64,000 bases of DNA from an uncultured Actinomycetes bacterium (lineage in GTDB: Bacteria > Actinomycetota > Acidimicrobiia > IMCC26256 > PALSA-555). The notes beneath the pieces are model-generated. The model had not been told where the DNA came from. It worked only from the letters and a program-made list of their open reading frames with translations, and did not search any database. Both the position numbers and the translations under genes were made by a program. The stretch is from assembly GCA_903899845.1 (NCBI GenBank), contig CAIUKV010000251.1, positions 5,970 through 69,969 on the forward strand, read 5' to 3'. Position 1 is the stretch's first letter. Each line of letters opens with the position of its first letter. Of this stretch, positions 1-64,000 are shown in pieces.

Positions 1-233
1 GGGAGGATGCGGTACCCGATCTCGCCCCCGAGGGAGTCGACCGGGCCCACGGTGATCGGGATGCCGAGCTCGCGCAGGGTCTCCTTGTCGCGCTCGAACT
101 GCCGGCGGCGCGACGCGAGCTCCTCGGGGTAGCCCGGCTCGAGCCGGTCGGCGAGCTCGTCGAGCGTGAGCGGTCGCCGGGTGTCGAGCAGGGTCGCCGT
201 GAGGTTGATGAGGCGCTCGAGTCGCTCGCTCAC
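1..233 (-). CDS. PafB/PafC-family WYL-type HTH regulator (N-terminal part; gene runs off the window edge)
   Basis: Reverse translation from GTG at 231-233 gives VSERLERLINLTATLLDTRRPLTLDELADRLEPGYPEELASRRRQFERDKETLRELGIPI. This resembles the wHTH N-terminus of proteasome accessory factors B/C. GTGA overlap with the upstream DUF3866 stop. Lies downstream of pafA as in the known paf operon. Confidence 0.7.
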   Translation of the reverse strand, partial: MSERLERLINLTATLLDTRRPLTLDELADRLEPGYPEELASRRRQFERDKETLRELGIPITVGPVDSLGGEIGYRIL

Positions 234-1309
234 GGGCGGGTCCCCGGAGGCGCGAGCCGATCGGCGGCGACCGAGCCGGCGGCGGCCGCGGCCTCGAACA
301 GGACCGGGTCGGCGGCGGCGGGCCGGCCCATCGACACCACCGAGAGGTCGGCCGCGGCCAGCAGGGCGAGGGCGTCGGGGGGTGCGACGTCGACGAGGTC
401 GTGGCGGTCGGCGATGCCGGCCTCGGCGAGGTCGGCGCGGATGCGGGCCTCGGCGTCGCCGCCGACGCAGGGCACGGGCACGACCACCCGGGACCGGGTC
501 GCCAGGCGCAGCGCGGTGAGGCTGTGGTGGGAGACGCCGAGGTGCCGCGGACGGGGGTCGGCGAAGGAGACCCGGAGGCAGGCGATGGGCACCCCGCCGA
601 GGGCAGTGGCCGCGTCGAGGATGGGGCCGACCTCGAGGCCGGAGAACCCGAGCCGGGTGTTGGTGCCGACGATGCCGGGGCCCATCGCGACGACGGCGAC
701 ATCGGCCTCGGCGACGTGACGGGCGACCACGAGGGCGGAGAACACCGACACCGCCTCGTAGTCACCGCCGAAGGCGTGGCCGTAGGTGACGGTGGCGTCG
801 AGGAGGTCCCGGTCCCGCAGGGCCGCGACCAGGTCCGAGAGGGCGAGGGGCAGGCCGGCGCCGTCGCTCATGACGTAGGCGATCCGGGCGGTGGGCCGGG
901 CGGCCCGGATCGCCACCACCACCGCCGGCACCTGGCTGTGGAGGGCGGCGGCCACCACCGGCATCCCGTCGATCGACTCGGCCTCGGCCAGCGCGGCGAG
1001 GTGCTCCTCGGTGCTCCCGACGTCGGCCTGCAGGCTGGTGTAGCGCCCCTTGATGATGTGCCCGGGCCCCCGCTCCTGCCAGTCGCCCCGGGCCAGGTTC
1101 CAGTGGACCACGTGCCAGCCGCCGGTCCCGAGGCCGAGCTCCACGGCCGTGGTGTTCACGACGACCCGGTCGCCCGCGTCGACCCGACCGGTGAGCTGGG
1201 TCAGGACGTAGGCCCGCTCCGGACCGTCGCCGAGGTCGACCTCGACCCGCTGGAGACCGGTGCGCTCCTCGAGCAGGCGCACGACGGGACCGGTTCGGAA
1301 CGACGGCAT
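230..1309 (-). CDS. DUF3866-family protein (unknown function) embedded in the paf operon
   Basis: 359-aa ORF with saturated GC3. The sequence (HIIKGRYTSLQADV, MSDGAGLPLALSDLV, AMGPGIVGTNTRLGFSG) matches my recollection of DUF3866. Starts 13 nt after the pafA stop and is GTGA-coupled to pafB/C. Confidence 0.75.
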   Translation of the reverse strand: MPSFRTGPVVRLLEERTGLQRVEVDLGDGPERAYVLTQLTGRVDAGDRVVVNTTAVELGLGTGGWHVVHWNLARGDWQERGPGHIIKGRYTSLQADVGSTEEHLAALAEAESIDGMPVVAAALHSQVPAVVVAIRAARPTARIAYVMSDGAGLPLALSDLVAALRDRDLLDATVTYGHAFGGDYEAVSVFSALVVARHVAEADVAVVAMGPGIVGTNTRLGFSGLEVGPILDAATALGGVPIACLRVSFADPRPRHLGVSHHSLTALRLATRSRVVVPVPCVGGDAEARIRADLAEAGIADRHDLVDVAPPDALALLAAADLSVVSMGRPAAADPVLFEAAAAAGSVAADRLAPPGTRP

Positions 1310-1322
1310 CGCCGACCCGGGA

Positions 1323-2681
1323 TCAGAGGGAGGCGATGAGGCGCTCGACCCGCTCGTCGCGCGCCTTGAACGGGTCCTTGCACAGCACCGTCCGCTGCGC
1401 CTGGTCGTTGAGCTTCAGGTGCACCCAGTCGACCGTGTAGTCGCGCTTGCGCTCCTTGGCCCGCTTGATGAAGGCGCCGCGCAGCCGGGCGCGCGTGGTC
1501 TGGGGCGGCGTGTGCATCGCGTTGTCGATGGCGTCGTCGTCGACCATCCGGTCGAGCTGACCGCGGCGCTCCATGAGGTAGTACAGCGACCGGGAGCGCG
1601 TGACGTCGTGGTAGGCGAGGTCGACCAGCGCGACCCGCGGACTCGTGAGCGCGAGGTCGTGGCGCTCGCGGAACGCCTCGATCAGGTGGTACTTGATCAC
1701 CCAGTCGACCTCGGTGCGGAGCTTGAGCGGGTCGTTCTCGAGGTGGGTCATCACGTGCTCCCACATGTCGAGCGCCTGCTGCTCCTCCGGGCCGAGCCCG
1801 TACTTCTTGGCGAAGGTCAGGGCCCGCTCCAGGTACTCGCTCTGGATCTCGACCGCCGACAGCTCGCGCCCGTTGGCGAGCCGCACCCGGCGACGGCAGG
1901 TCATGTCATGACTGATCTCGCGGATGGCCCGGATCGGGTTCTCGAGGCTGAGATCGCGCCACGGGGTGGGATCCTCCTCGAGGATCCGCAGCAGGATCGA
2001 GGTCGCCCCGGTCTTGAGGAACGTCGCGTACTCGCTCATGTTGGAGTCGCCGACGATCACGTGGAGGCGCCGGAACCGCTCGGCGTCGGCGTGGGGCTCG
2101 TCGCGGGTGTTGATGATCGGCCGGGACCGCGTGGTGGCGCTGGAGACGCCCTCCCAGATGTGCTCGGCCCGCTGGCTCACGCAGTACATGGCCCCGCGCG
2201 CGGTCTGGAGCACCTTGCCCGCGCCGGCGTACACCTGCCGCGACACGAGGAACGGGATCAGGACGTCGGTGAATCGGCTGAAGTCCCCGTCGCGCTCGAC
2301 GAGGTAGTTCTCGTGGCATCCGTAGGAGTTGCCCGCCGAGTCGGTGTTGTTCTTGAACAGGTAGACCTCGCCCCGGATCCCCTCCTCGCGCAGTCGCTGC
2401 TCGGCGCTGCGCACGAGCGCCTCGAGGATCCGCTCGCCGGCCTTGTCGTGGACCACGAGATCGGTGATCGAGTCGCACTCGGGCGTGGCGTACTCGGGGT
2501 GGCTCCCGACGTCGAGGTAGAGCCGGGCACCGTTCTCGAGGAAGACGTTGCTGGACCGTCCCCACGAGACCACCCGGCGGAAGAGGTAGCGGGCGACTTC
2601 GTCGGGGCTCAGACGGCGCTGGCCCCGCAGCGTGCAGGTGACTCCGTACTCGTTCTCGAGTCCGAAGATCCGCCGCTCCAT
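1323..2681 (-). CDS. pafA: Pup--protein ligase PafA
   Basis: From the internal ATG: [17 protein letters not shown]...[48 protein letters not shown], close to mycobacterial PafA. About 452 aa. The upstream part of the track ORF (to 2855) overlaps the divergent gene and looks non-coding. Confidence 0.95.
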
Positions 2682-2687
2682 GGACGA

Positions 2688-2693
2688 AGCGTA
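2688..2693 (-). promoter_or_regulatory. -10-like box TACGCT, 6 nt upstream of the pafA ATG (leaderless candidate)
   Basis: Minus-strand sequence ggTACGCTtcgtccATG. Only 46 nt separate the divergent pafA and DUF2007-like starts. Confidence 0.4.
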
Positions 2694-2715
2694 CCGGGGT
2701 GCCGCCGGGTGCGCG

Positions 2716-2721
2716 TAGCAT
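2716..2721 (+). promoter_or_regulatory. -10-like box TAGCAT, 6 nt upstream of the GTG at 2728 (leaderless candidate)
   Basis: gcgcgTAGCATcgggcgGTG on the plus strand. Confidence 0.4.
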
Positions 2722-2727
2722 CGGGCG

Positions 2728-3072
2728 GTGCCCCCGCTCGTCGCCCTGACGACCGTCCACGGCTCGTTCACGGCCCACGTGCTCGCGGCCCGTCTCGGGT
2801 GCGAGGGCATCGACGTCGAGCTGCGGGGCTCGGTCGGTGGGCCGTACGGACTCACCGTGGGCGACCTGGCCCGGGTCGATCTCTACGTGCCCGAGGAGCA
2901 CCTCGACGACGCCCGTCTGGTGCTGCTGGCGTCGGAGATCGACGACGCGTTGGCGCTGCCCGACCCCTCGGTGGCGGCGCCGCGTCCACGGACCGCCTGG
3001 GTGTGGGCCGCCGTGCTCGCGCTGGTGGTCGCCGCGATCGGGACGCCGATCCTGCGCCTCCTCGCCGACTGA
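2728..3072 (+). CDS. Small DUF2007-like (putative signal-transducing) protein with a C-terminal TM helix
   Basis: 114 aa, GC3 near 100%. [29 protein letters not shown]...[18 protein letters not shown] resembles the DUF2007 fold pattern. C-terminal [22 protein letters not shown] is hydrophobic. Confidence 0.6.
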
Positions 3073-3092
3073 GGCGCCCCGGCCCCGCCGGA

Positions 3093-3770
3093 TCAGCCGG
3101 CGGCGAGGACGGTGGCGAGGTCGTCACCCCGCACCCGCACGAAGGCCCGTCGGGTCCGGCGCCGGTCGAGGAAGGCGACCTCGAGGCTCGCCGCGCCGAG
3201 GGTCTCGCCCTCCAGCGCGAGGGCGCCCGCCCCGAGGCGGATCGCCCCGTCGCGGTCGAGGTCGGCACCCACCTGCGGGCGCAGGTGGTCGGCGATGGCC
3301 TCGGCCTGCCCGCCCAGCACCGTGAAGCCCTGCTCGTCCATGACGGTGCCGTCGTAGAGGATGTGGAACAGCTCGTCGTCGTCGGGGCGCTCCCCCACCT
3401 GCGCGACGAGGATCTCGACCTCGTAGGGCTTCATCTCGTGGGTGAAGACCTGGCCGAGCGTCTGGGCGTAGGCGTTGGCCAAGGACCGCGCGTTGACGTC
3501 CTCGCGGGCGAAGGAGTAGCCCTTGACGTCGGCCTGACGGACCCCGGCGATGCGCAGCATCTCGAACTCGTTGTACTTGCCGACGCCGGCGAACGCGATG
3601 CGGTCGTAGATCTCGCTGATCTTGTTGAGCATGCGCGAGGGGTTCTCGGCCACGATGACGATGCCGTCGGTGGTGCTGAAGGCGACGAGGCTGCGGCCCC
3701 GGGCGATGCCCTTGCGGGCGTAGTCGGCCCGGTCCTTCATCACCTGCTCGGGCGAGACGTAGAAGGGCAT
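3093..3770 (-). CDS. prcA: 20S proteasome alpha subunit
   Basis: From the internal ATG (cat at 3768-3770): MPFYVSPEQVMKDRADYARKGIARGRSLVAFSTTDGIVIVAENPS...KISEIYDRIAFAGVGKYNEFE. Starts 2 nt after the prcB stop. Confidence 0.95.
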   Translation of the reverse strand: MPFYVSPEQVMKDRADYARKGIARGRSLVAFSTTDGIVIVAENPSRMLNKISEIYDRIAFAGVGKYNEFEMLRIAGVRQADVKGYSFAREDVNARSLANAYAQTLGQVFTHEMKPYEVEILVAQVGERPDDDELFHILYDGTVMDEQGFTVLGGQAEAIADHLRPQVGADLDRDGAIRLGAGALALEGETLGAASLEVAFLDRRRTRRAFVRVRGDDLATVLAAG

Positions 3771-3772
3771 GC

Positions 3773-4585
3773 TCACAGGCCCGCTCCTTCCTCGCGGCCG
3801 CCGAGCAGCGCCTCGGCCCGGGTCCCGATCTCCTCGACCTCGAGGGCGTGGTACCCGGCGGCGTCGATGGTGGCGACCACCGGGAAGATGCGCCGGACGA
3901 GGTCGGGTCCACCGGTGGCGGAGTCCTCGTCGGCGGCGGCGAACAGCGCCCGCAGGGCGAGGTCGACGGCGGCGTCGCGCGACATGTCCTGGGTCCACTG
4001 GGCCTTGATCCAGTTCCGGGCGTGGATGCCGCCGGATCCCGTGGCCTGGAAGTCGGCCTCCTCGTACTTGCCGCCGGTGGCGTCGTAGGAGAACACCCGG
4101 CCGCGGTCGCGGCGCTCGTCGAAGCCGGCGAACAGGGGCACCACCACGAAGCCCTGCATGGCGGCGGGCAGGTTCGCCCGCACCAGGCCCGCGAGCTGGT
4201 TGGCCTTGCCCTCGAGGCTCAGCGGCTCACCCTCGATCTTCTCGTAGTGCTCGAGCTGCACCTGGAACAGGCGGACCAGCTCGACCGCGGGACCGGCCGC
4301 CCCGGCGATGGCCACGCCGGAGAAGTCGTCGGCGGGGAACACCTTCTCGATCCGCCGGCTGGCGATGAGGCTGCCGGCGGTCGCCCGGCGGTCACCCGCC
4401 ATCACCACGCCACGGTCGTAGCGGATCGCCACGATGGTGGTGCCGTGGGTGACCTCGGTCCCGAGCGTGCCGGTGCCGGCGGTCGCGCCGGGCACCTTGT
4501 CGGGGGCGACGCGGCGCAGCAGGTCGACGAAGGAGGCGCCGGGATCGGTGCCGGCGGCGAAGAAGGGCAGCGGGCTGTCGTTCAC
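3773..4585 (-). CDS. prcB: 20S proteasome beta subunit (about 48-aa propeptide, predicted Thr1 at HG/TTIVA)
   Basis: 270 aa. THGTTIVAIRYDRGVVMAGDRRATAGSLIASRRIEKVF is a typical PrcB active-site region. Confidence 0.95.
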   Translation of the reverse strand: MNDSPLPFFAAGTDPGASFVDLLRRVAPDKVPGATAGTGTLGTEVTHGTTIVAIRYDRGVVMAGDRRATAGSLIASRRIEKVFPADDFSGVAIAGAAGPAVELVRLFQVQLEHYEKIEGEPLSLEGKANQLAGLVRANLPAAMQGFVVVPLFAGFDERRDRGRVFSYDATGGKYEEADFQATGSGGIHARNWIKAQWTQDMSRDAAVDLALRALFAAADEDSATGGPDLVRRIFPVVATIDAAGYHALEVEEIGTRAEALLGGREEGAGL

Positions 4586-4616
4586 GAGCCGAGGAGCCTA
4601 CCCGGGCGCCGCCGGG

Positions 4617-4811
4617 TCACTCGCCGCCCTTCTGCACGTAGCTCTTGACGAACTCCTCGGCGTTCTCCTCGAGGACCTCGTCGATCTCGTCGAGCAGGTC
4701 GTCGAGCTCGGACTTGAGCTTCTCGCCCCGCTCGGTCGGGGCGGCGACCGCGGCCTCCTCCCCCACCCGCTCGCGCGGGGCGGGTCGCTGCTTGCGCTGC
4801 TGCTCGGGCAT
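4617..4811 (-). CDS. pup: Prokaryotic ubiquitin-like protein Pup, ending in GGE
   Basis: 64 aa: ...[29 protein letters not shown]. Strong SD (GAGGAGG) 4 nt upstream of the ATG. Lies between dop and prcB. Confidence 0.95.
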
Positions 4812-4894
4812 CGGACCTCCTCGGCTCCTTCAGCGGGGACGACGGCGGATCGGCCGCCACCCATGGGTTAGCACGTCGCTGCCTCCGGACCGGG

Positions 4895-6382
4895 TCACGA
4901 GGCCAGCCGGGCCACGAGGTCCGCGGGCGTGCGGGCCTGGTCGAGGAGCGCCTCGACGTGCACCCGGCTCCCCCGCAGCGGCTCCATCATCGGGATGCGC
5001 TTGAGGGGGTCGGTGCCCACGTCGAGGATGATGCTGTCCCAGTTGGCGGCGACCACGGCGTCGGGCCAGCGCTCCAGGCAGCGGCCCCGGAAGTACGCCC
5101 GGGTGCTCGCCGGCGGGTCGGTGATCGCCGCGGTGACCGCGTCCTCGTCGACGAGGCGCTCGACCGTGCCGGCGGCGACCAGCCGCTCGTACAGGGAGCG
5201 CTCGGGCCGGACGTCGTGGTACTGGAGGTCGAGGAGGGCGAGTTTCGGGTCGCCCCAGGCGAGCCCGTCGCGCGCGACGTACGCCTCCAGGAGCCGCAGC
5301 TTGGTGACCCAGTCGAGCTGGCCGTCGAGGGTCATGGGGTCGGCCTCGAGCGCGGTGAGGGTGCGCTCCCAGCGGTCGAGCACGAGGCCCCCGACCGCGG
5401 TGCCGCCGCAGGCTTCGAGGCCCGATCGGTCGGCGTACGCGCGGGCGAGGCGGAGGAACTCCCACTGCAGCTCCACCGCGGTGCACCGGCTGCCGTCGAC
5501 GAGCTCGACCGTGGCCCGGCAGGTCGGGTCGTGCGAGACCGACCGCATCGCCGCGACGGGGGTGGCGAGGGCGAGGTCGGACCGGACCACCTCGTCCTCG
5601 GTCATGGCCAGCACGATGGCGGTGGTGCCGACCTTCAGGAAGGTCGCGACCTCGCAGAGGTTGGCGTCACCCGCGATCACGTGGAGGCGCCGGTACCGCT
5701 GGGGGTCGGCGTGGGGCTCGTCGCGGGTGTTGACGATCGGCCGCTTGAGGGTGGTCTCGAGGCCGACCTCCTCCTCGAAGAAGTCGGCCCGCTGGCTGAT
5801 CTGGTAGCGGGCGACGCCGGCGCCGTTCTCGCTGCCGACCTTGCCTGCGCCGGTGAACACCTGGCGGCTGACGAACCACGGCAGCAGCACGCGCACCAGG
5901 TGGGCGAACGGGACCGCCCGGTCCACGAGGTAGTTCTCGTGGGTCCCGTAGCTGTTGCCCTTGCCGTCGGAGTTGTTCTTGTAGACGACGATCTCCTGGC
6001 CGGGATCGAGCAGCCGGTTGGCCGCCCGCATCGACCGGGCCAGGATCCGCTCGCCCGCCTTGTCGGCGACGACGAGCTCGAGGGCGTCGAGGCACTCCGG
6101 CGTGGAGTACTCGGGGTGCGCGTGGTCCACGTAGTACCGGGCGCCGTTCGTGAGCACGGTGTTGACGAGGTGGGTCTCCACCTCGGGGGCCATGGCGCCC
6201 TCACGGGCCGCGCCGCGGGCGTCGCGGTCGGGAGACTCGTCCTCGAAGTCCCAGCCCACGCGGCGCTGCTCGACGTAGCCGTTGATCAGGAGCGACGACG
6301 CCAGCACCGGGTTGGGGTCGGCCGCCCCCCGCAGGACGACCCCGTACTCCGTCTCGATGCCGCAGACCTTGGGGATCGCCAC
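4895..6382 (-). CDS. dop: Pup deamidase/depupylase Dop
   Basis: GTG at 6380-6382 gives VAIPKVCGIETEYGVV..., a PafA/Dop carboxylate-amine ligase fold (YYVDHAHPEYSTPEC, NNSDGKGNSYGTHENY). About 495 aa, immediately upstream of pup. The upstream track ORF extension overlaps the mpa end. Confidence 0.92.
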   Translation of the reverse strand: MAIPKVCGIETEYGVVLRGAADPNPVLASSLLINGYVEQRRVGWDFEDESPDRDARGAAREGAMAPEVETHLVNTVLTNGARYYVDHAHPEYSTPECLDALELVVADKAGERILARSMRAANRLLDPGQEIVVYKNNSDGKGNSYGTHENYLVDRAVPFAHLVRVLLPWFVSRQVFTGAGKVGSENGAGVARYQISQRADFFEEEVGLETTLKRPIVNTRDEPHADPQRYRRLHVIAGDANLCEVATFLKVGTTAIVLAMTEDEVVRSDLALATPVAAMRSVSHDPTCRATVELVDGSRCTAVELQWEFLRLARAYADRSGLEACGGTAVGGLVLDRWERTLTALEADPMTLDGQLDWVTKLRLLEAYVARDGLAWGDPKLALLDLQYHDVRPERSLYERLVAAGTVERLVDEDAVTAAITDPPASTRAYFRGRCLERWPDAVVAANWDSIILDVGTDPLKRIPMMEPLRGSRVHVEALLDQARTPADLVARLAS

Positions 6383-6428
6383 GGCACCGAGCCTACCGGG
6401 GCGGTCGGACGGCCCGACCCGGCGCGCG

Positions 6429-8207
6429 CTAGAGGTACTGGCCGGTGGTGATCCGCTCGATCTGGCGACCGCCGCCCTCGGTCTCGCCCCGGTTGACGAG
6501 GGTGCGCACGAAGACGATGCGCTCACCCTTCTTGCCCGAGATCTTCGCCCAGTCGTCGGGGTTCGTCGTGTTGGGGAGGTCCTCGTGCTCCTTGAACTCC
6601 TGGCGCACGGAGGCGAGGAGGTCGGCGGTGCAGATCCCCTTGGCGCCACCGTCGATCTGACGCTTGATCGACAGCTTCTTCGAGCGGCGCACGATGTTCT
6701 CGATCATTGCGCCCGACGAGAAGTCCTTGAAGAACAGGACCTCCTTGTCGCCGTTCTGGTACGTGACCTCGAGGAAGCGGTTGTCGTCGTCGACGGCGTA
6801 CATGCGGTCGACGGCGGCGTCGATCATCGCCCGCACGGCCCCGGCCGGGCTCCCCGCGCTCGCCACCTCGTCCTGGGCGATGGGGAGCGACGCCGTGAGG
6901 TAGCAGGCGAAGATCTTGCGGGCCGAGTCGGGGTCGGGCCGCTCGATCTTGATCTTCACGTCGAGGCGGCCCGGGCGCAGGATCGCCGGGTCGATCAGGT
7001 CCTCGCGGTTGGAGGCGCCGATGACGATGACGTTGCGCAGGCTCTCGACCCCGTCGATCTCGGCGAGCAGCTGCGGGACGATCGTGCTCTCGATGTCGGA
7101 CGAGATGCCGGTGCCCCGGGTGCGGAAGAGCGAGTCCATCTCGTCGAAGAAGACGATGACGGGCACGCCCTCCTCCGACTTCTCGCGGGCGCGCTGGAAG
7201 ATCAGCCGGATCTGGCGCTCGGTCTCGCCGACGTACTTGTTGAGCAGCTCGGGGCCCTTGATGTTCAGGAAGTAGGAGCGCTGCGACGAGTTGCCGGTGC
7301 GCTCGGCGACGCGCTTGGCCAGGGAGTTCGCGACCGCCTTGGCGATCAGCGTCTTGCCGCACCCGGGCGGGCCGTAGAGCAGGATCCCCTTGGGCGGCTC
7401 GAGCTGGTGCTCGGTGAACAGGTCGGCGTAGAGGTACGGCAGCTCGACTGCGTCCTTGATCAGCTCGATCTGGTCGTCGAGGCCACCGATGTCCTCGTAG
7501 TTGACGTCGGGCACCTCCTCCAGCACGAGCTCCTCGACCTCGGGCCGCGGCAGCCGCTCGACGATGAGATCGGAGCGCACGTCGAGCAGGAGGTGGTCGC
7601 CCGCCCGCAGGCGCTGCCCGACCATCGGCCCGGCCAGCTCGCACACCCGCTCCTCGTCGGCCCGACCGACCACGAGGGCCCGACGCTCGTCCTCGAGGAG
7701 CTCCTTGAGGACGACGACCTCCCCCGCCACCTCGAGGCCGCGGGCGAGCACGACGTTGAGCGACTCGTTGAGGGCCACCTCCTGGCCCCGCTCGAGCGCC
7801 TCGACGTCGACGTCGGGGTGGACCGAGACCCGCATCTTGCGCCCGGCGCTCAGCACGTCGACGCTGCCGTCGTCGTTGCAGCCGAGGAAGGTGCCGTAGG
7901 CCGCCGGGGGCATGGTCAGCTTCTCGACCTCCTCCCGGAGCGCGGCGATGTGCTCACGCGCCTCGCGCAGGGTGGCCGAGAGGCGCTCGTTCTGGGCGAT
8001 GGCCTGGGCGAGCTGCCCCTTGGTCTCGAGCAGGCGCTCCTCCAGGGTCCGGACCCGCTTCGGCGCGTCCTGAAGCCGGCGCCGCAGCACGGCGATCTCG
8101 GCCTCGAGCGCGTGGAACTGCTCGACCAGTCCGGGATCCGGGGCCTGCGGACCGGGCAGGTCGGGGTCCGGGGCGCCCGGACCGGTCGGTGCTGCTCCCT
8201 GGGCCAC
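6429..8207 (-). CDS. mpa: Proteasome-associated AAA+ ATPase Mpa/ARC
   Basis: Coiled-coil N-terminus. Walker A is GPPGCGKT. C-terminal ...ITTGQYL is a penultimate-Tyr proteasome docking motif. Start chosen at GTG 8205-8207, 9 nt after GAGGAGG. Confidence 0.95.
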
Positions 8208-8356
8208 TGCCGTGCACCTCCTCACGCCCCCGGGCCGGATGTCGTGTCGCGTGCTCGCGCCGTCGTGCTCGTGGGTCCGGCGCCGGTGCGCGGACACTAC
8301 ACGGGCCCCCGGCCGGTTCCGGTCGTTTCCCGCCGGTCGATTTCACCGGCCGATGC

Positions 8357-8385
8357 TTGAGAAATCCATGTCGGCTTGTTAGCCT
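8357..8385 (+). promoter_or_regulatory. Sigma-70-like promoter TTGAGA-N17-TAGCCT upstream of the ferredoxin gene
   Basis: gcTTGAGAaatccatgtcggcttgtTAGCCTtcgg. It is the most AT-rich patch I noticed while reading the window. It implies a leader of about 90 nt containing inverted repeats (ccgtcgg...ccgacgg; cccgg...ccggg). Confidence 0.45.
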
Positions 8386-8484
8386 TCGGCCCGTCGGCCC
8401 GCGCCGTTCGGGTCCCCGACGGAGGTCCCGGCGTCTCACCGGGCCCGCACGACCGAGCCCACCGCAACCCCACGGAGGACACCC

Positions 8485-8721
8485 ATGAAGGTCTGGATCG
8501 ACCAGGACCTCTGCACCGGCGACGGCCTGTGCGAGGAGATCGCCCCGGACGTGTTCACGCTCCTCGACGACGGCCTCGCCTACGTCAAGGAGGGCGGCAA
8601 GGTGTTCTCCGACCCGGGTGGCGCCGAGGGCGTCGCCAACGTGCCCGCGGGCATGGAAGAGGCCACGATCGAGTCGGCGGAGGAATGCCCCGGGGAGTGC
8701 ATCTTCATCGAGGTCGACTGA
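8485..8721 (+). CDS. Small single-cluster ferredoxin
   Basis: 78 aa: MKVWIDQDLCTGDGLCEEIAPDVF...ECPGECIFIEVD (CxxxxxC...CPxxC). SD GGAGG 6 nt upstream. Confidence 0.85.
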   Translation: MKVWIDQDLCTGDGLCEEIAPDVFTLLDDGLAYVKEGGKVFSDPGGAEGVANVPAGMEEATIESAEECPGECIFIEVD

Positions 8722-8730
8722 CCGGGATCC

Positions 8731-8782
8731 CCCGCGCGAGGCCGCGCGAGGCCGCGCGGGACCGAGCGGGACCGAGCGGGCC
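8731..8782. repeat. Two adjacent 10-nt tandem duplications / GC hairpin between convergent genes (terminator-like)
   Basis: cccgcgcgaggccgcgcgaggccgcgcggg then accgagcggg accgagcggg. cccgcgcg and cgcgcggg can pair. Confidence 0.4.
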
Positions 8783-8871
8783 GGGTCGACGACCTCCGCT
8801 CCCCCCGATTCCACCGATCGGCCCGGGCTCCGGCCCGGGCCGCTTCGCGTCCGGACCCGGTCGAGACCCGG

Positions 8872-9735
8872 TCAGGACCCGGGGTCGTCGGTGACGTCGG
8901 TGTCCTCGGGTGCGTCGGGTGCGTCGGATGCGTCGGATGCGTCGGGGCGGGCGGCCTCAGGGGTGAGGAGCCGGGCCACGGTGAGGAACCCGGTGTGGGC
9001 GACCATGCGGTGGTCGGGACGGACGGACTGCCCCTCGACGTGCCAGGTGCGGTGGAGCACCTCGAAGGTCTGGGCCATGCCGAACTCGGACTCGGCGATC
9101 GCCGCCCGCAACGTGGCGACCTGCAGGATCGTGGGCAGGTACGCGCAGAGGATGCCCCCGCGGGTCAGCGCGCCGGCGGCGTGGGGCACCACCCGCCACG
9201 GCTCGGGTAGGTCGAGCAGGATGCGGTCGAGGTCGGTCGCCTCGATCCCCTCGTAGACGTCGCGCACCTCCACCGTGAGGGGCACGTCGGGCCCGAGGAA
9301 GGCCTCGACGTTGCGGCGGGCCCGACCGGCGAAGTCGTCGCGGATCTCGTAGCCGAGGACGTGCCCGTCGGGGCCGAGCGCGCGCAGGAGGGTCATGGTG
9401 AGGGCGCCGGAGCCGACGCCCGACTCGAGGACGCGGGCGCCCGGGAACACGTCGGCGTGCACGAGGATCGCCCCGAGGTCCTTCGGGTAGATCACCTGGG
9501 CGCCCCGGGGCATCTCGAGCACGTACTCGGCGAGCGTGGGCCGGACTGCCGTGAGGCGCGCGCCCATGGTCGTCCGGACCCGGGTCCCCTCGGGGGCGCC
9601 GATGAGGTCGTCGTGGGCGACGATCCCGGCGTGGGAGTGGAAGGCGCCGCCGGCCTGGAGGACCACCAGGTGCCGCCGCCGCTTGGTGTCGAGGAGCAGG
9701 ACGCGCTCCCCCACCGTGAACGGACCCCGGCTCAC
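8872..9735 (-). CDS. trmI: tRNA (adenine58-N1)-methyltransferase TrmI
   Basis: GTG at 9733-9735 gives VSRGPFTVGERVLLLDTKRRRHLVVLQAGGAFHSHAGIV...VIYPKDLGAI...ESGVGSGALT, the GCD14/TrmI pattern. GTGA overlap with the upstream gene. Acidic repeat tail DASDASDAPDAPEDT. Confidence 0.85.
   Translation of the reverse strand: MSRGPFTVGERVLLLDTKRRRHLVVLQAGGAFHSHAGIVAHDDLIGAPEGTRVRTTMGARLTAVRPTLAEYVLEMPRGAQVIYPKDLGAILVHADVFPGARVLESGVGSGALTMTLLRALGPDGHVLGYEIRDDFAGRARRNVEAFLGPDVPLTVEVRDVYEGIEATDLDRILLDLPEPWRVVPHAAGALTRGGILCAYLPTILQVATLRAAIAESEFGMAQTFEVLHRTWHVEGQSVRPDHRMVAHTGFLTVARLLTPEAARPDASDASDAPDAPEDTDVTDDPGS
8911..8946. repeat. 4 tandem copies of a 9-nt unit (tgcgtcggN) inside the trmI 3' end
   Basis: tgcgtcggg tgcgtcgga tgcgtcgga tgcgtcggg. 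Encodes the (D-A-S/P) repeat tail. Confidence 0.6.
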
Positions 9736-10652
9736 GAGGTCACCGGGATCGCGCGGTGCTGGAGCCGACAGAAGGCGCACTCGTCGCCCGGGGTGGGCGT
9801 GCCGCAGCGCGGGCACGGGTGGAGCGCGACCGTGGGTCCGCCCCGGGTGAAGCTCCCGTGGGCACGCTCGAGGTAGCCGAACAGGAAGGCGGCCTTGCTC
9901 CCCGGGGACCGGAGCTCGAGCGCGTTCAGCGACTCCTTGTACGCGAGGTGCCGGTTCCCGGCGGCCATCGGGCACTCGTCGACCTGGTAGTCGATCCGCT
10001 CGAGCACGCAGTAGGCGGCCATCTCGCGCTCGCCGAGGCGGTAGAGCGGCTTGACCTTGCGGGCGAAGCCGGGCGCGGCCGGGAGCGCCGGGTGCTGACG
10101 GGCCAACGAGTCGAGGTCCCAGTGAAGCACGTTGCCGAGCAGGACCGCGGCCTCGTCGTCGAGGTTGTGGCCCGTGCACACGACGTCGTAGCCGTGGTCG
10201 AGGGCGTAGCGGTTGAACACGTGGCGCTTCGACAGCCCGCACGCCCCGCACGGCGCGCGTCGGGTCGCGGCGGCGGCCTCCGGCACGGTGAAGCCGTGGT
10301 CCGTGGCGAGGTCCACCACGTGGAGGTCCAGCTGCCGCCGGGTCGCGAAGGCCCGGGCGTGGCCGAGCGACTCGTCGGAGTAGCGGTCGATGCCGAGCCC
10401 GACGTAGAGCCCGTCGGCGGCGTACCCCAGGCGGACCAGGAGGTCCCAGAGCGCGAGCGAGTCCTTGCCGCCCGACACGGCGACGAGCACCCGGTCGCCC
10501 GGCTCGAGCATGGCGAAGTGCCGCACCGCCCGCCGGACCTGCTCCTCGCAGTGCGCCACGAAGTGCTCGTGGCAGAAGTTCGCGTTGTGACGGCGGAGGT
10601 CGATGACCGCCGGTCCCCGGCAGACCCGGCACTTCATCGGCTGGCGGGTCAC
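9732..10652 (-). CDS. TtuA/Ncs6-type PP-loop tRNA 2-thiolation ATPase
   Basis: N- and C-terminal Zn fingers (CRVCRGP...CHEHF; CPRCGTPTPGDECAFC). PP-loop SGGKDS. Cluster cysteines PCGACG and ECP. GTGA overlap with the upstream ThiS-like gene. Confidence 0.8.
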   Translation of the reverse strand: MTRQPMKCRVCRGPAVIDLRRHNANFCHEHFVAHCEEQVRRAVRHFAMLEPGDRVLVAVSGGKDSLALWDLLVRLGYAADGLYVGLGIDRYSDESLGHARAFATRRQLDLHVVDLATDHGFTVPEAAAATRRAPCGACGLSKRHVFNRYALDHGYDVVCTGHNLDDEAAVLLGNVLHWDLDSLARQHPALPAAPGFARKVKPLYRLGEREMAAYCVLERIDYQVDECPMAAGNRHLAYKESLNALELRSPGSKAAFLFGYLERAHGSFTRGGPTVALHPCPRCGTPTPGDECAFCRLQHRAIPVTS

Positions 10653-10873
10653 GCGGGGGTCCCCCGGGCGATGTCCCCGGCACCCCCCGAGATCACCGGC
10701 CGGATCTCCACCGACGCGTCGTCGGCGAGCACGGCGTCGTGGGTGACGAGCTCGTCGCCCACGATGACGAGCACCGATTCGGGATTGCAGTCGAGGTGTG
10801 CGAGCAACGCGCCGACCGTGGTCGGGCCGGGGACCTCCACCTCGCGGCGGGGGTTGCGCAGGAGCACCTTCAC
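10649..10873 (-). CDS. ThiS/MoaD/TtuB-like ubiquitin-fold sulfur carrier with a 10-aa extension after the Gly-Gly
   Basis: 74 aa: ...DASVEIRPVISGG-AGDIARGTPA. A beta-grasp carrier pattern. Sits immediately upstream of the thiolase. Confidence 0.7.
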   Translation of the reverse strand: MKVLLRNPRREVEVPGPTTVGALLAHLDCNPESVLVIVGDELVTHDAVLADDASVEIRPVISGGAGDIARGTPA

Positions 10874-10892
10874 GGGGCGTACCCGACGCGGT

Positions 10893-11093
10893 TCAGGACT
10901 CGGACCGGTCGCGGACGCGGATCCGGATGCCCGTGCCCGGCTCGAGCCTGCCCCGGAAGACCGTCTCGGGCTTCCCGAACGCGATCTGGCGCACGAGCGT
11001 CATCACCGCCGTCGTGGTGCTCACGCGCTGCAGGTTGCGCCGCCAGTTGCGGAAGAACCACCGCCACGCCCACCGCAGCACGGAGCGCCACAC
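10893..11093 (-). CDS. Hypothetical 66-aa Trp/Arg-rich protein
   Basis: VWRSVLRWAWRWFFRNWRRNLQRV... Every third codon position is G/C in this frame, unlike the competing 10870..11091 ORF. Starts 4 nt after the upstream stop. Confidence 0.5.
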   Translation of the reverse strand: MWRSVLRWAWRWFFRNWRRNLQRVSTTTAVMTLVRQIAFGKPETVFRGRLEPGTGIRIRVRDRSES

Positions 11094-11097
11094 CGGA

Positions 11098-11316
11098 TCA
11101 GATCCGCGTGATCTCGACGACGGTGCGCTTCTTGCGGCCGTGGCGACGTCCCATCAGGTAGATCACGCCGAGGGCCACGACGCCTCCGGCGACGGCGGCC
11201 ACCCGGCCGATGTCGCGCCCCGACTCGACGCCGACCTCGACGTCGCCCTGGAGCTGGCGGAACTTGGCCTCGATGTCGGCCCGGGTGATCCGCGGGTTCG
11301 CTGCGCCGCTGCTCAT
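11098..11316 (-). CDS. Hypothetical tail-anchored small membrane protein
   Basis: From the internal ATG: MSSGAANPRITRADIEAKFRQLQGDVE...VAAVAGGVVALGVIYLMG. ATGA overlap with the upstream gene. Confidence 0.5.
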   Translation of the reverse strand: MSSGAANPRITRADIEAKFRQLQGDVEVGVESGRDIGRVAAVAGGVVALGVIYLMGRRHGRKKRTVVEITRI

Positions 11317-11675
11317 CGCTCCAACTCCTTCGAGACCCGGAAGGCCTTCCGGGCGGTCCAGGTCACCGCGGCGCCGACCATCAGCACGGCGAAGACGATC
11401 ACGTAGGGAACCCACGACCAGTTGCCGTCGAAGGCCTCACCGGTCTCGGTCTGCAGGAGGCGCAGGCAGCCCAGGGCCAGCAGCATCACGCCGGTGCCGA
11501 GGAGCACGGATCCGGCCACGCCGAAGGCGAGGTAGCGCCCGAGCTCGCGGAGGGGCAGGAGGGTCTCCTGCTTGAAGTACGCCACGAGGAGGTCCCGCAG
11601 CTCCAGCACCAGCTGGGGCAGCGAGGGGCGCCCCGCCGGGCGGAGGGACGGACGGGGGTCGCGGTCGTCGGCCAC
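11313..11675 (-). CDS. Holin-X/DUF1469-like two-TM membrane protein
   Basis: 120 aa with two hydrophobic helices (YLAFGVAGSVLLGTGVMLLAL; VPYVIVFAVLMVGAAVTW). The family assignment is from general resemblance only. Confidence 0.5.
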   Translation of the reverse strand: MADDRDPRPSLRPAGRPSLPQLVLELRDLLVAYFKQETLLPLRELGRYLAFGVAGSVLLGTGVMLLALGCLRLLQTETGEAFDGNWSWVPYVIVFAVLMVGAAVTWTARKAFRVSKELER

Positions 11676-11684
11676 CGAGGGATA

Positions 11685-13136
11685 CTACGGCGCTGCGGTC
11701 GGGGCGCGCGGGGCCGGGACCAGCGCGTCGGGGGCCGGCGCCTCGGGGAACCGGCCGATCGCCTCGGCCAGGCGAGCCCGGATGCGGATCGCCTCGGCCT
11801 CGCCGAAGCTGCCGGTGGCGATGAGCGAGAACCGCAGCGGTCGCCCGACGTCGACGAGGCCGGCCAGGCCGCTCACGCCGTTGAGGAAGCCGGTCTTGCC
11901 CCGGAGCCGCCCGTCGAGCGGGCCGCCCCGCATCTCGTCGGCGAGGGTCCCGGTCTGCCCGGCCACCGCCATCCCCGCCCAGAGCGGCTCGAGGCCCGGC
12001 CGGGCCCCGAGATCCACCGCCGCGGTCAGCGCCCGGCACGTGACGCGGTTGTCGCGCGCGAGCCCCGAGCCGTCGATCAGGGTGACCCCGGTCATCGGCA
12101 CGCCGAGGTCGGCGAGGGCCCGGGTCGCGACCGCGAGGCCGGCCGCGGTCGTCCCCGCCCCGCCCTTGCGGACCCCCATCTCCTTCACCAGCGTCTCGGA
12201 CGCGAGGTTGTCGCTCGACCGGACCACCGCGGCCACGAGCTGGGCGACCGGCGCCGAGTCGAGCGTCGCGACCTCGCGCGCGCCGTCGGGGACCCGACCG
12301 CGCTGCACCGTGCCGCCCACGGCGACGCCGCGCTCGCGCAGCAGGCGCGCGAGCTCGGTGCCCGCGAGCACGGCCGGGTCGTCGGCCGCGACCGGGGGTG
12401 ACGTCCGCACGAAGCCGCGGTTCACGGTGAGCGCACCGACCGGGCCGATCTGCCCCTCGGTCCGGTAGGCCGGGGACCACGCCGGGTTGTAGCGCTCCTC
12501 GTCGTAGCGGTCGTCCACGACCGACAGCGACCGGACCGACCGGATCCCCTTGGCCACCACGAGGTCGGCCAGGCCCTCGAGCGCGGTCGACGGCGCGCCC
12601 GCGGTCTTCGGGTCGGCGGCCAGGTAGGCCCGGAACGGCGCGGTCGAGAGCAGTGGGTCTCCTCCCCCCACGAGCACGAGCCGGTCGACCGCGCCCTCCC
12701 CGGGGTCCCCGGTCGCCAGCACCCGGGTCCGCAACGTCGTCTCGGGACCGAGCACCGCCAGGGCGGCGGCGCCGGTGAGCAGCTTCTGGGTCGAGGCCCC
12801 GACCGTGGGGGCGTCCTCGTTGCGCCCGGCGACCGGACCGGCCGCGGTCGTGACCTGGAAGCACCCGCCCCCCGACCCGAGGCCGGCGTCGAGCTGGCGT
12901 TGGAGCCGGGTCCCGCCGACGGCATCGACGAAGGGCTGGGGCACCCGCCGGGGCGACCAGCCCGGGCTGCCGAGCGCCGACTGGCGGCTCGCGGGCTGGT
13001 CGGGGGGCGCGGCGCCGGCCACCGCGACCGCCGCGCTCACCCCGGCCCCGACGCACAGCAGGGCGACGAGGACCGGCCGGACCCGGCGGCTCCGTCCCGG
13101 TCGCGGGCGCGACCGGGCGCGCTCCCGAGGGCTCAC
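11685..13136 (-). CDS. dacB: D-alanyl-D-alanine carboxypeptidase/endopeptidase (PBP4/DacB, S13 family)
   Basis: GTG at 13134-13136 (GTGA overlap). Signal/TM segment VLVALLCVGAGVSAAVAVAGA. SxxK motif in GASTQKLLTG. The rest of the 701-aa track ORF overlaps the upstream gene. Confidence 0.8.
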   Translation of the reverse strand: MSPRERARSRPRPGRSRRVRPVLVALLCVGAGVSAAVAVAGAAPPDQPASRQSALGSPGWSPRRVPQPFVDAVGGTRLQRQLDAGLGSGGGCFQVTTAAGPVAGRNEDAPTVGASTQKLLTGAAALAVLGPETTLRTRVLATGDPGEGAVDRLVLVGGGDPLLSTAPFRAYLAADPKTAGAPSTALEGLADLVVAKGIRSVRSLSVVDDRYDEERYNPAWSPAYRTEGQIGPVGALTVNRGFVRTSPPVAADDPAVLAGTELARLLRERGVAVGGTVQRGRVPDGAREVATLDSAPVAQLVAAVVRSSDNLASETLVKEMGVRKGGAGTTAAGLAVATRALADLGVPMTGVTLIDGSGLARDNRVTCRALTAAVDLGARPGLEPLWAGMAVAGQTGTLADEMRGGPLDGRLRGKTGFLNGVSGLAGLVDVGRPLRFSLIATGSFGEAEAIRIRARLAEAIGRFPEAPAPDALVPAPRAPTAAP

Positions 13137-15280
13137 CCGGGGGCGGCCCGGCGCATCCGGTGCCGGGCGTCGTGCCACAGGTGCTCGAGGGCGCGCACGG
13201 CCCGGTCCGCCGACGGGTAGCACAGGCGGCCAGTCTCGCGGACCGTGCGGGGTCCGGCGTTGTCGGGGTCGGCCACCGCCAGCTCGGTCGCCACCAGGAC
13301 GGGCTTGCCGGTGCGGGCCGACACCTCGGCCGCGGCCCGGGCGAAGCGGGCGTCCTGGCGCTCGTGGTAGGCGACGATCCGCTCGAGCCCGTGGCCGGGG
13401 TAGAAGCCCCCACCCCGCATCAGCCGGGCCTGGTTCGACTGGATGCCCAGTCCGAGGAGGATCACGGCGTCGACGTCGGGATGGGCGGCCACCAGGTCGA
13501 GCACCTCGGGGATGGTGTCGCGGGTCTCGGCCCCGGCGAAGTCGATCGGGTTGCCCCGGCTCCACCGGGGCGGGAGCTTGGCGTCGATCGCCGTGCGGAG
13601 GTCGTCCGGCAGCGCGACGAGGTCGAGGTCGCTGCGCTGGATCGCGTCGGCGGTCACCACGCCCCAGCCGCCCGCCGTCGTGCACACCACCACGCGGTTG
13701 CCCCGGGGCCGGGGCTGGGTCGCCAGGGTGGCCGCGGCCTCGAACGCCTCCTCGACCGACCCGGCTCGGATCGCCCCGGCCTGGCGGCACACCCCGGCGA
13801 ACACCCGGTCGTCGCTGGCGAGCGCCCCGGTGTGGGACGCGGCGGCCTGCTGGCCGCTCGCGGTGGCGCCCCCCTTGAGCACCACCACCGGCATCCGTGC
13901 CGTGACGGCCCGGAGCCGGTCGGCGAACGCCCGGCCGTCACCGAGCCCCTCCACGTAGGCGAGGGCCACGGTCGAGTGCGGATCGTCGGCGAACCACTCG
14001 AGGTAGTCGACGACGCCCACCGCCGCGGCGTTGCCCGCCGACACGGCCCGGCTCACCCCGACCCCGGTCGCGACCGCGAGGTTCATGAACGACGACACGA
14101 AGTTGCCCGACTGGCTCGCGATGGCGATCGGACCCGGGGGCGGCGCCGGGGCGACGATCTGCGCGCACAGCGATGCGGGGGTCGACACCACGCCCTGCCC
14201 GTTGGGGCCGGCGACGACGATCCCGAGCTCGGCCCCCAGCGCGACGAGCGCGTCCTGGGCCGCGCGCCCGTCCGCGCCCGCTTCGGCGTACCCCGCCGAG
14301 GCGACGAACGCGCCCCGGATCCCGCGGCGCGCGCAGGCCGCGAGCACCCCGGGGTTGACCGCCGCCGGGGTGCAGACGAACGCGAGGTCGACCACGGCGT
14401 CGGCGGGCAGGTCGTCGACCGAGGCCACGGTCGCGACCCCGAGGATCGTGCCGCCGTCGCGGTTCGTGGCGTGGACCTCGCCCCGGTAGCCGCTCGCGAG
14501 CAGGTTGTGCAGCGCGACGAACCCGAACTTGCCCGGGTGGCTCGACGCGCCGACGACCACGACGCCCCGGGGGTCGAACAGCGGGCGCAGGTCGGGTGCG
14601 GGCCGGGTCGGCGCGTCGCCGCGCATCTCGTCGGGACTGCCGATCTCGACCAGCGCGTCGACGGCGAGCGGACGTCCGTCCACGACGATGCACGGGTTCA
14701 CGTCGACCGACCGCACGTCGGCCCGGTCCCGGGCCAGCGCGGCGAGTCCGAGCAGCACGTCGGCGACCGCGTGCCGGTCGATCGCGGGCTCGCCCCGGAC
14801 CGGTCCGAGCAGGGCCTGGTGCGTGAGCGCCTCGATCGCCTCGAGCGCGTCGGTGCGGTCGAGCGGGACGGGCACGAAGGCGACGTCGCCCAGCGCCTCG
14901 GTCAGCACGCCGCCGACCCCGACCATCACGCAGGGGCCGAACTGGGGGTCGCGCACGAGGCCGGCGACGAGCTCGCGGGTGCCCGCCACCATCGGGGCGA
15001 CCAGGACGCCGACCTCGCCGTCGTCGGGGCGCGCGGCGCCCAGGAGCTCGGCGGCGGCCGCCCGCACCGCCGGGGCGTCGCCGAGGCGCAGGCGCACGAG
15101 GCCGCGCTCGGTCTTGTGGGCGATGGCCGGCCCCACGAGCTTTGCCACCACCGGGTACCCGAGCCGGTCGGCCGCGGCCGCGGCGGCGTCGGGATCGGTG
15201 GCCCGGACCGCCGTGACGACCGGCACCCCGTAGCCGGCCAGCAGCGCGCCGGACTCGTCCTCGGCGAGCGTGCGCGCCAC
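13133..15280 (-). CDS. ADP-forming acyl/acetyl-CoA synthetase family protein (ATP-grasp + CoA-binding + ligase-CoA domains)
   Basis: 715 aa. LLAGYGVPVV...YPVVAKLV is an ATP-grasp pattern. VVVGASSHPGKFGF is a CoA-binding pattern. Confidence 0.8.
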   Translation of the reverse strand: MARTLAEDESGALLAGYGVPVVTAVRATDPDAAAAAADRLGYPVVAKLVGPAIAHKTERGLVRLRLGDAPAVRAAAAELLGAARPDDGEVGVLVAPMVAGTRELVAGLVRDPQFGPCVMVGVGGVLTEALGDVAFVPVPLDRTDALEAIEALTHQALLGPVRGEPAIDRHAVADVLLGLAALARDRADVRSVDVNPCIVVDGRPLAVDALVEIGSPDEMRGDAPTRPAPDLRPLFDPRGVVVVGASSHPGKFGFVALHNLLASGYRGEVHATNRDGGTILGVATVASVDDLPADAVVDLAFVCTPAAVNPGVLAACARRGIRGAFVASAGYAEAGADGRAAQDALVALGAELGIVVAGPNGQGVVSTPASLCAQIVAPAPPPGPIAIASQSGNFVSSFMNLAVATGVGVSRAVSAGNAAAVGVVDYLEWFADDPHSTVALAYVEGLGDGRAFADRLRAVTARMPVVVLKGGATASGQQAAASHTGALASDDRVFAGVCRQAGAIRAGSVEEAFEAAATLATQPRPRGNRVVVCTTAGGWGVVTADAIQRSDLDLVALPDDLRTAIDAKLPPRWSRGNPIDFAGAETRDTIPEVLDLVAAHPDVDAVILLGLGIQSNQARLMRGGGFYPGHGLERIVAYHERQDARFARAAAEVSARTGKPVLVATELAVADPDNAGPRTVRETGRLCYPSADRAVRALEHLWHDARHRMRRAAPG

Positions 15281-15287
15281 CGTGGGG

Positions 15288-16841
15288 TCAGACCCTGCGG
15301 TCCTGGCCGCTCCAGAACTCGTCCCGGAGCACCCGCTTGAGCAGCTTCCCCGACTCGGTGCGGGGCAGCTCGTCGCGCAGCTCGTAGCCGCGGGGCTGCT
15401 TGTAGCCGGCGAGGTGGGCGGCGGCGAAGTCCCGGACCTCGTCGAGGTCGAGGGTGACGCCGGCTCGGGCCTGGAGGATCGCGTACACCGACTCGCCCCA
15501 CTCGTCGTCGGGGATGCCGAACACGGCGACGTCCATGACGCCCGGGTGCTGGTGCAGCACCGCCTCGATCTCGGCCGGGTAGATGTTGACCCCGCCCGAG
15601 ATGATCATGTCCTTCTTGCGGTCGCAGATGTAGAGGTAGCCCTCGTCGTCGAGGTAGGCGACGTCGCCGACGGACTTCCAGTCGTGGTCGGCGAGCTCGG
15701 TGAGCTGCTCCTCGGTGCGGTGGTAGCCGTCCATCGCGAGGCGGGTCCGGATGAACAGCTCGCCGGGCTCCCCGGTCGCCGTCTCGGCGCCGTCGTCGCG
15801 CACGATGCGCACGTCGATCGGCCCGTAGGTCTTGCCGCACGACCCGGGCTTGCGGAGCTGGTCCTCGGGCGGCAGCACCGTCACGACGCCGAGCTCGGTG
15901 GAGCCGTAGATCTCGAACAGGAACCCGTCACCGAGCTTCTCGACCACTTCCTGCTTGAGCGCGTACGGCACCGGGGCCGCGTTGGCCACCAGGATGCGCA
16001 TCGACGACATGTCGGCACGGGCGAGGTCCTCGGGCGGGAGCGCGACGATCCGCTTCAGCTGGGTCGGAGCCGAGAACGTGTTGGTGGCCCGGTGCACCCG
16101 GACCGCGTCGAGCCAGGCCGCGGGCTGGAACTTGCGCATGGTCACGATCGACCCGCCGAGCGAATGGGCGAGCGTCGCGAACATCAACGGACCCGAGTGG
16201 TAGAGCGGACCGGTGGTGAGGTACACCTCCTCGCCGGGCTGGAAGCGGAGGGCGCCGAGCAGCGCGAGGACCGTCTCGGGGTCGCTCCCGGTGCGGGTCG
16301 CCCCCTTCGGGTGGCCGGTCGTGCCCGAGGTGTAGATCATCGAGCCGCCGATGGTGCCGGGCTCCCCGCCCGGGTCGGGCTCGGTCTCGGGACTCCCGGC
16401 GAGGACCTCGTCCCAGGCCACGAAGCCCGCGGGCGTGCCCTCCCCCCAGACCACGACCGACCGGACCTTGGGCAGGCGGTCGCGGATCTCGGCCAGCAGC
16501 GGCGCCTGCTCGGCGTCGATGACCACGGTGGTCGCGTCGGAGTTGTCGACGACGTACTGCATCTCCTCGGCGGTGAACCGGTACGACAGGGGCACGGCCA
16601 CGAGGCCCGCCTTGCGCGCCGCGTGCACCGCGGTGATGACCTCGAGCGAGTTGGGGCCGCACCACACGACCCGCTCCCCCGGCCGGGCGCCGAGCGCCAC
16701 CAGGCCGTTGGCGAGGCGGTTGGCCGCGAGGTTCAGCTCCCCGTAGCTGGTCGACGAGCCGACGCCCCCGCCGGCGGGCTCCACCACCACGGCGGGCGCG
16801 TGGCCCTGCAGCTCCGCCTGCGCGGTCAGCGAGTCGGTCAT
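15288..16841 (-). CDS. AMP-dependent acyl-CoA synthetase/ligase
   Basis: 517 aa. MIYTSGTTGHPKG, GYHRTEEQ..., GDVAYLDDEGYLYICDRKKDMIISGGVNIYP. Confidence 0.88.
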   Translation of the reverse strand: MTDSLTAQAELQGHAPAVVVEPAGGGVGSSTSYGELNLAANRLANGLVALGARPGERVVWCGPNSLEVITAVHAARKAGLVAVPLSYRFTAEEMQYVVDNSDATTVVIDAEQAPLLAEIRDRLPKVRSVVVWGEGTPAGFVAWDEVLAGSPETEPDPGGEPGTIGGSMIYTSGTTGHPKGATRTGSDPETVLALLGALRFQPGEEVYLTTGPLYHSGPLMFATLAHSLGGSIVTMRKFQPAAWLDAVRVHRATNTFSAPTQLKRIVALPPEDLARADMSSMRILVANAAPVPYALKQEVVEKLGDGFLFEIYGSTELGVVTVLPPEDQLRKPGSCGKTYGPIDVRIVRDDGAETATGEPGELFIRTRLAMDGYHRTEEQLTELADHDWKSVGDVAYLDDEGYLYICDRKKDMIISGGVNIYPAEIEAVLHQHPGVMDVAVFGIPDDEWGESVYAILQARAGVTLDLDEVRDFAAAHLAGYKQPRGYELRDELPRTESGKLLKRVLRDEFWSGQDRRV

Positions 16842-16918
16842 CGGCGCGGTCCCCCATCCCCGGGCCGGGGCGGTGCCGCGGACGGGTGGTCGCGGGGCCG
16901 ATCCGGCGAGCGGCTCGG

Positions 16919-16924
16919 TAGCCT
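16919..16924 (+). promoter_or_regulatory. -10-like TAGCCT, 6 nt upstream of GTG 16931 (leaderless candidate)
   Basis: cggTAGCCTacccccGTG. Confidence 0.4.
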
Positions 16925-16930
16925 ACCCCC

Positions 16931-17710
16931 GTGCCGCCCGCCTCCGACGGGGACACCCCGCCGGTCCCGAGCGCTCCCCCGCCCCACCTCGCGATCAGCG
17001 TGGTGATGCCCGCGTACAACGAATCCGCCTTCCTCGGGACCGCGGTCACCGAGGTCGTCGCCGGACTGCGCGACGCCGGCGATCCGTTCGAGGTCCTCGT
17101 GGTCGAGAACGGATCGCGCGACGACACCGCCGCGGTCGCCGACCGGTTGGCCGCCGAGCACCCCGAGGTGCGGGCCCTGCACCTGCCCGACCCCGACTAC
17201 GGCGCGGCGCTGCGGGCGGGGCTGCTCGCGGCCCGGGGTGAGGTCGTCGTGAACTTCGACGTCGACTACTACGACCTGGGCTTCGTCGCCCGGGCCCGCG
17301 ACCGCCTCGGCGCCCCCGACCACCCGGCCGTGGTGGTCGGGTCGAAGCGGGCCGCCGGGGCCGAGGACCACCGGGCCTGGGGCCGACGGTTCGTCACCGG
17401 GGTGTTCGCCGGCGTGCTGCGCGTCGGGTTCGGCCTCGGGGTCTCCGACACCCACGGCATGAAGGTCCTGCGTCGCGCCGCGGTCGAGCCGCACGCGCGG
17501 CGGTGCCGCTCGGGCACCGACCTCTTCGACACCGAGCTCGTCCTGCGGGTGGAGCGGGCCGGCCTGCGGGCCGTGGAGCTCCCGGTGGTGGTCGACGAGC
17601 GACGACCGTCGCGCTCGCCGATCTGGCGCCGGGTGCCCCGGACCCTGGGGGGCCTGCTGCGCCTTCGGATGCGGGCCTGGTCCGACTCGTCGCTGCGGCG
17701 GTCCCGGTGA
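16931..17710 (+). CDS. Family 2 glycosyltransferase (polyprenol-phosphate glycosyltransferase-like)
   Basis: ISVVMPAYNESAFL...VLVVENGSRDDT...DVDYYD, the GT-A DxD pattern. Confidence 0.8.
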   Translation: MPPASDGDTPPVPSAPPPHLAISVVMPAYNESAFLGTAVTEVVAGLRDAGDPFEVLVVENGSRDDTAAVADRLAAEHPEVRALHLPDPDYGAALRAGLLAARGEVVVNFDVDYYDLGFVARARDRLGAPDHPAVVVGSKRAAGAEDHRAWGRRFVTGVFAGVLRVGFGLGVSDTHGMKVLRRAAVEPHARRCRSGTDLFDTELVLRVERAGLRAVELPVVVDERRPSRSPIWRRVPRTLGGLLRLRMRAWSDSSLRRSR

Positions 17711-18858
17711 GCGCCCGCTACGCGTCGGCGCTGTCCACCCACCCATTGCCGGCCCACGCGGTCGGCGAGGTCGCCGGGCAGGTGCTCGACGCGCTCGGGG
17801 GCGACGACCCCGACCTCCTCGTGTGCTTCGTCTCCCCCCACCTGGTCGGGGCCCTCGACGACGCGCTGCACGCGCTCCACGCGCTCCTCGGCCCCCGCGT
17901 GCTCCTGGGCGCGTCGGCGAGCGGCGTGCTCGCCGGGACCCAGGAGGTGGAGGACGGCCCCGGCGTCGCGGTCTTCGCCGCGGTGTTGCCCGGCGCCGAC
18001 CTGATCCCGATGGCGCTGCGGAACGAGGACACCCCCGACGGCCCGTCCGTCGTGGGCTGGCCCGAGCGCCCCGACCAGGGCGTCGACGCCGACGTGCTGT
18101 TGCTCGCGGCCGATCCGTTCACCTTCCCCACCGAGGCGTTCCTGCGCCGCCTCGACCACGACCGACCCGGGCTCCCGGTGCTGGGCGGCTTGGCCTCGGC
18201 GTCGAGCCGCCCCGGTGGCAACCGGCTCGTGGTCGACGGGCGGATCGAGCACGCGGGCGCGGCCGCGGTCCTGGTGGCCGGGGCCGGGGTGCGGACGGTG
18301 GTGTCGCAGGGCTGCCGTCCCGTCGGCGAGCCGCTGGTCGTCACGCGGGGCGAGCGGAACTTCGTCGCCGAGCTGGCTGGTCGTCCCGCCCTCGAGCGCC
18401 TGCGTGAGATCGCCGAGCGCGCCGACGACGCCGAGCGGGCCCTGCTCCAGCGCGGGTTGCAGCTCGGGTTCGTCGTCGACGAGCACCGGGCCGACTTCGG
18501 TCGGGGCGACTTCCTCGTCCGGTCGGTCATCGGGGCCGACCGCGAGACCGGGGCGATCGCCGTCGGCGAGCCGGTGGAGGTGGGGCGCACCGTGCAGTTC
18601 CACGTCCGCGACGCCGCCGCGGCCGACGACGACCTGCGCGCGCTCCTCGCCGCCGAGTCGGCCGGGGCCGCGCTCTGCTTCACCTGCAACGGGCGGGGCC
18701 GGGCCCTGTTCGGCGCCCCCGACCACGATGCGGGGGTGGTGGCCGAGACGCTCGGACCCGTGCCCGTGGCCGGGATGTTCTGCGCCGGGGAGATCGGCCC
18801 GATCGGGCGCCGCAACGCGCTCCACGCCTTCACCGCGAGCCTCGCGCTGTTCCCCTGA
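17707..18858 (+). CDS. FIST N/C-domain sensor-like protein
   Basis: GTG 17707 (GTGA overlap). VSARYASALSTHPLPAHAVGEVAGQVLDAL...DLLVCFVSPH...GMFCAGEIGP is typical of FIST proteins. Confidence 0.7.
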   Translation: MSARYASALSTHPLPAHAVGEVAGQVLDALGGDDPDLLVCFVSPHLVGALDDALHALHALLGPRVLLGASASGVLAGTQEVEDGPGVAVFAAVLPGADLIPMALRNEDTPDGPSVVGWPERPDQGVDADVLLLAADPFTFPTEAFLRRLDHDRPGLPVLGGLASASSRPGGNRLVVDGRIEHAGAAAVLVAGAGVRTVVSQGCRPVGEPLVVTRGERNFVAELAGRPALERLREIAERADDAERALLQRGLQLGFVVDEHRADFGRGDFLVRSVIGADRETGAIAVGEPVEVGRTVQFHVRDAAAADDDLRALLAAESAGAALCFTCNGRGRALFGAPDHDAGVVAETLGPVPVAGMFCAGEIGPIGRRNALHAFTASLALFP

Positions 18859-18996
18859 GCCGGGCGCCCGCCTCCCGCGGCGACCCGCCCGACCGTTCCT
18901 GGCGCGTCACCGCGGGTGCCATAGGCTCCCGGCGCGCGGCACGGGCGGCGCGCGTGGGCCCTCGGGTCGGCGCAGGCTTCGACGAGAGGAGTCCGG

Positions 18997-20982
<1,986 letters not shown>

Positions 20983-21825
20983 CCCGGTCCCCGGGCGCGT
21001 CGCCGGGACGGGCGGACGCCACGTCGTCGGCCAGGGCGCGCGCCGCGCGCAGGTGCGCGGCGAGGGACGCGACCGTGGCGTGCGCGTTGCGGCCGCTCGG
21101 GTTGGGCATGAGGTAGACCGGGCGCCCCCCGAGCTCGCCGGGCTGCACGCCGGGCCGGGCCCGCGGATCGGCGGCCGTGCGCCACCCCTCGAGGCCGAGC
21201 ACGCACACCGCTCCCGGGGCCAGCCACGCCACGAGGCGCTCCACCCGGGCCAGGCCCCGGCGGTACTCGGCCGGCCGGACCGCGGCGGCGTCGTTGGTGG
21301 CCCGCTTGACCAGGTCGGTCATGCCGACCCGGTCGGTGCGCACGGCCCCCCACGGGTCGCGGTCGGCCGAGACGACCCCGGCCTCCAGGGCCGCGGGCCA
21401 GAAGCGGTTCCCGGGACGGGCGAAGCCGACACCCGCGTCGGCCGAGCGCAGCGACGGGTTGCAGCCGACGACGAGGAGGCGCAGCCCCGGGGCGACGAAG
21501 TCGGGCAGCGTGTGGTCCCGGCGGGCCACGACGCGCGCCCGGGTGCGGCCCGTGGTGGTGGCCTCCAGCACCGAGAACCCGCCACCCTCCACCACCTCGG
21601 CGAGGGAGGCGGGAGGCCGTCCGGTGAGCGAGGCCGACCACGTCGCCCCCACCGGCAGCGCCGCGTGCAGCGCCGCCAGCGCGAGCGGCAGCTCACCGGG
21701 TGCGACCCGCAGGCGCCGGGCGATCGAGCGGGCATCCACGGGGGAGTCCACGGGGTCGGCCACGGGGTCATCCTGCCCGGTCGCCTCGCCCGTCACCCGG
21801 CGACCGCGTCGGGACGGAGGCTCCC

Positions 21826-21831
21826 TATGCT
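21826..21831 (+). promoter_or_regulatory. -10-like TATGCT, 6 nt upstream of the pgl ATG (leaderless candidate)
   Basis: ccTATGCTcgggcgATG. Confidence 0.4.
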
Positions 21832-21837
21832 CGGGCG

Positions 21838-22485
21838 ATGGCGCTGCCCGGTGAGATCCGTGTCGTCCCCCACGTGCCCGCGGCGTTCGCCGAGCTCCTG
21901 ACCACCGAGGCCCCGCGCTCGGTCGCGCTGTCGGGTGGGGCGACCGCCCGGGCCTGCTACACCCTCTGCGCCACCGCGGCCCGGCTCGACTGGTCGCAGG
22001 TCGACGTGTACTTCGGCGACGAGCGCTGGGTCCCGGTGCACGACCGCGACTCCAACGAGGGGATGGCCCGGGTGGCGTTCCTCGACGAGGTCGGCCCGGC
22101 GTGGATCCACTCGATGTACCACGCCGGCACGACCCCCGAGGCCGCCGCCGCGGCCTACGACCTCCTCGTCGCCGGTGCCGACCCGATCGACCTCGTGCAC
22201 CTCGGCCTCGGCCCCGACGGCCACACGGCGTCGCTGTTCCCCGGCTCGCCCGCCCTGACCGTGACCGACCGACTGGTCGTGACCAACGGCGACGACGCCC
22301 ACCCCCACCTCCGGTGCACCTTCACCTACCCGGCCATCGCGCGTGCCCGGCTGGTGGTCGTGACGGTGGCCGGCGCCGACAAGCGCGACGCGCTGGCCCG
22401 CATCCGCGCCGGCGAGGACCTTCCCGCATCGCGCATCGAGGCCGATCGGGTGCTGTGGCTGGTGGACCCCGCCGCGTTCGCCTGA
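21838..22485 (+). CDS. pgl: 6-phosphogluconolactonase
   Basis: From the internal ATG: VALSGGATA...VYFGDERWVP..DSNEG...HLGLGPDGHTASLFPG. Confidence 0.85.
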   Translation: MALPGEIRVVPHVPAAFAELLTTEAPRSVALSGGATARACYTLCATAARLDWSQVDVYFGDERWVPVHDRDSNEGMARVAFLDEVGPAWIHSMYHAGTTPEAAAAAYDLLVAGADPIDLVHLGLGPDGHTASLFPGSPALTVTDRLVVTNGDDAHPHLRCTFTYPAIARARLVVVTVAGADKRDALARIRAGEDLPASRIEADRVLWLVDPAAFA

Positions 22486-22516
22486 TCCGGACCCGGACCG
22501 GCCCGGGGGCGTCGTC

Positions 22517-22522
22517 TAGCGT
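22517..22522 (+). promoter_or_regulatory. -10-like TAGCGT, 6 nt upstream of the fbiC GTG (leaderless candidate)
   Basis: tcTAGCGTgtcgccGTG. Confidence 0.4.
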
Positions 22523-22528
22523 GTCGCC

Positions 22529-24904
22529 GTGCTCTCCGAGCCGGATGCCCTCGCCCTCGTCGACGTCACCGCGGACGAGATCGTCCCCGAGGCGGGCAAG
22601 CTGCGCGACGCCGGCCACGGCGACCGCATCACGTTCTCGCCCAAGGTGTTCGTCCCGCTGACGATGCTGTGCCGCGACCGCTGCGGCTACTGCACCTTCG
22701 CCAAGCCCCCGGCCCGGCTCGAGGCGCCGTTCCTCGACCTCGAGGCGGTGCTCGCCCTGGCCCGCCACGGTGCCGCCCTCGGGTGCCACGAGGCGCTGTT
22801 CACCCTGGGTGAGGCCCCCGAGGCCCGCTACCCCGACGCCGCCGCCTGGCTGGCCGAGCGGGGCGTCGCGAGCACCCTGGACCACCTCTGCGCGGTCGCG
22901 GGGGCGGTCCTCGCCGAGACCGGCCTCCTTCCCCACGCCAATGCCGGCGCCCTGGACGAGGCCGACCTCGTCCGGCTCCGGGCCGTGAGCCCGTCGCAGG
23001 GGATGATGATCGAGACCCTCGCCGCCCGGCTCGGCGAGCCCGGGGGCCCCCATCACGGCGCCCCCGACAAGACGCCGGCCCGGCGCCTCGCCACCCTCGA
23101 GGCCGCGGGCCGGGCCAAGGTCCCGTTCACCACCGGGATCCTCGTCGGGATCGGGGAGACCCGGAGGGAGCGCATCGAGGCGCTGCTCGCGATCCGGGCC
23201 GCCCACGCCCGGCACGGGCACGTGCAGGAGGTCATCGTCCAGAACTTCCTGCCCAAGCCCGGGACCGCCATGCACCGGGCCGACCCGTGCCCCCCCGACG
23301 AGTTCCGCTGGACCATCGCCGCGGCCCGCCTCGTGCTCGGCCCGGCGATGCACCTCCAGGCCCCCCCGAACCTCTCCGACGACCTCGGCGCGCTGATCGA
23401 GGCCGGGATCGACGACTGGGGCGGGGTCTCCCCCGTCACCCCCGACCACGTGAACCCCGAGCGGCCCTGGCCCGACCTCGACCGGCTCCGGGCCGCCACC
23501 GAGGCCGCGGGCAAGGTCCTCGCGCCGCGCCTCACCGTGTATCCCGAGTACGTGCGCGCCGCCGACGAGTGGCTCCACCCCGACGTCCGCACCGCCGTGT
23601 GGCGGGCCAGCGACAGTGAGGGGCTCGCGCGCGACGACGACTGGGCGTCGGGCGGCGATCGCGAGCCGCCGGCGCTGCTGCCGGTCGCATCCGTCGCGGC
23701 GGTCCCGACCCGGTCCGGCAGCGCCGTGGGCGAGGTGCTCGCCGGCGTCGCCGCCGGCGAGGAGGTCGGGGTCCCCGAGATCGTGACCCTCCTCGGCGCC
23801 CGCGGTCCCGACGTCACGGCCGTCGCGGCCGTCGCCGACCACCTGCGGCGCGAGACCGTCGGGGACGACGTCACCTTCGTCCGGAACCGGAACATCAACT
23901 ACACGAACGTGTGCACGTTCAAGTGCCGATTCTGCGCGTTCTCCAAGGGTCCGCTGTCGCTGGACCTTCGCGGCACCCCCTACCTGCTCGACCACGAGGA
24001 GATCCAACGCCGGGTGATCGAGGCGGTGCAGTGCGGCGCGACCGAGGTCTGCCTCCAGGGCGGGATCCATCCCGACTTCGACGGCGACTACTACCGCAGC
24101 GTCGTGGCCGCGGTCCGGGCGGTCGCCCCGGACATCCACGTCCACGGCTTCACCGCGTTGGAGGTCACCGAGGGGGCCCGCCGCCTCGGCGTCCCCCTGC
24201 ACGACTACCTCGTCTCGATGCGGGCGGCCGGGCTCCACACGCTGCCCGGCACGGCGGCCGAGGTGCTCGACGACGAGGTCCGGGCCGTGATCTGCCCGGA
24301 CAAGGTCGACACCGAGCAGTGGCTGGAGGCCCACCGCACCGCGCACGCCGTGGGCCTGCGCTCCAACGTCACCCTGATGTTCGGCACGGTGGAGCGCCCC
24401 GAGCACGTGGCCAACCACTTCGTCCGCACCCGTGCCCTGCAGCGCGAGACCGGCGGCTTCACCGAGTTCGTCGGTCTGCCCTTCGTCCACATGGCCAGCC
24501 CGATCCACCTCCAGGGCCGGTCCCGGCGGGGCCCGACGTTCCGCGAGGTGCTGCTCGTGCACGCGGTGGCCCGCATCGCCTACCGGGGCGCCATCGACAA
24601 CGTCCAGGTGTCGTGGGTGAAGGTCGGGGCCGCGGGCGCCCGCCAGATCCTGCAGGCCGGGGCCAACGACCTCGGGGGCACGCTGATGGACGAGAACATC
24701 TCCCGGGCGGCCGGCGCCGCCCACGGCCAGGAGCTCGACGAGGCCGGCTTCCACGAGATCGTGGCGCCGCTGGGTCGTCCCCTGGTCCAGCGCACCACCC
24801 TCTACGGCCGGGTGACCACCACCGGGACCCGCCTGCGGCCCGACTCCGGGCCGACCCCCGACGGCGTGCCCGTGGCCCTGCGCCCCCGGGCGGTGGTCAC
24901 GTGA
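22529..24904 (+). CDS. fbiC: FO synthase, fused CofG/CofH radical-SAM enzyme (F420 biosynthesis)
   Basis: 791 aa with two radical-SAM halves: CRDRCGYCTF and CTFKCRFCAF. Confidence 0.93.
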   Translation: MLSEPDALALVDVTADEIVPEAGKLRDAGHGDRITFSPKVFVPLTMLCRDRCGYCTFAKPPARLEAPFLDLEAVLALARHGAALGCHEALFTLGEAPEARYPDAAAWLAERGVASTLDHLCAVAGAVLAETGLLPHANAGALDEADLVRLRAVSPSQGMMIETLAARLGEPGGPHHGAPDKTPARRLATLEAAGRAKVPFTTGILVGIGETRRERIEALLAIRAAHARHGHVQEVIVQNFLPKPGTAMHRADPCPPDEFRWTIAAARLVLGPAMHLQAPPNLSDDLGALIEAGIDDWGGVSPVTPDHVNPERPWPDLDRLRAATEAAGKVLAPRLTVYPEYVRAADEWLHPDVRTAVWRASDSEGLARDDDWASGGDREPPALLPVASVAAVPTRSGSAVGEVLAGVAAGEEVGVPEIVTLLGARGPDVTAVAAVADHLRRETVGDDVTFVRNRNINYTNVCTFKCRFCAFSKGPLSLDLRGTPYLLDHEEIQRRVIEAVQCGATEVCLQGGIHPDFDGDYYRSVVAAVRAVAPDIHVHGFTALEVTEGARRLGVPLHDYLVSMRAAGLHTLPGTAAEVLDDEVRAVICPDKVDTEQWLEAHRTAHAVGLRSNVTLMFGTVERPEHVANHFVRTRALQRETGGFTEFVGLPFVHMASPIHLQGRSRRGPTFREVLLVHAVARIAYRGAIDNVQVSWVKVGAAGARQILQAGANDLGGTLMDENISRAAGAAHGQELDEAGFHEIVAPLGRPLVQRTTLYGRVTTTGTRLRPDSGPTPDGVPVALRPRAVVT

Positions 24905-25899
24905 GCGGACCCACCGACTTCGACGTCGTCGGTCTCGGCAACGCGCTCGTCGACGTGCTCGCCCACGCCGACGACGCGTTCCTCGCCGCCCACGACCGGG
25001 TCAAGGGGTCGATGACGCTCATCGACGCCGAGCAGGCCGAGCGCCTCTACGGGGCGATGGGCCCGGGCATCGAGGTGTCCGGTGGCTCGACCGCCAACTC
25101 GCTGGTGGGGCTCGCCTCCCTGGGCGGCCGGGCCGCCTTCGTGGGGAGGGTCGCCGCCGACCAGCTCGGCGCAGTGTTCGCCCACGACATCCGGGCCGCC
25201 GGCGTGCACTTCGCCGCGCCCCCGGCCGAGGGGGGTCCGCCCACCGGCCGCTGCCTCATCCTCGTCACGCCCGACGCCGAGCGCACCCTGAACACCTTCC
25301 TCGGGGCCGCAGCCGAGTTCGGCCCCGAGGACGTGGACGTCGACCTCGTGCGCGCGGCCCAGGTGACCTACCTCGAGGGCTACCTCTGGGACCAGCCCCG
25401 GGCCAAGGAGGCGTTCCGCCACGCCGCCCGGGTCGCCCACGACGCGGGCCGCCGGGTCGCCCTGACCCTGTCCGACTCCTTCTGCGTGGAGCGCCACCGC
25501 GCCGACTTCCTCGCCCTCGTGGAGCACGACGTCGACATCCTCTTCGCCAACGAGGCCGAGATCTGCGCGCTCTACGAGGTGACCGAGTTCGACGACGCCC
25601 TGCAGAGGGTCAACCACCACTGCGAGATCGCGGCGTTGACCCGGTCGGCCAAGGGCTCGCTCGTGATCAGCGGATCCGAGGTCCACCTCGTGGACGCCGC
25701 GCCGGTGCCCGGCGGGGTGGTCGACACCACCGGGGCCGGCGACCTCTACGCCGCCGGGTTCCTCTACGGCGTCACCCACGGCTACGACCTCGGGACGAGC
25801 GGACGCCTCGGTGCCCTGGCCGCGGCCGAGGTGGTCTCGCACCTCGGGGCCCGCCCCGAGACCTCGCTCGCTGCGCTGGCCGCCGACCTGCTCGCCTGA
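24901..25899 (+). CDS. PfkB-family carbohydrate/adenosine kinase
   Basis: GTG 24901 (GTGA overlap with fbiC). GLGNALVDVL...GGSTANS...DTTGAGDLYAAGFLYG. Confidence 0.8.
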   Translation: MSGPTDFDVVGLGNALVDVLAHADDAFLAAHDRVKGSMTLIDAEQAERLYGAMGPGIEVSGGSTANSLVGLASLGGRAAFVGRVAADQLGAVFAHDIRAAGVHFAAPPAEGGPPTGRCLILVTPDAERTLNTFLGAAAEFGPEDVDVDLVRAAQVTYLEGYLWDQPRAKEAFRHAARVAHDAGRRVALTLSDSFCVERHRADFLALVEHDVDILFANEAEICALYEVTEFDDALQRVNHHCEIAALTRSAKGSLVISGSEVHLVDAAPVPGGVVDTTGAGDLYAAGFLYGVTHGYDLGTSGRLGALAAAEVVSHLGARPETSLAALAADLLA

Positions 25900-25930
25900 G
25901 CCGCGCGGCCGCCGGACGGGCGGTCCCGGG

Positions 25931-26122
25931 CTACTCGTCGAACGGCGCGCCGCCGAGGGACCGGATCGCCTTCTCCACCGCCCGGCGGGCCGCCAGGATG
26001 CGCTTCTCGTCGGCGGCCGCGTCGGCGTCGCCCGCCGCCGCCTCGCGGAGCCGGTCGTAGGCGAGGTCGCGGAGGCGCTCCTCGATGCCCACGAGCTGGG
26101 TGACGATCTCGGGGATGCTCAT
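25931..26122 (-). CDS. Hypothetical 63-aa helical protein, translationally coupled to glcF
   Basis: MSIPEIVTQLVGIEERLRDLAYDRLREAAAGD... High GC3. ATGA overlap with the glcF-like stop. Confidence 0.45.
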   Translation of the reverse strand: MSIPEIVTQLVGIEERLRDLAYDRLREAAAGDADAAADEKRILAARRAVEKAIRSLGGAPFDE

Positions 26123-27321
26123 CGGCCCTCCGGGTCGAGCGCGTCGGCGAGGAGCTCCGCGGGGTGGCGGACCTCGAGCCCGGCGGCGCGCAGGTGGAGC
26201 AGGCAGCCGGGGTTCGCCGACGCCACGACCGGGGCCGGCCCGCCCACGGCCCGGATGGCCGCGACCTTGCGGTCGCGCACCGCGCCGGCGAGCTCGGGCT
26301 CCCAGACCGCGAAGGCGCCCCCCGCCCCGCAGCACAGGCCGTCGTCGGCGGTCTCGAGCAGGCGGCACGCCGGGGCGAGCACCGTGCGCACGGGGAGGTG
26401 GGCCCGCTGGACGTGGCGGAGATGACACGGATCCTGCACCACGACCGGAAGTCCGGTGTCGCGCAGCGCCAGCGGCGGCTGCCTGGTGAGCCAGTCGGCG
26501 AGGTCGACCACCCGGGCGGAGAACGCCGCCGCTTCCGGGGTCCCCAGGAGGTGGCCGTAGTCCCGCATCGCCGCGCCGCACCCGGCACTGTCGACGACCA
26601 CGGGCGCGTCGCCGGGCATCGACGCGATCACGCTCCGGGCGAGGCGCTGGGCCGTCGCGGTCCGCCCCGCGTGGACGTGCAGCGCGCCGCAGCAGTCGGC
26701 GCCGGGACCCGGGTGCATGGGGGTCGCGCCCGCGGCCCGCATCACGGCGACCGTGGCCCGGTGCACCGAGCGCTGCCAGGCGTCCATCACGCAGCCGGTG
26801 AGCAGGTAGGCGTCGCCGGTTCCCGGACCGCCGAGGTCGAGCGGTCGCCGCAGCTCGTCGGCGCGCAACGCGGGCACACCCGCCCGCGCGGGCACGAGGC
26901 GCAGTCGCTGCAGCGCCCACAGGGCCCAGGTGGCGGCGCGGAGCACCGGACGCCGGGTGAGCACCCAGCGGTAGGCGACGGCCTCGGCGACCCGGCGCGC
27001 CGGGGCCCGGCGCGCGCCGGGGGGCGCACCGGGCGCCGCCAGCGCCGCGCGGGTCCCCTCCATCAGGCGACCGAAGGGGACGCCCGAGGGACACGCGGCC
27101 TCGCAGCCCCGGCACTGGATGCACGCGTCCATGGCGGCCACGAACGATGCGTCGACCGGGGCACCGTCGAGGTCGACCGCCCGCATCGCGGCGATGCGAC
27201 CCCGGGGCGACGCGATCTCGAGGCCGGTGACGCGGTAGGTCGGGCAGTGCGGCAGGCACAGGCCGCAGGCGACGCAGCTCACGAGCTCGTCGGGGTCGAG
27301 GCCGAGCGCCCGGCCGCTCAC
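26119..27321 (-). CDS. glcF: Glycolate oxidase Fe-S subunit GlcF-like (2x4Fe-4S + CCG domains)
   Basis: GTG 27319-27321 (GTGA overlap). CVACGLCLPHCP and CIQCRGCEAACP. C-terminal CCG-type cysteines. Confidence 0.8.
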   Translation of the reverse strand: MSGRALGLDPDELVSCVACGLCLPHCPTYRVTGLEIASPRGRIAAMRAVDLDGAPVDASFVAAMDACIQCRGCEAACPSGVPFGRLMEGTRAALAAPGAPPGARRAPARRVAEAVAYRWVLTRRPVLRAATWALWALQRLRLVPARAGVPALRADELRRPLDLGGPGTGDAYLLTGCVMDAWQRSVHRATVAVMRAAGATPMHPGPGADCCGALHVHAGRTATAQRLARSVIASMPGDAPVVVDSAGCGAAMRDYGHLLGTPEAAAFSARVVDLADWLTRQPPLALRDTGLPVVVQDPCHLRHVQRAHLPVRTVLAPACRLLETADDGLCCGAGGAFAVWEPELAGAVRDRKVAAIRAVGGPAPVVASANPGCLLHLRAAGLEVRHPAELLADALDPEGR

Positions 27322-28364
27322 GCGGGGCCGCCCACGGGGACCGGGGCCAGGGGCAGCCGGCCCGGGTTGCACTTGCCCGTCGGGTCGAGCGCGTCCTTGA
27401 TCCGGGCCATCAGCGCCCGGTTGGGCAGGTCGGTCCCGAAGCCGTCGAGCGGTCCCGCCTCGCGGAGCAGCCAGCCGCCCGCGGCGTGGGCCACCGTGCG
27501 GGCGGCATCGAGCCCCGCAGCGCTCGGCGCGGCGACGTGCACGGTGCCGACGCCCCCCTCCCCCAGTGCGCCGATCCCGAGCCCGGCGAGGTCGGCGAGC
27601 ACGCGGTCGACCAGCGCGGGACGCACCGAGATGCGCCCCCGGTGGGGGCCGGTGGGCCAGGCCGGCGCCTCGGCGCCGGTCGAGGGGCCCAGGCGGGTCC
27701 GCTCGGCGGCGACGTCCTCGGGGAACCCCTCGAGCAGCACGGTGGTGCCGGTCGGGTCGGTGAGCACCGCGGCGGGCCGGAACGCGCGCCGGAGCACCTC
27801 GGCCGCCGGGACGTCGAGGCGGCGCCACTCGGACGCGGCCGGGCGGGGCTCGCAGCGCAGCGTGACCTGCACCAGCACGCCGAGGGTCCCGAGCGACCCG
27901 ACCATCAGGCGGGCGACGTCGTAGCCGCTCACGTTCTTCACCGTGCGCCCGCCGCCCTTGACCGTGCGGCCGTCGGCGAGCACGAGGTGCACCTCGAGGA
28001 GCCGGTTGCGCAGCGGGCCGTAGCGGAGCCGACGGGGGCCGCTCAGCCCCGCCGCGAGCACGCCGCCCACGGTCGCGGCCGGGTCACGGGGGTCGAGCGG
28101 GCACTGCTGGCCCGCCGCACCCAGGACGGCGTCGAGCTCGCCGACGGTCGTCCCCGCGGCGACGGTGACGGTCAGCTCGGCGGGGTCGTACTCGAGCACC
28201 CCGGACGGGGCCCGCACCTCGGTGCCCGCGGGTGCCGGTCCTCCCACCTCCCAGTGCGTGCGGGAACCCACCGGCACGACGGTCGCGGCGGTGGCCACGG
28301 TCGCGGCCAGGGCCGCGACGGCCTCGGCGACGGCCGGGGCGACGGTCCCTGGGCTCACACCCAC
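27318..28364 (-). CDS. glcE: Glycolate oxidase FAD-binding subunit GlcE-like
   Basis: VVPVGSRTHWEVGG..., TVKNVSGYDVARLMVGSLGTLGV. An alternative GTGA-overlapped start lies at 28358. Confidence 0.8.
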   Translation of the reverse strand: MGVSPGTVAPAVAEAVAALAATVATAATVVPVGSRTHWEVGGPAPAGTEVRAPSGVLEYDPAELTVTVAAGTTVGELDAVLGAAGQQCPLDPRDPAATVGGVLAAGLSGPRRLRYGPLRNRLLEVHLVLADGRTVKGGGRTVKNVSGYDVARLMVGSLGTLGVLVQVTLRCEPRPAASEWRRLDVPAAEVLRRAFRPAAVLTDPTGTTVLLEGFPEDVAAERTRLGPSTGAEAPAWPTGPHRGRISVRPALVDRVLADLAGLGIGALGEGGVGTVHVAAPSAAGLDAARTVAHAAGGWLLREAGPLDGFGTDLPNRALMARIKDALDPTGKCNPGRLPLAPVPVGGPA

Positions 28365-29653
28365 GTCCCTTCGGGGACCCGGCGGACCTCCCCGCAGCGG
28401 CTGCCCCGGGGCAGGACCTTGTCGGGGTTGGCCAGGCCCTGCGGATCGAACGCGTCGCGCAACCGGGCCTGCAGGTCGAGGTCGTCGGGGGTGAAGATCA
28501 GCGGCATGGCGTCGCGCTTCTCCATGCCGATCCCGTGCTCGCCTGAGAGCACGCCGCCCGCGGCCACGCAGGTCCGGAGGATCTCGTCGCCGGCGTCGTG
28601 CACCCGCGACCAGATCCCCGGCTCGCGGGCGTCGAAGACGATGAGGGGGTGGAGGTTGCCGTCCCCCGCGTGGAACACGTTCATCATCGTCAGGCGCTGC
28701 TCGGCCGCGATCTCGTAGACGCGGCGCAGGACGTCGACCAGCTTGGTGCGCGGCACCACCGCGTCGTGGAGGTAGTAGTCCGGGGCGATGCGGGCGATCG
28801 CCCCGAAGGCCGACTTGCGGCCCTTCCAGAGCAGCGCCCGCTCCGCCTCGTCGGCGGCGACCCGGACCGAGCGGGCCCCGTGGGCCCGGGCGACGGCGTC
28901 GATGGCGGCGACCTGCGCGGCGACCCCGTCGGGCAGGCCGTCGACCTCGACCAGGAGCACCGCCGCGGCGTCACGCGGGTAGCCCGCGCCCACGAAGTCC
29001 TCGACCGCGCGCGTGATCTCGGCGTCCATCATCTCGAGCGCTGCGGGAACGATCCCGGCGGCGATGATGCCGCTCACGGTGGCGGCGGCGTCGTCGAGCG
29101 CGCCGAAGTCGCAGAGGAGCGTCCGGACCACCGGGGGGTCGGGCAGGAGGCGGACCGCGATCCGGGCCGCGATGCCCATCGTGCCCTCGCTCCCGACGAA
29201 GCAGCCCCGCAGGTCGTAGCCGGGCACGTCGGGCTCGGTGCCGCCGAGGCGCGCCACCTCGCCGTCGGCGAGCACGGCGTCGACCGCGAGCACGTGGGCC
29301 GAGGTGACCCCCGACGCCAGGCAGTGGGGACCCCCGGCGTTGGTCCCGACGTTGCCGCCGATCGTGCAGGCCTGCTGCGACGACGGATCCGGCGCGTAGT
29401 GCAGCCCGAGGTGCTGGACGGCCCGGGTCAGGTCGAGGTTGAGCACGCCGGGCTCGACCCAGGCGACGCGCTCCACCGGATCGACCTCGAGCACCCGGTT
29501 CATCTGCGTGGTCACCACGACCACGGCGTCGTCGAGCGGGGTGGCGCCGCCGGCGAGGCCGGTGCCGCTCCCCCGCGCCACGAACGGCACGCCGTGGTCG
29601 GCCGCGACCCGGACGGCGGCAGCCACGTCCTCGGTCGAGCGCGGGAAGCACAC
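28355..29653 (-). CDS. glcD: FAD-linked oxidase GlcD-like; the true N-terminus probably extends to about 29779
   Basis: CFPRSTEDVAAAVRVAADHGVPFVARGSGTGLAGGA... The in-frame upstream sequence IAPDALLADLRAALGPDRARAEALELALYARDAGVEQGRAAAV looks like a genuine GlcD N-terminus but has no ATG/GTG/TTG. Confidence 0.85.
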   Translation of the reverse strand: MCFPRSTEDVAAAVRVAADHGVPFVARGSGTGLAGGATPLDDAVVVVTTQMNRVLEVDPVERVAWVEPGVLNLDLTRAVQHLGLHYAPDPSSQQACTIGGNVGTNAGGPHCLASGVTSAHVLAVDAVLADGEVARLGGTEPDVPGYDLRGCFVGSEGTMGIAARIAVRLLPDPPVVRTLLCDFGALDDAAATVSGIIAAGIVPAALEMMDAEITRAVEDFVGAGYPRDAAAVLLVEVDGLPDGVAAQVAAIDAVARAHGARSVRVAADEAERALLWKGRKSAFGAIARIAPDYYLHDAVVPRTKLVDVLRRVYEIAAEQRLTMMNVFHAGDGNLHPLIVFDAREPGIWSRVHDAGDEILRTCVAAGGVLSGEHGIGMEKRDAMPLIFTPDDLDLQARLRDAFDPQGLANPDKVLPRGSRCGEVRRVPEGTWV

Positions 29654-29785
29654 GGCGGCGGCCCGGCCCTGCTCGACCCCTGCGTCACGGGCGTACAGCG
29701 CGAGCTCGAGCGCCTCGGCGCGGGCGCGATCGGGTCCGAGCGCGGCGCGGAGGTCGGCGAGGAGCGCGTCGGGTGCGATACCCGA

Positions 29786-29791
29786 AGACTA
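29786..29791 (-). promoter_or_regulatory. -10-like TAGTCT, 6 nt upstream of the in-frame ATC at 29777-29779 of the glcD-like gene
   Basis: Minus-strand cggTAGTCTtcgggtATCgcaccc. Same geometry as the other leaderless candidates here. Confidence 0.3.
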
Positions 29792-29852
29792 CCGACGGCC
29801 TCGCTACGCTCCCGGAACCGCGCGGCCGCGCGTCGACACACGAGGAGCACCG

Positions 29853-30632
29853 GTGGCCAAGGGTCCCACCCGGGAATGGGTGACGTTCGACGACCCCGAG
29901 GAGGAGGGGCGCGTCTGGCAGATCGACGTCACCTTCCTGTGCTCGTCGTGGGACTGCATCTTCGGGGCGGGCTGCCAGGGGGTCTTCACCGCCCCGGCGC
30001 CCGAGCGGGAGCAGGGTTGCTGCTCCTACGGGGCGCACTTCTCCGACAAGGCCGACCGCGACCGGGTCGTGCGCCTGGCCAAGGACCTCCCCGACGACCT
30101 CTGGCAGTACGCCCGGATCGGCCGCAAGAAGGGCGTCACGGCCAAGGTGGGCAGCGACGACGGCGAGCCGGAGTGGCGCACCCGTCTGGTGGACGACGCC
30201 TGCATCTTCCTCAACCGCCCGGGCTGGGCGAGCGGTGCGGGCTGCGCGCTCCACCAGTGGGGGATGCGCACCGGCACCCACCACAGCGTCCTCAAGCCCG
30301 AGGTCTGCTGGCAGCTGCCGCTGCGGCGCATCGACGAGGAGCAGGACGACGGCACCGTCGTCTCCCGGCTCACGGAGTTCGGCCGCGAGGGGTGGGGCGA
30401 GGGCGGCGACGACTTCGCCTGGTGGTGCACCGAGGCGCCCGAGGCGTTCGTGAACGCCCGCCCCGTGTACCGGTCGCTCGAGTCCGAGCTGCGGATCATG
30501 CTCGGGGACCGGCTCTACCGCCGGGTCGCCCGGTACCTCGACGAGCGCATCGCGGCGCGCCCCGCGCCCGTCGTGCATCCGGCGGAGGTCCGTCTGCTCG
30601 CGAAGCGGCCGGACCGGCGGACGCGCCGCTGA
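29853..30632 (+). CDS. Conserved cysteine-rich hypothetical protein
   Basis: GTG 29853, 5 nt after GAGGAG. VTFLCSSWDCIFGAGCQG...GCCSYGAHF...DACIFLN...GCALH...VCWQLP. I do not recognise the family confidently. Confidence 0.65.
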   Translation: MAKGPTREWVTFDDPEEEGRVWQIDVTFLCSSWDCIFGAGCQGVFTAPAPEREQGCCSYGAHFSDKADRDRVVRLAKDLPDDLWQYARIGRKKGVTAKVGSDDGEPEWRTRLVDDACIFLNRPGWASGAGCALHQWGMRTGTHHSVLKPEVCWQLPLRRIDEEQDDGTVVSRLTEFGREGWGEGGDDFAWWCTEAPEAFVNARPVYRSLESELRIMLGDRLYRRVARYLDERIAARPAPVVHPAEVRLLAKRPDRRTRR

Positions 30633-30663
30633 CCGGACCGGGGGCGGGCGCGGCGTTCGGTCC

Positions 30664-31461
30664 TCAGACCAGCGAGAGACCGCCGTCGAGCCGGTAGACC
30701 TCGCCGGTGATCCACGCCGCGGCGTCGGACGCGAGGAACCGGGCCAGGGCGGCCACGTCGTCGGGGCGGCCGATGCGCCCGAGGGGATGGCGCCGGTCGA
30801 TGCCTGCCTCGTCGGGCTCCCAGAGCGCCCGGGCGAACTCGGTCCTGACCAGGCCCGGGGCGATCGCGTTGACCCGGACCCCCGGCGCGAGCTCGAGCGC
30901 GAGCTGGCGGGTGAGGTGGATCAACGCGGCCTTCGACACGTTGTAGGTGCCGATGAACGGCGCCGGGTCCAGGCCCCCGACCGAGGCGATGTTCAGGATG
31001 ACGCCGCCGTGGTCGCGCATCCACGCGCCCCACGCCGCCTGGGCGAGGGCCAGCGGCCCCTCGAGGTTCACCGCCAGGATCTTGCGCACGGCCCGGGCCT
31101 CGACCTCGATCGTCGGGCCGAACGCGGGGTTGGTCGCGGCGTTGTTGACCAGGACGTCGAGCCGACCGAGCTCGCCCACGGTGCGGGCGACCGCGGTGGC
31201 GACGACGTCGGGATCGTCGACCGAGCCGGCCACGGTGACGACGGGTGCCCCGAGGGCCAGGAGGGCGGCCTCGGTCTCGGCGAGCTCGTCGGCCTTGCGG
31301 GCGAGCACCGCCACCGCGGCCCCGGCCCGGGCGTAGGTCTCGGCGATCGCCCGCCCGATCCCCCGGGTCCCCCCGGTGACGAGCGCGACGCGGCCGTCGA
31401 GGCGCTCCGCCCGGGCGGGCGCCCCGCGCTCCGGCGGATCGGCAGCGGCTCGATCGGGCAC
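30664..31461 (-). CDS. SDR-family oxidoreductase
   Basis: GTG 31459-31461. VALVTGGTRGIGRAIA...NNAA...YNVSKAAL. Confidence 0.85.
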   Translation of the reverse strand: MPDRAAADPPERGAPARAERLDGRVALVTGGTRGIGRAIAETYARAGAAVAVLARKADELAETEAALLALGAPVVTVAGSVDDPDVVATAVARTVGELGRLDVLVNNAATNPAFGPTIEVEARAVRKILAVNLEGPLALAQAAWGAWMRDHGGVILNIASVGGLDPAPFIGTYNVSKAALIHLTRQLALELAPGVRVNAIAPGLVRTEFARALWEPDEAGIDRRHPLGRIGRPDDVAALARFLASDAAAWITGEVYRLDGGLSLV

Positions 31462-31496
31462 GGTCGGTGCGGTCTCCAGCGCCTGCGTCGGAGGGG

Positions 31497-31826
31497 TCAG
31501 AGGTAGAGGCCGGAGTGCCCGTCGGTGCGGGTCGAGGCCACCGCGTGGACGTCGCGCTCGCGCAGGATGAGGTACTCCTCGCCCCGGATCTCCACCTCGT
31601 AGCCGGTGTCGGGGGCGAACAGCACCTGGTCGGCCTCCTCGACGTTGCGCACGGTGGGCCCCGCCGACACGACCTCGGCCCAGACCAGGCGCCGGTTCAC
31701 GTTGGCGGTCGCCGGGATGAGGATGCCGGCCCGGGACTTCCGCTCGCCCGCCTCGGTCGACGGGCGCACGAGGATCCGGTCGGCGGTCATCCGGATCGAC
31801 TGCTTGACGTCGGGATCGGCGGCCAC
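31497..31826 (-). CDS. Divergent GroES/Cpn10-family protein with a C-terminal tail ending in GLYL
   Basis: MTADRILVRPSTEAGERKSRAGILIPATA...EVVSAGP...QVLFAP..GYEVEIRGEEYLILRERDVHAV fits the GroES pattern. Extra tail ASTRTDGHSGLYL. -10-like TAACCT (31833-31838) lies 6 nt upstream of GTG 31826. Confidence 0.7.
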   Translation of the reverse strand: MAADPDVKQSIRMTADRILVRPSTEAGERKSRAGILIPATANVNRRLVWAEVVSAGPTVRNVEEADQVLFAPDTGYEVEIRGEEYLILRERDVHAVASTRTDGHSGLYL

Positions 31827-31944
31827 GCCGGGAGGTTACCCCGGTCGTCCCCGGCTCCTTCCCCGGGGCGTCGCTGCCGCTTCCCGGGCTCCGGGACCCG
31901 ACGGCTACCCTCGCCGCGTCCCGCCGTCCGCGTCCTGGAGCGCC

Positions 31945-32865
31945 GTGTCCGAGGTCCTCCCCCGCTCGCACACTGCGCCGGAGCCTCGCCCGCGGATCCG
32001 CGACGTCGTGCGGGCCTACGTGGCGCTCACGAAGCCCCGGGTGGTCGAGCTGCTCCTCGTCACCACGGTCCCGGCCATGATCCTGGCCGAGGAGGGCCTC
32101 CCCGACCTCGGGCTGATCCTTGCCGTGCTCCTCGGCGGGGCCCTGGCCGCCGGGGGCGCCAACACCATCAACTGCTGGGTGGAGCGCGACCGCGACCAGC
32201 TGATGCGCCGGACCCGCAACCGACCCCTGGCCACGGGCACGATCGCGCCGGGGCGTGCCCTCGGGTTCGGGATCCTCCTCAACGTGGTCGCCTTCGCCGT
32301 CCTGTGGGCGTCGGCCAACCTGCTCGCCGCGGCGCTCACGCTCAGCGCCACGCTGTTCTACGTGTTCGTGTACACGATCTGGCTCAAGCCCCGGAGCCCC
32401 CAGAACATCGTGATCGGCGGCGCGGCGGGCGCCGTGCCCGTGCTGGTCGGGTGGGCCGCGGTCACCGGCACGCTGGCCGCGCCGGCCTGGGTGCTCTTCG
32501 CTCTCGTCTTCGTCTGGACCCCGCCGCACTTCTGGGCCCTCGCCCTGCGCTACCGCGACGACTACGCCGCCGCGGGCATCCCGATGCTCCCGGTGGTCAA
32601 GGGGGAGGCGGCCACCGCCCGGCAGATCTTCGCCTACTCGTGGGTGGTCGTGCTCGTCAGCTTCACCCTCGGTCTCACCACGACCGTCGGGCCCGTCTAC
32701 CTGGTGGCGGCCGCCGTGCTCGGGTGCGCGTTCATCGCCGGCGCGGCCCAGCTGCTGCGCTCGCCCGAGCCGGTCCGGGCCATCCGGTACTTCGGCTACT
32801 CGAACGTGTATCTGGCCGCGCTGTTCGTCGCCGTCGCCGTCGACACGCTCGTCCGCAACGCCTGA
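31945..32865 (+). CDS. ctaB: Protoheme IX farnesyltransferase (heme O synthase)
   Basis: GTG 31945 after GGAG. YVALTKPRVVELLL...NCWVERDRDQLMRRTRNRPLATG...TPPHFWALA. Confidence 0.92.
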   Translation: MSEVLPRSHTAPEPRPRIRDVVRAYVALTKPRVVELLLVTTVPAMILAEEGLPDLGLILAVLLGGALAAGGANTINCWVERDRDQLMRRTRNRPLATGTIAPGRALGFGILLNVVAFAVLWASANLLAAALTLSATLFYVFVYTIWLKPRSPQNIVIGGAAGAVPVLVGWAAVTGTLAAPAWVLFALVFVWTPPHFWALALRYRDDYAAAGIPMLPVVKGEAATARQIFAYSWVVVLVSFTLGLTTTVGPVYLVAAAVLGCAFIAGAAQLLRSPEPVRAIRYFGYSNVYLAALFVAVAVDTLVRNA

Positions 32866-32872
32866 GGCCCGG

Positions 32873-33400
32873 GTGCGTCGGGTCGGACGCCGCGCCGTGG
32901 TGGCACTCGCCCTGGTCGCCCCCGGCCTGCTGGGCCCCCCGGCCGCCGGGGCCACCCCGGTCGTGGACCCCGGGCCCGCCGAGGTCGGTGCGCCGGCGCC
33001 GACGTTCCGGCTCCCCGGTCTGCGGTCCGGGACGGTGGCCCTGCCGTCGGGGCGCCCGGCCGTCGTGAACTTCTGGGCGTCGTGGTGCAACCCGTGCCGC
33101 AAGGAGTTCCCGCTGCTCGCCCGGGCTCAGCGCCGCTACGCCGCCGCCGGCCTCGAGGTGATCGGGGTGTCGTACCGCGACATCGCCGACGACGCCCGCC
33201 GCTACGTGGCCGAGCGCGAGGCCGACTGGCGCTTCGCCCGGGACCCCGACGGTCGCCTGGCCGCCGCGTACGGCGTACGCGGGGTTCCCCAGACGTTCTT
33301 CGTGGCCGCCGACGGCACGCTGGTGTCACGGGCGTTCGGGATCACGACGTGGGCCGACCTGCGGGCCGAGGTGGCGAAGATCGTGCCCCGCGGCGCCTGA
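32873..33400 (+). CDS. TlpA/ResA-like secreted thiol:disulfide oxidoreductase
   Basis: Signal peptide. VVNFWASWCNPCRKEFP is a CxxC motif. Confidence 0.8.
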   Translation: MRRVGRRAVVALALVAPGLLGPPAAGATPVVDPGPAEVGAPAPTFRLPGLRSGTVALPSGRPAVVNFWASWCNPCRKEFPLLARAQRRYAAAGLEVIGVSYRDIADDARRYVAEREADWRFARDPDGRLAAAYGVRGVPQTFFVAADGTLVSRAFGITTWADLRAEVAKIVPRGA

Positions 33401-33405
33401 GTCGT

Positions 33406-33442
33406 CCCGGGTCGCGCCGCCCGGGTCGCGCCGCCCGGGTCA
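33406..33442. repeat. 2.6 tandem copies of a 14-nt unit (cccgggtcgcgccg) between convergent genes; hairpin-capable
   Basis: cccgggtcgcgccg cccgggtcgcgccg cccgggtca. cccggg is self-complementary. The last copy contains the permease stop codon. Confidence 0.55.
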
Positions 33443-34165
33443 TTCCTCCCAGCGGAAGGCCCGGGCCGCGAGGACCGGTGCGCCCACGGCCCACAGCGCG
33501 AGCACGACGACGCTCCACGTCGGGACGGCCACGCCCGGGGTGCACGCCGCCCGCACGCTCTCCGAGAGCGCGGCGGCCGGCAGCACCTGGGCGACGTCGC
33601 GCAGGATCCGGGGCAGGTCCTCGAGCGGATAGGCCATCCCGCCGAGGAACAGCAGCACGAGGAAGCAGCCGTTGGCCAGTGCAAGGGTCGCCTCGGCCCG
33701 CAGGGTGCCCGCCATCAGCAGCCCGATGCCGGCGAACGCGACCGTGCCGAGCAGGAGGAACACCACCGCCAGCACCAGCCCACCGGTGGCCCGCCAGCCG
33801 AGGAGGACCCCGGTCGCCACGACCACGACGGCCTGGAGCACCTCGATCGCGAGCACGTTGACCGTCTTGGCCGCGAGCAGGCCGCCGCGCGACAAGGGGG
33901 TCGAGCCCAGCCGCTTGAGGACCCCGTAGCGGCGCTCGTAGCCGGTGGCGATCGCGAGGCTGACCATGGCCGTCGACATGACCGCGAGCGCCAGCACCCC
34001 GGGGACGAGAAACGCGACCGGGTCGTCGAGGTCGGTGCTCACCGGGGCGACCTCGGCGAAGAACACCAGGATCCCGATGGGGATCGCGAACGACACCAGC
34101 AGGCTCTCGCCCCGCCGGAGCGTCAGCGCCAGCTCGGCGCGCGACTGGGCCAGGACGGCCCTCAC
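33440..34165 (-). CDS. ABC-2 type transporter permease
   Basis: GTG 34163-34165 (GTGA overlap with the ATPase). Six hydrophobic segments. Confidence 0.8.
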   Translation of the reverse strand: MRAVLAQSRAELALTLRRGESLLVSFAIPIGILVFFAEVAPVSTDLDDPVAFLVPGVLALAVMSTAMVSLAIATGYERRYGVLKRLGSTPLSRGGLLAAKTVNVLAIEVLQAVVVVATGVLLGWRATGGLVLAVVFLLLGTVAFAGIGLLMAGTLRAEATLALANGCFLVLLFLGGMAYPLEDLPRILRDVAQVLPAAALSESVRAACTPGVAVPTWSVVVLALWAVGAPVLAARAFRWEE

Positions 34166-35106
34166 GGGCCCGGCACCCCGGTGGGGGCGTCGTCGCCGGT
34201 GAGCCGGAGGAAGACCTCCTCCAGCGAGCGACGACCGGTGTGCAGCACGTCGATGCGGTGACCCCGGTCCCGCATCCACGCGGCCAGGTCGGCGACGAGG
34301 TCGGGGGTGCCCGGCGCGGCCACGACGTACTCGCCGGGTCGGCGCTCGCGGACCCGTTCGCTCCCGAGGCCGAGCGCGCCGGCGAGGGCGGCGACGTCGA
34401 TCCCGGGCTCGCTCACGAGCTCGACCTCGTCGCGGGCGAGCGACCGGGTGAGCTCGGTGGGCCGACCCGAGGCGACCACCCGGCCGTGGTCGATGATGGC
34501 GACGCGGTCGCAGAGGTGCTCGGCCTCGTCCATCGCGTGGGTGGTGAGCATGACGGTGACCTCGCGCTCGGCGAGATCGCGCACCAGGCGCCAGGTCGTG
34601 GCGCGGGCGTGCGGGTCCATCCCGGCGGTGGGCTCGTCGAGGAAGACGACCTGGGGCCGTCCGATCAGCGCCGCGGCGAGCGAGAGGCGCTGGCGCTGGC
34701 CGCCCGAGAGCCGGCGGACCATGGTCCGGGCCGCGTCCTCGAGCCCGACCCGGGCGAGCAGGGCCATCGGGTCGTCGGGTTCGGCGTAGTAGGCCGCGAA
34801 GAGGCGCAGCACCTCACGGGCGGTGAGGCCCGGGTAGAGGCCGCCCTCCTGCAGCATCACCCCGATGCGGGGTCGCAGCCGGGCGCCGTCGCGCACCGGG
34901 TCGAGCCCGAGCACCCGCACGACGCCCGCGTCGGGCTCCCGGTACCCCTCGAGGATCTCGACCGTCGTCGTCTTGCCCGCGCCGTTCGGGCCGAGGAGGC
35001 CGAACACCTCGCCCGGCGCGACCGACAGCGTGAGCCCGTCGAGGGCGCGCCGGTCGCCGTACTGCTTCACCAGGTCCGCGACAGCGATGGCAGGGGTCGC
35101 GGACAT
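34162..35106 (-). CDS. ABC transporter ATP-binding protein
   Basis: GLLGPNGAGKTT, LSGGQRQRL, VVFLDEPTAGMD. Confidence 0.9.
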   Translation of the reverse strand: MSATPAIAVADLVKQYGDRRALDGLTLSVAPGEVFGLLGPNGAGKTTTVEILEGYREPDAGVVRVLGLDPVRDGARLRPRIGVMLQEGGLYPGLTAREVLRLFAAYYAEPDDPMALLARVGLEDAARTMVRRLSGGQRQRLSLAAALIGRPQVVFLDEPTAGMDPHARATTWRLVRDLAEREVTVMLTTHAMDEAEHLCDRVAIIDHGRVVASGRPTELTRSLARDEVELVSEPGIDVAALAGALGLGSERVRERRPGEYVVAAPGTPDLVADLAAWMRDRGHRIDVLHTGRRSLEEVFLRLTGDDAPTGVPGP

Positions 35107-35186
35107 CCGCGGCGGAGGTTACCGGAGCGGGGCGCCCGCGCCCCTCACGCACGAGCGCCCCGGCGGGACCGGGGTGGGCGGGTCGG

Positions 35187-35192
35187 TACGAT
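35187..35192 (+). promoter_or_regulatory. -10-like TACGAT, 6 nt upstream of GTG 35199 (leaderless candidate)
   Basis: cggTACGATccgacgGTG. Confidence 0.4.
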
Positions 35193-35198
35193 CCGACG

Positions 35199-35585
35199 GT
35201 GTCCCCCACCGCCCCGGAGTTCCTCGGCCCCGACTGGGTGGCCGTGCTCGACGCCGCCGTGCGGGAGGCCGCCGACCTGGCCGACGCCGCCGATCCCCCG
35301 GTCGTGATCGAGCAGCGGGTGGTGATCGACGACGGCGAGGTCGCCTACCACCTGGTCCTCGGCCCCGGCCCGGCCCGGGTCCGCGCCGGGCGGGCGGCCG
35401 CCGCCGACCTCACCATGATCACGACGGTCGACGCCGCCCGGCGGATCCACGCCGGCACGGCCAACGCCCAGCAGTGCCTGGCCGACGGCACGCTGCGGCT
35501 CCGGGGCAATCCCGACGTGCTGACCCGCCGGGCCGCGGCGCTCTCCCGGGTGGGTGCCCTGCTCGGTGCGCCCGGGTCCGGGTGA
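35199..35585 (+). CDS. SCP2/sterol-carrier-like domain protein
   Basis: 128 aa. ...MITTVDAARRIHAGTANAQQCLADGTLRLRGNPDVL resembles an SCP2 C-terminal pattern. Confidence 0.6.
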   Translation: MSPTAPEFLGPDWVAVLDAAVREAADLADAADPPVVIEQRVVIDDGEVAYHLVLGPGPARVRAGRAAAADLTMITTVDAARRIHAGTANAQQCLADGTLRLRGNPDVLTRRAAALSRVGALLGAPGSG

Positions 35586-36376
35586 GGCCGGTGCTGCCGT
35601 TCGAGCGCCTGCGGGCCCTGGCCCGGTACTCCGGTGACGACCGGGGCCTGGTCGAGGAGGTGGCCGAGTGTCTCGCCCGCTTCGACGCCGACCCGGTGCA
35701 GCTGGTCCTGGTCTGCCGGCGCCTGCTCGCCCACCATCCGACCAACGGGCCGCTGTGGTGGCTCTGCGCGCACGTGGTGGGTGCCGGCGATCCCGCCGCT
35801 GCCGTGCGGGCGGCCACGCGCACGGTCGCGCGAGACCGGACGGTGGACCGCCTCGTCGCCGTGCTGCCGTTCCCCCACGACGAGCCGATCGCGGTGCTGG
35901 GCTGGCCGGAGGCGACCGGGGCCGCGCTCGGCGCGCGTCCCGATCTCGACGTGGTGGTCGTGCGCCCCGAACGGCCCGACGTCGGGCTGCGGTCGCGGCT
36001 CGCCGCGGCCGACCGGGCCGTGCGCATGGTGTCGGCGACCGAGGCGATGGCCAGTGGGGCGACGCACCTGCTGGTCGAGGTCCTCGCGACCAGTCCGACC
36101 ACCGCCCTGGTCCCGGCCGGGGTCGCCGACCTGCGCGCCGAGCTCCCCGACGCCGAGTGGTGGCTGGTGGCGCCGGTGGACCGCATCCTGCCCGAGCGGC
36201 TGCTCACCACGATGCAGGGCGCCGCGACCGATCCGGTCGAGGGACCGGGGACCGGGGTCGAGCCGCTGGCCCTGGCCGAGGTGGCCCGGATCGCCGGCCC
36301 CGGGGGGCTCGACTCACCCGAGCGGTTCCCCCGGCGGCTCGACTGCCCCGCCGCGCCCGAGCTGCAGCGACTCTGA
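35582..36376 (+). CDS. Hypothetical protein
   Basis: GTG 35582 (GTGA overlap). 264 aa. No family recognised confidently. Confidence 0.5.
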   Translation: MRPVLPFERLRALARYSGDDRGLVEEVAECLARFDADPVQLVLVCRRLLAHHPTNGPLWWLCAHVVGAGDPAAAVRAATRTVARDRTVDRLVAVLPFPHDEPIAVLGWPEATGAALGARPDLDVVVVRPERPDVGLRSRLAAADRAVRMVSATEAMASGATHLLVEVLATSPTTALVPAGVADLRAELPDAEWWLVAPVDRILPERLLTTMQGAATDPVEGPGTGVEPLALAEVARIAGPGGLDSPERFPRRLDCPAAPELQRL

Positions 36377-36781
36377 GCGCTCGCGCGACGTGACCGGCAG
36401 CGCGTCGCTCCCGACGCGCCGGGACCGGGCGGCGGCGGTCCAGCGCCGGATCAGGAGCGTGCGCACGAGGTCGCGTCCGGCCGGGATCAGCAGGGCGAGC
36501 CCGCAGACGGCGGTGACGAACCCCGGGACGAGGACGAGCACGGCGGCCACCGTGACGAGCAGCCCGTCGACCACGGCCCGGCCCGGGATGCGCCCGGCGG
36601 CCACGGTGGCCCGGCCCTCGCGCCACACGGCGGTGCCCTGGCGCTTCACCAGCCAGCACCCGAGCAGCGACAGCGCCGCGAGCAGGAGCGCCGCCTCGAG
36701 CACGCCGATCCACTGCGCGACCTGCACGAACACGGCCAGCTCGAGGATCGGCACCAGCACCAGGAGCGCGACCACGACCAC
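36314..36781 (-). CDS. fxsA: FxsA-family membrane protein
   Basis: GTG 36779-36781 gives VVVVALLVLVPILELAVFVQVAQWIGVLEAALL..LLGCWLVKRQG. The 3' end overlaps the convergent gene by 63 nt. Confidence 0.62.
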   Translation of the reverse strand: MVVVALLVLVPILELAVFVQVAQWIGVLEAALLLAALSLLGCWLVKRQGTAVWREGRATVAAGRIPGRAVVDGLLVTVAAVLVLVPGFVTAVCGLALLIPAGRDLVRTLLIRRWTAAARSRRVGSDALPVTSRERSESLQLGRGGAVEPPGEPLG

Positions 36782-36837
36782 GGGCCGAGGGTACCGGCGG
36801 CCCCACCGCCTCGGGACGCGCGTGGTGGGAGCGGGCG

Positions 36838-38388
36838 TCAGGGATCGCTCAGCGCGTACATGTACCCGCCGCGGGTCCCGACGTAGACGCGGCCCTTCCA
36901 CACCGCGGGGGTCGACTCGATGCAGCCCCCGAGCCGGACCGACCACAGCTCGGGCGGCGACACCGTCGGGTTGCGGACGTCGAACGCCCGCAGCGTGCCC
37001 GAGCAGTCACCCTGGAGCCAGATCCCGTCGACGACGACCGGCGACCCCATGAGCGGGCCGGGCAGCCGCTTCTCCCAGCGGATCTCCCCGGTCCTGCGGT
37101 CCACGGCCACCGCCCGGCCGCTGTACGTGGTGAACAGGGCGACCTCCCCGACCAGCGCCGCGCTGGAGTACACGCCGGCCTGGGCGATCGACGCGTCGGC
37201 GTGCGACCACACCAGCGGGTCGGGCCGGCTGGGGTCCAGCTTGAACAGCTGGCCGACCTGCTTGGACCGGTCCGTGTAGCGCTCCCACTCCGCCCCGAGG
37301 TACAGCATCCCGTCCTCGTCGACCGCGATGGTCCCGTCGGTGTCGTCGCCGGCCCAGAAGCGGAAGGTGCGGGTCGGCGGTCCGGTCCCGGTGCGCACCG
37401 GACCGATGTCCCAGCCCTGCACGAGGCCGCCCGAGTTGGCGAAGTACATCGTGTCGCCCGAGATCGCGACCGAGCCCTCGATCGACAGGCTCGGGCCCCA
37501 GGCCCGCAGCTGCTCGTCGTCCCAGCCCGGCTCGTCGAACACGACCTGGGGCGCGAGCGTCACCCGCCCGTCGGGTCCGTACCCGCGGTTGAGCTTGACG
37601 ACGTAGAAGCGACTGTTCTCCCCGCCCTCGAACAGGTGGTCGTCGAGCACCAGCGCGGTGCTGTCCCAGTCGTCGTTCCAGTAGGTCCGGGAACCGCCGT
37701 ACGCCCAGAGGCGCCACAGCTCGCGGGGCTCGGGAGCGTCGATCGCGATGGCCCGGAAGTAGTCGTCGCGCGAGCCCGTGTAGACGATCGGGTAGCCGTC
37801 GGGGTCGATCGTCACCGACCCCTTGATGATGTCGCCGGTCGGGAACGGGGGCAGGATGTCCTCGCCGGTGACCGCGTCCACGAAGTGGACGGCCCGGTCG
37901 TAGGCCCCGAAGACGAGCCAGGTCCGCCCGCCCCGCTCGAACACCGCGGGCTGCCCGGTCCAGCCGGTGCCGCACCACACCGACGTCTCCGGCCCGTCGA
38001 CCGACTCCGCGCACATGCCCTGCCCCGGGATGCGCCACTGGACCCGGGGCGCCGTGGGCACCGGCCCGGCGCCGTACCAGGTGCGGGTCGGGTTGCCCCG
38101 GAAGGTGAGCAGTCCGGCCACCGTCGCTCCGGGGTAGGGCGCCCCCACCGACCGGGGGTCGACCCAGCCGGGGTAGGTCGTGGTGGTGGTCGTCGGCACC
38201 GTGGTGGCGGGGGGCACGGTCGTCCCCGGGACCGGGGCGGGGCCGCCCGCGGTGGCCCGCCCATCCCCGCCGGCGAGCACCAGGACGGCCGCCGTGCCCC
38301 CGCCGAGGACCACCAGCGCGACCGCGACCGCTCCGATGACGATGCGGCGGGTCCGGCGGCGCCGGCGGCGGTCGGAGCGACGGGCCAC
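36838..38388 (-). CDS. Membrane-anchored PQQ-like/BamB-like beta-propeller repeat protein
   Basis: N-terminal Arg-rich segment plus TM helix, a Thr/Pro linker, and repeated propeller blades (...AVDRRTGEIRWEK...). -10-like TACGGT (38395-38400) lies 6 nt upstream of the GTG. Confidence 0.75.
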   Translation of the reverse strand: MARRSDRRRRRRTRRIVIGAVAVALVVLGGGTAAVLVLAGGDGRATAGGPAPVPGTTVPPATTVPTTTTTTYPGWVDPRSVGAPYPGATVAGLLTFRGNPTRTWYGAGPVPTAPRVQWRIPGQGMCAESVDGPETSVWCGTGWTGQPAVFERGGRTWLVFGAYDRAVHFVDAVTGEDILPPFPTGDIIKGSVTIDPDGYPIVYTGSRDDYFRAIAIDAPEPRELWRLWAYGGSRTYWNDDWDSTALVLDDHLFEGGENSRFYVVKLNRGYGPDGRVTLAPQVVFDEPGWDDEQLRAWGPSLSIEGSVAISGDTMYFANSGGLVQGWDIGPVRTGTGPPTRTFRFWAGDDTDGTIAVDEDGMLYLGAEWERYTDRSKQVGQLFKLDPSRPDPLVWSHADASIAQAGVYSSAALVGEVALFTTYSGRAVAVDRRTGEIRWEKRLPGPLMGSPVVVDGIWLQGDCSGTLRAFDVRNPTVSPPELWSVRLGGCIESTPAVWKGRVYVGTRGGYMYALSDP

Positions 38389-38471
38389 GTCCGGACCGTA
38401 TCCCAGCGCCCGACCCGCCCGGCACCGGGCGCGCGTGCCGGTACCGTCGGGGTCCCGGACGACCTCTGGAG

Positions 38472-40415
38472 GTGCCCGTGTCCGACCGGACCCACGCCCG
38501 ACTGACCACGCCGCTGGTCCGCGACGCCGACCGGCTGGTGCCCGCGTCGTGGGACGTCGCCCTCGACCGTGCCGCGGCCGGGTTCGCGACCGCCCGAGAC
38601 CACCACGGCGCCGACGCCGTGGGCATGTTCTCGTGCTCCAAGGCGACCAACGAGGTGAACTACGCCGCGCAGAAGTTCATGCGCCTGGCGGTGGGCACCA
38701 ACAACATCGATTCCTGCAACCGCACCTGACACGCACCCAGCGTCGTCGGTCTGGCGACGGTCTTCGGGGCCGGGGGCGGCACCAGCAGCTATCGGGAGGT
38801 CGAGGAGGCCGACGTGGTCGTCCTCTGGGGCTCCAACGCGCGTGAGACCCACCCGATCTTCTTCCACCACGTGCTGCGGGCGGTCCGGGCCGGGGCCCGC
38901 CTGGTCGTGGTCGACCCCCGCCGGACCGCGACCGCCGAGTTCGCCGACCTGTGGCTGCCGATCGACGTCGGTGCCGACATCCCGCTCGCCCACGCCATCG
39001 CCCACGAGATCATCGCCGCCGGTCTGGTCCACGAGGAGTTCGTCGCCCGGGCCACCACCGGCTACGCCGAGTTCGCGGCCCAGGTCGCCGACTGGTCCCC
39101 GGAGCGGGCCGAGGCGGTCACCGGGGTGCCCGCCGACCTGGTCCGGGCCGCGGCGCACGCCTATGCGACGGCCCCGAAGGCCCAGCTGTGCTGGACGCTC
39201 GGGATCACCGAGCACCGCAGCGGCGTCGACAACGTGCTCGCGCTCTGCAACCTCGCGCTGCTGTGCGGGCACGTGGGGCGGTGGGGCTCGGGCCTCAGCC
39301 CGCTCCGGGGGCAGAACAACGTCCAGGGCGGCGGCGACATGGGCGCCCTGCCGAACCGGCTCCCCGGGTTCCAGGCCGTGACCGACCCCGAGGCCCGGAC
39401 CCGGGTCGAGGCGGTGTGGGGGCACCCGGTCCCGCCCGAGGACGGCCGCAACCTCACCGAGATGTTCGCGGCGATGGAGACCGGCGACCTGCGCGCCGTC
39501 TACGTGCTCGGGGAGAACCCGGCCCAGTCCGAGGCCGACGTCACCCGGGCCCGGCGGCTCCTCGGTGACCTCGAGCACCTCGTCGTCCAGGACCTGTACC
39601 TGACCCGTACCGCCGAGCTCGCCGACGTCGTGCTGCCCGCGACCGCGGCGTGGTGCGAGGCCGACGGCACCGTGACCAACTCCGAGCGGCGGGTGCAGCG
39701 GGTGCGCGCCGCGGTCCGCCCGCCGCAGGGTGCACGCGACGACCTCGCGATCCTCACGGCCGTCGCCGAGCGCCTCGGCACCCCCATCGGGCCGCCCGAC
39801 CCCGAGACGATGTGGGACGAGCTCCGGCGGGTGTCGCCGCTCCACGCCGGCATGAGCTGGGTCCGCATCGAGGCCCTCGGGGGCATCCAGTGGCCCTGCC
39901 CGTCGGAGACCGGGCTCGAGCCGTCGTTCCTCCACGGGCGCCTCTGGGCCGACGACCCCGCCGAGCGCGGCCGCCCGGCGCCGTTCTCGGTGGTCGAGTG
40001 GGTGCCCCCCGCCGACCCGCTCGCCGCCGACTTCCCGATCCGGCTGACCACGGGCCGCCGCCTCGACTCCTACAACACCGGGGTGCAGACCCGGCGCTTC
40101 TCGTCGCCGTTGCGCTTCGGCGAGACGGTCGACCTCTCCCCCGCCGACGCCGACGCGCTCGGGGTCGCCCCGGGTGAGGTCGTGCGGGTGGTGTCGCGCC
40201 GGGGTGCGGTCGAGGCGCCGGTCCGGATCGACCCGGGCCTGCGTGCCGGCCTCGCCTTCATGACGCTGCACTTCGGCGACGACGTCGACACGAACCGACT
40301 CACCATCGAGGCCGTCGACCCGAAGTCGGGGACGGCCGAGTTCAAGGCCACCGCCGTGCGCATCGAGCGGATCCCGGCGCCGGTGGGCGCCCCGGACGCA
40401 CCGCCGGCCCGGTGA
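38472..40415 (+). CDS. Formate dehydrogenase alpha subunit, Mo/W-bisPGD catalytic fragment, with selenocysteine at TGA 38727-38729
   Basis: The 38472..38729 and 38814..40415 ORFs are in the same frame. Read-through gives NNIDSCNRT-U-HAPSVVGLATVFGAGGGTSSYREVEEADVVVLWGSNARETHPIFFHH, which matches the Sec-His active site of FdhF-type enzymes. It lacks the N-terminal Fe-S region. An alternative start is GTG 38478, after GGAGG. Confidence 0.85.
38741..38759 (+). other. SECIS-like stem-loop, 12 nt downstream of the UGA
   Basis: CGUCGUC-GGUCU-GGCGACG: a 7-bp stem (one G-U pair) with a 5-nt loop containing GU. The loop starts 19 nt after the UGA. Confidence 0.55.
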
Positions 40416-42034
40416 GCGACGTGCGGCCCACCCTCGTGGGTGTCCCGGTGGGCCTCCCCGTCACCCGACCCCGGCGCGACGCCCTCCTGCCCGCGCTGCA
40501 CGAGGCGCACGACGCCGCCGGCTGGCTCGCACCCGAGGTGCTCGACGCGATCGCCGACCGCCTCGGCCTCGGGCGGGCCGAGGTGTTCGGCGTCGCGTCG
40601 TCGTACGCGTCGTTCGCGTTCACGCCCCGGTCCCGCCGCCTGCGCCGGGTGTGCACCGACGTCATGTGCACGGCGGCCGGTGCGGTGCCGCCCGGCGCCG
40701 ACGAGCCCGGCGTGGTGGCCTCCCCGTGCCTGGGCCGCTGCGAGCAGGCGCCGGCGGTGCTCGACACCGAGGGCGGGCGGGCCGTGGTGCCGGTCGCCCC
40801 CGCGCCCGTGCCGCAGCCGGTCTCGGCCCGCACGCTGCTGCGGCGCGTCGGGGTGGTCGACCCCGCCTCGCTCGACGACTACCGCGCCCACGGGGGCTGC
40901 GCCGCGCTCGCCCACGCCGGGCGGATCGGTCCGGCCGCCGTGCGCGCGGCGATCACCGCGTCGGGGCTGACCGGCCGCGGGGGCGCCGCCTTCCCCGCCG
41001 GCCGGAAGTGGGAGGCCGTCGCCGCCGCGTCCGGCGCGCCGAAGTACGTCGTCGCCAACGCCGACGAGTCGGAGCCGGGCACCTTCAAGGACCGGGTCGT
41101 ACTCGAGCACGACCCCTTCGCCGTGGTCGAGGCCATGACCGTGGCGGGCTACGCGGTCGGCGCCGAGGTCGGCTACCTGTACGTGCGCGACGAGTACCCC
41201 GAAGCGATCGCCCGCCTCGAGCACGCCATCGCCGCGGCCGAGACCGCCGGGCTGCTCGGCCCCGACGTCGCCGGGCTCGGGGTGGCATTCCGCATCGAGG
41301 TGCGCCGGGGGGCGGGGGCCTACGTGTGCGGCGAGGAGACCGCGCTCTTCGCGTCGATCGAGGGCTTCCGGGGCGAGCCCCGCACCAAGCCGCCCTACCC
41401 GGTCGACGCCGGGCTCTTCGGCCGTCCGACCCTGGTGCACAACGTCGAGACCCTGGCCAACGTCCTGCGCATCCTCGATCCCGACGGGGCCGCCCCCGAG
41501 ACCAAGCTCTTCTCGGTGTCGGGGGCGGTGGACCGCCCCGGGTGCTACGAGGTGCCCATGGGGACCACCCTGGCCGCGCTGCTCGACCTCGCCGGCGGTG
41601 TGCCCGTGGGCCGCCGGCTGCAGGCGGTCCTGCTCGGCGGCGCGGCCGGGACCTTCGTGCCGCCCGGGGAGATCGACGTCCCGCTCACGGTGGAGGCCAC
41701 CCGGGCCATCGGGGCCACGGTGGGATCGGGCGCGGTGTTCGTGTGCGACGACACCACCGACCTCGCCGCGGCCGTCCTCGGGATCGCCACCTTCTTCCGG
41801 GAGGAGTCCTGCGGCCAGTGCGTGCCCTGCCGGGTCGGCACCGTGCGCCAGGAGGAGGCCCTCCACCGCCTCGTCCACGGCCGCCCCCTCGGCTCGGTGG
41901 CCGAGGAGGTCCAGCGCCTGCGCGACGTCGGCGCCGCGATGCGCGACGCCTCGATCTGCGGCCTCGGCCAGTTCGCCTGGAACGCGGTCGAGGGCGCCAT
42001 CGACCGCTTCGGCGTCTTCGGGGAGCGGTCGTGA
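40412..42034 (+). CDS. NuoE-NuoF fusion (NAD(P)H-binding FMN/Fe-S diaphorase subunit of the formate dehydrogenase)
   Basis: GTGA overlap. NuoE cysteines (CTDVMC...CLGRC). NuoF motifs GRGGAAFPAGRKW, ANADESEPGTFKDR, YVCGEETAL, ESCGQCVPCR. Confidence 0.88.
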   Translation: MSDVRPTLVGVPVGLPVTRPRRDALLPALHEAHDAAGWLAPEVLDAIADRLGLGRAEVFGVASSYASFAFTPRSRRLRRVCTDVMCTAAGAVPPGADEPGVVASPCLGRCEQAPAVLDTEGGRAVVPVAPAPVPQPVSARTLLRRVGVVDPASLDDYRAHGGCAALAHAGRIGPAAVRAAITASGLTGRGGAAFPAGRKWEAVAAASGAPKYVVANADESEPGTFKDRVVLEHDPFAVVEAMTVAGYAVGAEVGYLYVRDEYPEAIARLEHAIAAAETAGLLGPDVAGLGVAFRIEVRRGAGAYVCGEETALFASIEGFRGEPRTKPPYPVDAGLFGRPTLVHNVETLANVLRILDPDGAAPETKLFSVSGAVDRPGCYEVPMGTTLAALLDLAGGVPVGRRLQAVLLGGAAGTFVPPGEIDVPLTVEATRAIGATVGSGAVFVCDDTTDLAAAVLGIATFFREESCGQCVPCRVGTVRQEEALHRLVHGRPLGSVAEEVQRLRDVGAAMRDASICGLGQFAWNAVEGAIDRFGVFGERS

Positions 42035-42915
42035 CCGACGGCGCCGGGAACCCGGCCCCCGCACCCGGGGCGACCGTCACCGTCACCGTCGACGGGCGCA
42101 CGGTGGAGGTTCCCGACGGCGCGACCGTCCTCGACGCGTGCACCGCGGCCGGGGTGGACACCCCGACCCTGTGCTTCGGCGACACGATCACCGCCCGCAA
42201 CGTGTGCCGGATCTGCGTCGTCGACGTGGCCGGGAGCCGGGCCCTCGTGCCGTCGTGCTCCCGGCGGGCCGAGCCCGGGATGGAGATCGGCACCGACACG
42301 CCCCGCGTCCGCCACGCCCGGCGCATGGTGCTCGAGCTGCTCGCCAGCAGCGTCGACCTGTCGCTGACCGACCACGTGGAGGAGTGGAGCATCCGCTACG
42401 GGGCCGACCCCGACCGCTTCGGGCCCGACGCCGCCACGGTGGCCCAGCCCGTGAAGGTCGACAACGACTGCTTCGTGCGCGACTACTCGCGCTGCATCCT
42501 GTGCTACCAGTGCACTGACGCCTGCGGCGAGCAGTGGCAGCACACCTTCGCGATCGCGATCGCGGGCCGGGGCTTCGGGGCCACGGTCTCCACCGAGCAC
42601 GACGTCACTCTCCCCGACTCGGCCTGCGTGTACTGCGGGAACTGCATCGAGGTGTGCCCGACCGACGCTCTGATGTTCCGCACCGAGTTCGACCTCCGCA
42701 CGATGGGGGCCTGGGCGCCCGAGCGCCAGACCCGCACCGACACCATCTGCGCCTTCTGCGGCGTGGGCTGCACCCTGACGCTGCACGTGCAGCGCGGCGC
42801 GACCGACGACGAGGGCGACCGGATCGTCAAGGTGACGTCCCCGCACGGGAGCAGCGTGACCGGCGGGAACCTGTGCATCAAGGGCCGGTTCGGCGCCGGC
42901 CACGTCCATTCCTGA
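42031..42915 (+). CDS. Formate dehydrogenase alpha subunit, N-terminal Fe-S fragment (NuoG-like 2Fe-2S, 4Fe-4S clusters and the MopB CxxCxxxC cluster)
   Basis: GTG 42031 (GTGA overlap). CFGDTITARNVCRIC, CILCYQCTDAC, CVYCGNCIEVCP, CAFCGVGCTLTLHV...GNLCIKGRFGAGHVHS-stop. It ends where the 38472 product begins (RLTTPLVR). Confidence 0.85.
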   Translation: MTDGAGNPAPAPGATVTVTVDGRTVEVPDGATVLDACTAAGVDTPTLCFGDTITARNVCRICVVDVAGSRALVPSCSRRAEPGMEIGTDTPRVRHARRMVLELLASSVDLSLTDHVEEWSIRYGADPDRFGPDAATVAQPVKVDNDCFVRDYSRCILCYQCTDACGEQWQHTFAIAIAGRGFGATVSTEHDVTLPDSACVYCGNCIEVCPTDALMFRTEFDLRTMGAWAPERQTRTDTICAFCGVGCTLTLHVQRGATDDEGDRIVKVTSPHGSSVTGGNLCIKGRFGAGHVHS

Positions 42916-42924
42916 GCCGGCCGC

Positions 42925-43683
42925 TCAGAACGTGCCGCCGTCCACCTGGATGCGCTGGTCGTTGACGTAGCGGGCCGCGTCGGACACGAGCCAGGCCACC
43001 ACCTCGGCGACCTCCTCCGGGCTGCACACGTGCCCGAACGCCATGCGCTCGTCGAGCGAGTGGATGTCGTCGCCCGCACCCATGACCGCCTTGGCGAGAC
43101 GCCGGCCCATGTCGGTGTCGACCAGGCCCGGGGCGACGACGTTCACGTGGATGCCGTGGCGGCGCTCCTCCTTGGCCAGGGTGCGGGCCAGAGCCTCCAG
43201 CGCGGCCTTCGCCATGTTGTACGGCGCGGACCACCCGGCCATCGCGCTGGCCGCCACGCTCGAGATCATGACGACGTCGCCCCGGGGGCGGGTCCGCATG
43301 CTCGGGACCACCTGGCGGGCGATCGTGAACGCGGCGAAGGCGTGGGTGCGCCAGAGTCGCTCGATCTCGGCCGGGTCGGTGTCGACGACCGCGTTGCCCC
43401 GGCTGGCGATGCCGGCGTTGTGGACGAAGGTGTCGACGTAGCCGAAGTCGGCGAGGACGGCGTCGGTCATGGCGACGCAGGCGTCCGCATCGTCGACCGA
43501 GGCGGCGTACACCTCGGCGCGCCGGCCCATCGCCCGCACCAGGTCGGCGGTGGTGCGGGCGGCCTCCTCGTCGCGGCGGTAGTTGACCGCCACGTCGAAT
43601 CCCTGTCCCGCCAAGGCCAGGGTGATCGCGGCCCCGATCCCCCGTCCGCCCCCGGTCACCAGCGCCACCCGCGGTTCGTGCAT
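42925..43683 (-). CDS. SDR-family oxidoreductase (FabG-like)
   Basis: From the internal ATG: VALVTGGGRGIGAAI...HNAG...YNMAKAAL. SD GAGGAG upstream. Confidence 0.85.
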   Translation of the reverse strand: MHEPRVALVTGGGRGIGAAITLALAGQGFDVAVNYRRDEEAARTTADLVRAMGRRAEVYAASVDDADACVAMTDAVLADFGYVDTFVHNAGIASRGNAVVDTDPAEIERLWRTHAFAAFTIARQVVPSMRTRPRGDVVMISSVAASAMAGWSAPYNMAKAALEALARTLAKEERRHGIHVNVVAPGLVDTDMGRRLAKAVMGAGDDIHSLDERMAFGHVCSPEEVAEVVAWLVSDAARYVNDQRIQVDGGTF

Positions 43684-43754
43684 GCCGTCGCTCCTCGTCC
43701 CGGTCCGGTGGGCCGCCACTGCGGCCCGGCCGGGAGTCTGCCATCCGGCCACGG

Positions 43755-44429
43755 GTGTGCCAGGCTGGAGGCGTGGACGTCTACGAAGCCCTCTACACCA
43801 CCCGGGCGATGCGCCGGGTCCGGCCCGACCCGATCCCCGAGGAGGTGCAGCGCAAGATCCTCGACGCCGCGATCCGGGCCCCGAGCGGCGGCAACAGCCA
43901 GACCTGGCGCTTCCTCCTGGTGGACGACAAGGCGGTGCTCGCGCAGCTCGGGCCGATCTACCGGCGCTGCATCGCCCAGGTGTGGGAGCTCGTCTACAAG
44001 GACCGGCTCGACGCCGCGGCAGCCGCACCCGACGACCCCGACCACGCGCAGATGCTGCGGGTCCAGCGGTCGGCCCAGCACCTCGCCGACCACTTCGAGG
44101 ACTACCCGCTGATGCTGTTCAGCTTCGCCCAGGGTGACCCGACCGGCGGGTCGATCCACCCGTCGACCTGGTCGGCGATGCTCGCGGCGCGCGCCGAGGG
44201 CGTGGGCTCGGCCTGGACCGTGGCGTTCGTGTTCGAGCTGCCCGCGGTGCTCGAGATCCTGGGCGTCCCGACCGAGGAGCACTGGCAGTTCGGATCGTGC
44301 GTCACCTTCGGCTACCCGACCGGCCGCTGGGGGGTCGCCCCCCGGATCCCGGTGCACGAGGTGTCGTACCGCAACCACTGGGGCACCCCGGTGGGGTTCG
44401 AGATCCCTACCCCCCTCTGGTCGTACTGA
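43755..44429 (+). CDS. Nitroreductase-family protein
   Basis: YTTRAMRRVRPDPIPEEVQRKILDAAIRAPSGGNSQTWRFLLV. The start is uncertain (GTG 43755 or 43773). Confidence 0.8.
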   Translation: MCQAGGVDVYEALYTTRAMRRVRPDPIPEEVQRKILDAAIRAPSGGNSQTWRFLLVDDKAVLAQLGPIYRRCIAQVWELVYKDRLDAAAAAPDDPDHAQMLRVQRSAQHLADHFEDYPLMLFSFAQGDPTGGSIHPSTWSAMLAARAEGVGSAWTVAFVFELPAVLEILGVPTEEHWQFGSCVTFGYPTGRWGVAPRIPVHEVSYRNHWGTPVGFEIPTPLWSY

Positions 44430-45279
44430 GCCGGGTCGCCCGCTCGAGCAGCCGGGGCGCTCCCATCCGGGCGGTCCAGGCGGCGAAGGCGTCGGTCGGA
44501 CCGGTCCAGTGCCAGTCGTCGACGTCGCCGACCTCGGCGTCGGTGCGCAGCGTCGCCAGGGTGCGGAACAGCCGGGCCTCGTCGCGCCCGTCCGCGAGCG
44601 TGGCGGCGAGCGAGGCGGCCCCGCGCACGGTGACGTCCCAGGGCGGATCCGGGATCTCGTCGAGCGACCCGTACCGGGCCAGCACGGTGGCGGCCGACTT
44701 CGCCCCCCAGCCCCGCAGCCCGGGGAACCCGTCGGCACTGTCGCCGACCAGCGCGAGGTAGTCGGGGATGGCCGCGGGCGGAACCCCGAACTTCGCCACC
44801 ACCGCCGCCTCGTCGTAGCGGACGTCGGCCCGGCGGTCCCACTGCACCACGACCGGGTCCCGTACGCACTGCGCGAGGTCCTTGTCGGGAGTGCAGATCA
44901 GGACCCGCTGCACGCGCTCGTCGGCCACCGCGGCCGCGCAGGCCGAGGCGAGCCCGTCGTCGGCCTCGTGGTCGACCATCGCCCACACTGCGACCCCGAG
45001 GGCACGCAGCGCGTCCTCGAGCAGCGGGAACTGGGCGAACAGCACCGGGTCGATGCCCTCCCCGGTCTTGTAGCCGTCCCAGAGGTCGTTGCGGAACGAC
45101 TCCACCGTGTGGTCGGTGGCGACCCCGAGGTGGGTGGCACCCCCCTCGAGCAGGTCGAGCACCGACGCCACCACACCCCGGACCGCTCCGACGTCGACCC
45201 CGTCGGGGTCGAGGTGCTCGGGTCGGGCGAAGTAGTGCCGGAAGAGCTCGTAGGTGCCGTCGACGAGGTGGACCTGCAT
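44407..45279 (-). CDS. 5'-3' exonuclease / flap endonuclease (Pol I N-terminal-domain family)
   Basis: From the internal ATG: MQVHLVDGTYELFRHYF...TPDKDLAQCV...IPDYLALVGDSADGFPGLRGWGAKSAATVL. Confidence 0.85.
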   Translation of the reverse strand: MQVHLVDGTYELFRHYFARPEHLDPDGVDVGAVRGVVASVLDLLEGGATHLGVATDHTVESFRNDLWDGYKTGEGIDPVLFAQFPLLEDALRALGVAVWAMVDHEADDGLASACAAAVADERVQRVLICTPDKDLAQCVRDPVVVQWDRRADVRYDEAAVVAKFGVPPAAIPDYLALVGDSADGFPGLRGWGAKSAATVLARYGSLDEIPDPPWDVTVRGAASLAATLADGRDEARLFRTLATLRTDAEVGDVDDWHWTGPTDAFAAWTARMGAPRLLERATRLSTTRGG

Positions 45280-45334
45280 GGCCGAAGCCTTCCACACCGA
45301 CCCGTCGCCACTCCCGGTCGGGTGCCGGAACCCG

Positions 45335-45361
45335 GCCGGATCGGCCGGATCAGCCGGATCG
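45335..45361. repeat. 3 tandem copies of a 9-nt unit (gccggatcR)
   Basis: gccggatcg gccggatca gccggatcg. Spans the stop codon of the 45350 gene. Confidence 0.5.
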
Positions 45362-46336
45362 GTCGACGTCGACGATCGCCGGGAAGGGCGGATCGGGCTC
45401 GGCGATGTTGAAGCGGCGCCGGATCTCGGCGATCGGGAGGTGGGCCATGGCGAGATGGTCGACCGCGAGGAGGTCGACGTAGCACTGCTGACCGCGGAGC
45501 ATCGCGTCGAGCACGACCGCCATCGCACCGGGCCGGCCGAGGGTCCCGATCTTGGCCTCGAAGTCCGATGGTCCGTACGCGCCGTACTCGAAGATCGCCA
45601 TCACGCCGAGGAGATAGGCCCAGTGGGCGTCGCTCTCGTGGGCGGCCAGCAGGAACGCACCGAGCGCGATCTCCTCGTGGGCCTGCGGGCCGCACCCGGC
45701 GATGAGGTGACACATGTCGTGCCCGAGGAAGAATCCGGGAATGCCGGGCTTCTCGCCCGGGAGCGCGAAGCCCTGGTCGCGGTAGAACTCGACGTACTCC
45801 CGCCCGAGCGTGCCCCGAGGGAGGTCCCGCAGGGCCAGGATGCGTGCGACCAGCTCGGGGGACGGCTGCTCGGTGTTGCGGTACTCGTCGCGCAGGGTCG
45901 TCTCGGTCATGCGGTCGAGCGATGCGTCCCACGCCCGGTGGAGGTCGTCGGTGATCTCGAGGATCGCAGCGTCGGCCATCGCCCGGGCCTGGACCAGGCC
46001 GAGCTCGCCGTCGGCCCCACCCAGGGCGTCGACGAAGGCCTCGACCCGGGCGACCTGCTCCCCCGGCAGCGGGTGCCGACAGAGCATGAACAGCACGAGG
46101 AACATCCGCAGCCGCCGTCGCACGGTGATCGTGTCGAACCGGACGGCGACCTCCTCGGGCTCGATCGGAGCGAGCGCGTCAGGGTCGAGGTCGCGGACGC
46201 CGAACACGATCCGGGCGAGGTCGACGAGCATGGACCGCTGTTGGGCGGTGCCCCCGTCGCCGACGTCGATCGCAGCCCGGATCGCACGCAGGAGGGGAAC
46301 GGTGAGATCGTCCCGCCCGCCGAGGGTGATCGTCAC
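45350..46336 (-). CDS. Hypothetical protein with a Coq4-like HDxxH-x11-E motif
   Basis: FLGHDMCHLIAGCGPQAHEEIALGAF resembles the Coq4 zinc-ligand motif. Start chosen at GTG 46334-46336 to avoid overlapping the divergent gene. The family call is tentative. Confidence 0.5.
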   Translation of the reverse strand: MTITLGGRDDLTVPLLRAIRAAIDVGDGGTAQQRSMLVDLARIVFGVRDLDPDALAPIEPEEVAVRFDTITVRRRLRMFLVLFMLCRHPLPGEQVARVEAFVDALGGADGELGLVQARAMADAAILEITDDLHRAWDASLDRMTETTLRDEYRNTEQPSPELVARILALRDLPRGTLGREYVEFYRDQGFALPGEKPGIPGFFLGHDMCHLIAGCGPQAHEEIALGAFLLAAHESDAHWAYLLGVMAIFEYGAYGPSDFEAKIGTLGRPGAMAVVLDAMLRGQQCYVDLLAVDHLAMAHLPIAEIRRRFNIAEPDPPFPAIVDVDRSG

Positions 46337-46419
46337 GCCTCCGGACGGTAGTCCCTGCGGGACCGTAGGGTGCGGTCGGGCGCGCCCGATGCGCCCGGCC
46401 GTCGAGGACATGGGAGCCG

Positions 46420-48924
46420 ATGGTGAACGACAACGTGGCCGCAATGCTCCAGGCCCGGGCGGTCGCGGAACCCGACGGGATCGTCGTGGTCGACGAGCAC
46501 GGGCCGATCACGCTCGGGGAGCTCGACGCACTGACGGGGACCTTCGCCCGGCTGCTGACGGAACGAGTCGGAGTACGAACCCACCCGACCGCCGCCGCCG
46601 GCTCGCCGCCGTTGCCGATCGTCGTCGGGGCCGACCGCTGGTCGCTGGTGGCGCTGCTGGGGGCGGTCCGGGCCGGGATCCCGCACGCCCCGCTCCCGTC
46701 CGACCAGCCCGCCGCCCGGCTCGAGGCGCTGCTCGACCGACTGGGCCGCCCCTCCGTCGCGCTGGTGGACCCGGCCTTCCCCGGCCGGCTGCCGGACGGG
46801 GTCGAGGTGCTTCGCCCGGCGTTGGTGCCCGACGACCCCATCGCCCCGTGCGCCGTCGAGGACCCGGAAGCGGTGGCCTGTGTGCTCTTCACGTCCGGAT
46901 CGACCGGTCGGCCGAAGGGCGTGGTCTACGAGTGGCGCAACCTCGCCTGGATGGCGGCCTCGTCGCTCGGCGATCCCGGCTCCCACTGGGGCTCGGTGCT
47001 CCCGTTCCACTGGGCCGGCGGGTACTTCAACGTCGTGCGCGCGGCTGCCACCGCGACGCTGTCGATCGTCCCGCCCGGGTTGACGAACGCGGAGCGGCTC
47101 CTCGACTGGTACGACCGAGGGAGCGTCGAGATCGTGTCGATCCCCCCGAGCATGCTGGCGCAGCTCGTGGACCGCTGGCCCGAGGGCCGCCGTCTCGAGC
47201 AGGTGCGCCAGGTCCGCATCGGCGGCGAGAAGCTCGGCTGGGAGATCGTGCCCGCCGTTCGGCGGCTCGTGACGGAGCGCGCCGTCATCAACTTCTCGTA
47301 CGGCAGCACCGAGGGTGGGACCGTCGCGGTCTGCCGCATGATCATCGGACCGGACGACGAGGTCGGAGTGGGTCCGATCCCGATCGGCCGGTGGGAGGAA
47401 CCGGGGCGGGGCCGCCTCGAGCCGGTCGCCGGCGGTGACGACCTCGCCGAGATCGTGGTCACGGGCAAGATCGCCCGCGGCTACTGGGACGACCCCGAGG
47501 AGCATCGGGCGCGCTTCGGCCACGACCCCGACGGCACCCGGATCCTGCGCACCGGCGATCTCGCCCGCGTCGGTGACGACGGGCTGATCCAACTGGTCGG
47601 TCGGGCCGACGACCTGGTCAAGATCCGCGGCATCCGCGTGGAGCCCGCCGAGGTCGAACTGGCCTTCCACGCGATCCCGGGCGTCCGCGAGGCGGTGGTG
47701 CTGCCCCACGAGAGCGAGCGCGGCATCCGTCTCGTCGGGCACCTCGTGCTCGACGATCCCGACCTGTCCGCGGACGTCGTCCGGCACACCCTCTCCGAGC
47801 GTCTCCCGCCGCACCTGGTCCCCAGCCCCCTCGTGGTCCACGACGCGCTGCCGACACTGCCGAACGGCAAGGTCGACCGTCGTGCGCTGCGGAGCGCGCC
47901 GGTCGAACCGTGGCGCGCCGCGCCACCCCGCCCGCCGGCCGACGCGCTCGAGGCCGACGTCCTCGTCATGTGCGCCGAGGCGCTCGAGCTCGACGAGGTC
48001 GGCGCCGACGACGACCTCTGGGAGATCGGGTTGGACTCGCTCCGGGCGGTGGAGCTCGCCGCCGCGATCTCCGAGCTCGGCTGGGGACCGTTCGACCCCT
48101 CGCTCCCGCTGCAGCAGGTCAGCGCCGCCGCCATCGCCGAGGTGCTGCGCCGGGGTGCGGCCGACGAGGACCCCCACCGTCCGTCGGAGGTCGTCACGCT
48201 GGTGCCGGTGAGTTCGGGGGACCACACCCCGATCGTGGCGGTGCCCGGCGCCGGCGCCACCGCCTACTTCTGGCTGGCCCGGGTCCTGGGCCCGGAGCAG
48301 CCGTTCACCGTGGTCGAGGCCCACGGGCTCCACACCCCGGGCCGTCCGGACCGCAGCGTCGCGGCCGCCGCCCGCCGCACGGCGCGCCGTGTGGCGGACG
48401 TCCACGCCGACGGCCCCGTGCTGCTCGTCGGGCACTCGGCGGGCGGTGCGGTCGCCTACGAGGCCGGGCGCCTGCTCCACGCCGCGGGCCGTGACGTGCG
48501 GGTCGCGGTGCTGGACCTCGTCCCCTCGACGCTCCGTCCCGCGTCGGGGGGTCCGGTTCCGCCCGCTCCCGTCGGGGCGGCGCGCGGTCGACGGACGCGG
48601 GGCCCGGGGCGACTCCCGCACCTGCTCCGGCGCGCGGTCGACGAGGGCCGGGTCCGGTTCCGCGCCCTTCGGCCGGGACCGCCGAGTCGCAGCCTGATGC
48701 GCTTCCGTGCCTTCACGCTGATCGGCACCCGCGCGGTGCGGAGGTACCAGCCCGGCCCTGCGACCTTCCCGCTCCTCGTCGTGCACACCGAGGCCACGAC
48801 GGGCGCCGCCTGGGCGGGCGTCGCCCCCGATCTCACGGTCGCCGCCACGACCGGGAGCCACCTCTCGATGCTGCGACCGCCCCACGTCCGCCACACGGCC
48901 GACGCCCTGCGCAGCCTCGTCTGA
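46420..48924 (+). CDS. Single-module NRPS-like enzyme, adenylation-thiolation-thioesterase (A-T-TE)
   Basis: A3 LFTSGSTGRPKGV, A5 NFSYGSTEG, A7 RTGDLARV, A8 GRADDLVKIRGIRVEPAEVE, A10 PNGKVDRRAL. Carrier motif LWEIGLDSLRAVEL. TE motifs VGHSAGGAVAYE and GSHLSML. Confidence 0.87.
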   Translation: MVNDNVAAMLQARAVAEPDGIVVVDEHGPITLGELDALTGTFARLLTERVGVRTHPTAAAGSPPLPIVVGADRWSLVALLGAVRAGIPHAPLPSDQPAARLEALLDRLGRPSVALVDPAFPGRLPDGVEVLRPALVPDDPIAPCAVEDPEAVACVLFTSGSTGRPKGVVYEWRNLAWMAASSLGDPGSHWGSVLPFHWAGGYFNVVRAAATATLSIVPPGLTNAERLLDWYDRGSVEIVSIPPSMLAQLVDRWPEGRRLEQVRQVRIGGEKLGWEIVPAVRRLVTERAVINFSYGSTEGGTVAVCRMIIGPDDEVGVGPIPIGRWEEPGRGRLEPVAGGDDLAEIVVTGKIARGYWDDPEEHRARFGHDPDGTRILRTGDLARVGDDGLIQLVGRADDLVKIRGIRVEPAEVELAFHAIPGVREAVVLPHESERGIRLVGHLVLDDPDLSADVVRHTLSERLPPHLVPSPLVVHDALPTLPNGKVDRRALRSAPVEPWRAAPPRPPADALEADVLVMCAEALELDEVGADDDLWEIGLDSLRAVELAAAISELGWGPFDPSLPLQQVSAAAIAEVLRRGAADEDPHRPSEVVTLVPVSSGDHTPIVAVPGAGATAYFWLARVLGPEQPFTVVEAHGLHTPGRPDRSVAAAARRTARRVADVHADGPVLLVGHSAGGAVAYEAGRLLHAAGRDVRVAVLDLVPSTLRPASGGPVPPAPVGAARGRRTRGPGRLPHLLRRAVDEGRVRFRALRPGPPSRSLMRFRAFTLIGTRAVRRYQPGPATFPLLVVHTEATTGAAWAGVAPDLTVAATTGSHLSMLRPPHVRHTADALRSLV

Positions 48925-48962
48925 CTCGTCTGAGGGGCCACCGACGGTCGGTTCCCGCGCGA

Positions 48963-48985
48963 GCCGCCGGCGGTCGGCCGGCGGC
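48963..48985. terminator. Perfect 9-bp GC hairpin between convergent genes (bidirectional terminator candidate, no U-tract)
   Basis: gccgccggc-ggtcg-gccggcggc. Confidence 0.4.
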
Positions 48986-48990
48986 TGGGC

Positions 48991-50598
48991 TCAGGCGGGT
49001 TCGTGCTCGAGCGGGGCGCCGTCCTCGTGGGCGGGCTGGGGCTCTCCCTCCCCGCCCCGCAGGAGCAGGGTGGCCAGGAGCGTCAGCACCAGGATGGCCG
49101 CGGCTGCGACCAGGAACGTGGTGCGGAAGGCGTCGCCGTACGAGGTGATGGCGTCCGCGAGCGCCTGCTTGCCCAGGCTCGTGGTCGGCTGGGTGCCCTG
49201 ACCGGCGTAGGCGGTCACGGCGTCGATGCCGGTCCCCAGTTGGTTGGCCGGGACGCCCGCCGCCGTCAACCGCTCGACGACGCCGCCGCGGGTCAGGCGG
49301 TCGATGGCGACGGTGGAGAGCGCGAAGCCCAGGGTGTAGAAGACCTGGCCGAACATGGTCCGAGAGCTCGACACCGGCCCGAGGTACCTCGCCGGGGCCT
49401 CGCGCAGGATCAGGTTGCCGAACGGCACTGCGGCGATGACCACCCCGGCGCCCACGAGCACCATGCCCGGCGCGAACCCGACCAGCGACGTCGCACCGTT
49501 CGCGATCGCGAGGTAGACGAAGCCCGCCGCCGCGGTCACCCCGCCCACGAGGCCCGCCGTCCGGTTGCGAAGACCCCGACCCATGACCCGGCCGGTGACG
49601 ACCCCGGCGACGATGCCCGACAGGAGCAGGGGCAGCTGCCAGATCGCGGCCTTCGAGGTGGTGATGCCGTTGACGTACTGCCACAGGTTGGTGAGCTGCA
49701 GGAACGAGACCGCGGTGCCGAAGTTGTAGACGAAGCCGAAGCACAGCGCACCGAGGAACACCGGCGACCGCAGCAGCGCCACCGGGAAGAACGCCCCGGC
49801 GTACCGCCCCTCCCACACGACGAAGGCGACGAGGAGCACGACGCCCGCCACGAGCGGCACCAGGGTGCGGGGGCTGGTGAGGCTGGTCGCGAACTGGCTG
49901 AACCCGTAGAGGACGCCGACGATCCCCAGGCCGAGGACGATCTGGCCGACCACGTCGAACGAACCGCCGGTGACCCGGGGCAGGCGCGGCAGCAGCAGCG
50001 GGGTCAACACGAAGGCGACCGCGCACATCACCGGGATCAGCAGGTACGCGGTGCGCCAGTTCGCCGAGGCCAGGGTGCCGCCGACGAAGGTGAGCACGAG
50101 GGTGAAGACCATCACTGCGGCGGTGAACAGTCCCATGGCCCCGGCCAGCTTCTCGGGCTTGACCACCGACTTCATGAAGCCGAACGCGGCGCCGTAGGTG
50201 GCGCCGAGGCCGACGCCCACCACCGCCTGCCCGAGGAGGTAGACGCCGACGGCGGGCGAGGCGAGGACGATCAGGTTGCCCACCGCACCCACGACGAGGG
50301 CGACGAGCAGCAGGTTGCGGCGACCGATCCGGTCGGCGACGAGTCCCGCGGTGATCACGGTGGCCGCGATCGCCAGCGTCTGCATGCTGGCGGCGAGGGC
50401 CTGGGTGCTCCCGGCCATGTCGAGCGACTTGCTCGCTCCCACCAGCGCGGTGCTCGCGATGTTGGGGGCCGAGCCCTGGATCGCCCCGAGGAAGCCGAGG
50501 AACGGCACGGCCAGGGCCGACACCTTCATCACCTTGGCCGCCGGAGCCGACGTGCCGCCCGACGTGCCGCCCGACTGATCGCCCGACTGGCCGCTCAT
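48991..50598 (-). CDS. MFS transporter (14-TM drug:H+ antiporter-like)
   Basis: From the internal ATG: MSGQSGDQSG... Many TM helices. LVADRIGRRNLL is the MFS motif A. SD GGGAGG upstream. The remainder of the 800-aa track ORF is non-coding or overlapping. Confidence 0.85.
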   Translation of the reverse strand: MSGQSGDQSGGTSGGTSAPAAKVMKVSALAVPFLGFLGAIQGSAPNIASTALVGASKSLDMAGSTQALAASMQTLAIAATVITAGLVADRIGRRNLLLVALVVGAVGNLIVLASPAVGVYLLGQAVVGVGLGATYGAAFGFMKSVVKPEKLAGAMGLFTAAVMVFTLVLTFVGGTLASANWRTAYLLIPVMCAVAFVLTPLLLPRLPRVTGGSFDVVGQIVLGLGIVGVLYGFSQFATSLTSPRTLVPLVAGVVLLVAFVVWEGRYAGAFFPVALLRSPVFLGALCFGFVYNFGTAVSFLQLTNLWQYVNGITTSKAAIWQLPLLLSGIVAGVVTGRVMGRGLRNRTAGLVGGVTAAAGFVYLAIANGATSLVGFAPGMVLVGAGVVIAAVPFGNLILREAPARYLGPVSSSRTMFGQVFYTLGFALSTVAIDRLTRGGVVERLTAAGVPANQLGTGIDAVTAYAGQGTQPTTSLGKQALADAITSYGDAFRTTFLVAAAAILVLTLLATLLLRGGEGEPQPAHEDGAPLEHEPA

Positions 50599-50781
50599 CC
50601 TGCCCCGCCTCCCGCCCCACGACCGACCCGGTGCCGGTGTCCGTACTGTACCGAGCCCGTCCGCCACCCGTCGGCACCCGCACCGTGACCGCACCGTCAC
50701 CGGCGACGACGAGATTCCCGGGGCCGGACGACGGGCGTCACCGTCCGTCGTCGCGGTCCTGTCCCCCGTCGAGGAGCTCCG

Positions 50782-51486
50782 ATGTCGAAGCGCACCAACC
50801 GTCCCCGTTCCTTCCGTGCCCGCGTCGCGGGCACCGTGATCGTCGTCGTCGGCCTGCTGACCGTGGTCGGCGCCGGCACCTTCGCCACCTTCAACGCCCG
50901 CACCACCAACCCCGACAACCTGTTCGCGACCGGGAGCCTGGTGCTCGGCAACACCAAGACGTCCGGCGCCACCTGCCTCTCGACCGCCGGCGGCACCACC
51001 GACGCGAACGTCAACGACGCCTGTGACCAGCTGTTCGACCTGACGGTGCGCAAGCCGGGCGACTCGGCCACCGCCCGCCTGTCGGTGGCCAACGTCGGAT
51101 CGGTCGCCGCCTCGGCGCTGCGGGTCTTCAGTGCCCGCTGCGACGACGCCGACGTCGCCGCGGAGACCTACCACGGCACGGGGAGCCCCTGCGGACAGGT
51201 GCAGCTCGTGATCCAGCGCTACAGCGACGCCACCTTCGCCACGCCCGTGGAGTGCGTGTACGGCGGCGGCACCGCCACCACCTGCGACTTCAGCGACACG
51301 ACCAAGACGCTGGCCGCGTTCCGGGCCGTCCACGCCGACGCCGCGTCGGGTCGGACCGTCGGCACCGGCCTCGCCGCCGGCGCCACCCGGCACCTCGAAG
51401 TCCGGCTCCTCCTGCCGGTCACGGCCGACAACTCGCTCCAGGGTCGCCAGGCGACCGTGGACCTGACCTGGTACGCCGAGCAGTAG
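50782..51486 (+). CDS. TasA/camelysin-like secreted protein with a SipW-type signal peptide
   Basis: ...VVGAGTFATFNARTTNPDNLFATGSLVL parallels B. subtilis TasA GGGTWAAFND.......FASGTLDL. SD GAGGAG upstream. Confidence 0.75.
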   Translation: MSKRTNRPRSFRARVAGTVIVVVGLLTVVGAGTFATFNARTTNPDNLFATGSLVLGNTKTSGATCLSTAGGTTDANVNDACDQLFDLTVRKPGDSATARLSVANVGSVAASALRVFSARCDDADVAAETYHGTGSPCGQVQLVIQRYSDATFATPVECVYGGGTATTCDFSDTTKTLAAFRAVHADAASGRTVGTGLAAGATRHLEVRLLLPVTADNSLQGRQATVDLTWYAEQ

Positions 51487-52073
51487 TGCCGTCGGCGTCC
51501 ACCGCCGACGCCGGTCGGGGTCGACGGATCCGGTGGGCCCGCCGGATCCGCGACCTCGGCGGCGCCGCGCTCCTCCTGGTCCTCCTCGTCGGCTTCGTGC
51601 TCGTGACGGCGGGTCCCCGGGTGCTGCCGTACCAGGTGCGCTACGTGCGCTCGGGCAGCATGGCGCCCGCGGTGCCGGTCGGCGCGCTGGCGGTGTACGT
51701 CCCGACCCGGGCGGCCGACCTCGTGCCCGGTGACGTGATCGCGTTCGTTCCCCCCGGTCGGTCCACCGAGGTCGTCGCCCACCGGATCGTCGACGTCGAG
51801 GCCACGCCGGACGGGCGCGCGTTCGTCACCCGGGGCGACGCCAACGCCCGGCCCGACACCTGGCGGGTGCCCGCCCGTGGGACCGGATGGCGCCAGACGC
51901 TGGCGCTGCCCTACCTGGGCTACGCGCTGGCCGCCCTCGTGCGGCCCGTCGTCCGCCTCGGCCTGCTGGGGGCCCTCACCGTCGCGGTCGCGGCCGCGCT
52001 CCTCGTCCGGCTGTGGCGACCCGGACGCCGGCCCGTTCCGGACCGGCCCGGGGCACCGGGGACGCACGGGTGA
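51486..52073 (+). CDS. Signal peptidase I, archaeal/ER (SipW) type
   Basis: GTG 51486 overlaps the TAG of the upstream gene. TM helix. Motifs RSGSMAP, VVAHRIV, TRGDAN. C-terminal TM helix. Confidence 0.8.
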   Translation: MPSASTADAGRGRRIRWARRIRDLGGAALLLVLLVGFVLVTAGPRVLPYQVRYVRSGSMAPAVPVGALAVYVPTRAADLVPGDVIAFVPPGRSTEVVAHRIVDVEATPDGRAFVTRGDANARPDTWRVPARGTGWRQTLALPYLGYALAALVRPVVRLGLLGALTVAVAAALLVRLWRPGRRPVPDRPGAPGTHG

Positions 52074-52969
52074 GACCAGCCGGCCGGGGCCGGGCGGTCG
52101 CGACGGCCATGGCCGGCGTCGCCCTGCTCGCCCTCGTGGCCGCATCACCCCGGGGGGTCCAGGGCCGGTTCCACGCCCAGGTGTCGGCGATCGACACCGT
52201 GCTCGCACTCGACGCGCTCGAGCCCGTGGGCGCGCTCGCTGCCGAACCCAGGGGCACGGGCGTGGCTCTCTCGTGGACCGCCGGCCGCGCCGGGGCCACC
52301 CACCGTGTCTCGGTCGGTGCGGCCGACGCCTGGGGTGGGTGCGCCGGCACCGGGTTCACGACGGTGGGGGTCACCGACGCGACCGCGTCGACCGATCCAC
52401 AGCCGCCCGGCCCGGCGGGCGCCCGGGTCTGCTACCGGGTGGAGACCGTCGACGGGCCGTGGTCCAGCGTCACGGGGAACCCGACCGTGGCCGTGCAGGT
52501 CGGGTTCGTCGTCGCCGCGGTCGGGGTCGCCAACGGCGGCACCGCGGGCCGCCTCGACGTCGGCGACCGGATCGTGGTCTCGTTCAACCAGCCCGTCGAT
52601 CGCGCGTCGGGACCGGTCGCCACCGACACCGTCTGCACCACGGCGACCCTCGTCGTGCTCGCCGCCACCCGCACCGCGGGCACCTGCGCGGCGGGCGAGG
52701 CGAGCCGACTCGGACGGCTCGAGGGCGGGACGGTCGGCGCCACCACGCGGTGGACGGCGACCTACGCGTGGTCCGACGGGGACCGGGTCCTCACCGTCAC
52801 GCTCACCAACCGGGTCGGCGGGCCGAACTCCGCGTTCACGGGGGGTGCGTGGTCGTTCCGGCCGAGCGCCGCCGCCGATGGTCCGCGCGCCGCCACCGGC
52901 GGGGTGCCGGTCTGCACCGCCGGCGCGGTCCCGGGTCCGTGTCTCCCGGAGGCGACCGGCGCGTTCTAG
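52070..52969 (+). CDS. Secreted hypothetical protein (FN3-like region), third gene of the SipW cluster
   Basis: GTG 52070 (GTGA overlap). Hydrophobic N-terminus AMAGVALLALVAASPRGVQGRFHAQVSA. GVALSWTAG...YRVETVDGPWSS resembles FN3. Confidence 0.55.
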   Translation: MRPAGRGRAVATAMAGVALLALVAASPRGVQGRFHAQVSAIDTVLALDALEPVGALAAEPRGTGVALSWTAGRAGATHRVSVGAADAWGGCAGTGFTTVGVTDATASTDPQPPGPAGARVCYRVETVDGPWSSVTGNPTVAVQVGFVVAAVGVANGGTAGRLDVGDRIVVSFNQPVDRASGPVATDTVCTTATLVVLAATRTAGTCAAGEASRLGRLEGGTVGATTRWTATYAWSDGDRVLTVTLTNRVGGPNSAFTGGAWSFRPSAAADGPRAATGGVPVCTAGAVPGPCLPEATGAF

Positions 52970-53032
52970 GCGGGTCGTGCACCCGGATCGTCCACCCGGG
53001 CGTGGACCGGGTGCCCGGGATCGGGCGGTAGC

Positions 53033-53836
53033 GTGCGGTCCCGGATGGCCGTCCTCGTCACCCTCCTCGCGGTCGTGCTCGGACTCGTGGTCGTGCTCGT
53101 CGCCGGGCTCTTGCGCAGCCACGCCGAGATCCTGCGCGCCCTGCACGACCTCGGCGTCGACCTCGACCCCGCCGCGGCGCCGACGTCGGCCCCCATCCGG
53201 TCGATCCCGCTCACCGCGGGTCCCCCCCGCACCGCCACCGACGTCAGCGGCACCACGCCCACGGGCGACGCGCTGCACCTGACCGTCACGCCGGCGGCGC
53301 ACCCGACCCTGCTGGCCTTCCTGACCAGCGGCTGCACGTCGTGCCTGGAGTTCTGGCACGCCTTCGCCGCCGGCGGCCCCGACCTCCCCGGCGACACGCG
53401 CCTCGTCGTGGTCACCAAGGGTCCGGAGGCCGAGAGTGTGGCCGCCCTGCGCAGTCTCGCCCCCGCCGGGCTCCCCGTCGTGATGTCGACCGCGGCCTGG
53501 GAGGCCTACGACGCGCCGGTGGCCCCGTTCTTCGTCCTGGTCGACGGTCGCACCGGGACGGTGGTCGGCGAGGGCGCGGCCTCCACCTGGCCCCAGGTCG
53601 TGTCGCTGATGACCCAGGCCATGGCCGACGCCGGGATCGCCGAGCCCGCCGCCGGCGGGCTCGAGGGGCCGCGGCGCCGGCGGGCCCCGGGCCGGCCCCG
53701 GGCCGACGCCGACCGCGAGGCCCAGGTCGACCGCGACCTCATGGCGGCGGGCATCCTGCCCGGCGACCCCCGCCTCTACGTGCTCCCCGACGCCCCCGAC
53801 GCCGACCCCGGCCCGACCGCCGGCCCGACTCCGTGA
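53033..53836 (+). CDS. MauD-like membrane-anchored thioredoxin-fold protein (CTSC motif) with a disordered tail
   Basis: N-terminal TM helix AVLVTLLAVVLGLVVVLVAGLL. PTLLAFLTSGCTSCLEFW. Confidence 0.65.
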   Translation: MRSRMAVLVTLLAVVLGLVVVLVAGLLRSHAEILRALHDLGVDLDPAAAPTSAPIRSIPLTAGPPRTATDVSGTTPTGDALHLTVTPAAHPTLLAFLTSGCTSCLEFWHAFAAGGPDLPGDTRLVVVTKGPEAESVAALRSLAPAGLPVVMSTAAWEAYDAPVAPFFVLVDGRTGTVVGEGAASTWPQVVSLMTQAMADAGIAEPAAGGLEGPRRRRAPGRPRADADREAQVDRDLMAAGILPGDPRLYVLPDAPDADPGPTAGPTP

Positions 53837-54765
53837 CCCTCGTCGCCGCCCACGGCTTCACGGTCGAGGCACCGGCGGGCTGGGAGGTCCGCATCTTCCG
53901 GCGCCCCGCGGCCGACGAGGTCGCCGCGTCCCCCGCCGACGGGCCGCCCGCGCCCCGGGGGGAGACGACCCACCCCGTCGTGCACTGCTCCACCGTGGCG
54001 ATGCCCGCCGACATCGGGGACTTCGGGAGCTCGGGTGTCGACCGCCTCGGCCCCGACGACGCCTTCGTGGTCGTGTTCGACTACGGCCCCGAATCGGTGG
54101 GCCAGCCGCTGTTCGCGAACAAGGGGATGCCCCGCACGCTCGAGCCCTCCGACTTCGACCCCAACATGCTGCAGCGGACCGTGCTCGGCCAGGCCGGGTA
54201 CCAGGCGTTCTTCACCGAGGCCGGCCGGGCCTGCTGCCTCTACGTCGTGATCGGCTCGTACGCGAATCGGCGCCGGGTCGCCCCGCGGGTCAACGAGCTC
54301 CTGGCCGGCTTGACGATCGCACCCCCCGAAAACGCGGGCGTCGCCGCCCCGGTCCCACCGCCCACCGTGCTCGAGGCGCTCGAGGCCGACCCCGACCACA
54401 CGCGCTTCACCCGCCTGATCGTCACGAGCGGTCTCGCGGCGCGCTGCGCCGGACCGGGACCCCTGTCGGTCTTCGCCCCCACCGACACCGCGCTCGCCCG
54501 GATCCCCGACCTCCCGGCGATCGAGGCCGACCGGTCCCGGGCCGGGCGCGTGGTCCAGGCCCACCTCGTCGCGGCGGAGATCGACCTCGGCGCCCTCACC
54601 CCGGCGACGCCGCGCACCGTCACCACCCTCGACGGCACCGACGCGGCACTGACCAGCGACGGGACGACGCTGCGCCTCGGTGCGATCCCGGTCGACCCCC
54701 TGCGCATCGTGGCGGGCAACGGCAGCGTGTTCCCGATCGACGGCCTCCGGGACCCGGTGTCGTGA
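53833..54765 (+). CDS. Protein with a C-terminal fasciclin (FAS1) domain and an N-terminal domain of unknown function
   Basis: GTG 53833 (GTGA overlap). TVLEALEADPDHTRFTRLIVTSGLA...LSVFAPTDTALARIP...VVQAHLV. No obvious signal peptide. Confidence 0.62.
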   Translation: MTLVAAHGFTVEAPAGWEVRIFRRPAADEVAASPADGPPAPRGETTHPVVHCSTVAMPADIGDFGSSGVDRLGPDDAFVVVFDYGPESVGQPLFANKGMPRTLEPSDFDPNMLQRTVLGQAGYQAFFTEAGRACCLYVVIGSYANRRRVAPRVNELLAGLTIAPPENAGVAAPVPPPTVLEALEADPDHTRFTRLIVTSGLAARCAGPGPLSVFAPTDTALARIPDLPAIEADRSRAGRVVQAHLVAAEIDLGALTPATPRTVTTLDGTDAALTSDGTTLRLGAIPVDPLRIVAGNGSVFPIDGLRDPVS

Positions 54766-55283
54766 GCGTCTGGGCGGGCCCCTTCGCCCTCGCCGCGGTG
54801 CTGCTCGTGGTCGCGGGCGCGGCCAAGGCGGTCTCGCCGACCGCCACCGCCGGCGCGCTGCGCGCGCTCGGGCTCCCCGGGCGCCCGGTGTCGGTGCGGA
54901 TCGGTGGTGCCGCCGAGGCCCTGCTCGGCGCGGCGGCGCTCGCGACCGGATGGGCCCCGTTCGTGCTCCTGGTCGGAGCGTCGTACCTGGGGTTCGCGGG
55001 CTTCGTGCTCGGCGCCCGGCGGGCCGGCGTCCCGGTCGCCTCGTGCGGGTGCCTGGGCCGCGTCGACACCCCGCCCCACGCCGTGCACGTGGTCGGCAAC
55101 CTGCTGTGCGTCGGGGCCGCGCTCGGGGCGGCCCTGACCGGGAGCCCCCCGATCGGGTCGGTCCTCGCCGACCAGCCGCTGGGCGGTGTGCCCTTCGTGG
55201 TGCTCCTCGGGGTCGGGGTGGGTGCCGCGACCCTGGCCATGGCCGCCCTCCCTCGGGCCCTGACGGCGGCGAGGCCCCGGTGA
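54762..55283 (+). CDS. MauE/DoxX-family redox-associated membrane protein
   Basis: GTG 54762 (GTGA overlap). 4 TM helices. The SCGCLG motif resembles the CGCFG of the MauE family. Confidence 0.7.
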   Translation: MSVWAGPFALAAVLLVVAGAAKAVSPTATAGALRALGLPGRPVSVRIGGAAEALLGAAALATGWAPFVLLVGASYLGFAGFVLGARRAGVPVASCGCLGRVDTPPHAVHVVGNLLCVGAALGAALTGSPPIGSVLADQPLGGVPFVVLLGVGVGAATLAMAALPRALTAARPR

Positions 55284-56293
55284 GCGGCATCGAGCCCGGA
55301 TCCGACGCCGGGCCCGACGATGCGGCCCCCGGGACGCGTCCCGAGTCACTGCGCCCGAGCCGGTCCGTGGCCTGGGCCGACTGGCTGGTCCGGCGCACCG
55401 GCTCCTTCCTCGAGTCCCGATCGAGCCGTCGGGGCTTCCTCGTGGGCTCCGCCGTCACCGGATCGGCCCTGGCCGTCGCCGGGGTCCGGTTCGCCACCCG
55501 GCCGGGCAGCGCCTACGCCGCGATCACCGACTGCGAGCCCGCCGCGCTGTGCCGCGACGGCTACACGGAGTTCTGCTGCGTCATCAACAACGGTCGCAAC
55601 ACCTGCCCGGAAGGCGCGTTCGCCGGAGGCTGGTGGCGGGCCGACTACTCCGTCTACTGCAACGGCACCCGCTACTACATCGACTGCCACGAGGCCTGCT
55701 GCGGCCCCCACCGCGGCACGGGCTTCTGCCAGGGCTGCATCGCCTGCCAGTGTGCCAACGGCGACTGCGGCAACCGCAAGGTCTACTGCAGCTACTTCCG
55801 GTACGGGCAGTGCTACCAGGAGATCGCGCGCGTCGGCCCGATCGCCTGTCGGGTCGTGACCTGTGTACCGCCCTACCTGACCGATCCGGGCTGCTCGCCG
55901 GTGGCCGCCGTCGACAACGCCACCGCCGACCACGTCACCGGGTGCCTGCTCACGCCCCCGCCGCCCCCGCCGGCTCCGCCCCCCGCGCGGATCCGCCGAA
56001 AGGACCGCACCGTGATCCAAGTCATGCTCTACGGGACGATCAGCGTCTTCTACGTCGCCGACGACGGCGCGCTCGTCCAGAAGGCCTACTCCCCCGGCCC
56101 GACCGCCGACGCCAACGGGTGGATCACCGTCCGCCTGACTCCCGCCGGTCGGTGCAAGGTCGGGGGGACCGTCGACGCCCAGGAGGGGTTCATGGGCAAC
56201 TTCCACCTGTTCGCCCAGCACTCCGACGGCGCCCGCCTCGTCCACATGACCTGGATCTACAGCCAGCGGCGCTGGGTCGAGCAGACCCACTGA
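55280..56293 (+). CDS. TAT-signal, cysteine-rich methylamine-dehydrogenase-light-chain-like protein fused to a C-terminal domain of unknown function
   Basis: GTG 55280 (GTGA overlap). SRRGFLVGSAVTGSALAVAG is a twin-arginine signal. CEPAALCRDGYTEFCCVINNGRNTCPEGAFAGGWWRADYSVYCNGTRYYIDCHEACCG parallels MauA C..W.HC...G..C.C.GG....CPPG......W...C.......Y....DCCG. 20 Cys in about 140 aa. PPPPPPAPPP linker. Confidence 0.6.
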   Translation: MSGIEPGSDAGPDDAAPGTRPESLRPSRSVAWADWLVRRTGSFLESRSSRRGFLVGSAVTGSALAVAGVRFATRPGSAYAAITDCEPAALCRDGYTEFCCVINNGRNTCPEGAFAGGWWRADYSVYCNGTRYYIDCHEACCGPHRGTGFCQGCIACQCANGDCGNRKVYCSYFRYGQCYQEIARVGPIACRVVTCVPPYLTDPGCSPVAAVDNATADHVTGCLLTPPPPPPAPPPARIRRKDRTVIQVMLYGTISVFYVADDGALVQKAYSPGPTADANGWITVRLTPAGRCKVGGTVDAQEGFMGNFHLFAQHSDGARLVHMTWIYSQRRWVEQTH

Positions 56294-56307
56294 CCCCGGA
56301 GGCTCCT

Positions 56308-57108
56308 GTGACCGTCCTGCTGCTCCTCGGCGCCGTCGTCGCCGTCTGCGCCGCCGTCCGCTCCACGTGGTCGCCGTGCGGCCAGTCGATGCTCTCCTCG
56401 ATCACGCCGCTGTCCGAACGGTCCCGGGGGCACCGCTTCGGCGTCACCGCCGCCTGGTTCGTGACCGGGTCGACGCTCGGCGGGGCGACCCTCGGCCTGG
56501 GCCTCGCCGCGGTCGCCGCCGCGGTCGCGCGCCTCGGTCCGGTCCCGGTGGGCGCCGCCCTCGCGGTGGCGGCGATCGCCGCCGCGGTGGCTGCGGCGTC
56601 GGACGGACGCGTCTTCGGCCGTTCCCTGCCCTTCCACTGCCGCCAGGTCAACGAGCTCTGGCTGAACCGCTACCGCCGCTGGGTCTACGCGGCGGGCTTC
56701 GGCTGGCAGATCGGGACCGGGTTCGCAACCTTCGTCCTGACGGCCGGGGTCTACCTGCTCGTGGTCCTCGCCGCGCTCACCGCCGACCCGCGGGCGGCGT
56801 TCGCCCTCGGGGTGGGCTTCGGCGTCGTGAGGGGGCTGGGGATCCTGCCCGCCCGCCGCATCACGTCGCCGGTCGCGCTCGCCGCGTTCCACCGTCGGTT
56901 CGACGCGTGGGGACCGGTGACCCGGGTGGCGATGACTGGGGTGGAGTGTGGCGTCGCCGTCGTGGCCGCGGCGGCCGCCCTCGGCGCACCCGGCGCGGTG
57001 CTCGCCGGCATCGGCGCAACCGCCGCCCTCGTGACGGGGCTCACCGTCCGCCGGAAGCACGCGGCCCGACCGCAGGGCACCCCGACGGTCGCCGCGACGG
57101 CGCGGTAG
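56308..57108 (+). CDS. Polytopic membrane protein with a CcdA/DsbD-like WSPC motif
   Basis: GTG 56308, 5 nt after GGAGG. TWSPCGQSML in TM1 and a second Cys in LPFHCRQ. About 6 hydrophobic segments. Confidence 0.5.
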   Translation: MTVLLLLGAVVAVCAAVRSTWSPCGQSMLSSITPLSERSRGHRFGVTAAWFVTGSTLGGATLGLGLAAVAAAVARLGPVPVGAALAVAAIAAAVAAASDGRVFGRSLPFHCRQVNELWLNRYRRWVYAAGFGWQIGTGFATFVLTAGVYLLVVLAALTADPRAAFALGVGFGVVRGLGILPARRITSPVALAAFHRRFDAWGPVTRVAMTGVECGVAVVAAAAALGAPGAVLAGIGATAALVTGLTVRRKHAARPQGTPTVAATAR

Positions 57109-57113
57109 CTCGC

Positions 57114-57989
57114 ATGGCGGAGACCGCGGTCCTGCGCAGTGGGTTGCACTTCGGTGAGGCCCCCCGGTGGCACGACGGCCGTCTGTGGTACTCCGACTTC
57201 TACGACCACGCCGTGCACGCCTGCACGCTCGACGGCGACGACGAGCGGCTGGTCGAGGTTCCCGGGCAGCCCTCGGGGCTCGGGTGGCTCCCCGACGGGA
57301 GCCTGGTCGTCTCGTCGATGACCGACCGCACCGTGATGCGCCACGACGGCGTCGCCCTGACCGTTCACGCCGACCTGTCGGCGTACGCCGGCTGGTGGGT
57401 CAACGACCTCGTCGTCGACGGCCGGGGGCGCGCCTGGGTGGGGAACTTCGGCTTCGACCTCGACGCCTTCCTCGCCGAGCACGGCGTCGATGGCATTCTC
57501 GGGGACCCCGGACCTCCGGCCACCGTGCTGTGCCGCGTCGATCCCGACGGCACCGTCACCGTCGCGGCCGAGGACATGGTGTTCCCCAACGGATCGGTCG
57601 TGACCCCCGACGGGCGGACGCTCGTCGTCGCCGAGACCCTCGCGCTGCGGGTCTCGGCGTTCACCGTCGCCGACGACGGCACGCTCACGGACCGGCGGGT
57701 CTGGGCCGACCTGGCCCACCGCCTGGTCGCCCCTGACGGCATCTGCCTCGATGCCGAGGGTGCGATCTGGGTCGCCAACGCCATGGGGCACGAGTGCCTC
57801 CGGGTGGCCGAGGGCGGCGCCGTCCTGGAGACCGTCACCACGAGCCAGCCCGCCTTCGCCTGCGCGCTGGGTGGCCCCGAGGGCCGCCACCTGTTCGTGA
57901 TGACGGCACCCGACCCGACGCCCGACGCCCGCCGGCGGGCCTCCGAGGCCCGTATCGAGGTGGCCGGGGTCGACGTCCCGGGCGCGTGA
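57114..57989 (+). CDS. SMP-30/gluconolactonase/LRE-family protein
   Basis: From the internal ATG: LHFGEAPRWHDGRLWYSDF...NDLVVDGRGRAWVGN...FPNGSVVTPDGRTLVVAET...PDGICLDAEGAIWVA. Confidence 0.8.
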   Translation: MAETAVLRSGLHFGEAPRWHDGRLWYSDFYDHAVHACTLDGDDERLVEVPGQPSGLGWLPDGSLVVSSMTDRTVMRHDGVALTVHADLSAYAGWWVNDLVVDGRGRAWVGNFGFDLDAFLAEHGVDGILGDPGPPATVLCRVDPDGTVTVAAEDMVFPNGSVVTPDGRTLVVAETLALRVSAFTVADDGTLTDRRVWADLAHRLVAPDGICLDAEGAIWVANAMGHECLRVAEGGAVLETVTTSQPAFACALGGPEGRHLFVMTAPDPTPDARRRASEARIEVAGVDVPGA

Positions 57990-58001
57990 ACGCCGCCGGG
58001 A

Positions 58002-58904
58002 TCAGACCGCGCCGGCGCGGACCGCGAGGGTGAGCGTGGCGGTGAGCCCCGAGCCCGTGGCCCCGGACATCACGGCCATCTGCTGGGCGATCCCGTCCCG
58101 GAAGACGTTGTCGCGCGCCGCGGGGGTCTGCGGGAAGTTGCGGAGGCTGGTCTCGTAGCCCGGTTGCGCGTACACCGCGGCGCAGGTGTCCTCGGGGAAG
58201 GCCAGCTGTGACGTGCAGAGCTTCGGACCGCCACCGGCGGCCGCGGCCTGGCTCGGGTACACCTCGAAGTGCACGTGGGGGTACCGACCCGGGTACGCGC
58301 CCGGGAACACCGTCGTGAACCCCACCGTGCCGTCGGCGTCGGTGACCTGCACCCCGCGGCACCAGTTCTGGTCGGTGGCGCCCGGCGAGTACAGCGAGTA
58401 CCGACCGTCGGCGTCGCAGTGCCACGCGTAGACGGCGATGCCGCGACGCGGTGTGCACCCGGCGTCGAGGTCGAGCACCCGCAGGCGCACCGCGAGCGGG
58501 CTCCCGGCCGCGGTGCCCCGGAGGCCCCCGAACGACTCGCGCAGGTCGACGCGGACCACGCCCTCCTGGTTCAAGACGTTGGGACCGTTGCTGCCGTCGG
58601 CCGGGAAGGGCCCGGCGGTCTCGGTGGGGAACGGCGCACAGTCGGCCGGGGAGATCGGCGTCGTGGCCGCCGTGGTGGCGGCTGCGGTCGTCGGGGTGGT
58701 CCCGGCCGGACCGGGGACGCGCGCACCCCGCGCCCCGGGGCCGTCGCTCCCGCCACATCCCGCGAGGGTCAGCAGGCCGACGCCGCCGAGACCCCCGAGG
58801 AGGCCGAGCACGCGTCGTCGGGACGGGGCGTCGGGTGGAACGGGTGGACCGGGTGGATCGGGTGGACCGGAGGCGGCGTGACCGTCGGGCACAGGCGTCG
58901 TCAT
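58002..58904 (-). CDS. Secreted (TAT/lipoprotein-like signal) intradiol ring-cleavage dioxygenase-family protein
   Basis: SRRRVLGLLGGLGGVGLLTLAGCGG. ...AVYAWHCDADGRYS...GAYPGRYPHVHFEV. Confidence 0.75.
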   Translation of the reverse strand: MTTPVPDGHAASGPPDPPGPPVPPDAPSRRRVLGLLGGLGGVGLLTLAGCGGSDGPGARGARVPGPAGTTPTTAAATTAATTPISPADCAPFPTETAGPFPADGSNGPNVLNQEGVVRVDLRESFGGLRGTAAGSPLAVRLRVLDLDAGCTPRRGIAVYAWHCDADGRYSLYSPGATDQNWCRGVQVTDADGTVGFTTVFPGAYPGRYPHVHFEVYPSQAAAAGGGPKLCTSQLAFPEDTCAAVYAQPGYETSLRNFPQTPAARDNVFRDGIAQQMAVMSGATGSGLTATLTLAVRAGAV

Positions 58905-58960
58905 GGCGTCATCATCGCCCGTCGCCCGACCCGGGCCGGGCCCCGCACCTGTGAGGCCGC

Positions 58961-59884
58961 TCAGGCGGGCTGGAGCCGCTCGGAGTCGTCGCGAGGGTCG
59001 CGCCCGCCCGGTGCGGGCGGGTCGTCACGCGTGACGAGGCCGAGGTGGAACCACACGACCGCCGTCCACAACGCGGTGGCGCCGGCGACGTGCATCCCGA
59101 CGAGCAGGGCCGGGATGTCGTTGAAGTACTGGATGTAGCCGATGGCCGCCTGCGCCAGGGCGATGACCAGCACGGCCCCCAGCCGGTTCCGCACCGCCTC
59201 GTCGGCGTGGACCCGCTGCACGAGGCGCAGTGTCCACAACGTGAGGGCGAGGAACACCACGACGCTGATGCCGTGGATGCGGGCCACGTTGGCGATGTCG
59301 AACCCGAAGCGCCGGGCCTCCTCGTCGCCCCCGTGCGGTCCGGTGGCGGTCACCACCGTGCCGGTCACCACCACGACCGTGACCGAGCAGAACAGCAGCC
59401 GCCCGGCGGTGCGCACCCGGGGATCGACCGTCAGGCGGGCGGGCCCGGCGGGCTCCCCGGAGCGCTTGTAGAGCACGAGGGCGTTCCACAGCAGCACCAG
59501 GGAGAGGAGGAAGTGGCCCATCACGAACGGCGGCTGCAGGTGGTAGATGACGACGAACCCGCCGAGGACGGCCTGCGCGAGCACGCCGGCCACGAGGCCG
59601 AACGACCAGGACACGAGGTCACGGCGGCGGGGGTCGCGCCACAGGGACCCGAGGACGCACGCGATGACGGCGGCCGAGACCAGGCCCGTGACCAAACGGT
59701 TGGTGAACTCGATGATCGCGTGGACGTCGCCGGAGTCCGGGTGGAACTGCGTCTTCTCGCAGCTCGGCCACTCCGGGCACCCGAGGCCCGAGCCGGTGAG
59801 GCGGACCGCCGCCCCGCTCACGATGATGGCGCCGAGGAGCACCACGGCGACGAGTGCGACCTTCCGGAACGTGGTGGGCTGCAT
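58961..59884 (-). CDS. ctaA: Heme A synthase (COX15/CtaA)
   Basis: From the internal ATG: VRLTGSGLGCPEWPSC...HAIIEFTNR...HGISVV...MHVAGATALW. Confidence 0.9.
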   Translation of the reverse strand: MQPTTFRKVALVAVVLLGAIIVSGAAVRLTGSGLGCPEWPSCEKTQFHPDSGDVHAIIEFTNRLVTGLVSAAVIACVLGSLWRDPRRRDLVSWSFGLVAGVLAQAVLGGFVVIYHLQPPFVMGHFLLSLVLLWNALVLYKRSGEPAGPARLTVDPRVRTAGRLLFCSVTVVVVTGTVVTATGPHGGDEEARRFGFDIANVARIHGISVVVFLALTLWTLRLVQRVHADEAVRNRLGAVLVIALAQAAIGYIQYFNDIPALLVGMHVAGATALWTAVVWFHLGLVTRDDPPAPGGRDPRDDSERLQPA

Positions 59885-59941
59885 GCGGAGGCGGCGCACC
59901 CCGAGAGCGTATGCGGCGCCCCGTGGGTTACCGTCACCGGC

Positions 59942-60892
59942 GTGACCACCGACGCTCCCTTCCACTACGACGAGTTCGGCCTCTTCCGGGAGAACGCCGA
60001 GGAGCTCGGCCTCCCCTGGACCGGCCCGCCGACGGTCCGGAGGGCGGCCGTGGTCGTGGACCCCGCCTCCGGGCGCCGGGTCAGCGCCCTGATCTGGGGC
60101 GAGGGCCCGCCGGAGGTCGTGCTGATCCACGGAGGCGCCCAGAACGCCCACACCTGGGACACCGTGGCCCTGGCCCTCGGCCGACCCCTCGTCGCGGTCG
60201 ACCTGCCCGGGCACGGGCACTCCGACCACCGGGCCGACGGACCCTTCGGGCCCCGCGAGAACGCCGCCGACGTCGAGGTCGCCGTGCGGGCCCTGGCCCC
60301 CGACGCCGCGATGGTCGTGGGCATGTCGCTCGGTGGACTGACCGCGATCGCGCTGGCGGGTCGGGCGCCCGACGTGGTGCGGCGCCTCGTCCTCGTCGAC
60401 GTCACCCCGGGCGTCGACAAGGAGCGGGCGGCGCCCATCGCCCAGTTCGTGGCCGGACCCGAGAGCTTCGCCAGCTTCGACGAGATCCTCGAGCGCACCA
60501 TCGCGTTCAACCCGACCCGCTCCGTGGCGTCGCTCCGGCGCGGCGTGCTGCACAACGCGATGCCCCGTGAGGACGGTCGCTGGGTCTGGCGCTACCAGCG
60601 GCCCCGCGTCATGGAGCTCGCGGCGCGCCCCGACGGCGAGCCGCCGCGACCCGACGACCCCGTGGTGCCCGACTTCACCACGTTGTGGGAGGACCTCGGC
60701 GCGGTGCGGGTCCCCGTGCTGCTCGCCCACGGCACGACGGGCGGCAGCGTGGTGACCCCCGACCACGTCGACGAGTTCCGGCGCCGCCAGCCGGGTGGTC
60801 GGGTCGTGGCGGTCGAGGGTGCGGGCCACAGCCTGCAGGGCGACACCCCGCTCGAGCTCACCGCCCTGCTCGAGGAGTTCCTCCGGACCTGA
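59942..60892 (+). CDS. Alpha/beta-fold hydrolase
   Basis: GTG 59942, 7 nt after TACCGT. VVLIHGGAQNAHTW...PGHGHS...VGMSLGG...GAGHSLQGD. Confidence 0.85.
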   Translation: MTTDAPFHYDEFGLFRENAEELGLPWTGPPTVRRAAVVVDPASGRRVSALIWGEGPPEVVLIHGGAQNAHTWDTVALALGRPLVAVDLPGHGHSDHRADGPFGPRENAADVEVAVRALAPDAAMVVGMSLGGLTAIALAGRAPDVVRRLVLVDVTPGVDKERAAPIAQFVAGPESFASFDEILERTIAFNPTRSVASLRRGVLHNAMPREDGRWVWRYQRPRVMELAARPDGEPPRPDDPVVPDFTTLWEDLGAVRVPVLLAHGTTGGSVVTPDHVDEFRRRQPGGRVVAVEGAGHSLQGDTPLELTALLEEFLRT

Positions 60893-63188
60893 GCGGGACC
60901 AGGGTCTCCGCGGCCGTGGCGGCCGCCTCGATGCCGACCCAGTCGTAGCGCATCGGGACGAGGTCTCCGGCCGCCCACGCCGCCTGCTGGTCGGCGAAGT
61001 GCGGGTCGCGGCACTCGCCGCTCGCGCCGAGGGGCACGACCCATGCGCTGCGGTCCCAGTCGGCGAGGTCGAACACGTAGCGCGCCACCGAGGCGCCGGT
61101 GACGCCGAAGCCGAGCCCCGGCGCATGGGAGGTCGCCCAGACGGTGTCCCACTCCCCCGGGACCTCGACCGGCGGCGGATCGAGCACGCCGTCCCACTCG
61201 GGATGGACCCGTGAGAGCGGGTGCACGGGCGCGGCCCGGTGCAGCGCGCCCCACCGCCAGCCCCCCGGGTCGTCGCCGAGCACGGCGCGCAACGTCGCCA
61301 CCGCGTCGGTGAGCGCGGCGGCGAGCACGCCCGACCAGGTCTCGCCGGGCGGGAGCACCGTCGGGTCGTCGGCGGCGAGCAGCACGGTGAGGACCGGCCA
61401 CAGGCGCAACGTGGGCGGGACGAACGCGCCCGGGGGCTCGTCCCGGGCGGGGGCGCGCAGCGGTCGCAGCGTCGGGCCGGCGGCGACCCGGCGGCACAGC
61501 GCGTCGCGCACGACCATGAAGACCGCCGCGCCGGCGGAGTCGACCTCCACCTCGCCGTCCCAGGCCGCGACCAGCGCCACCGCCGCCTGCTCGAGCGGGT
61601 CGGTCGGCCCGAGATCGCCGAGGCGGCGCCGCCAGGGCTCGACCCGCAGGCTGCGGACGTCGCGGTGGATCGCGGCCATGTCGTCGACCGTGGCCGCATC
61701 GAGGGCGGTCAGGCGGTCGAGGATGCGCTCGGCCCGGTCCGGACGCGAGTAGCCGTCGCTCAGGTGGTTGGGATGGTCGACGCCGACGATCCGCTGGTTC
61801 GCGGTGACGATCACCCCCGAGATCGGATCGCGCGCGTGCGGGAGGTCGTCGTAGGGCACCGGGTCGGCCCAGGCGTGCGCCCCCGTCCATCCCGGCACCG
61901 GACCGCAGGCGTTCTCGGGTGTCCGCACCGGCACGACCCCCACCGTCTGGTAGTGGATCGATCCCGAGCGGTCGGCGCACAGGAGGTTGTTCACCGGGTC
62001 GACCCAGTGGCGCATGACCTCGCGCAGCCCGTCGACGCCGGTCACCGCGAGCATCGGGGCGAGCACCTCGAAGCCGGTGCTCGGCGTCCGCAGGGCGGTC
62101 GACTGCATCGCGATCGCCACCCCGCTGGCCGGGTCCCCGAAGACGACCGGACCGTTCGGGGTGCGGTGGCACGCCACCGGCACCGGCTCGCCCCCGCGCA
62201 CCGCGACGACCTCCACCCGTTCGGGCTCGGGCGCACGCGCGAACCGCTCGACGTAGAGGTCCTGGTAGTCGGCGTAGGCGTTGGTCACGCACCAGGCGAC
62301 CTCGGCGTTGTGGCCGAAGTGCGGGAACCCCGGGACGCCGACGAAGGCCAGGCCGACGGCGTCGAACTCCGGGCAGGTCAGGTGCTGCTGCACGTAGACC
62401 CCGGGCACCTCGAGCTGGCGGTGGGGGTCCCCGGCGAGGAGGGGACGTCCGCTCGCGGTGCGGGCGCCGGCGAGGACCCACGAGTTCGACCCGCCCGGAT
62501 CGGGCTCGCTCGCCGCCGCGAACCCGTCGAGCGACCCCAGCAGGTCCGGGTCGGCACTCCGCAGCATGGCCGTGGCCCAGCGCACCGGCCCGAACCAGGC
62601 CGGATCGAGCGCGAAGGGCGGTGCGGTGGCCCCCGGCGGCACGATGAGCGGGACGGTCCGGTCGTCGGTCTCGAGTCGGACCGCGGCGTCGGCGCCGAGC
62701 ACCTCGGCCACCCGGGCCCGCCACAGCTTCTTCTGCCAGTTGGCGAACACGACGTGACGCACGAGGAACACCGCGTTGGCGTCCCAGGGGCGCCACGGCG
62801 CGGGCTGGACCCCGGCCCGGGCCAGGTCGGAGGGGCGGGGCCGTTGCAGCGCCAGGTAGGCGTTGACGCCGGCGGCGAACGCGTCGAGCACCGCCCGGGC
62901 GGGTTCCGAGAGCGCCTCGTACTCGCGCCGGGCCGCCCCGGCGAGGTCCAGGCGGCGGGCGAACGCGTCGAACGGGAGGGCGGCGGGCCCGGCGATCTCG
63001 GCCCACCGGCCGAGCGCCCGGCGCCGGTCGTACTCGAGCTGGCCGAGGCGGTCCTGGGCCTGCACGAAGCCCTGCCCGAAGAACGCGTCGTGGAGGTTCG
63101 TGGCCCGGACGTGGGGAATGCCCCACTCGTCCCGCCGGATCTCCACGGTGTCGTCGGGGCCCGGCACCTCCGTCACCACCGGTGCCAC
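60858..63188 (-). CDS. Penicillin/AHL acylase-family Ntn hydrolase (S45)
   Basis: IRRDEWGIPHVRA...FGQGFVQAQDRL...GGSNSWVLAGARTASGRPLLAGDPH. No obvious signal peptide. -10-like TAGCCT (63196-63201) lies 7 nt upstream of the GTG. Confidence 0.88.
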   Translation of the reverse strand: MAPVVTEVPGPDDTVEIRRDEWGIPHVRATNLHDAFFGQGFVQAQDRLGQLEYDRRRALGRWAEIAGPAALPFDAFARRLDLAGAARREYEALSEPARAVLDAFAAGVNAYLALQRPRPSDLARAGVQPAPWRPWDANAVFLVRHVVFANWQKKLWRARVAEVLGADAAVRLETDDRTVPLIVPPGATAPPFALDPAWFGPVRWATAMLRSADPDLLGSLDGFAAASEPDPGGSNSWVLAGARTASGRPLLAGDPHRQLEVPGVYVQQHLTCPEFDAVGLAFVGVPGFPHFGHNAEVAWCVTNAYADYQDLYVERFARAPEPERVEVVAVRGGEPVPVACHRTPNGPVVFGDPASGVAIAMQSTALRTPSTGFEVLAPMLAVTGVDGLREVMRHWVDPVNNLLCADRSGSIHYQTVGVVPVRTPENACGPVPGWTGAHAWADPVPYDDLPHARDPISGVIVTANQRIVGVDHPNHLSDGYSRPDRAERILDRLTALDAATVDDMAAIHRDVRSLRVEPWRRRLGDLGPTDPLEQAAVALVAAWDGEVEVDSAGAAVFMVVRDALCRRVAAGPTLRPLRAPARDEPPGAFVPPTLRLWPVLTVLLAADDPTVLPPGETWSGVLAAALTDAVATLRAVLGDDPGGWRWGALHRAAPVHPLSRVHPEWDGVLDPPPVEVPGEWDTVWATSHAPGLGFGVTGASVARYVFDLADWDRSAWVVPLGASGECRDPHFADQQAAWAAGDLVPMRYDWVGIEAAATAAETLVPLRSGGTPRAGR

Positions 63189-63265
63189 GCGGCGCAGGCT
63201 ACCGACGCCGTCCCGGGTCCCGGGGGACCGGACCCCGGGACCGCCCCACGCGCGACAATGGGTCC

Positions 63266-63817
63266 ATGACCGCAGCCTTCACCCGCATGGACCACTCGAC
63301 CGCCGAGCACTGGTTGGTCATCGGCCACGAGACGATGGCGGCCCAGCCGCTCGTCGCCGACCACGTACTGGGGCTGCTGCAGAGCCTCGACGGCGTGGTG
63401 ATGGGGTTCGCCGTCGATCAGCTGACGCACTGCCTGCAGACGGCGACGCTGGCCGAGCGGGCCGGGGCCGACGACGAGATGGTCGTCGCCGCCCTCTGCC
63501 ACGACGTCGGCAAGTCCGTCAGCGTGGCCAACCACCCCGCGATCGCGGCCGAGATCCTGCGCCCGTACGTGCGCGACGACGTGTACCACGTGATCCGGGT
63601 GCACCAGGACTTCCAGGGCCGGCACTACTACGGGCACTTCGGCGGCGACCCCGACGCCCGGGCGCAGTACCGCGACGAGCCCTGGTTCGACCTCGCGGCC
63701 CGCTTCGCGGACGAGTGGGACCAGGTCGCCTTCGACCCGGACCACGACACCGAGCCCCTCGCGCACTTCGAGGCCCGGGTCCGCGCGGTCTTCGCCGCGC
63801 CGAAGCGCTTCGTCTAG
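63266..63817 (+). CDS. HD-domain metal-dependent phosphohydrolase/oxygenase-like protein
   Basis: From the internal ATG: ...LTHCLQTATLAERAGADDEMVVAALCHDVGK...IRVHQDF. Confidence 0.75.
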   Translation: MTAAFTRMDHSTAEHWLVIGHETMAAQPLVADHVLGLLQSLDGVVMGFAVDQLTHCLQTATLAERAGADDEMVVAALCHDVGKSVSVANHPAIAAEILRPYVRDDVYHVIRVHQDFQGRHYYGHFGGDPDARAQYRDEPWFDLAARFADEWDQVAFDPDHDTEPLAHFEARVRAVFAAPKRFV

Positions 63818-64000
63818 GTGACGCCGAGGCGCGCGGCGCGCCGGTAGGCCTCGTCCCGGATCTCCATCTCGTCGTCGACGGCGCCCCCGCGGACCACGAC
63901 GCGCCCGGCGACCACCACCGTGTCGACCACCGACCCGGCGGCGGCGTAGACGAGGTTGTGCACGAGCGCGCCGGGGCCGAGCTCGGGCCGGTCGGCGGGC
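63814..64000 (-). CDS. C-terminal end of an amidohydrolase-like protein (partial; start lies outside the window)
   Basis: Reverse translation ends ...VVVRGGAVDDEMEIRDEAYRRAARLGVT-stop, with TAG at 63814-63816. Typical of an amidohydrolase/deaminase C-terminus. Not in the ORF track because it has no start in the window. Confidence 0.4.
   Translation of the reverse strand, partial: PADRPELGPGALVHNLVYAAAGSVVDTVVVAGRVVVRGGAVDDEMEIRDEAYRRAARLGVT

Follow-up and report, generated by a model that had tools for sequence, protein, structure and literature searches.

The modified base m5s2U54 in the T-loop of tRNA is considered a typical modification of thermophiles. It has been reported from Thermus, Aquifex, Thermotoga and the Thermococcales, "but not from mesophiles" (PMC6313347). 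In Thermus, m1A58 is a positive determinant of the 2-thiolation of U54, and m5s2U54 pairs with (m1)A58 (PMC6313347, PMC7912444, PMC3980101). Sulfur carriers with residues beyond the Gly-Gly motif have also been described: QbsE (GG-CF) is processed by the JAMM protease QbsD, whereas for CxnE (GG followed by a decapeptide) CxnF is the protease and MoeZ the activating enzyme (PMC5925218). In this study, a locus in a 64-kb stretch of DNA from an Acidimicrobiia genome (hereafter the window) was compared with these systems. Judging from homology and synteny, we believe that the locus quite probably carries ttuB, ttuA and trmI as a translationally coupled unit for modification of the tRNA T-loop, by thiolation of U54 and methylation of A58.

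Gene order and overlaps

The following features were found in the window:
10649-10873, minus strand: ttuB-like (thiS-like) gene with a GTG start, encoding a ubiquitin-fold (beta-grasp) sulfur carrier of 74 aa
9732-10652, minus strand: ttuA gene, encoding a [4Fe-4S]-type PP-loop tRNA 2-thiouridine synthetase of 306 aa, predicted target U54
8872-9735, minus strand: trmI gene, encoding a tRNA (adenine58-N1)-methyltransferase of 287 aa
10649-10652, minus strand: GTGA overlap of the TGA stop of the ttuB-like gene with the GTG start of ttuA
9732-9735, minus strand: GTGA overlap of the ttuA stop with the trmI start

The initial annotation had described the three genes as chained by GTGA overlaps. Both overlaps were read from the sequence, and all of the coordinates agreed with it. 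The N-terminus of the ttuB-like product, MKVLLRNPRRE, represents the same start as that of its homologues in the alignment. The start codon of ttuA is slightly ambiguous, lying either at the GTG of the overlap or at the ATG at 10637, which encodes Met6, the residue where the alignment to the solved TtuA structures starts. In the three closest genomes, this upstream position is likewise occupied by ATGA or GTGA and the 5-residue extension of TtuA is retained, which makes the overlapping start plausible.

The methyltransferase was identified as TrmI, as initially annotated, by its Pfam domains (GCD14, PF08704, 2.1e-32; TrmI-like_N, PF14801, 3e-21) and by its best PDB match, M. tuberculosis Rv2118c (229 bits). 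The next matches were the TrmI of Pyrococcus and of Thermus, the latter scoring 160-165 bits. The C-terminus of the protein is an acidic low-complexity tail. Methylation of N1 of A58 is its predicted activity.

Conservation of the three-gene unit

The synteny survey proposed with the initial annotation was run on the best 80 of at least 583 genome-collection matches to the window TtuA. All 80 loci were Acidimicrobiia-like, and their TtuA was 58-83% identical to that of the window. The order ttuB-like, ttuA, trmI was present in 79 of the 80; the contig of the 80th locus stops 341 nt beyond ttuA. Beyond the Acidimicrobiia, 11 more distant TtuA loci were looked up singly. A ttuB-like homologue lay directly upstream of ttuA in every one of the 91 loci.

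At the ttuB-like/ttuA junction, 52 of the 80 sequences compared (the window and 79 loci) had the 4-nt [AG]TGA overlap. In the window and in L001-L003, this overlap is placed five codons further upstream. At the ttuA/trmI junction, 43 of 76 related loci had a 4-nt overlap, and the spacing was 20 nt or less in 67 of the 76.

The three-gene unit was also present in 7 of the 11 more distant loci. In five of these (L082-L085 and L091), which include a MAG labelled "Deltaproteobacteria" and a 4.77-Mb genome with BamA, the flanks contained no proteasome genes. One distant actinobacterial locus had the unit in the same ferredoxin-mpa context as the window, and in L090, where the flanks were shorter, the unit was present and no proteasome gene was seen. 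Because trmI did not adjoin ttuA in 4 of the 11 distant loci, the coupling to trmI is frequent and not obligatory. In one distant Bacillota locus, ThiF was directly upstream of the ttuB-ttuA pair.

What was observed directly is which genes are present, in what order and with which stop/start overlaps, and how far these are conserved. The ttuB-ttuA-trmI unit is class-wide in the Acidimicrobiia and recurrent in other lineages, not specific to the window, and its gene order is not explained by chance. According to the record titles, soil, groundwater, permafrost, the Antarctic and sponges were the sources of most of the related genomes. The initial annotation had regarded such an operon as undescribed for actinobacteria, and no description of it was found. 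A literature search, which covered only a minority of the subscription-journal papers, returned no published ttuB-ttuA-trmI operon, Acidimicrobiia TtuA or TtuB processing.

Identity of the PP-loop protein

The PP-loop protein was initially annotated as TtuA-like, with TtcA and NcsA as the classes to be compared. NCBIfam and PDB scores, sequence identity and an NJ tree all assigned it to TtuA, which is group II of the TtcA/TtuA family. It scored 271 bits against the NCBIfam model of TtuA, 132 against that of NcsA and 64 against that of TtcA. In the PDB, T. thermophilus TtuA scored 312 bits (residues 6-298), P. horikoshii TtuA 238 bits and M. maripaludis NcsA 97 bits. The identity to Thermus TtuA was 51% over the full length, and that to the U34 thiolase NcsA was 26%. 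The protein was nested in the TtuA group of the NJ tree, which is a rough tree rooted on NcsA and drawn without support values. The 271 bits did not reach the equivalog cut-off (450 bits) of NF049949, a Pyrococcus-named model (tRNAsynTtuAPyrococ); Thermus TtuA is the closer relative of the window protein. NF049949 was still its best-scoring NCBIfam model.

Pfam detected TtuA_LIM_N (1.1e-10) and ATP_bind_3. The PP-loop motif SGGKDS (S60-S65) aligned with the Thermus motif, and C135, C138 and C227 aligned with the Thermus [4Fe-4S] ligands C130, C133 and C222. These three cysteines were invariant among 16 diverse members of the family. Zinc fingers were recognised at the N-terminus (C8xxC11, C27xxH30) and the C-terminus (C280xxC283, C292xxC295). 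K142 is the equivalent of Thermus K137, and a lysine after CxxC is of the TtuA type; in the alignment, the solved NcsA structure has an arginine where TtuA has this lysine. Ncs6 has likewise been reported with an arginine after CxxC (PMC3980101). The TtuB-type partner of a TtuA is also present, as the ttuB-like gene adjoins ttuA upstream with a 4-nt overlap.

We consider it unlikely that the enzyme is a U34 thiolase like NcsA or Ncs6, which would use a SAMP2/Urm1-like carrier and replace or back up MnmA, with the adjacency of trmI being incidental. The much higher identity to the U54 enzyme than to the solved U34 enzyme, the placement within the TtuA clade, the TtuA-type lysine after CxxC and a coupling to the A58 methylase that recurs in several lineages all argue against such a role. 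MnmA is, to our knowledge, nearly universal in bacteria, which also counts against it. MnmA has been reported for Actinobacteria as well (PMC7025502). However, NcsA and TtuA are members of a single family and alike in domain layout, SAMP2 models also match the small protein, and how enzymes of the family select their target site is not understood (PMC3980101).

The small protein and its C-terminal tail

In the profile search, the small protein matched Pfam ThiS (1.6e-8) and also SAMP2 models. Its top PDB sequence match was T. thermophilus TtuB (5ZTB_E, 3.4e-7). The AF2 model had a core pLDDT of about 95, and the top five Foldseek matches of the model in the PDB were all TtuB chains (target-normalised TM 0.81-0.91, rmsd 1.0-1.8 Å). 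The beta-grasp fold of TtuB is thus present in the model and its structural matches. With Thermus TtuB at the top both by sequence and by predicted fold, the initial reading of this ThiS-like protein as a TtuB was borne out.

TtuB is expected to end in Gly-Gly. As encoded, the small protein does not end there and continues for 10 residues beyond Gly63-Gly64. Its conserved core (residues 1-64) ends in ...EIRPVISGG and is followed by the tail:
10652-10681, minus strand: codons of the C-terminal tail AGDIARGTPA after the invariant Gly63-Gly64, read from the translation; presumed propeptide

The initial annotation had overlooked this tail. Of 80 sequences (the window and 79 genome loci), 71 had a tail after Gly-Gly, as did all of the 120 closest database homologues. 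Its length ranged from 1 to 64 residues with a mode of 2, and it is 10 in the window protein. In the alignment, the core was invariant up to GG and the tail was unconserved; the pLDDT of the AF2 model was below 50 at residues 63-72. Owing to the residues beyond Gly-Gly, the protein cannot be thiocarboxylated as encoded, and trimming would be needed before it could carry sulfur.

The window was searched for enzymes that could act with the unit. Among about 45 ORFs scanned with Pfam, there was no ThiF/MoeB E1, rhodanese, cysteine desulfurase, JAMM protease, MnmA, TrmFO or TrmA; the scan covered the window except for the stretches at about 24.9-28.4, 32.9-34.2, 42.0-43.6, 48.9-50.7 and 53.8-59.0 kb. 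The JAMM motif, searched as the regular expression H[ST]H-x6-8-S-xx-D, did not occur in ORFs of at least 90 aa in the six frames of the window and the 91 loci (1.01 Mb). No tRNA genes were found within the 64-kb window.

The Pup-proteasome neighbourhood

Proteasome genes lie near the unit. The identities of mpa, dop, prcB and pafA were confirmed by Pfam, and pup has the following position:
4617-4811: pup, 5.8 kb from the ttuB-like gene

The arrangement of trmI near mpa, which the initial annotation had pointed out, is present in the window and in the Acidimicrobiia loci, where the spacer between the two genes is 0.5-4.8 kb long and variable in sequence. The same annotation had counted a second ubiquitin-fold carrier within 6 kb of pup. 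The distance was correct; the counting was not, as Pup is intrinsically disordered and has no ubiquitin fold. A constant co-occurrence of the unit with proteasome genes was refuted by the loci L082-L085 and L091. Since the unit recurs without nearby proteasome genes, the proximity to pup is most likely a legacy of the trmI-mpa neighbourhood.

The ferredoxin gene between trmI and mpa was considered as a helper of TtuA and rejected. Its position is tied to mpa: it always adjoins mpa, divergent from it, whatever separates it from trmI.

The tail after Gly-Gly resembles that of a ubiquitin precursor, and the gene is close to pup. The TtuB-like protein might accordingly be read as mainly a ubiquitin-like protein modifier tied to the Pup-proteasome, with its tail removed as in ubiquitin maturation. 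Conjugates of TtuB with TtuA, TtuC and further proteins are formed in Thermus, and they are changed in a JAMM mutant (PMC3980101). We regard this as a main role as very unlikely, because 5 of the 7 distant three-gene loci have no nearby proteasome genes, trmI and mpa are separated by variable sequence in the Acidimicrobiia, and the ttuB-like gene is always coupled to ttuA, with no linked E2, E3 or JAMM gene. The protein may still have conjugation as a secondary role, as TtuB does in Thermus. It is extremely unlikely that the pair supplies sulfur to a non-tRNA target (a cofactor, thioamide or natural product) in the manner of QbsE or CxnE, for although tailed carriers do occur with their proteases in secondary-metabolite clusters (QbsE with QbsD, CxnE with CxnF; PMC5925218), TtuA has kept its catalytic domain in full as well as its two zinc-finger domains, the surroundings contain neither biosynthetic genes nor a JAMM protease, and the gene conserved next to the pair encodes a tRNA methyltransferase.

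Edges of the transcription unit

The transcription unit may extend upstream beyond ttuB-ttuA-trmI. The features at its two edges are as follows:
10893-11093, minus strand: orf66, with a 19-nt gap to the start of the ttuB-like gene
about 11098-11316, minus strand: orf105, an upstream ORF
11313-11675, minus strand: orf120, with two predicted membrane helices and a weak Holin-X match
8819-8842, minus strand: hairpin of 10 bp, all G:C, with a 4-nt loop and no U-tract, 29 nt past the trmI stop

Further upstream come orf105, orf120 and a PBP4-like S13 peptidase gene, all in the same orientation and separated by no more than 10 nt. In tblastn, orf120 and orf105 had matches in nearly all 80 loci, and the orf66 of the three closest loci showed 66-71% identity to that of the window. 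The three ORFs have no evident connection to tRNA modification.

Downstream, the hairpin at 8819-8842 is a weak candidate for the point where the unit ends. It appears in the centroid fold. With z = -0.35, the region 3' of trmI folded no better than its shuffles, and the hairpin was not called in the terminator scan. Across 8200-11800, the promoter scan gave no sigma-70-like site, and the terminator scan gave one terminator-like site, no more than in shuffled sequence.

Proposed function and its meaning

The preferred reading remains T-loop modification by the ttuB-ttuA-trmI unit, for which the target position, the chemistry, the removal of the tail and the partner enzymes are predicted. For position 54 as the target, the one indirect support is the conserved coupling to trmI, whose predicted site is A58. 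TrmI would methylate N1 of A58. A protease encoded elsewhere would cut the TtuB-like precursor behind Gly-Gly and so remove the tail. An E1-type enzyme of the TtuC or MoeZ type, also encoded elsewhere, would then adenylate the exposed glycine, leading to the thiocarboxylate. TtuA, with a [4Fe-4S] cluster on C135, C138 and C227, would adenylate C2 of U54 by means of its PP-loop, and the sulfur of TtuB-COSH would displace the adenylate to give s2U54, or m5s2U54 given a U54 methylase. The m1A58 formed by TrmI would be expected to favour the thiolation of U54, as in Thermus, and such a promotion of thiolation would account for the genes staying together. A point against this function is that m5s2U54 has been reported from thermophiles (PMC6313347), whereas the related genomes are largely from non-thermophilic sources.

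The link between m5s2U54 and m1A58 is known only from the genetics and biochemistry of Thermus. Here this dependency takes the form of a conserved operon, coupled at the level of translation, in hundreds of genomes, with the gene order checked in the best 80 of at least 583 matches. We see an even chance that the 2-thiolation of U54 is a standing feature of the T-loop in the mostly mesophilic or cold-dwelling Acidimicrobiia and in other lineages, tied by an operon to m1A58, with a carrier matured in the manner of ubiquitin by an unlinked protease. If the product is confirmed, the role of the modification goes beyond heat stabilisation, and cultured Acidimicrobiia would be a simple system for learning that role. 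The unit is present in one such strain, Actinospongicola halichondriae Hal317 (locus L077). The tail of TtuB also raises the question of which enzyme matures a bacterial ubiquitin-like carrier without an adjacent JAMM gene.

Comparison with known systems

In M. tuberculosis, the TrmI gene Rv2118c lies near mpa (Rv2115c), the same trmI-mpa neighbourhood as in the window and the Acidimicrobiia. In the gene order of strain H37Rv, presumably, no ttuB or ttuA lies upstream of trmI.

The s2U34 systems NcsA/SAMP2/UbaA of archaea and Ncs6/Urm1/Uba4 of eukaryotes belong to the same superfamily and share the principle of a ubiquitin-fold thiocarboxylate donor. M. maripaludis NcsA, however, shows only 26% identity and 97 bits and has arginine, not lysine, after CxxC. 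The NcsA system acts on the anticodon and has no link to TrmI, whereas the present unit is coupled to trmI.

QbsE and CxnE are carriers of the ThiS/MoaD fold whose residues after Gly-Gly need to be removed before adenylation, like those of the TtuB-like protein. Their clusters contain a JAMM protease and make a secondary metabolite, whereas the carrier in the window has no linked JAMM gene and has a tRNA enzyme as its partner.

The TtuA of Pyrococcus horikoshii (PH0300; 238 bits), the basis of NF049949, has the same domain layout and [4Fe-4S] site. It is more distant from the window TtuA than the Thermus enzyme is.

The Thermus s2T54 system (TtuA, TtuB, TtuC, TtuD and IscS/SufS) is the closest in its components: TtuA is 51% identical with all key residues shared, and the TtuB-like protein has the same fold as Thermus TtuB at 37-38% identity. 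TrmI is of the same family, and the logic by which m1A58 leads to U54 thiolation would be expected to be alike (PMC6313347). The two systems differ in several points. The crystal chain of Thermus TtuB ends at the aligned Gly-Gly, whereas the window protein has a tail beyond it. Thermus has TtuC and TtuD, and neither was seen among the scanned ORFs of the window. The base that is modified may be U54 here, in contrast to m5U54 in Thermus. Thermus is a thermophile, whereas the host lineage here is largely non-thermophilic. Finally, the Thermus literature yielded no operon of trmI with the thiolation genes, whereas in the present locus trmI is joined to them by stop/start overlaps.

Organization of the unit

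The ttuB-like, ttuA and trmI genes lie on the minus strand of the window, which has a G+C content of 74.8%. The features of this region are as follows.

Features of the unit and its surroundings
230-1414, minus: DUF3866 gene (Pfam E 4e-112)
1323-2882, minus: pafA, downstream of the unit
minus, same strand as prcB and pafA: prcA-like ORF, downstream of the unit
3773-4597, minus: prcB, downstream of the unit
4617-4811, minus: pup, downstream of the unit
4895-6649, minus: dop, downstream of the unit
6429-8297, minus: mpa/arc, downstream of trmI
8485-8721, plus: [4Fe-4S] ferredoxin gene, single-cluster, 78 aa (Pfam Fer4_15)
8872-9735, minus: trmI ORF, 287 aa
9732-10652, minus: ttuA ORF, 306 aa
10649-10873, minus: ttuB-like ORF, 74 aa

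The initial annotation had described three genes chained by GTGA overlaps, with the carrier gene less than 6 kb from pup. The ORF positions agree exactly with the sequence. The overlaps are present at 10652-10649 (ttuB-like stop and ttuA start) and 9735-9732 (ttuA stop and trmI start), and the distance to pup is 5.8 kb from the ORF coordinates. The small ORFs orf66, orf105 and orf120 and a PBP4-like S13 peptidase gene lie upstream on the same strand at gaps of 19 nt or less, so the transcription unit may exceed three genes.

This upstream string (10893-13790, minus) is conserved in Acidimicrobiia, in the order PBP4-like S13 D-Ala-D-Ala carboxypeptidase, orf120 and orf105 (small predicted membrane proteins), and orf66. 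The orf120 product has a weak Holin-X match, and an ATGA overlap at 11313-11316 appears to join orf120 and orf105. At the other end, the DUF3866 gene directly follows pafA and closes the Pup-proteasome cluster. Between the convergent trmI and ferredoxin genes, the intergenic stretch (8722-8871) contains an all-G:C hairpin of 10 bp (8819-8842) and short direct repeats (CCCGCTCGGT twice, GGCCTCGCGCG three times); this stretch folds no better than shuffled sequence. The ferredoxin gene, between trmI and mpa and divergent from mpa, is present in 61 of 80 Acidimicrobiia loci with 72-96% identity, on the strand opposite mpa in all but one. Where the locus includes mpa, it is just upstream of mpa, whatever separates it from trmI. 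It also occurs in a more distant actinobacterial locus (L086).

Identity of the three proteins

The PP-loop protein, which the initial annotation had proposed to classify among TtuA, TtcA and NcsA, is a TtuA by NCBIfam score, PDB match, identity and neighbour-joining tree. It has the TtuA N-terminal LIM domain and a PP-loop domain (Pfam). Of the NCBIfam models, TtuA scored 271 bits, NcsA 132 and TtcA 64; the TtuA score stays below the cut-off of 450 bits of that model, whose name carries Pyrococcus. Among all PDB sequences, the best match was Thermus thermophilus TtuA (312 bits, residues 6-298 to 1-292), compared with 238 bits for P. horikoshii TtuA and 97 for the U34 thiolase NcsA of M. maripaludis. 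Thermus TtuA shares 51% identity with the protein, and NcsA 26%. None of the defining residues is missing: the protein has the zinc-finger ligands (C8/C11/C27/H30 and C280/C283/C292/C295), the PP-loop (S60-GGKDS), the cluster ligands (C135/C138/C227) and K142. K142 is the counterpart of Thermus K137, a site occupied by arginine in the solved NcsA and reportedly in Ncs6 (PMC3980101). Among 1.84 billion cluster representatives searched, 493 clusters matched at E ≤1e-30. Many relatives are already named "tRNA-5-methyluridine54 2-sulfurtransferase" by JGI automatic annotation. When 81 full-length representatives were placed in a rough neighbour-joining tree, drawn without support values, the protein grouped with both solved TtuAs, with NcsA opposite on a long branch.

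The 287-aa protein is TrmI. It carries the GCD14 and TrmI-like_N domains and is closest to M. tuberculosis Rv2118c (229 bits), followed by Pyrococcus and Thermus TrmI. Its C-terminus is an acidic low-complexity tail, PDASDASDAPDAPEDTDVTDDPGS, encoded at 8875-8960 (minus), part of which comes from a 9-nt tandem repeat (GCATCCGAC twice, then GCACCCGAC/G twice).

The 74-aa protein, with matches to Pfam ThiS and SAMP2, is a TtuB. Its top PDB sequence match is Thermus TtuB (3.4e-7). For residues 1-60, the AlphaFold model from 32 homologues reached a pLDDT of about 95. In Foldseek, the five best PDB matches of this model were all TtuB chains from TtuA-TtuB complexes (target-normalised TM 0.81-0.91, rmsd 1.0-1.8 Å, 37-38% identity).

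Given the similarity pattern of the PP-loop protein and its coupling to trmI, we consider it unlikely that this enzyme serves U34 as NcsA does. All three proteins are members of known families. In the searchable literature, we found no description of the three-gene operon and no report of TtuA in Acidimicrobiia or of a TtuB precursor tail.

Conservation of the unit

The genome scan covered one genome from each of 185,579 species and gave at least 583 TtuA relatives, of which the best 80 loci (58-83% identity) were studied. Nearly all are labelled Acidimicrobiia or unclassified Actinomycetota, and one is the isolate Actinospongicola halichondriae. According to the record titles, the samples came from soils, groundwater, permafrost, the Antarctic and a sponge. 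Reviews describe m5s2U54 as reported from thermophiles "but not from mesophiles" (PMC6313347).

The synteny survey that the initial annotation had proposed showed the order TtuB-like, TtuA and TrmI in 79 of 80 loci; the contig of the 80th stops just past ttuA. An [AG]TGA overlap joins the ttuB-like gene and ttuA in 52 of 80 sequences (79 loci and the window), and in the window and its three closest genomes this overlap sits five codons further upstream. At the ttuA/trmI junction, 43 of 76 loci have a 4-nt overlap and 67 a spacing of at most 20 nt. In the Acidimicrobiia loci, mpa lies downstream, 0.5-4.8 kb from trmI (median 1.8 kb).

Three loci are titled as MAGs of Bifidobacterium breve (L005), Acidobacteriota (L026) and Chthoniobacterales (L057) despite a typical Acidimicrobiia gene order. 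All hold dacB, the small ORFs, ttuB, ttuA and trmI; L005 and L026 also hold the ferredoxin gene and mpa, and the L057 sequence stops shortly past trmI. Mis-binning or mislabelling of these contigs is the probable explanation.

Using a profile built from 16 more distant TtuAs, we found family members in Bacillota (including Thermaerobacter subterraneus), Chloroflexota, Armatimonadota, Nitrospirota, Nitrospinota, and Binatia or "Deltaproteobacteria" MAGs. Eleven were examined in their own contigs. A 63-71-aa ORF was immediately upstream of ttuA in all eleven (Pfam ThiS matches are recorded for six), and trmI was immediately downstream in seven. Proteasome genes were absent from the flanks of five of these seven, namely a "Deltaproteobacteria" MAG, a 4.77-Mb genome encoding BamA and three others. 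The remaining two were an actinobacterial locus with the ferredoxin-mpa context and a locus with shorter flanks and no proteasome gene. Thermaerobacter and one MAG each of Nitrospirota, Chloroflexota and Bacillota have ttuA with no adjacent trmI. In the Bacillota MAG (L089, 1951-3915), a ThiF-type E1 gene directly precedes the carrier and ttuA, giving the order TtuC-TtuB-TtuA. In T. subterraneus (L081, 3129-5915), a TrmK-like methyltransferase fused to RNase H domains is divergently upstream of the pair.

Since the unit is also present where no proteasome genes lie nearby, it is a recurrent cassette independent of the Pup-proteasome genes, and its nearness to pup most likely follows from the trmI-mpa neighbourhood. 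For the same reason, there is little chance that the TtuB-like protein is mainly a protein modifier tied to the proteasome, although it may have a side role in protein modification, by analogy with Thermus. That the pair feeds a non-tRNA sulfur pathway is very unlikely, since the TtuA zinc fingers are intact and no biosynthetic neighbours are present.

The tail after Gly-Gly

The TtuB-like protein runs past Gly-Gly: the invariant EIRPVISGG is followed by ten residues, AGDIARGTPA (10652-10681, minus). A tail occurs in 71 of 80 sequences (79 loci and the window), with two residues in 42 and at most 32. All of the 120 closest database homologues have one (2-64 residues); among 119 of these tails, 57 begin with Ala and 41 with Ser. 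The core does not vary as far as GG; the tail is unconserved and disordered in the AlphaFold model. Short tails also occur at distant loci, including Thermaerobacter; all seven distant small ORFs that were translated end in SGG plus one or two residues.

In the two-residue geometry, the Gly-Gly codons finish 5 nt ahead of the ttuA start. Of 40 loci, 25 have GGA or GGG as the first of these codons, compared with a share of 32% among ttuA glycine codons (binomial p ~9e-5, which is optimistic because the sequences are related). These codons yield GGRGG, which is Shine-Dalgarno-like. The Gly-Gly codons appear to double as the ttuA Shine-Dalgarno element, and gene expression is likely one reason for the modal two-residue tail.

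In several long tails, (EIRPV)ISGG plus two residues recurs at the end (homologues P0426, P0455, P0438 and P0501, and locus L007, ~5950-6013). The ttuA junction seems to have been duplicated, with the upstream copy still serving as the true end of the protein.

Proposed pathway and comparison with known systems

From three genes of observed identity, order and coupling, we infer the target position, chemistry and partner enzymes of the unit. TrmI would make m1A58. The TtuB precursor would be cut back to Gly-Gly, after which an E1-type enzyme and a sulfur relay, both encoded elsewhere, would adenylate and thiocarboxylate it. The [4Fe-4S] TtuA would adenylate C2 of U54, which may be U or m5U, and then insert sulfur. 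Thiolation of U54 in Thermus has m1A58 as a positive determinant, and (m1)A58 is the pairing partner of the thiolated base (PMC6313347, PMC7912444, PMC3980101). This dependence gives a functional reason to keep the genes in one coupled unit.

Because a thiocarboxylate needs a free C-terminal glycine, we infer that the tail must be removed. Neither the window nor 1.0 Mb of related loci contains a JAMM motif. The crystallised chain of Thermus TtuB, unlike the window protein, stops at the aligned Gly-Gly. The carriers of QbsE/QbsD and CxnE/CxnF are also tailed, but they are cut by a cluster-encoded JAMM protease (PMC5925218).

Follow-up and report, generated by a model that had tools for sequence, protein, structure and literature searches.

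How can a formate dehydrogenase be encoded when its alpha subunit is cut in two, with the catalytic part encoded first, a diaphorase fusion second and the Fe-S part last, and does such a locus still specify a working enzyme? This question is raised by positions 38472-42915 of the window, i.e. the whole stretch of DNA that was analysed (64,000 nucleotides, 64 kb). Our analysis supports the reading that this locus encodes an NAD-linked formate dehydrogenase whose alpha subunit would be divided over two proteins, with their genes in swapped order. The features on which the argument draws are as follows.

38468-38472, + strand: GGAGG, Shine-Dalgarno-like, overlapping the GTG at 38472 and lying 5 nt before an in-frame GTG at 38478
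38472-40415, + strand: gene A, predicted catalytic Mo/W-bis-pyranopterin formate dehydrogenase subunit (647 codons including one UGA)
38727-38729, + strand: in-frame TGA at the Mo-ligand Cys/Sec position, context NNIDSCNRT-U-HAPS (from the sequence and its relatives)
38733-38770, + strand: SECIS-like hairpin (from pair counts on 71 sequences, the Sec/Cys contrast and folds)
39306-39329, + strand: RGQNNVQG motif with the conserved active-site arginine (motif comparison)
40412-42034, + strand: gene B, predicted fusion of NuoE-like [2Fe-2S] and NuoF-like FMN/NAD(H), [4Fe-4S] parts, 540 aa (Pfam domains)
42031-42915, + strand: gene C, predicted Fe-S subunit with [2Fe-2S] and three [4Fe-4S] sites, 294 aa (Pfam domains)
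42733-42912, + strand: molybdopterin-type [4Fe-4S] domain ("FS0", cluster A1), residues 235-294 of C (PF04879 positions 3-55 of 55)

Gene C terminates directly after the FS0 domain, which in one-piece enzymes forms the opening ~60 residues of the catalytic module, and gene A opens at the molybdopterin domain. The match of PF04879 (Molybdop_Fe4S4) in C runs to the end of the profile (55/55) at residue 294, where the stop follows, while that of PF00384 in A begins with profile position 1 (residue 10) and is accompanied by PF01568; the Pfam domain search found no Fe4S4 domain in A. The original prediction had placed the split after the MopB [4Fe-4S] motif, with the order catalytic part, diaphorase fusion, Fe-S part and with GTGA overlaps joining the genes, and it was borne out by the domain content and by the two overlaps, in which the GTG start of B overlaps the stop of A (40412-40415) and the GTG start of C overlaps the stop of B (42031-42034). 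On NCBIfam TIGR01591 (Fdh-alpha, 672 positions), C occupies positions 1-49 and A positions 51-672. When joined, C and A give a single continuous alignment with Rhodobacter capsulatus FdsA (6tg9_A, residues 16-934, E 2e-166) and also align continuously with 9wxb_B, Fdh1A (7e5z_A) and FdhF (1aa6_A), with ~7 additional residues at the joint relative to the one-piece enzymes; thus, the fragments are complementary to intact alpha subunits, with neither overlap nor gap. The further claim that the split cuts through domain I would hold only by the structural definition that we take to be the one used for FdhF, whereas in Pfam terms the cut is the boundary of two domains, PF04879 and PF00384.

B contains PF01257 (NuoE-type 2Fe-2S), PF01512 (FMN/NADH), PF10531 (SLBB) and PF10589 (NuoF 4Fe-4S), its residues 17-533 align with Fdh1B of Methylorubrum extorquens (7e5z_B), and 88 homologues all keep its ligands Cys 81/86/106/110 and 467/470/473/516. 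C combines Fer2_4, two 4Fe-4S ferredoxin motifs and PF04879, and it aligns with FdsA residues 16-300 (the NuoG/HoxU-like N-terminal region). All of its ligand cysteines (16/16), including the FS0 ligands C240, C243, C247 and C282, are invariant in 102 homologues, none of which (0/102) contains the HxxxCxxCxxxxxC motif of the His-ligated cluster A4. C-like proteins are 273-310 aa long in the best 120 database matches.

As for the catalytic subunit, no start codon lies in frame upstream of 38472, and the GTG at 38478 is the likelier start of A, given the GGAGG 5 nt ahead of it. The neighbouring gene upstream (36838-38388) is on the opposite strand. The Pfam matches of A (PF00384, E 5e-70; PF01568, E 1e-25, residues 524-627) indicate a MopB catalytic core. 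Its active-site residues are U86-H87 and R279-G-Q, i.e. the Cys/Sec-His pair and the RGQ arginine, corresponding to the "CH...RGQ" signature of formate dehydrogenases as used in PMC8808070. The TIGR01591 match of A reaches 627 bits, ahead of NasC as the next family at 396 bits, and TIGR03129 matches weakly; as model positions 1-50 lie on C, the score (626.9 bits) stays under the equivalog cut-off (666.25). It is this score, the U-H and RGQ motifs, and the fdhD gene that immediately follows C in 64/77 Cys-type relatives that point to a formate dehydrogenase. Among Sec-type relatives, in contrast, fdhD adjoins C in only 2/21, and in the present locus fdhD is not adjacent to the operon, the 64-kb window containing no fdhD-like ORF, nor was an FdsD gene seen next to the operon. 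The absent neighbouring fdhD, the absent His/Cys3 cluster and the in-frame TGA with its hairpin in A had all been overlooked in the earlier reading.

The order of the genes was surveyed in 80 genome loci and in metagenome contigs, and only loci with sufficient flanking DNA were scored. Among these, A-B-C was found in every related locus (~76 genome loci and ~21 metagenome contigs) except two metagenome contigs, L152 and L155, in which the 1.6-3 kb downstream of gene A contain neither B nor C; the downstream sequence of two further loci, L104 and L158, is too short to judge linkage, and an unrelated gene lies between A and B in L089/L090. The A-B-C loci occur in Streptomyces, Nonomuraea, Amycolatopsis, Nocardiopsis and Acidimicrobiia, representing two actinobacterial classes, and the same order is found in a divergent relative at 44% identity. 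A 4-nt overlap of the B stop and the C start is present in 90/102 loci, and most A/B junctions fall between -4 and +6 nt. Judged from these sequences, the A-B-C layout is the rule across a large clade of actinobacteria with hundreds of species and not a peculiarity of this genome. We found no published description of this split, reordered layout in the literature. The prediction that the arrangement is stable is therefore upheld by the order in relatives, the B/C overlaps, the invariant cluster ligands and an independent assembly described below.

Could the operon instead hold two neighbouring but independent systems, in which B-C is a HoxFU-like NAD(H) Fe-S diaphorase for another partner and A is an Fe-S-free molybdoenzyme acting alone or with another donor? 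The first ~220 residues of C do resemble HoxU and hydrogenase Fe-S domains (NF005745, E 4e-34), A stands without nearby B and C in L152 and L155, and Fe-S-free MopB enzymes exist, such as the DMSO reductase DorA. However, C retains a complete and invariant molybdopterin-type Fe4S4 domain, for which we know of no role apart from a pterin subunit. In addition, the exact fit of C and A to an intact subunit, the linkage of the genes in all loci with enough flank but those two, and the tight A/B junctions argue against independence, and we consider this explanation improbable.

The in-frame TGA raises a different doubt. ORF listings and public gene calls shorten A to 533 aa (38814-40415) because of the TGA at 38727-38729, and neither selA, selB, selD nor tRNA-Sec was found within the 64-kb window. 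Taken at face value, this would mean that the TGA is a true stop and that the split marks a decaying alpha subunit gene that makes no enzyme. Yet the TGA stands exactly at the catalytic Cys/Sec codon, directly followed by the catalytic His codon (38730-38732), and it is conserved in 78 independent relatives in which the reading frame continues past it with 60-90% protein identity on either side. The codon at this position is TGC in 51, TGT in 15 and TGA in 6 of the genome relatives, and it is TGA in all metagenome relatives with the full motif (72/72).

The hairpin downstream tells against decay as well, since it is conserved in the TGA forms only. Its lower stem pairs 38733-38737 with 38766-38770 and its upper stem 38741-38747 with 38753-38759, enclosing the apical loop GGUCU (38748-38752). 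All six inner pairs are present in 67/68 Sec-type vs 0/59 Cys-type sequences, and the loop GGTCT in 67/68 vs 6/59. Across 71 sequences, 93.5% of the hairpin cells are paired vs 89.1% in shuffles, and 0/500 shuffles were as high, a covariation that may partly stem from shared ancestry and codon constraints. The window hairpin folded alone is not better than shuffled sequence (z = -0.02), one of its lower-stem pairs is an A/G mismatch, and the hairpin has no Rfam family match. The hairpin begins ~11 nt after UGA, with GGUC at 21-24 nt counted from the U of that codon, both as in E. coli fdhF, while the stem sequences of the two are unlike. Because the hairpin is intact in TGA-type but not in Cys-type relatives, we take gene A to be a selenoprotein gene in which UGA 38727 would be recoded as Sec through the hairpin just downstream. 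Together with the invariance of all cluster ligands and the occurrence of split and order in two actinobacterial classes, this makes decay very unlikely. An assembly artefact or recent local rearrangement, conceivable in a window that derives from a metagenome assembly and originally a concern at 40.4 and 42.0 kb, has a negligible chance of being true, as a contig from a second sample is 99.98% identical over 39031-43384, spanning both junctions, and the same order occurs in >95 other loci, finished genomes among them.

We therefore return to a single enzyme. Most probably, the three genes encode one soluble NAD+-linked, Sec-containing Mo/W formate dehydrogenase of the FdsABG/Fdh1AB kind with alpha as two polypeptides. 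Protein C would hold all Fe-S clusters of alpha (a [2Fe-2S], two [4Fe-4S] of the ferredoxin type and the pterin-side [4Fe-4S]), protein A the metal-bis-pyranopterin site alone, with Sec86, His87 and the RGQ arginine, and protein B, the NuoE/NuoF fusion, would contribute [2Fe-2S], [4Fe-4S] and FMN. We infer that A assembles with B-C, that its metal is Mo or W, and that formate is oxidized on A, from which electrons would pass over the subunit interface to FS0 on C, then through the clusters of C to the [4Fe-4S] of B, FMN and NAD+ as acceptor. This path would equal the MGD-A1-A2-A3-A5-B6-FMN chain of R. capsulatus FDH, in which A4 is off-pathway at the dimer interface (Radon et al. 2020, PMC7171172), with A4 missing here.

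The enzyme type is known; the variant seen here has an alpha subunit split after FS0, a swapped gene order and, in this copy, a predicted Sec. FdsABG(D) of R. capsulatus and Cupriavidus necator (PDB 6tg9/6tga, 6vw7) is likewise soluble and NAD+-dependent, with the same cofactor chain, the same domain order along C+A, a NuoF-like FMN/[4Fe-4S] subunit and a Cys/Sec-His and Arg active site. However, FdsA is one polypeptide encoded in an fdsGBACD operon, with separate NuoE and NuoF, a Cys ligand and cluster A4 (His117/Cys121/124/130; PMC7171172). The tungsten enzyme Fdh1AB of M. extorquens (PDB 7e5z, 7vw6) also has a NuoE/NuoF fusion as beta, and the segment of Fdh1A aligned to the A4 region likewise lacks cysteines; C+A aligns over Fdh1A residues 62-982, but Fdh1A is one continuous chain whose ligand is Cys. 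In M. extorquens, the Fdh1 genes run beta, then alpha. E. coli FdhF shares Sec at the same position (R-U-H), and its residues 4-689 align across the C/A joint, yet it is one polypeptide with its own FS0 and no NuoG-like extension, and it passes electrons to hydrogenase 3 instead of NAD+.

Divided systems are also known. Formylmethanofuran dehydrogenase (FwdB/FwdD or FmdB/FmdD), a MopB enzyme, likewise has one domain of its catalytic subunit on a chain of its own. That domain is the C-terminal cap (Molydop_binding); FS0 is kept with the core and the order is not permuted, whereas here the cut is at the N-terminal FS0. A split of that type was rejected, because A keeps its cap, PF01568. The HylABC/FdhF2-type and HDCR complexes of anaerobes (e.g. 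PDB 7qv7) have a NuoG-like Fe-S protein separate from FdhF, but that FdhF has its own FS0 (7qv7_S aligns from query residue 232, FS0 included), unlike the cut after FS0 found here.

The split may bring a benefit, in that the cofactor subunit could mature separately while B and C would be kept in a fixed ratio by their overlapping stop and start. A bolder proposal, which we hold as tentative and rather doubtful, is that the split reflects functional modularity and not neutral fission. In this view, B and C would form an NAD(H)/Fe-S module in advance, ending in a free FS0 "plug"; A would go through pterin insertion, sulfuration and Sec decoding on its own before docking, and perhaps paralogous A subunits could be exchanged, as hinted by the A genes that stand alone in L152 and L155. 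The order would then have become permuted when an operon of the form B-(C+A) or (C+A)-B was duplicated in tandem and the outer halves were lost, which would be an operon-level counterpart of circular permutation by duplication.

To our knowledge, the FS0 cluster, in every MopB enzyme that has one, is carried by the pterin-binding polypeptide itself. With FS0 and pterin on different proteins, the first electron-transfer step would here run between two subunits. A catalytic subunit without Fe-S clusters could serve the study of cofactor insertion and sulfuration, a separable NAD(H)/Fe-S module of aerobic actinomycetes could serve the engineering of CO2-reducing formate dehydrogenases, and the locus could be used as a natural, long-lived case for studying operon permutation. 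Annotation pipelines label C merely as "2Fe-2S iron-sulfur cluster-binding protein"; this label and the cutting of Sec-type A at TGA may cause the enzyme to be under-counted or mis-sized when formate oxidation is surveyed in soil Actinomycetota.

Three closely packed genes occupy 38472-42915 on the plus strand of the window, whose G+C content is about 75%, and their products divide the parts of a formate dehydrogenase as follows:

38472-40415, plus strand: gene A, the catalytic Mo/W-pterin part of the alpha subunit, with PF00384 (Molybdopterin) matched from profile position 1 at residue 10, and PF01568 (Molydop_binding)
40412-42034, plus strand: gene B, a NuoE/NuoF fusion, with NuoE-type 2Fe-2S, then NuoF FMN/NADH, SLBB and 4Fe-4S domains
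42031-42915, plus strand: gene C, the Fe-S part of the alpha subunit, with Fer2_4, two ferredoxin-type 4Fe-4S motifs and PF04879 (Molybdop_Fe4S4)

The last profile position of PF04879, the molybdopterin-type [4Fe-4S] domain (FS0), falls on the last residue of protein C, and a Pfam domain search found no Fe-S domain in the product of gene A. Because no in-frame start codon lies upstream of 38472, a hidden Fe-S extension of A is impossible; the likelier start would be the GTG at 38478, 5 nt after GGAGG. The GTGA overlaps by which the original prediction had joined all three genes are indeed present at both the A/B and the B/C junction, and the flanking genes, upstream of A and downstream of C, both lie on the opposite strand. 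Among 52 other called genes of the window, Pfam annotation revealed no sel gene, no fdhD, no Moco gene and no second MopB gene. Gene A scores below the cut-off of TIGR01591 (NCBIfam Fdh-alpha, 672 positions), and annotation pipelines name C only "2Fe-2S iron-sulfur cluster-binding protein".

The two halves had been proposed to be complementary, and the alignments bear this out, as C covers positions 1-49 of TIGR01591 and A covers 51-672. When the C and A sequences were joined by hand, the composite aligned in a single stretch with Rhodobacter capsulatus FdsA (6tg9_A residues 16-934, E 2e-166), with 9wxb_B and with Methylorubrum extorquens Fdh1A (7e5z_A residues 62-982), and, from the FS0 domain on, with E. 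coli FdhF (1aa6_A residues 4-689). At the joint, ...KGRFGAGHVHS of C followed by MPVSDRTHARLTTPLVRD of A stands opposite ...KGRFAYGYATH-RD-RILKPMIRE, with about 7 extra residues and neither overlap nor loss; in one-piece relatives of other phyla, the C part likewise runs straight into the A part. The nearest one-piece alpha subunits share at most about 37% identity with C and about 45% with A, and a representative-library search with C returned mostly fragments, with at most about 43% identity for one-piece relatives (37% in pairwise BLASTP).

The same layout recurs widely. The best 120 database matches to C are all 273-310 aa long and all lack PF00384, and scanning one genome per species gave at least 585 confirmed matches. 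Among the best 80 genome loci, the order A-B-C was found in every locus with enough upstream DNA, including Streptomyces, Nonomuraea, Amycolatopsis, Nocardiopsis, Thermopolyspora, Herbidospora, Sphaerisporangium and Acidimicrobiia MAGs, as well as single MAGs labelled Vulcanimicrobiota and Anaerolineaceae; it also holds in the metagenome contigs of sufficient length (roughly 21) and in a relative with only 44% identity to C. A 4-nt overlap joins the stop of B to the start of C in 90 of 102 loci, and A/B junctions mostly range from -4 to +6 nt. None of the 16 cysteines that ligate the clusters of C varies among 102 homologues, and none of the 8 in B varies among 88, in keeping with the original prediction that the arrangement is stable. 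The window is itself part of a metagenome contig, and the question of misassembly is answered by a contig from another sample (L165), which matches it at 99.98% identity from 39031 to 43384, across both junctions. Decay of the gene or an assembly artefact is thus ruled out by this identity, the shared order and the invariant ligands. Judged from sequence, the split, permuted architecture is old and selected.

A feature of gene A that the original prediction overlooked is an in-frame TGA, and with it a probable selenocysteine (Sec), at the metal-ligand Cys/Sec position, directly followed on the 3' side by a two-part hairpin:

38727-38729, plus strand: in-frame TGA, in NNIDSCNRT-U-HAPS
38733-38737 with 38766-38770: lower stem of the hairpin
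38741-38747 with 38753-38759: upper stem
38748-38752: apical loop, GGUCU

In genome relatives, the same codon is TGC in 51, TGT in 15 and TGA in 6 cases, the last being five MAGs of Acidimicrobiia lineage and one whose label is simply Actinomycetota. Among metagenome relatives of the A N-terminus, all 72 that have the complete motif carry TGA. The best 120 protein matches to the part of A after the TGA are 501-566 aa long, which indicates that they, too, were truncated by gene callers at this codon. Public calls for gene A likewise give a 533-aa product (38814-40415) that starts past the TGA, with the same gene in ERZ1426840 and L165, so that protein databases miss its first 85 codons and the selenocysteine. 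The stability of the window's own hairpin did not exceed that of shuffled sequences in single-sequence folding (75% G+C; z -0.02), and because such folding was not distinctive, we compared relatives with TGA (Sec-type) and with TGC or TGT (Cys-type). Pairing is possible in 93.5% of cells across 71 Sec-type sequences, compared with 89.1% in shuffled controls, none of 500 of which reached the observed value, and with 26-70% when partners are slid; three pairs show double changes. In the upper stem, the six inner pairs can all form in 67 of 68 Sec-type sequences and in none of 59 Cys-type sequences, and the loop codon pair GGT-CT is found in 67 of 68 and 6 of 59, respectively, although Gly-Leu is encoded in both types. 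This contrast is the strongest test of the putative hairpin. The SECIS of E. coli fdhF, whose sequence was verified in 5,420 genomes, and the window hairpin place GGUC equally far from UGA. The lower stem in the window contains one A/G mismatch, and Rfam returned no SECIS or other RNA family, either for the whole window at gathering score or for 38650-38850 at permissive settings, so the hairpin has no support from a curated model. No sel genes or tRNA-Sec lie within the 64-kb window. Among Actinobacteria, formate dehydrogenases with Sec have a precedent in the FdoG-type enzyme of mycobacteria (PMC13449736).

The gene fdhD directly follows C in 64 of 77 Cys-type loci and in 2 of 21 Sec-type loci, and is absent from the window, which indicates that the Cys/Sec switch accompanies a changed operon content. 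Together with the family scores and the U-H/RGQ signature, its adjacency in the Cys-type loci identifies the enzyme as a formate dehydrogenase. In the R. capsulatus enzyme, electrons run along bis-MGD, A1 (FS0), A2, A3, A5 ([2Fe-2S]), B6 and FMN, while G7 and A4 are off-pathway; A4, at the dimer interface, has His117 and Cys121/124/130 as its ligands (PMC7171172). Ligands for A1, A2, A3 and A5 are all retained in protein C, and the HxxxCxxCxxxxxC motif of A4 is absent from C and from all 102 homologues. Almost the whole of protein B aligns with M. extorquens Fdh1B, also a NuoE/NuoF fusion, and B keeps both clusters. From these ligands and the Fdh1B-like B, we infer that A, B and C would form a heterotrimer, in which formate would be oxidised on A, at a Mo or W centre with a Sec ligand, and electrons would pass to FS0 on C and then to FMN and NAD+ on B. 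An A4-mediated dimer as in FdsABGD would not be expected.

The enzyme would thus resemble FdsABG and Fdh1AB in its type of function, and E. coli FdhF in the probable Sec decoding of gene A. It differs from FdsABG/Fdh1AB-type enzymes in the cut of the alpha subunit after FS0 and in the permuted gene order, and from the FdsABG type in the loss of cluster A4 and the lack of FdsD. In FwdB/D, unlike in the present cut, a C-terminal cap is split off. The FdhF of HylA/FdhF and HDCR retains its own FS0 domain (7qv7_S alignment), unlike A here.

How the order arose is a matter for speculation. One route would be a tandem duplication of the operon, after which the outer halves were lost; another would be fission followed by a move of A. 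The one item suggestive of duplication is P0134 (L169 41-4258), a 1405-aa protein of an unrelated lineage in which two NuoG-extended formate dehydrogenase alpha subunits are fused head to tail (C-A-C-A), with an incomplete second A part, an N5/A4-type cluster still present and separate NuoE and NuoF genes after it; it is a hint of such a route, not evidence for it. No intermediate form on the way to the permuted order was found. A split but unpermuted B-C-A layout was not found among more distant C-like proteins, of which P0168 shows A-B-C again and P0226 is cut by contig ends. Two loci (L152, L155) carry A without B or C within 1.6-3 kb downstream, showing that A can be unlinked from them, which fits separate polypeptides and leaves room for other partners. 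At two others (L089, 4149-5624; L090, 5340-5816), an unrelated gene for a 491-aa secreted protein with a signal-peptide-like N-terminus lies between A and B.

Elsewhere in the window, a Pup-proteasome gene cluster (230-8297, minus strand) marks the contig as Actinomycetota:

230-1282, minus strand: DUF3866 protein
1323-2855, minus strand: Pup ligase family
3093-3776 and 3773-4585, minus strand: two proteasome subunits
4895-6382, minus strand: second Pup-ligase-family gene, likely a depupylase
6429-8297, minus strand: proteasomal AAA ATPase

A glycolate oxidase-like GlcD/GlcE/GlcF trio (26119-29653, minus strand; FAD-linked oxidase, FAD_binding_4 protein and CCG/4Fe-4S protein) precedes the formate dehydrogenase genes by about 9 kb. 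On the plus strand are a 791-aa double radical-SAM protein of the CofG/CofH type (FbiC, F420 synthesis; 22529-24904), an 834-aa stand-alone adenylation/carrier protein/thioesterase protein (46420-48924), and six called genes with strong codon-position G+C bias and no Pfam match at E 1e-4 (50836-53836 and 55280-57108), which adjoin Fasciclin- and MauE-domain genes. Neighbours of the split operon in Actinomadura (L004 1-3165) include a TPP enzyme and a CoA-transferase, an oxalate-breakdown pattern, and MoeA, and those in a divergent relative (L166 868-2216) include formate-tetrahydrofolate ligase and FolD, which suggests that formate sources differ between lineages.

We found no description of the split layout in the searchable open literature, including two recent reviews of formate dehydrogenases (PMC10385643, PMC13397495) and the paper PMC8808070. 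Because it is widespread in public genomes, it is not a newly discovered system; nevertheless, we expect the layout to come as a moderate surprise to molybdoenzyme specialists.

Follow-up and report, generated by a model that had tools for sequence, protein, structure and literature searches.

Selenocysteine (Sec) in the alpha subunit of formate dehydrogenase (FDH) is the textbook and commonest bacterial case of Sec use, an expectation that the locus described here confirms rather than changes. In E. coli, fdhF encodes FDH-H with an in-frame TGA at codon 140, followed within the open reading frame by a SECIS element with a GGUC loop closed by an A-U pair and a stem that contains a bulged U. 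FdsABG of Rhodobacter capsulatus (6tg9) and FoDH1 (Fdh1AB) of Methylobacterium extorquens (7e5z, 7vw6) have partner modules homologous to NuoE, NuoF and the N-terminus of NuoG, together with an alpha subunit in one chain of ~960-995 residues. No bacterial selenoprotein is more widespread than FdhA (PMC5029168), and Actinobacteria with the Sec trait have been documented (PMC13449736). In mycobacteria that carry selABCD, no selenoprotein other than FDH is predicted, and a SECIS lies immediately behind its UGA; these FDH genes are annotated as fdhA or fdoG 'precursor', and UGA-rich Actinobacteria are routinely mis-annotated (PMC13449736).

Here we describe a locus within a 64-kb window, by which we mean the whole stretch of DNA that was analysed, from an uncultured actinobacterium. 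Taking the observations below together, we conclude that 38478..40415 is very probably one intact cytoplasmic NAD-type Mo/W formate dehydrogenase catalytic gene, in which UGA 38727 is decoded as Sec.

Results

The catalytic gene and its in-frame TGA codon

The TGA at 38727-38729 joins open reading frames 38472..38729 and 38814..40415, which share one frame, as an earlier note on this DNA had claimed and as the ORF list, coordinates and translation bear out. The read-through peptide is ...NNIDSCNRT-[TGA]-HAPSVVGLATVFGAGG...WGSNARETHPIFFHH. The likely start is GTG 38478, preceded by GGAGG at 38468-38472, with GTG 38472 as an alternative, and the product contains no signal peptide. Profile searches matched it to TIGR01591 (Fdh-alpha) with 626.9 bits, against a curated cut-off of 666.25 bits and over profile positions 51-672 of 672 only, as well as to the molybdopterin domain PF00384 (236.8 bits) and the molybdopterin-dinucleotide-binding domain PF01568 (90.3 bits), whereas the N-terminal Fe4S4 (FS0) domain was absent from the product in the same kind of search. 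The shared frame and the read-through product thus amount to a single full-length Fdh-alpha minus its first 50 profile positions. NF041513 (formate_DH_Act) gave 181 bits against a cut-off of 1400. A nitrate reductase identity (NasC/NapA) was rejected, the scores of 396 and 243 bits being far under the respective cut-offs and under the Fdh-alpha score.

In alignments with solved FDHs (7qv7_S, 9t1s_L, 7bkb_D), TGA 38727 falls on the Cys/X metal ligand; the homologous codon in E. coli fdhF, number 140, is likewise TGA. The Sec/Cys-His dyad is kept within ...R-x-[C/X]-H-[AS/G]-[PA]-[ST]-V..., as is the catalytic Arg within ...PLRGQNNVQG..., the dyad and the Arg corresponding to U140, H141 and R333 of FdhF. 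The suggestion that the read-through sequence matches an FDH Sec/Cys-His active site is therefore upheld by the alignment to solved enzymes.

Table 1 Features of the formate dehydrogenase locus, in window coordinates
Feature	Position	Strand	Remarks
Mo/W-bis-PGD catalytic subunit of formate dehydrogenase	38478..40415	+	one gene, ~645 codons, Sec = codon 84
UGA selenocysteine codon, predicted active-site Mo/W ligand	38727..38729	+	followed by catalytic His codon CAC
Possible lower SECIS helix	38733..38770	+	38733-38734 and 38736-38737 with 38766-38767 and 38769-38770; weak
SECIS upper hairpin	38741..38759	+	stem 38741-38747 / 38753-38759, loop GGUCU 38748-38752
NuoE-NuoF fusion	40412..42034	+	[2Fe-2S] thioredoxin-like, FMN/NAD(H)-binding 51K and 4Fe-4S; PF01257, PF01512, PF10531, PF10589
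Fe-S subunit	42031..42915	+	NuoG-N-terminal-like 2Fe-2S, 4Fe-4S dicluster, C-terminal Molybdop_Fe4S4; PF13510, PF12838, PF04879

The hairpin downstream of the TGA

Within the open reading frame, CGTCGTC pairs with GGCGACG in a stem that begins at the 12th nucleotide past the TGA and includes one G-U pair. The 7-bp hairpin that had been noticed earlier is present as described, but the conserved stem is 6 bp (38742-38747 / 38753-38758), and the seventh pair, which forms in the window, does so in only about half of the relatives. With the U of the UGA numbered 1, G38749 and U38750 are positions 23 and 24. The distance from the UGA to the loop, 18 nt (38730-38747), fits a bacterial SECIS because it lies inside the range of 16-37 nt reported for such elements (PMC10778597), and the GU of the loop is invariant among the TGA sequences, in agreement with the earlier proposal on both loop distance and GU content.

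The minimum free energy (MFE) fold of a 64-nt context lacks the hairpin and prefers other pairing (z-score -0.11), the single-sequence fold of 48 nt likewise uses different pairing, and the hairpin is the MFE structure only in a 26-nt context (-10.7 kcal/mol). Seven-bp hairpins occur at ~13 per kb in the window, where 13% of all TGA triplets have one downstream at a similar distance. Taken alone, the hairpin is not above chance in DNA of 75% GC, and thermodynamics alone cannot support it. An Infernal search, one of the checks put forward in the earlier note, found no SECIS family in Rfam 15 (cmscan over 38500-39000, E up to 10), returning two chance matches on the other strand. A lower helix drawn from the RNAalifold consensus (pairs 7-44, 8-43, 10-41 and 11-40) was not adopted, its columns (7-11 / 40-44) being codon-constrained and nearly invariant, with no covariation either way.

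Across relatives, the hairpin was compared in 65 sequences with TGA and 15 with Cys. In the former, GGT CTG at columns 22-27 from the T of the TGA is invariant (65/65), and the six stem pairs are formed in 390 of 390 cells. Pair 18-30 is C-G in 47 sequences and G-C in 18, broken in none, and substitutions on one side of pairs 17-31 and 20-28 leave the bases paired even where they alter the encoded amino acid. A rough tree places ~4 independent changes on each variable pair, with swaps of pair 18-30 at least about four times. The covariation score was matched by none of 500 shuffles, and slid controls scored lower. By contrast, the stem is intact in none of the 15 Cys sequences scored, in which 59 of 90 cells are paired, and the Gly codon drifts in Cys orthologues among GGC, GGG, GGA and GGT; GGT is rare in the operon (11 of 144 Gly codons). 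The invariant GGT CTG, the full pairing and the compensatory changes, which are lacking in Cys orthologues, argue that the hairpin acts as a selected RNA. The comparative signal at the exact hairpin register is thus far above chance, and the hairpin is selected at the nucleotide level only in TGA genes. The alignment of 65 sequences furnishes a clean SECIS model, backed by covariation, for a family that goes undetected by Rfam.

The codon in orthologous loci

A comparison of the codon across orthologues, also put forward in the earlier note, covered 80 orthologous loci from more than eight phyla, of which 64 carry TGA and 16 carry TGC or TGT; frame disruption was found in none of the 80, with no indels or further stops. 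In these loci the frame is open for at least ~81 codons upstream and ~547-581 codons downstream of the Sec/Cys codon. TGA is also present in four closer relatives (L098-L100 and L102). Relative to L098, synonymous and amino-acid differences number 18 versus 9 upstream of the TGA and 36 versus 29 downstream, and in comparisons with close relatives synonymous differences exceed amino-acid changes both before and after the codon. The Cys orthologues are single proteins of 633-660 aa, named 'NAD-dependent formate dehydrogenase catalytic subunit' by NCBI, with TGC or TGT fixed in a clade of cultured actinomycetes. Since they form one clade on the rough tree, the Sec/Cys contrast reflects a single evolutionary replacement. 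Together, the orthologue codons and the conservation of the hairpin support what the earlier note had claimed, namely that the TGA is a selenocysteine codon with a SECIS-like hairpin rather than a pseudogene break.

The three-gene operon and the Sec machinery

Two genes follow the catalytic gene, each with a start that overlaps the preceding stop (GTGA in both cases). The NuoE-NuoF fusion also matches TIGR01959 and TIGR01958. The Molybdop_Fe4S4 domain (PF04879) missing from the catalytic gene lies at residues 235-294 of the third product, where TIGR01591 positions 1-49 match residues 238-293 with 31.4 bits. The order of FDH, NuoE-NuoF fusion and Fe-S subunit is kept in orthologous loci, and so is the placement of the Fe4S4 domain.

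The three genes encode an NAD-type formate dehydrogenase in a split, permuted form that is conserved. A limited keyword search of the literature found no description of this split NuoE/F/G-type architecture.

As the earlier note had observed, the window holds no sel genes; its 64 kb were searched with ARAGORN and, using the E. coli SelA, SelB and SelD proteins as queries, with tblastn, and no selA, selB, selD or tRNA-Sec was detected. Contig walks found no AIRS, SelA or SelB-type genes within 10 kb past either window end, and the flanks examined in the closest relatives have no sel genes beside the operon. In seven TGA loci, one of them in an Actinomycetota MAG, the 10 kb around the operon contain selD, tRNA-Sec, and selB and/or selA, which lends Sec decoding indirect support. 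A scan of JGI metagenome contigs with SelD as bait gave, among the matches listed, soil actinobacterial SelD only, none from samples of the host organism.

Discussion

Given that TGA is the commonest stop in the window (55 of 64 called genes) and that no sel genes lie in it or in the 10 kb on either side, the codon could be due to a TGC-to-TGA nonsense mutation or to an error in sequencing, with the downstream frame as a dead remnant; public gene callers indeed treat it as a stop, giving pieces of 80-84 and 522-535 aa. However, the same TGA recurs in 64 of the 80 orthologues, drawn from many phyla, and in close relatives that were assembled independently, the frame has acquired neither indels nor further stops, both flanks of the codon are under purifying selection, and the RNA hairpin that follows is under selection at the nucleotide level. 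A pseudogene is highly improbable, and the comparative data effectively refute it. Two genuine genes, an 84-aa protein ending at the TGA and a separate 533-aa protein starting at GTG 38814, are to us just as hard to credit: both reading frames exist mechanically, and the enzyme family tolerates a split elsewhere, with the Fe4S4 domain on another gene, but the 28 codons that separate the TGA from 38814 specify HAPSVVGLATVFGAGG, where the family is most conserved and where the catalytic His lies, and all loci keep these codons as coding sequence. Moreover, the Cys orthologues are undivided proteins, and the data are explained without invoking any conserved start or ribosome-binding site.

The UGA might also be read through with another amino acid, by near-cognate Trp or Cys insertion or by Cys-tRNA(Sec) under selenium scarcity, a situation that would apply if the Sec machinery were partly lost. 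A UGA followed by C, as here, is a leaky stop context, and the lack of sel genes in the window and its 10-kb surroundings would agree with such a loss. Yet the SECIS is intact and constrained as in the relatives with selD, tRNA-Sec and selA/selB beside the operon, and a lineage that lacked the machinery should have fixed TGC or TGT, as the cultured actinomycete clade did. We regard this explanation as very unlikely and retain a single gene with Sec at the UGA. For this gene we infer selenium incorporation at UGA 38727, SelB binding, selABCD in the host and an NAD(H) partner.

We propose that, with the ribosome at the UGA, the stretch of mRNA 12-33 nt further along would fold into a short hairpin with a stem of 6-7 bp, in whose GGUCU loop a G and a U would lie exposed at positions 23/24 relative to the UGA. 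SelB-GTP, loaded with Sec-tRNA(Sec), would bind this loop and compete with release factor 2 by bringing the tRNA into the A site, after which translation would go on through the His to the true stop at 40413-40415, also a UGA, which has no such hairpin. The product may then assemble with the NuoE/F-fusion flavoprotein and with the Fe-S subunit, the latter providing the proximal 4Fe-4S domain, and the assembled complex may link NAD(H) to the oxidation of formate or the reduction of CO2.

The two open reading frames should accordingly become one selenoprotein gene, which corrects a split gene call; public calls in relatives err alike, with fragments of the same sizes and one truncated NCBI MAG entry. 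The gene would imply a selenium requirement in this uncultured actinobacterium (75% GC), with selABCD located in another part of the genome. More tentatively, and with considerable doubt, we suggest that the operon represents a widespread, biochemically uncharacterised NAD-linked FDH with an alpha subunit that is divided between genes and circularly permuted in their order (catalytic core, NuoE/F, then the Fe-S half with the proximal Fe4S4), the Sec form possibly predominating among uncultured Actinomycetota, Chloroflexota and Acidobacteriota and in further lineages of soil and freshwater that are likewise largely aerobic, and Cys possibly occurring in one cultured-actinomycete clade only. If this were true, Sec use in those phyla would be systematically undercounted, since gene callers cut the gene in two.

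Compared with known systems, the mycobacterial selenoprotein FDHs share the phylum-level setting of the present gene (PMC13449736), although they may be of another FDH type; the mycobacterial SECIS was detected with Rfam (PMC13449736), whereas the hairpin described here has no Rfam match. The best match among solved structures is FdhF of the Thermoanaerobacter kivui hydrogen-dependent CO2 reductase (HDCR; 7qv7_S; 494.6 bits, E 4.6e-147, query residues 9-635), which has in common with our gene the active-site motif ...C-H-A-P-[ST]-V-x-G-L... and RGQNNVQG, the deposited sequence having Cys at the ligand position. Unlike the enzyme predicted here, T. kivui FdhF has its own Fe4S4 domain and works with hydrogenase partners in the CO2 reductase filament.

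E. coli FdhF (1aa6) has a homologous catalytic domain (E 1.3e-127), and in both genes the TGA stands at the homologous codon, is followed by CAC (His) and precedes a hairpin inside the open reading frame. GGT CTG lies at the identical distance in E. coli, at columns 22-27 from the T of the TGA, although only 28 of 60 nt downstream of the TGA are identical to the window. The covariance model built from the TGA family matches E. coli fdhF exactly from its TGA, albeit weakly (11.6 bits, E 6.6). The two elements differ in that the present loop is a 5-nt GGUCU closed by C-G, in place of GGUC closed by A-U, and in that its stem lacks the bulged U of E. coli. Moreover, E. coli FdhF carries its own N-terminal Fe4S4 domain, serves in formate hydrogenlyase and has no NuoE/F-like partners.

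In its partner modules the locus resembles FdsABG and FoDH1, to which its catalytic core also matches (E ~1e-121), and a NuoE-NuoF fusion is also present in Fdh1B of Methylobacterium extorquens. By contrast, the query aligns with the long alpha chains of these enzymes from residues ~307/374 on only, their metal ligand is Cys rather than the predicted Sec, and their alpha subunit is unsplit, whereas here it is divided, with the Fe-S half, including the Fe4S4 domain, encoded last.

An intact formate dehydrogenase gene with an in-frame TGA

The TGA at 38727 is very probably a selenocysteine codon, followed by an fdhF-type SECIS element, in an intact formate dehydrogenase (FDH) gene. The open reading frames on either side of it share one frame and translation through the triplet is unbroken (...NNIDSCNRT*HAPSVVGLATVFGAGGGTSSYREVEEADVVVLWGSNARETHPIFFHH...), in agreement with an earlier note on this DNA that proposed a read-through of the type SCNRT-U-HAPSVVGL. 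GTG 38478 is the likelier start, because it is preceded by a GGAGG motif. For profile and structure searches, Cys was put in place of the TGA stop. The product matched TIGR01591 (formate dehydrogenase subunit alpha) with 626.9 bits over positions 51-672 of 672 and contained both PF00384 and PF01568, while its top matches among solved structures were all formate dehydrogenases, the best being 7qv7_S (E 4.6e-147), together with E. coli FDH-H (1aa6, E 1.3e-127), 9t1s_L, 7bkb_D, R. capsulatus FdsA (6tg9) and M. extorquens FoDH1 (7e5z). Aligned to these structures, the TGA coincides with the Cys/X metal ligand and the codon after it with the catalytic His, and the arginine motif PLRGQNNVQG is kept. 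E. coli K-12 fdhF carries a homologous in-frame TGA at codon 140, which, with the structure alignments, bears out the proposed Sec/Cys-His active-site context.

Features of the FDH locus and its surroundings (window positions)
Feature	Position	Strand	Remark
Pup-proteasome cluster	1323-8297		complete
Beta-propeller gene	36838-38388	-	divergent from FDH gene, immediately upstream
GGAGG motif	38468-38472		ahead of GTG 38478
ORF before TGA	38472..38729		
FDH gene	38478..40415	+	start GTG
In-frame TGA	38727-38729		probable Sec codon
Hairpin, 5′ arm	38741-38747		CGTCGTC
Hairpin loop	38748-38752		GGTCT
Hairpin, 3′ arm	38753-38759		GGCGACG
ORF after TGA	38814..40415		
FDH terminator	40413-40415		TGA
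NuoE-NuoF fusion	40412..42034		middle gene of operon (profile searches)
Fe-S subunit gene	42031..42915		third gene of operon

Sec and Cys codons among orthologous loci

The orthologue set comprised at least 80 loci, one genome per species, with 63-71% identity among the matches listed, which did not include the source genome. The aligned codon was TGA in 64 of the 80 listed loci and TGC or TGT in the other 16, and in every one the frame was open to either side, for 81 codons or more upstream and for 547-581 downstream, with no locus showing a frame disruption. All 64 TGA loci are metagenome-assembled genomes (MAGs), from Actinomycetota, Acidimicrobiia, Chloroflexota, Acidobacteriota, Planctomycetota, Gemmatimonadota, Verrucomicrobiota and others among the matches listed. 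The Cys loci (L014, L016, L019, L031, L037, L038, L042, L043, L050, L051, L055, L056, L064, L071, L073 and L077) belong without exception to actinomycete genera in culture (Kutzneria, Amycolatopsis, Lentzea, Nocardiopsis, Streptomyces, Streptosporangium) and form one clade in a rough protein tree, so that Sec-to-Cys was counted as one event. This distribution suggests a single Sec-to-Cys replacement with subsequent decay of the SECIS. TGA with a matching hairpin was also found in four closer metagenomic relatives (~80% identity, syntenic neighbours), where synonymous codon differences exceeded amino-acid changes both before and after the TGA (18 versus 9 upstream and 36 versus 29 downstream in the comparison with L098).

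Read codon by codon, the orthologues thus follow a Sec/Cys pattern, which rules out a sequencing error at the TGA as well as two independent genes. Together with the open frames across the listed orthologues, it likewise rules out a pseudogene broken at this triplet. TGA terminates 55 of the 64 genes called in the window, where G+C is ~75% along the whole length, and reassignment of this stop codon is therefore ruled out. The true terminator of the FDH gene is likewise TGA.

A covarying stem-loop downstream of the TGA

The 7-bp stem with a GGUCU loop drawn in the earlier note is present, but its seventh pair (columns 15-33, counted from the T of TGA) is formed in only about half of the TGA sequences. 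By itself, the hairpin is no more than chance in this window: seven-bp hairpins occur at about 13 per kb, and 13% of all window TGA triplets have one at a comparable distance after them. The minimum-free-energy structure of 64 nt pairs otherwise, with an energy ordinary relative to shuffled sequence (z = -0.11), and the hairpin is the optimum solely for an isolated 26-nt stretch (-10.7 kcal/mol). The Infernal check proposed with it gave no support, as the hairpin had no Rfam match with the E limit raised to 10. It is comparison, rather than folding, that carries the case.

We aligned 60 nt from the TGA, ungapped, for the window and the 64 listed TGA loci. GGT CTG stands at columns 22-27 in all 65 sequences, GGT being a rare Gly codon in the operon (11/144), and the six pairs from 16-32 to 21-27 are formed in 390 of 390 cells. 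Pair 18-30 links two synonymous third positions and is C-G in 47 sequences, G-C in 18 and broken in none; pairs 17-31 and 20-28 show one-sided changes to U-G, C-G or U-A and keep their pairing also where an amino acid is replaced as a result. Neither the covariation score nor the percentage paired was reached in any of 500 column shuffles, and sliding the 3′ arm as a control lowered both. In a rough tree the changes number at least about four for every variable pair and so do not go back to one inherited event. In 15 Cys orthologues (L042, also Cys, was left out), the stem columns were paired in 59 of 90 cells, no stem was intact and the loop Gly codon was GGC, GGG, GGA or GGT.

A covariance model built from the TGA alignment had a single strong match in the window, ahead of a runner-up at 16 bits. 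It matched E. coli fdhF weakly, with the match starting exactly at the fdhF TGA, and fdhF has GGT CTG at identical columns. The GGUCU pentaloop closed by C-G presumably resembles the SECIS of Moorella thermoacetica fdhA, which has reportedly been crystallised with SelB. The UGA-to-loop spacing of 18 nt lies within the 16-37 nt cited for bacterial SECIS elements (PMC10778597), and with the invariant loop it upholds the suggested fit in loop distance and GU content. Orthologue codons and the covarying stem in the TGA genes together support the original reading of a Sec codon over a pseudogene break.

Selenocysteine machinery

The window is free of tRNA genes of any kind, and tblastn with E. coli SelA, SelB and SelD gave no match in it, confirming the absence of selA, selB, selC and selD noted from the sequence; no gene within 10 kb beyond either end resembles a sel gene. 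The closest relatives likewise lack sel genes beside the operon. The matches listed from a SelD-bait scan of JGI contigs were soil actinobacterial loci and carry no weight either way. Seven listed TGA loci, one of them a Streptosporangiaceae MAG, carry tRNA-Sec, selD and selB and/or selA within 10 kb, directly upstream of the operon (L020, at 4142-7341, L034, L045, L048, L054, L072 and L075); L020, the sole Actinomycetota locus of the seven, gave no selA match. These loci lend the Sec reading indirect support. Actinobacteria with the Sec trait are documented, FDH being their main or only selenoprotein (PMC13449736), and among bacterial selenoproteins FdhA is ranked the most widespread (1276 genes in 822 organisms; PMC5029168).

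A Sec codon with a SECIS in a formate dehydrogenase gene is a well-known kind of case, and what follows in practice is a corrected annotation, also for the relatives' truncated public entries. In public gene calls, the closest relatives (protein entries P0001-P0010 and P0066; loci L098-L102) have the Sec TGA taken as a stop, leaving pieces of 80-84 and 522-535 aa, as in the 526-aa NCBI MAG entry 'formate dehydrogenase subunit alpha [Acidimicrobiia bacterium]'.

Neighbouring genes and operon architecture

The Pup-proteasome cluster establishes the source as an actinobacterium. It encodes PafA (Pup ligase), both proteasome subunits (alpha and beta), Pup itself, a Dop-like second member of the Pup-ligase family and an AAA ATPase, with PafB/PafC-like WYL genes just past the window's left end in related contigs. 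Exact-protein look-ups place the organism solely in metagenome assemblies, from ENA and JGI samples. The beta-propeller gene encodes a predicted membrane-anchored protein of 516 aa with PQQ_2/BamB-like repeats; in the closest relatives, RmuC and FxsA genes stand at its position.

The N-terminal Fe4S4 domain of Fdh-alpha (TIGR01591 positions 1-49, PF04879) is missing from the FDH catalytic gene and stands instead at the end of the third gene of the operon, the remainder of whose product resembles the NuoG N-terminus. Both gene junctions are GTGA start/stop overlaps, and the order of core, NuoE/F and Fe-S half is kept in nearly all 80 listed loci, across more than 8 phyla. In locus L102, a closer relative, an additional gene (7580-9142; 520 aa, without a Pfam hit) separates the catalytic gene from the NuoF-like one, which encodes 396 aa and lacks the NuoE part. 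NCBI entries for full-length Cys members bear the name 'NAD-dependent formate dehydrogenase catalytic subunit' or 'molybdopterin oxidoreductase family protein'. A keyword literature search found no paper describing the split, permuted arrangement, the only aspect of the locus that might merit separate study. Given the domain layout and these names, the best comparison is with NAD-dependent formate dehydrogenases of the FdsABG/Fdh1AB type, from which the window enzyme differs in that its alpha subunit is split and permuted.
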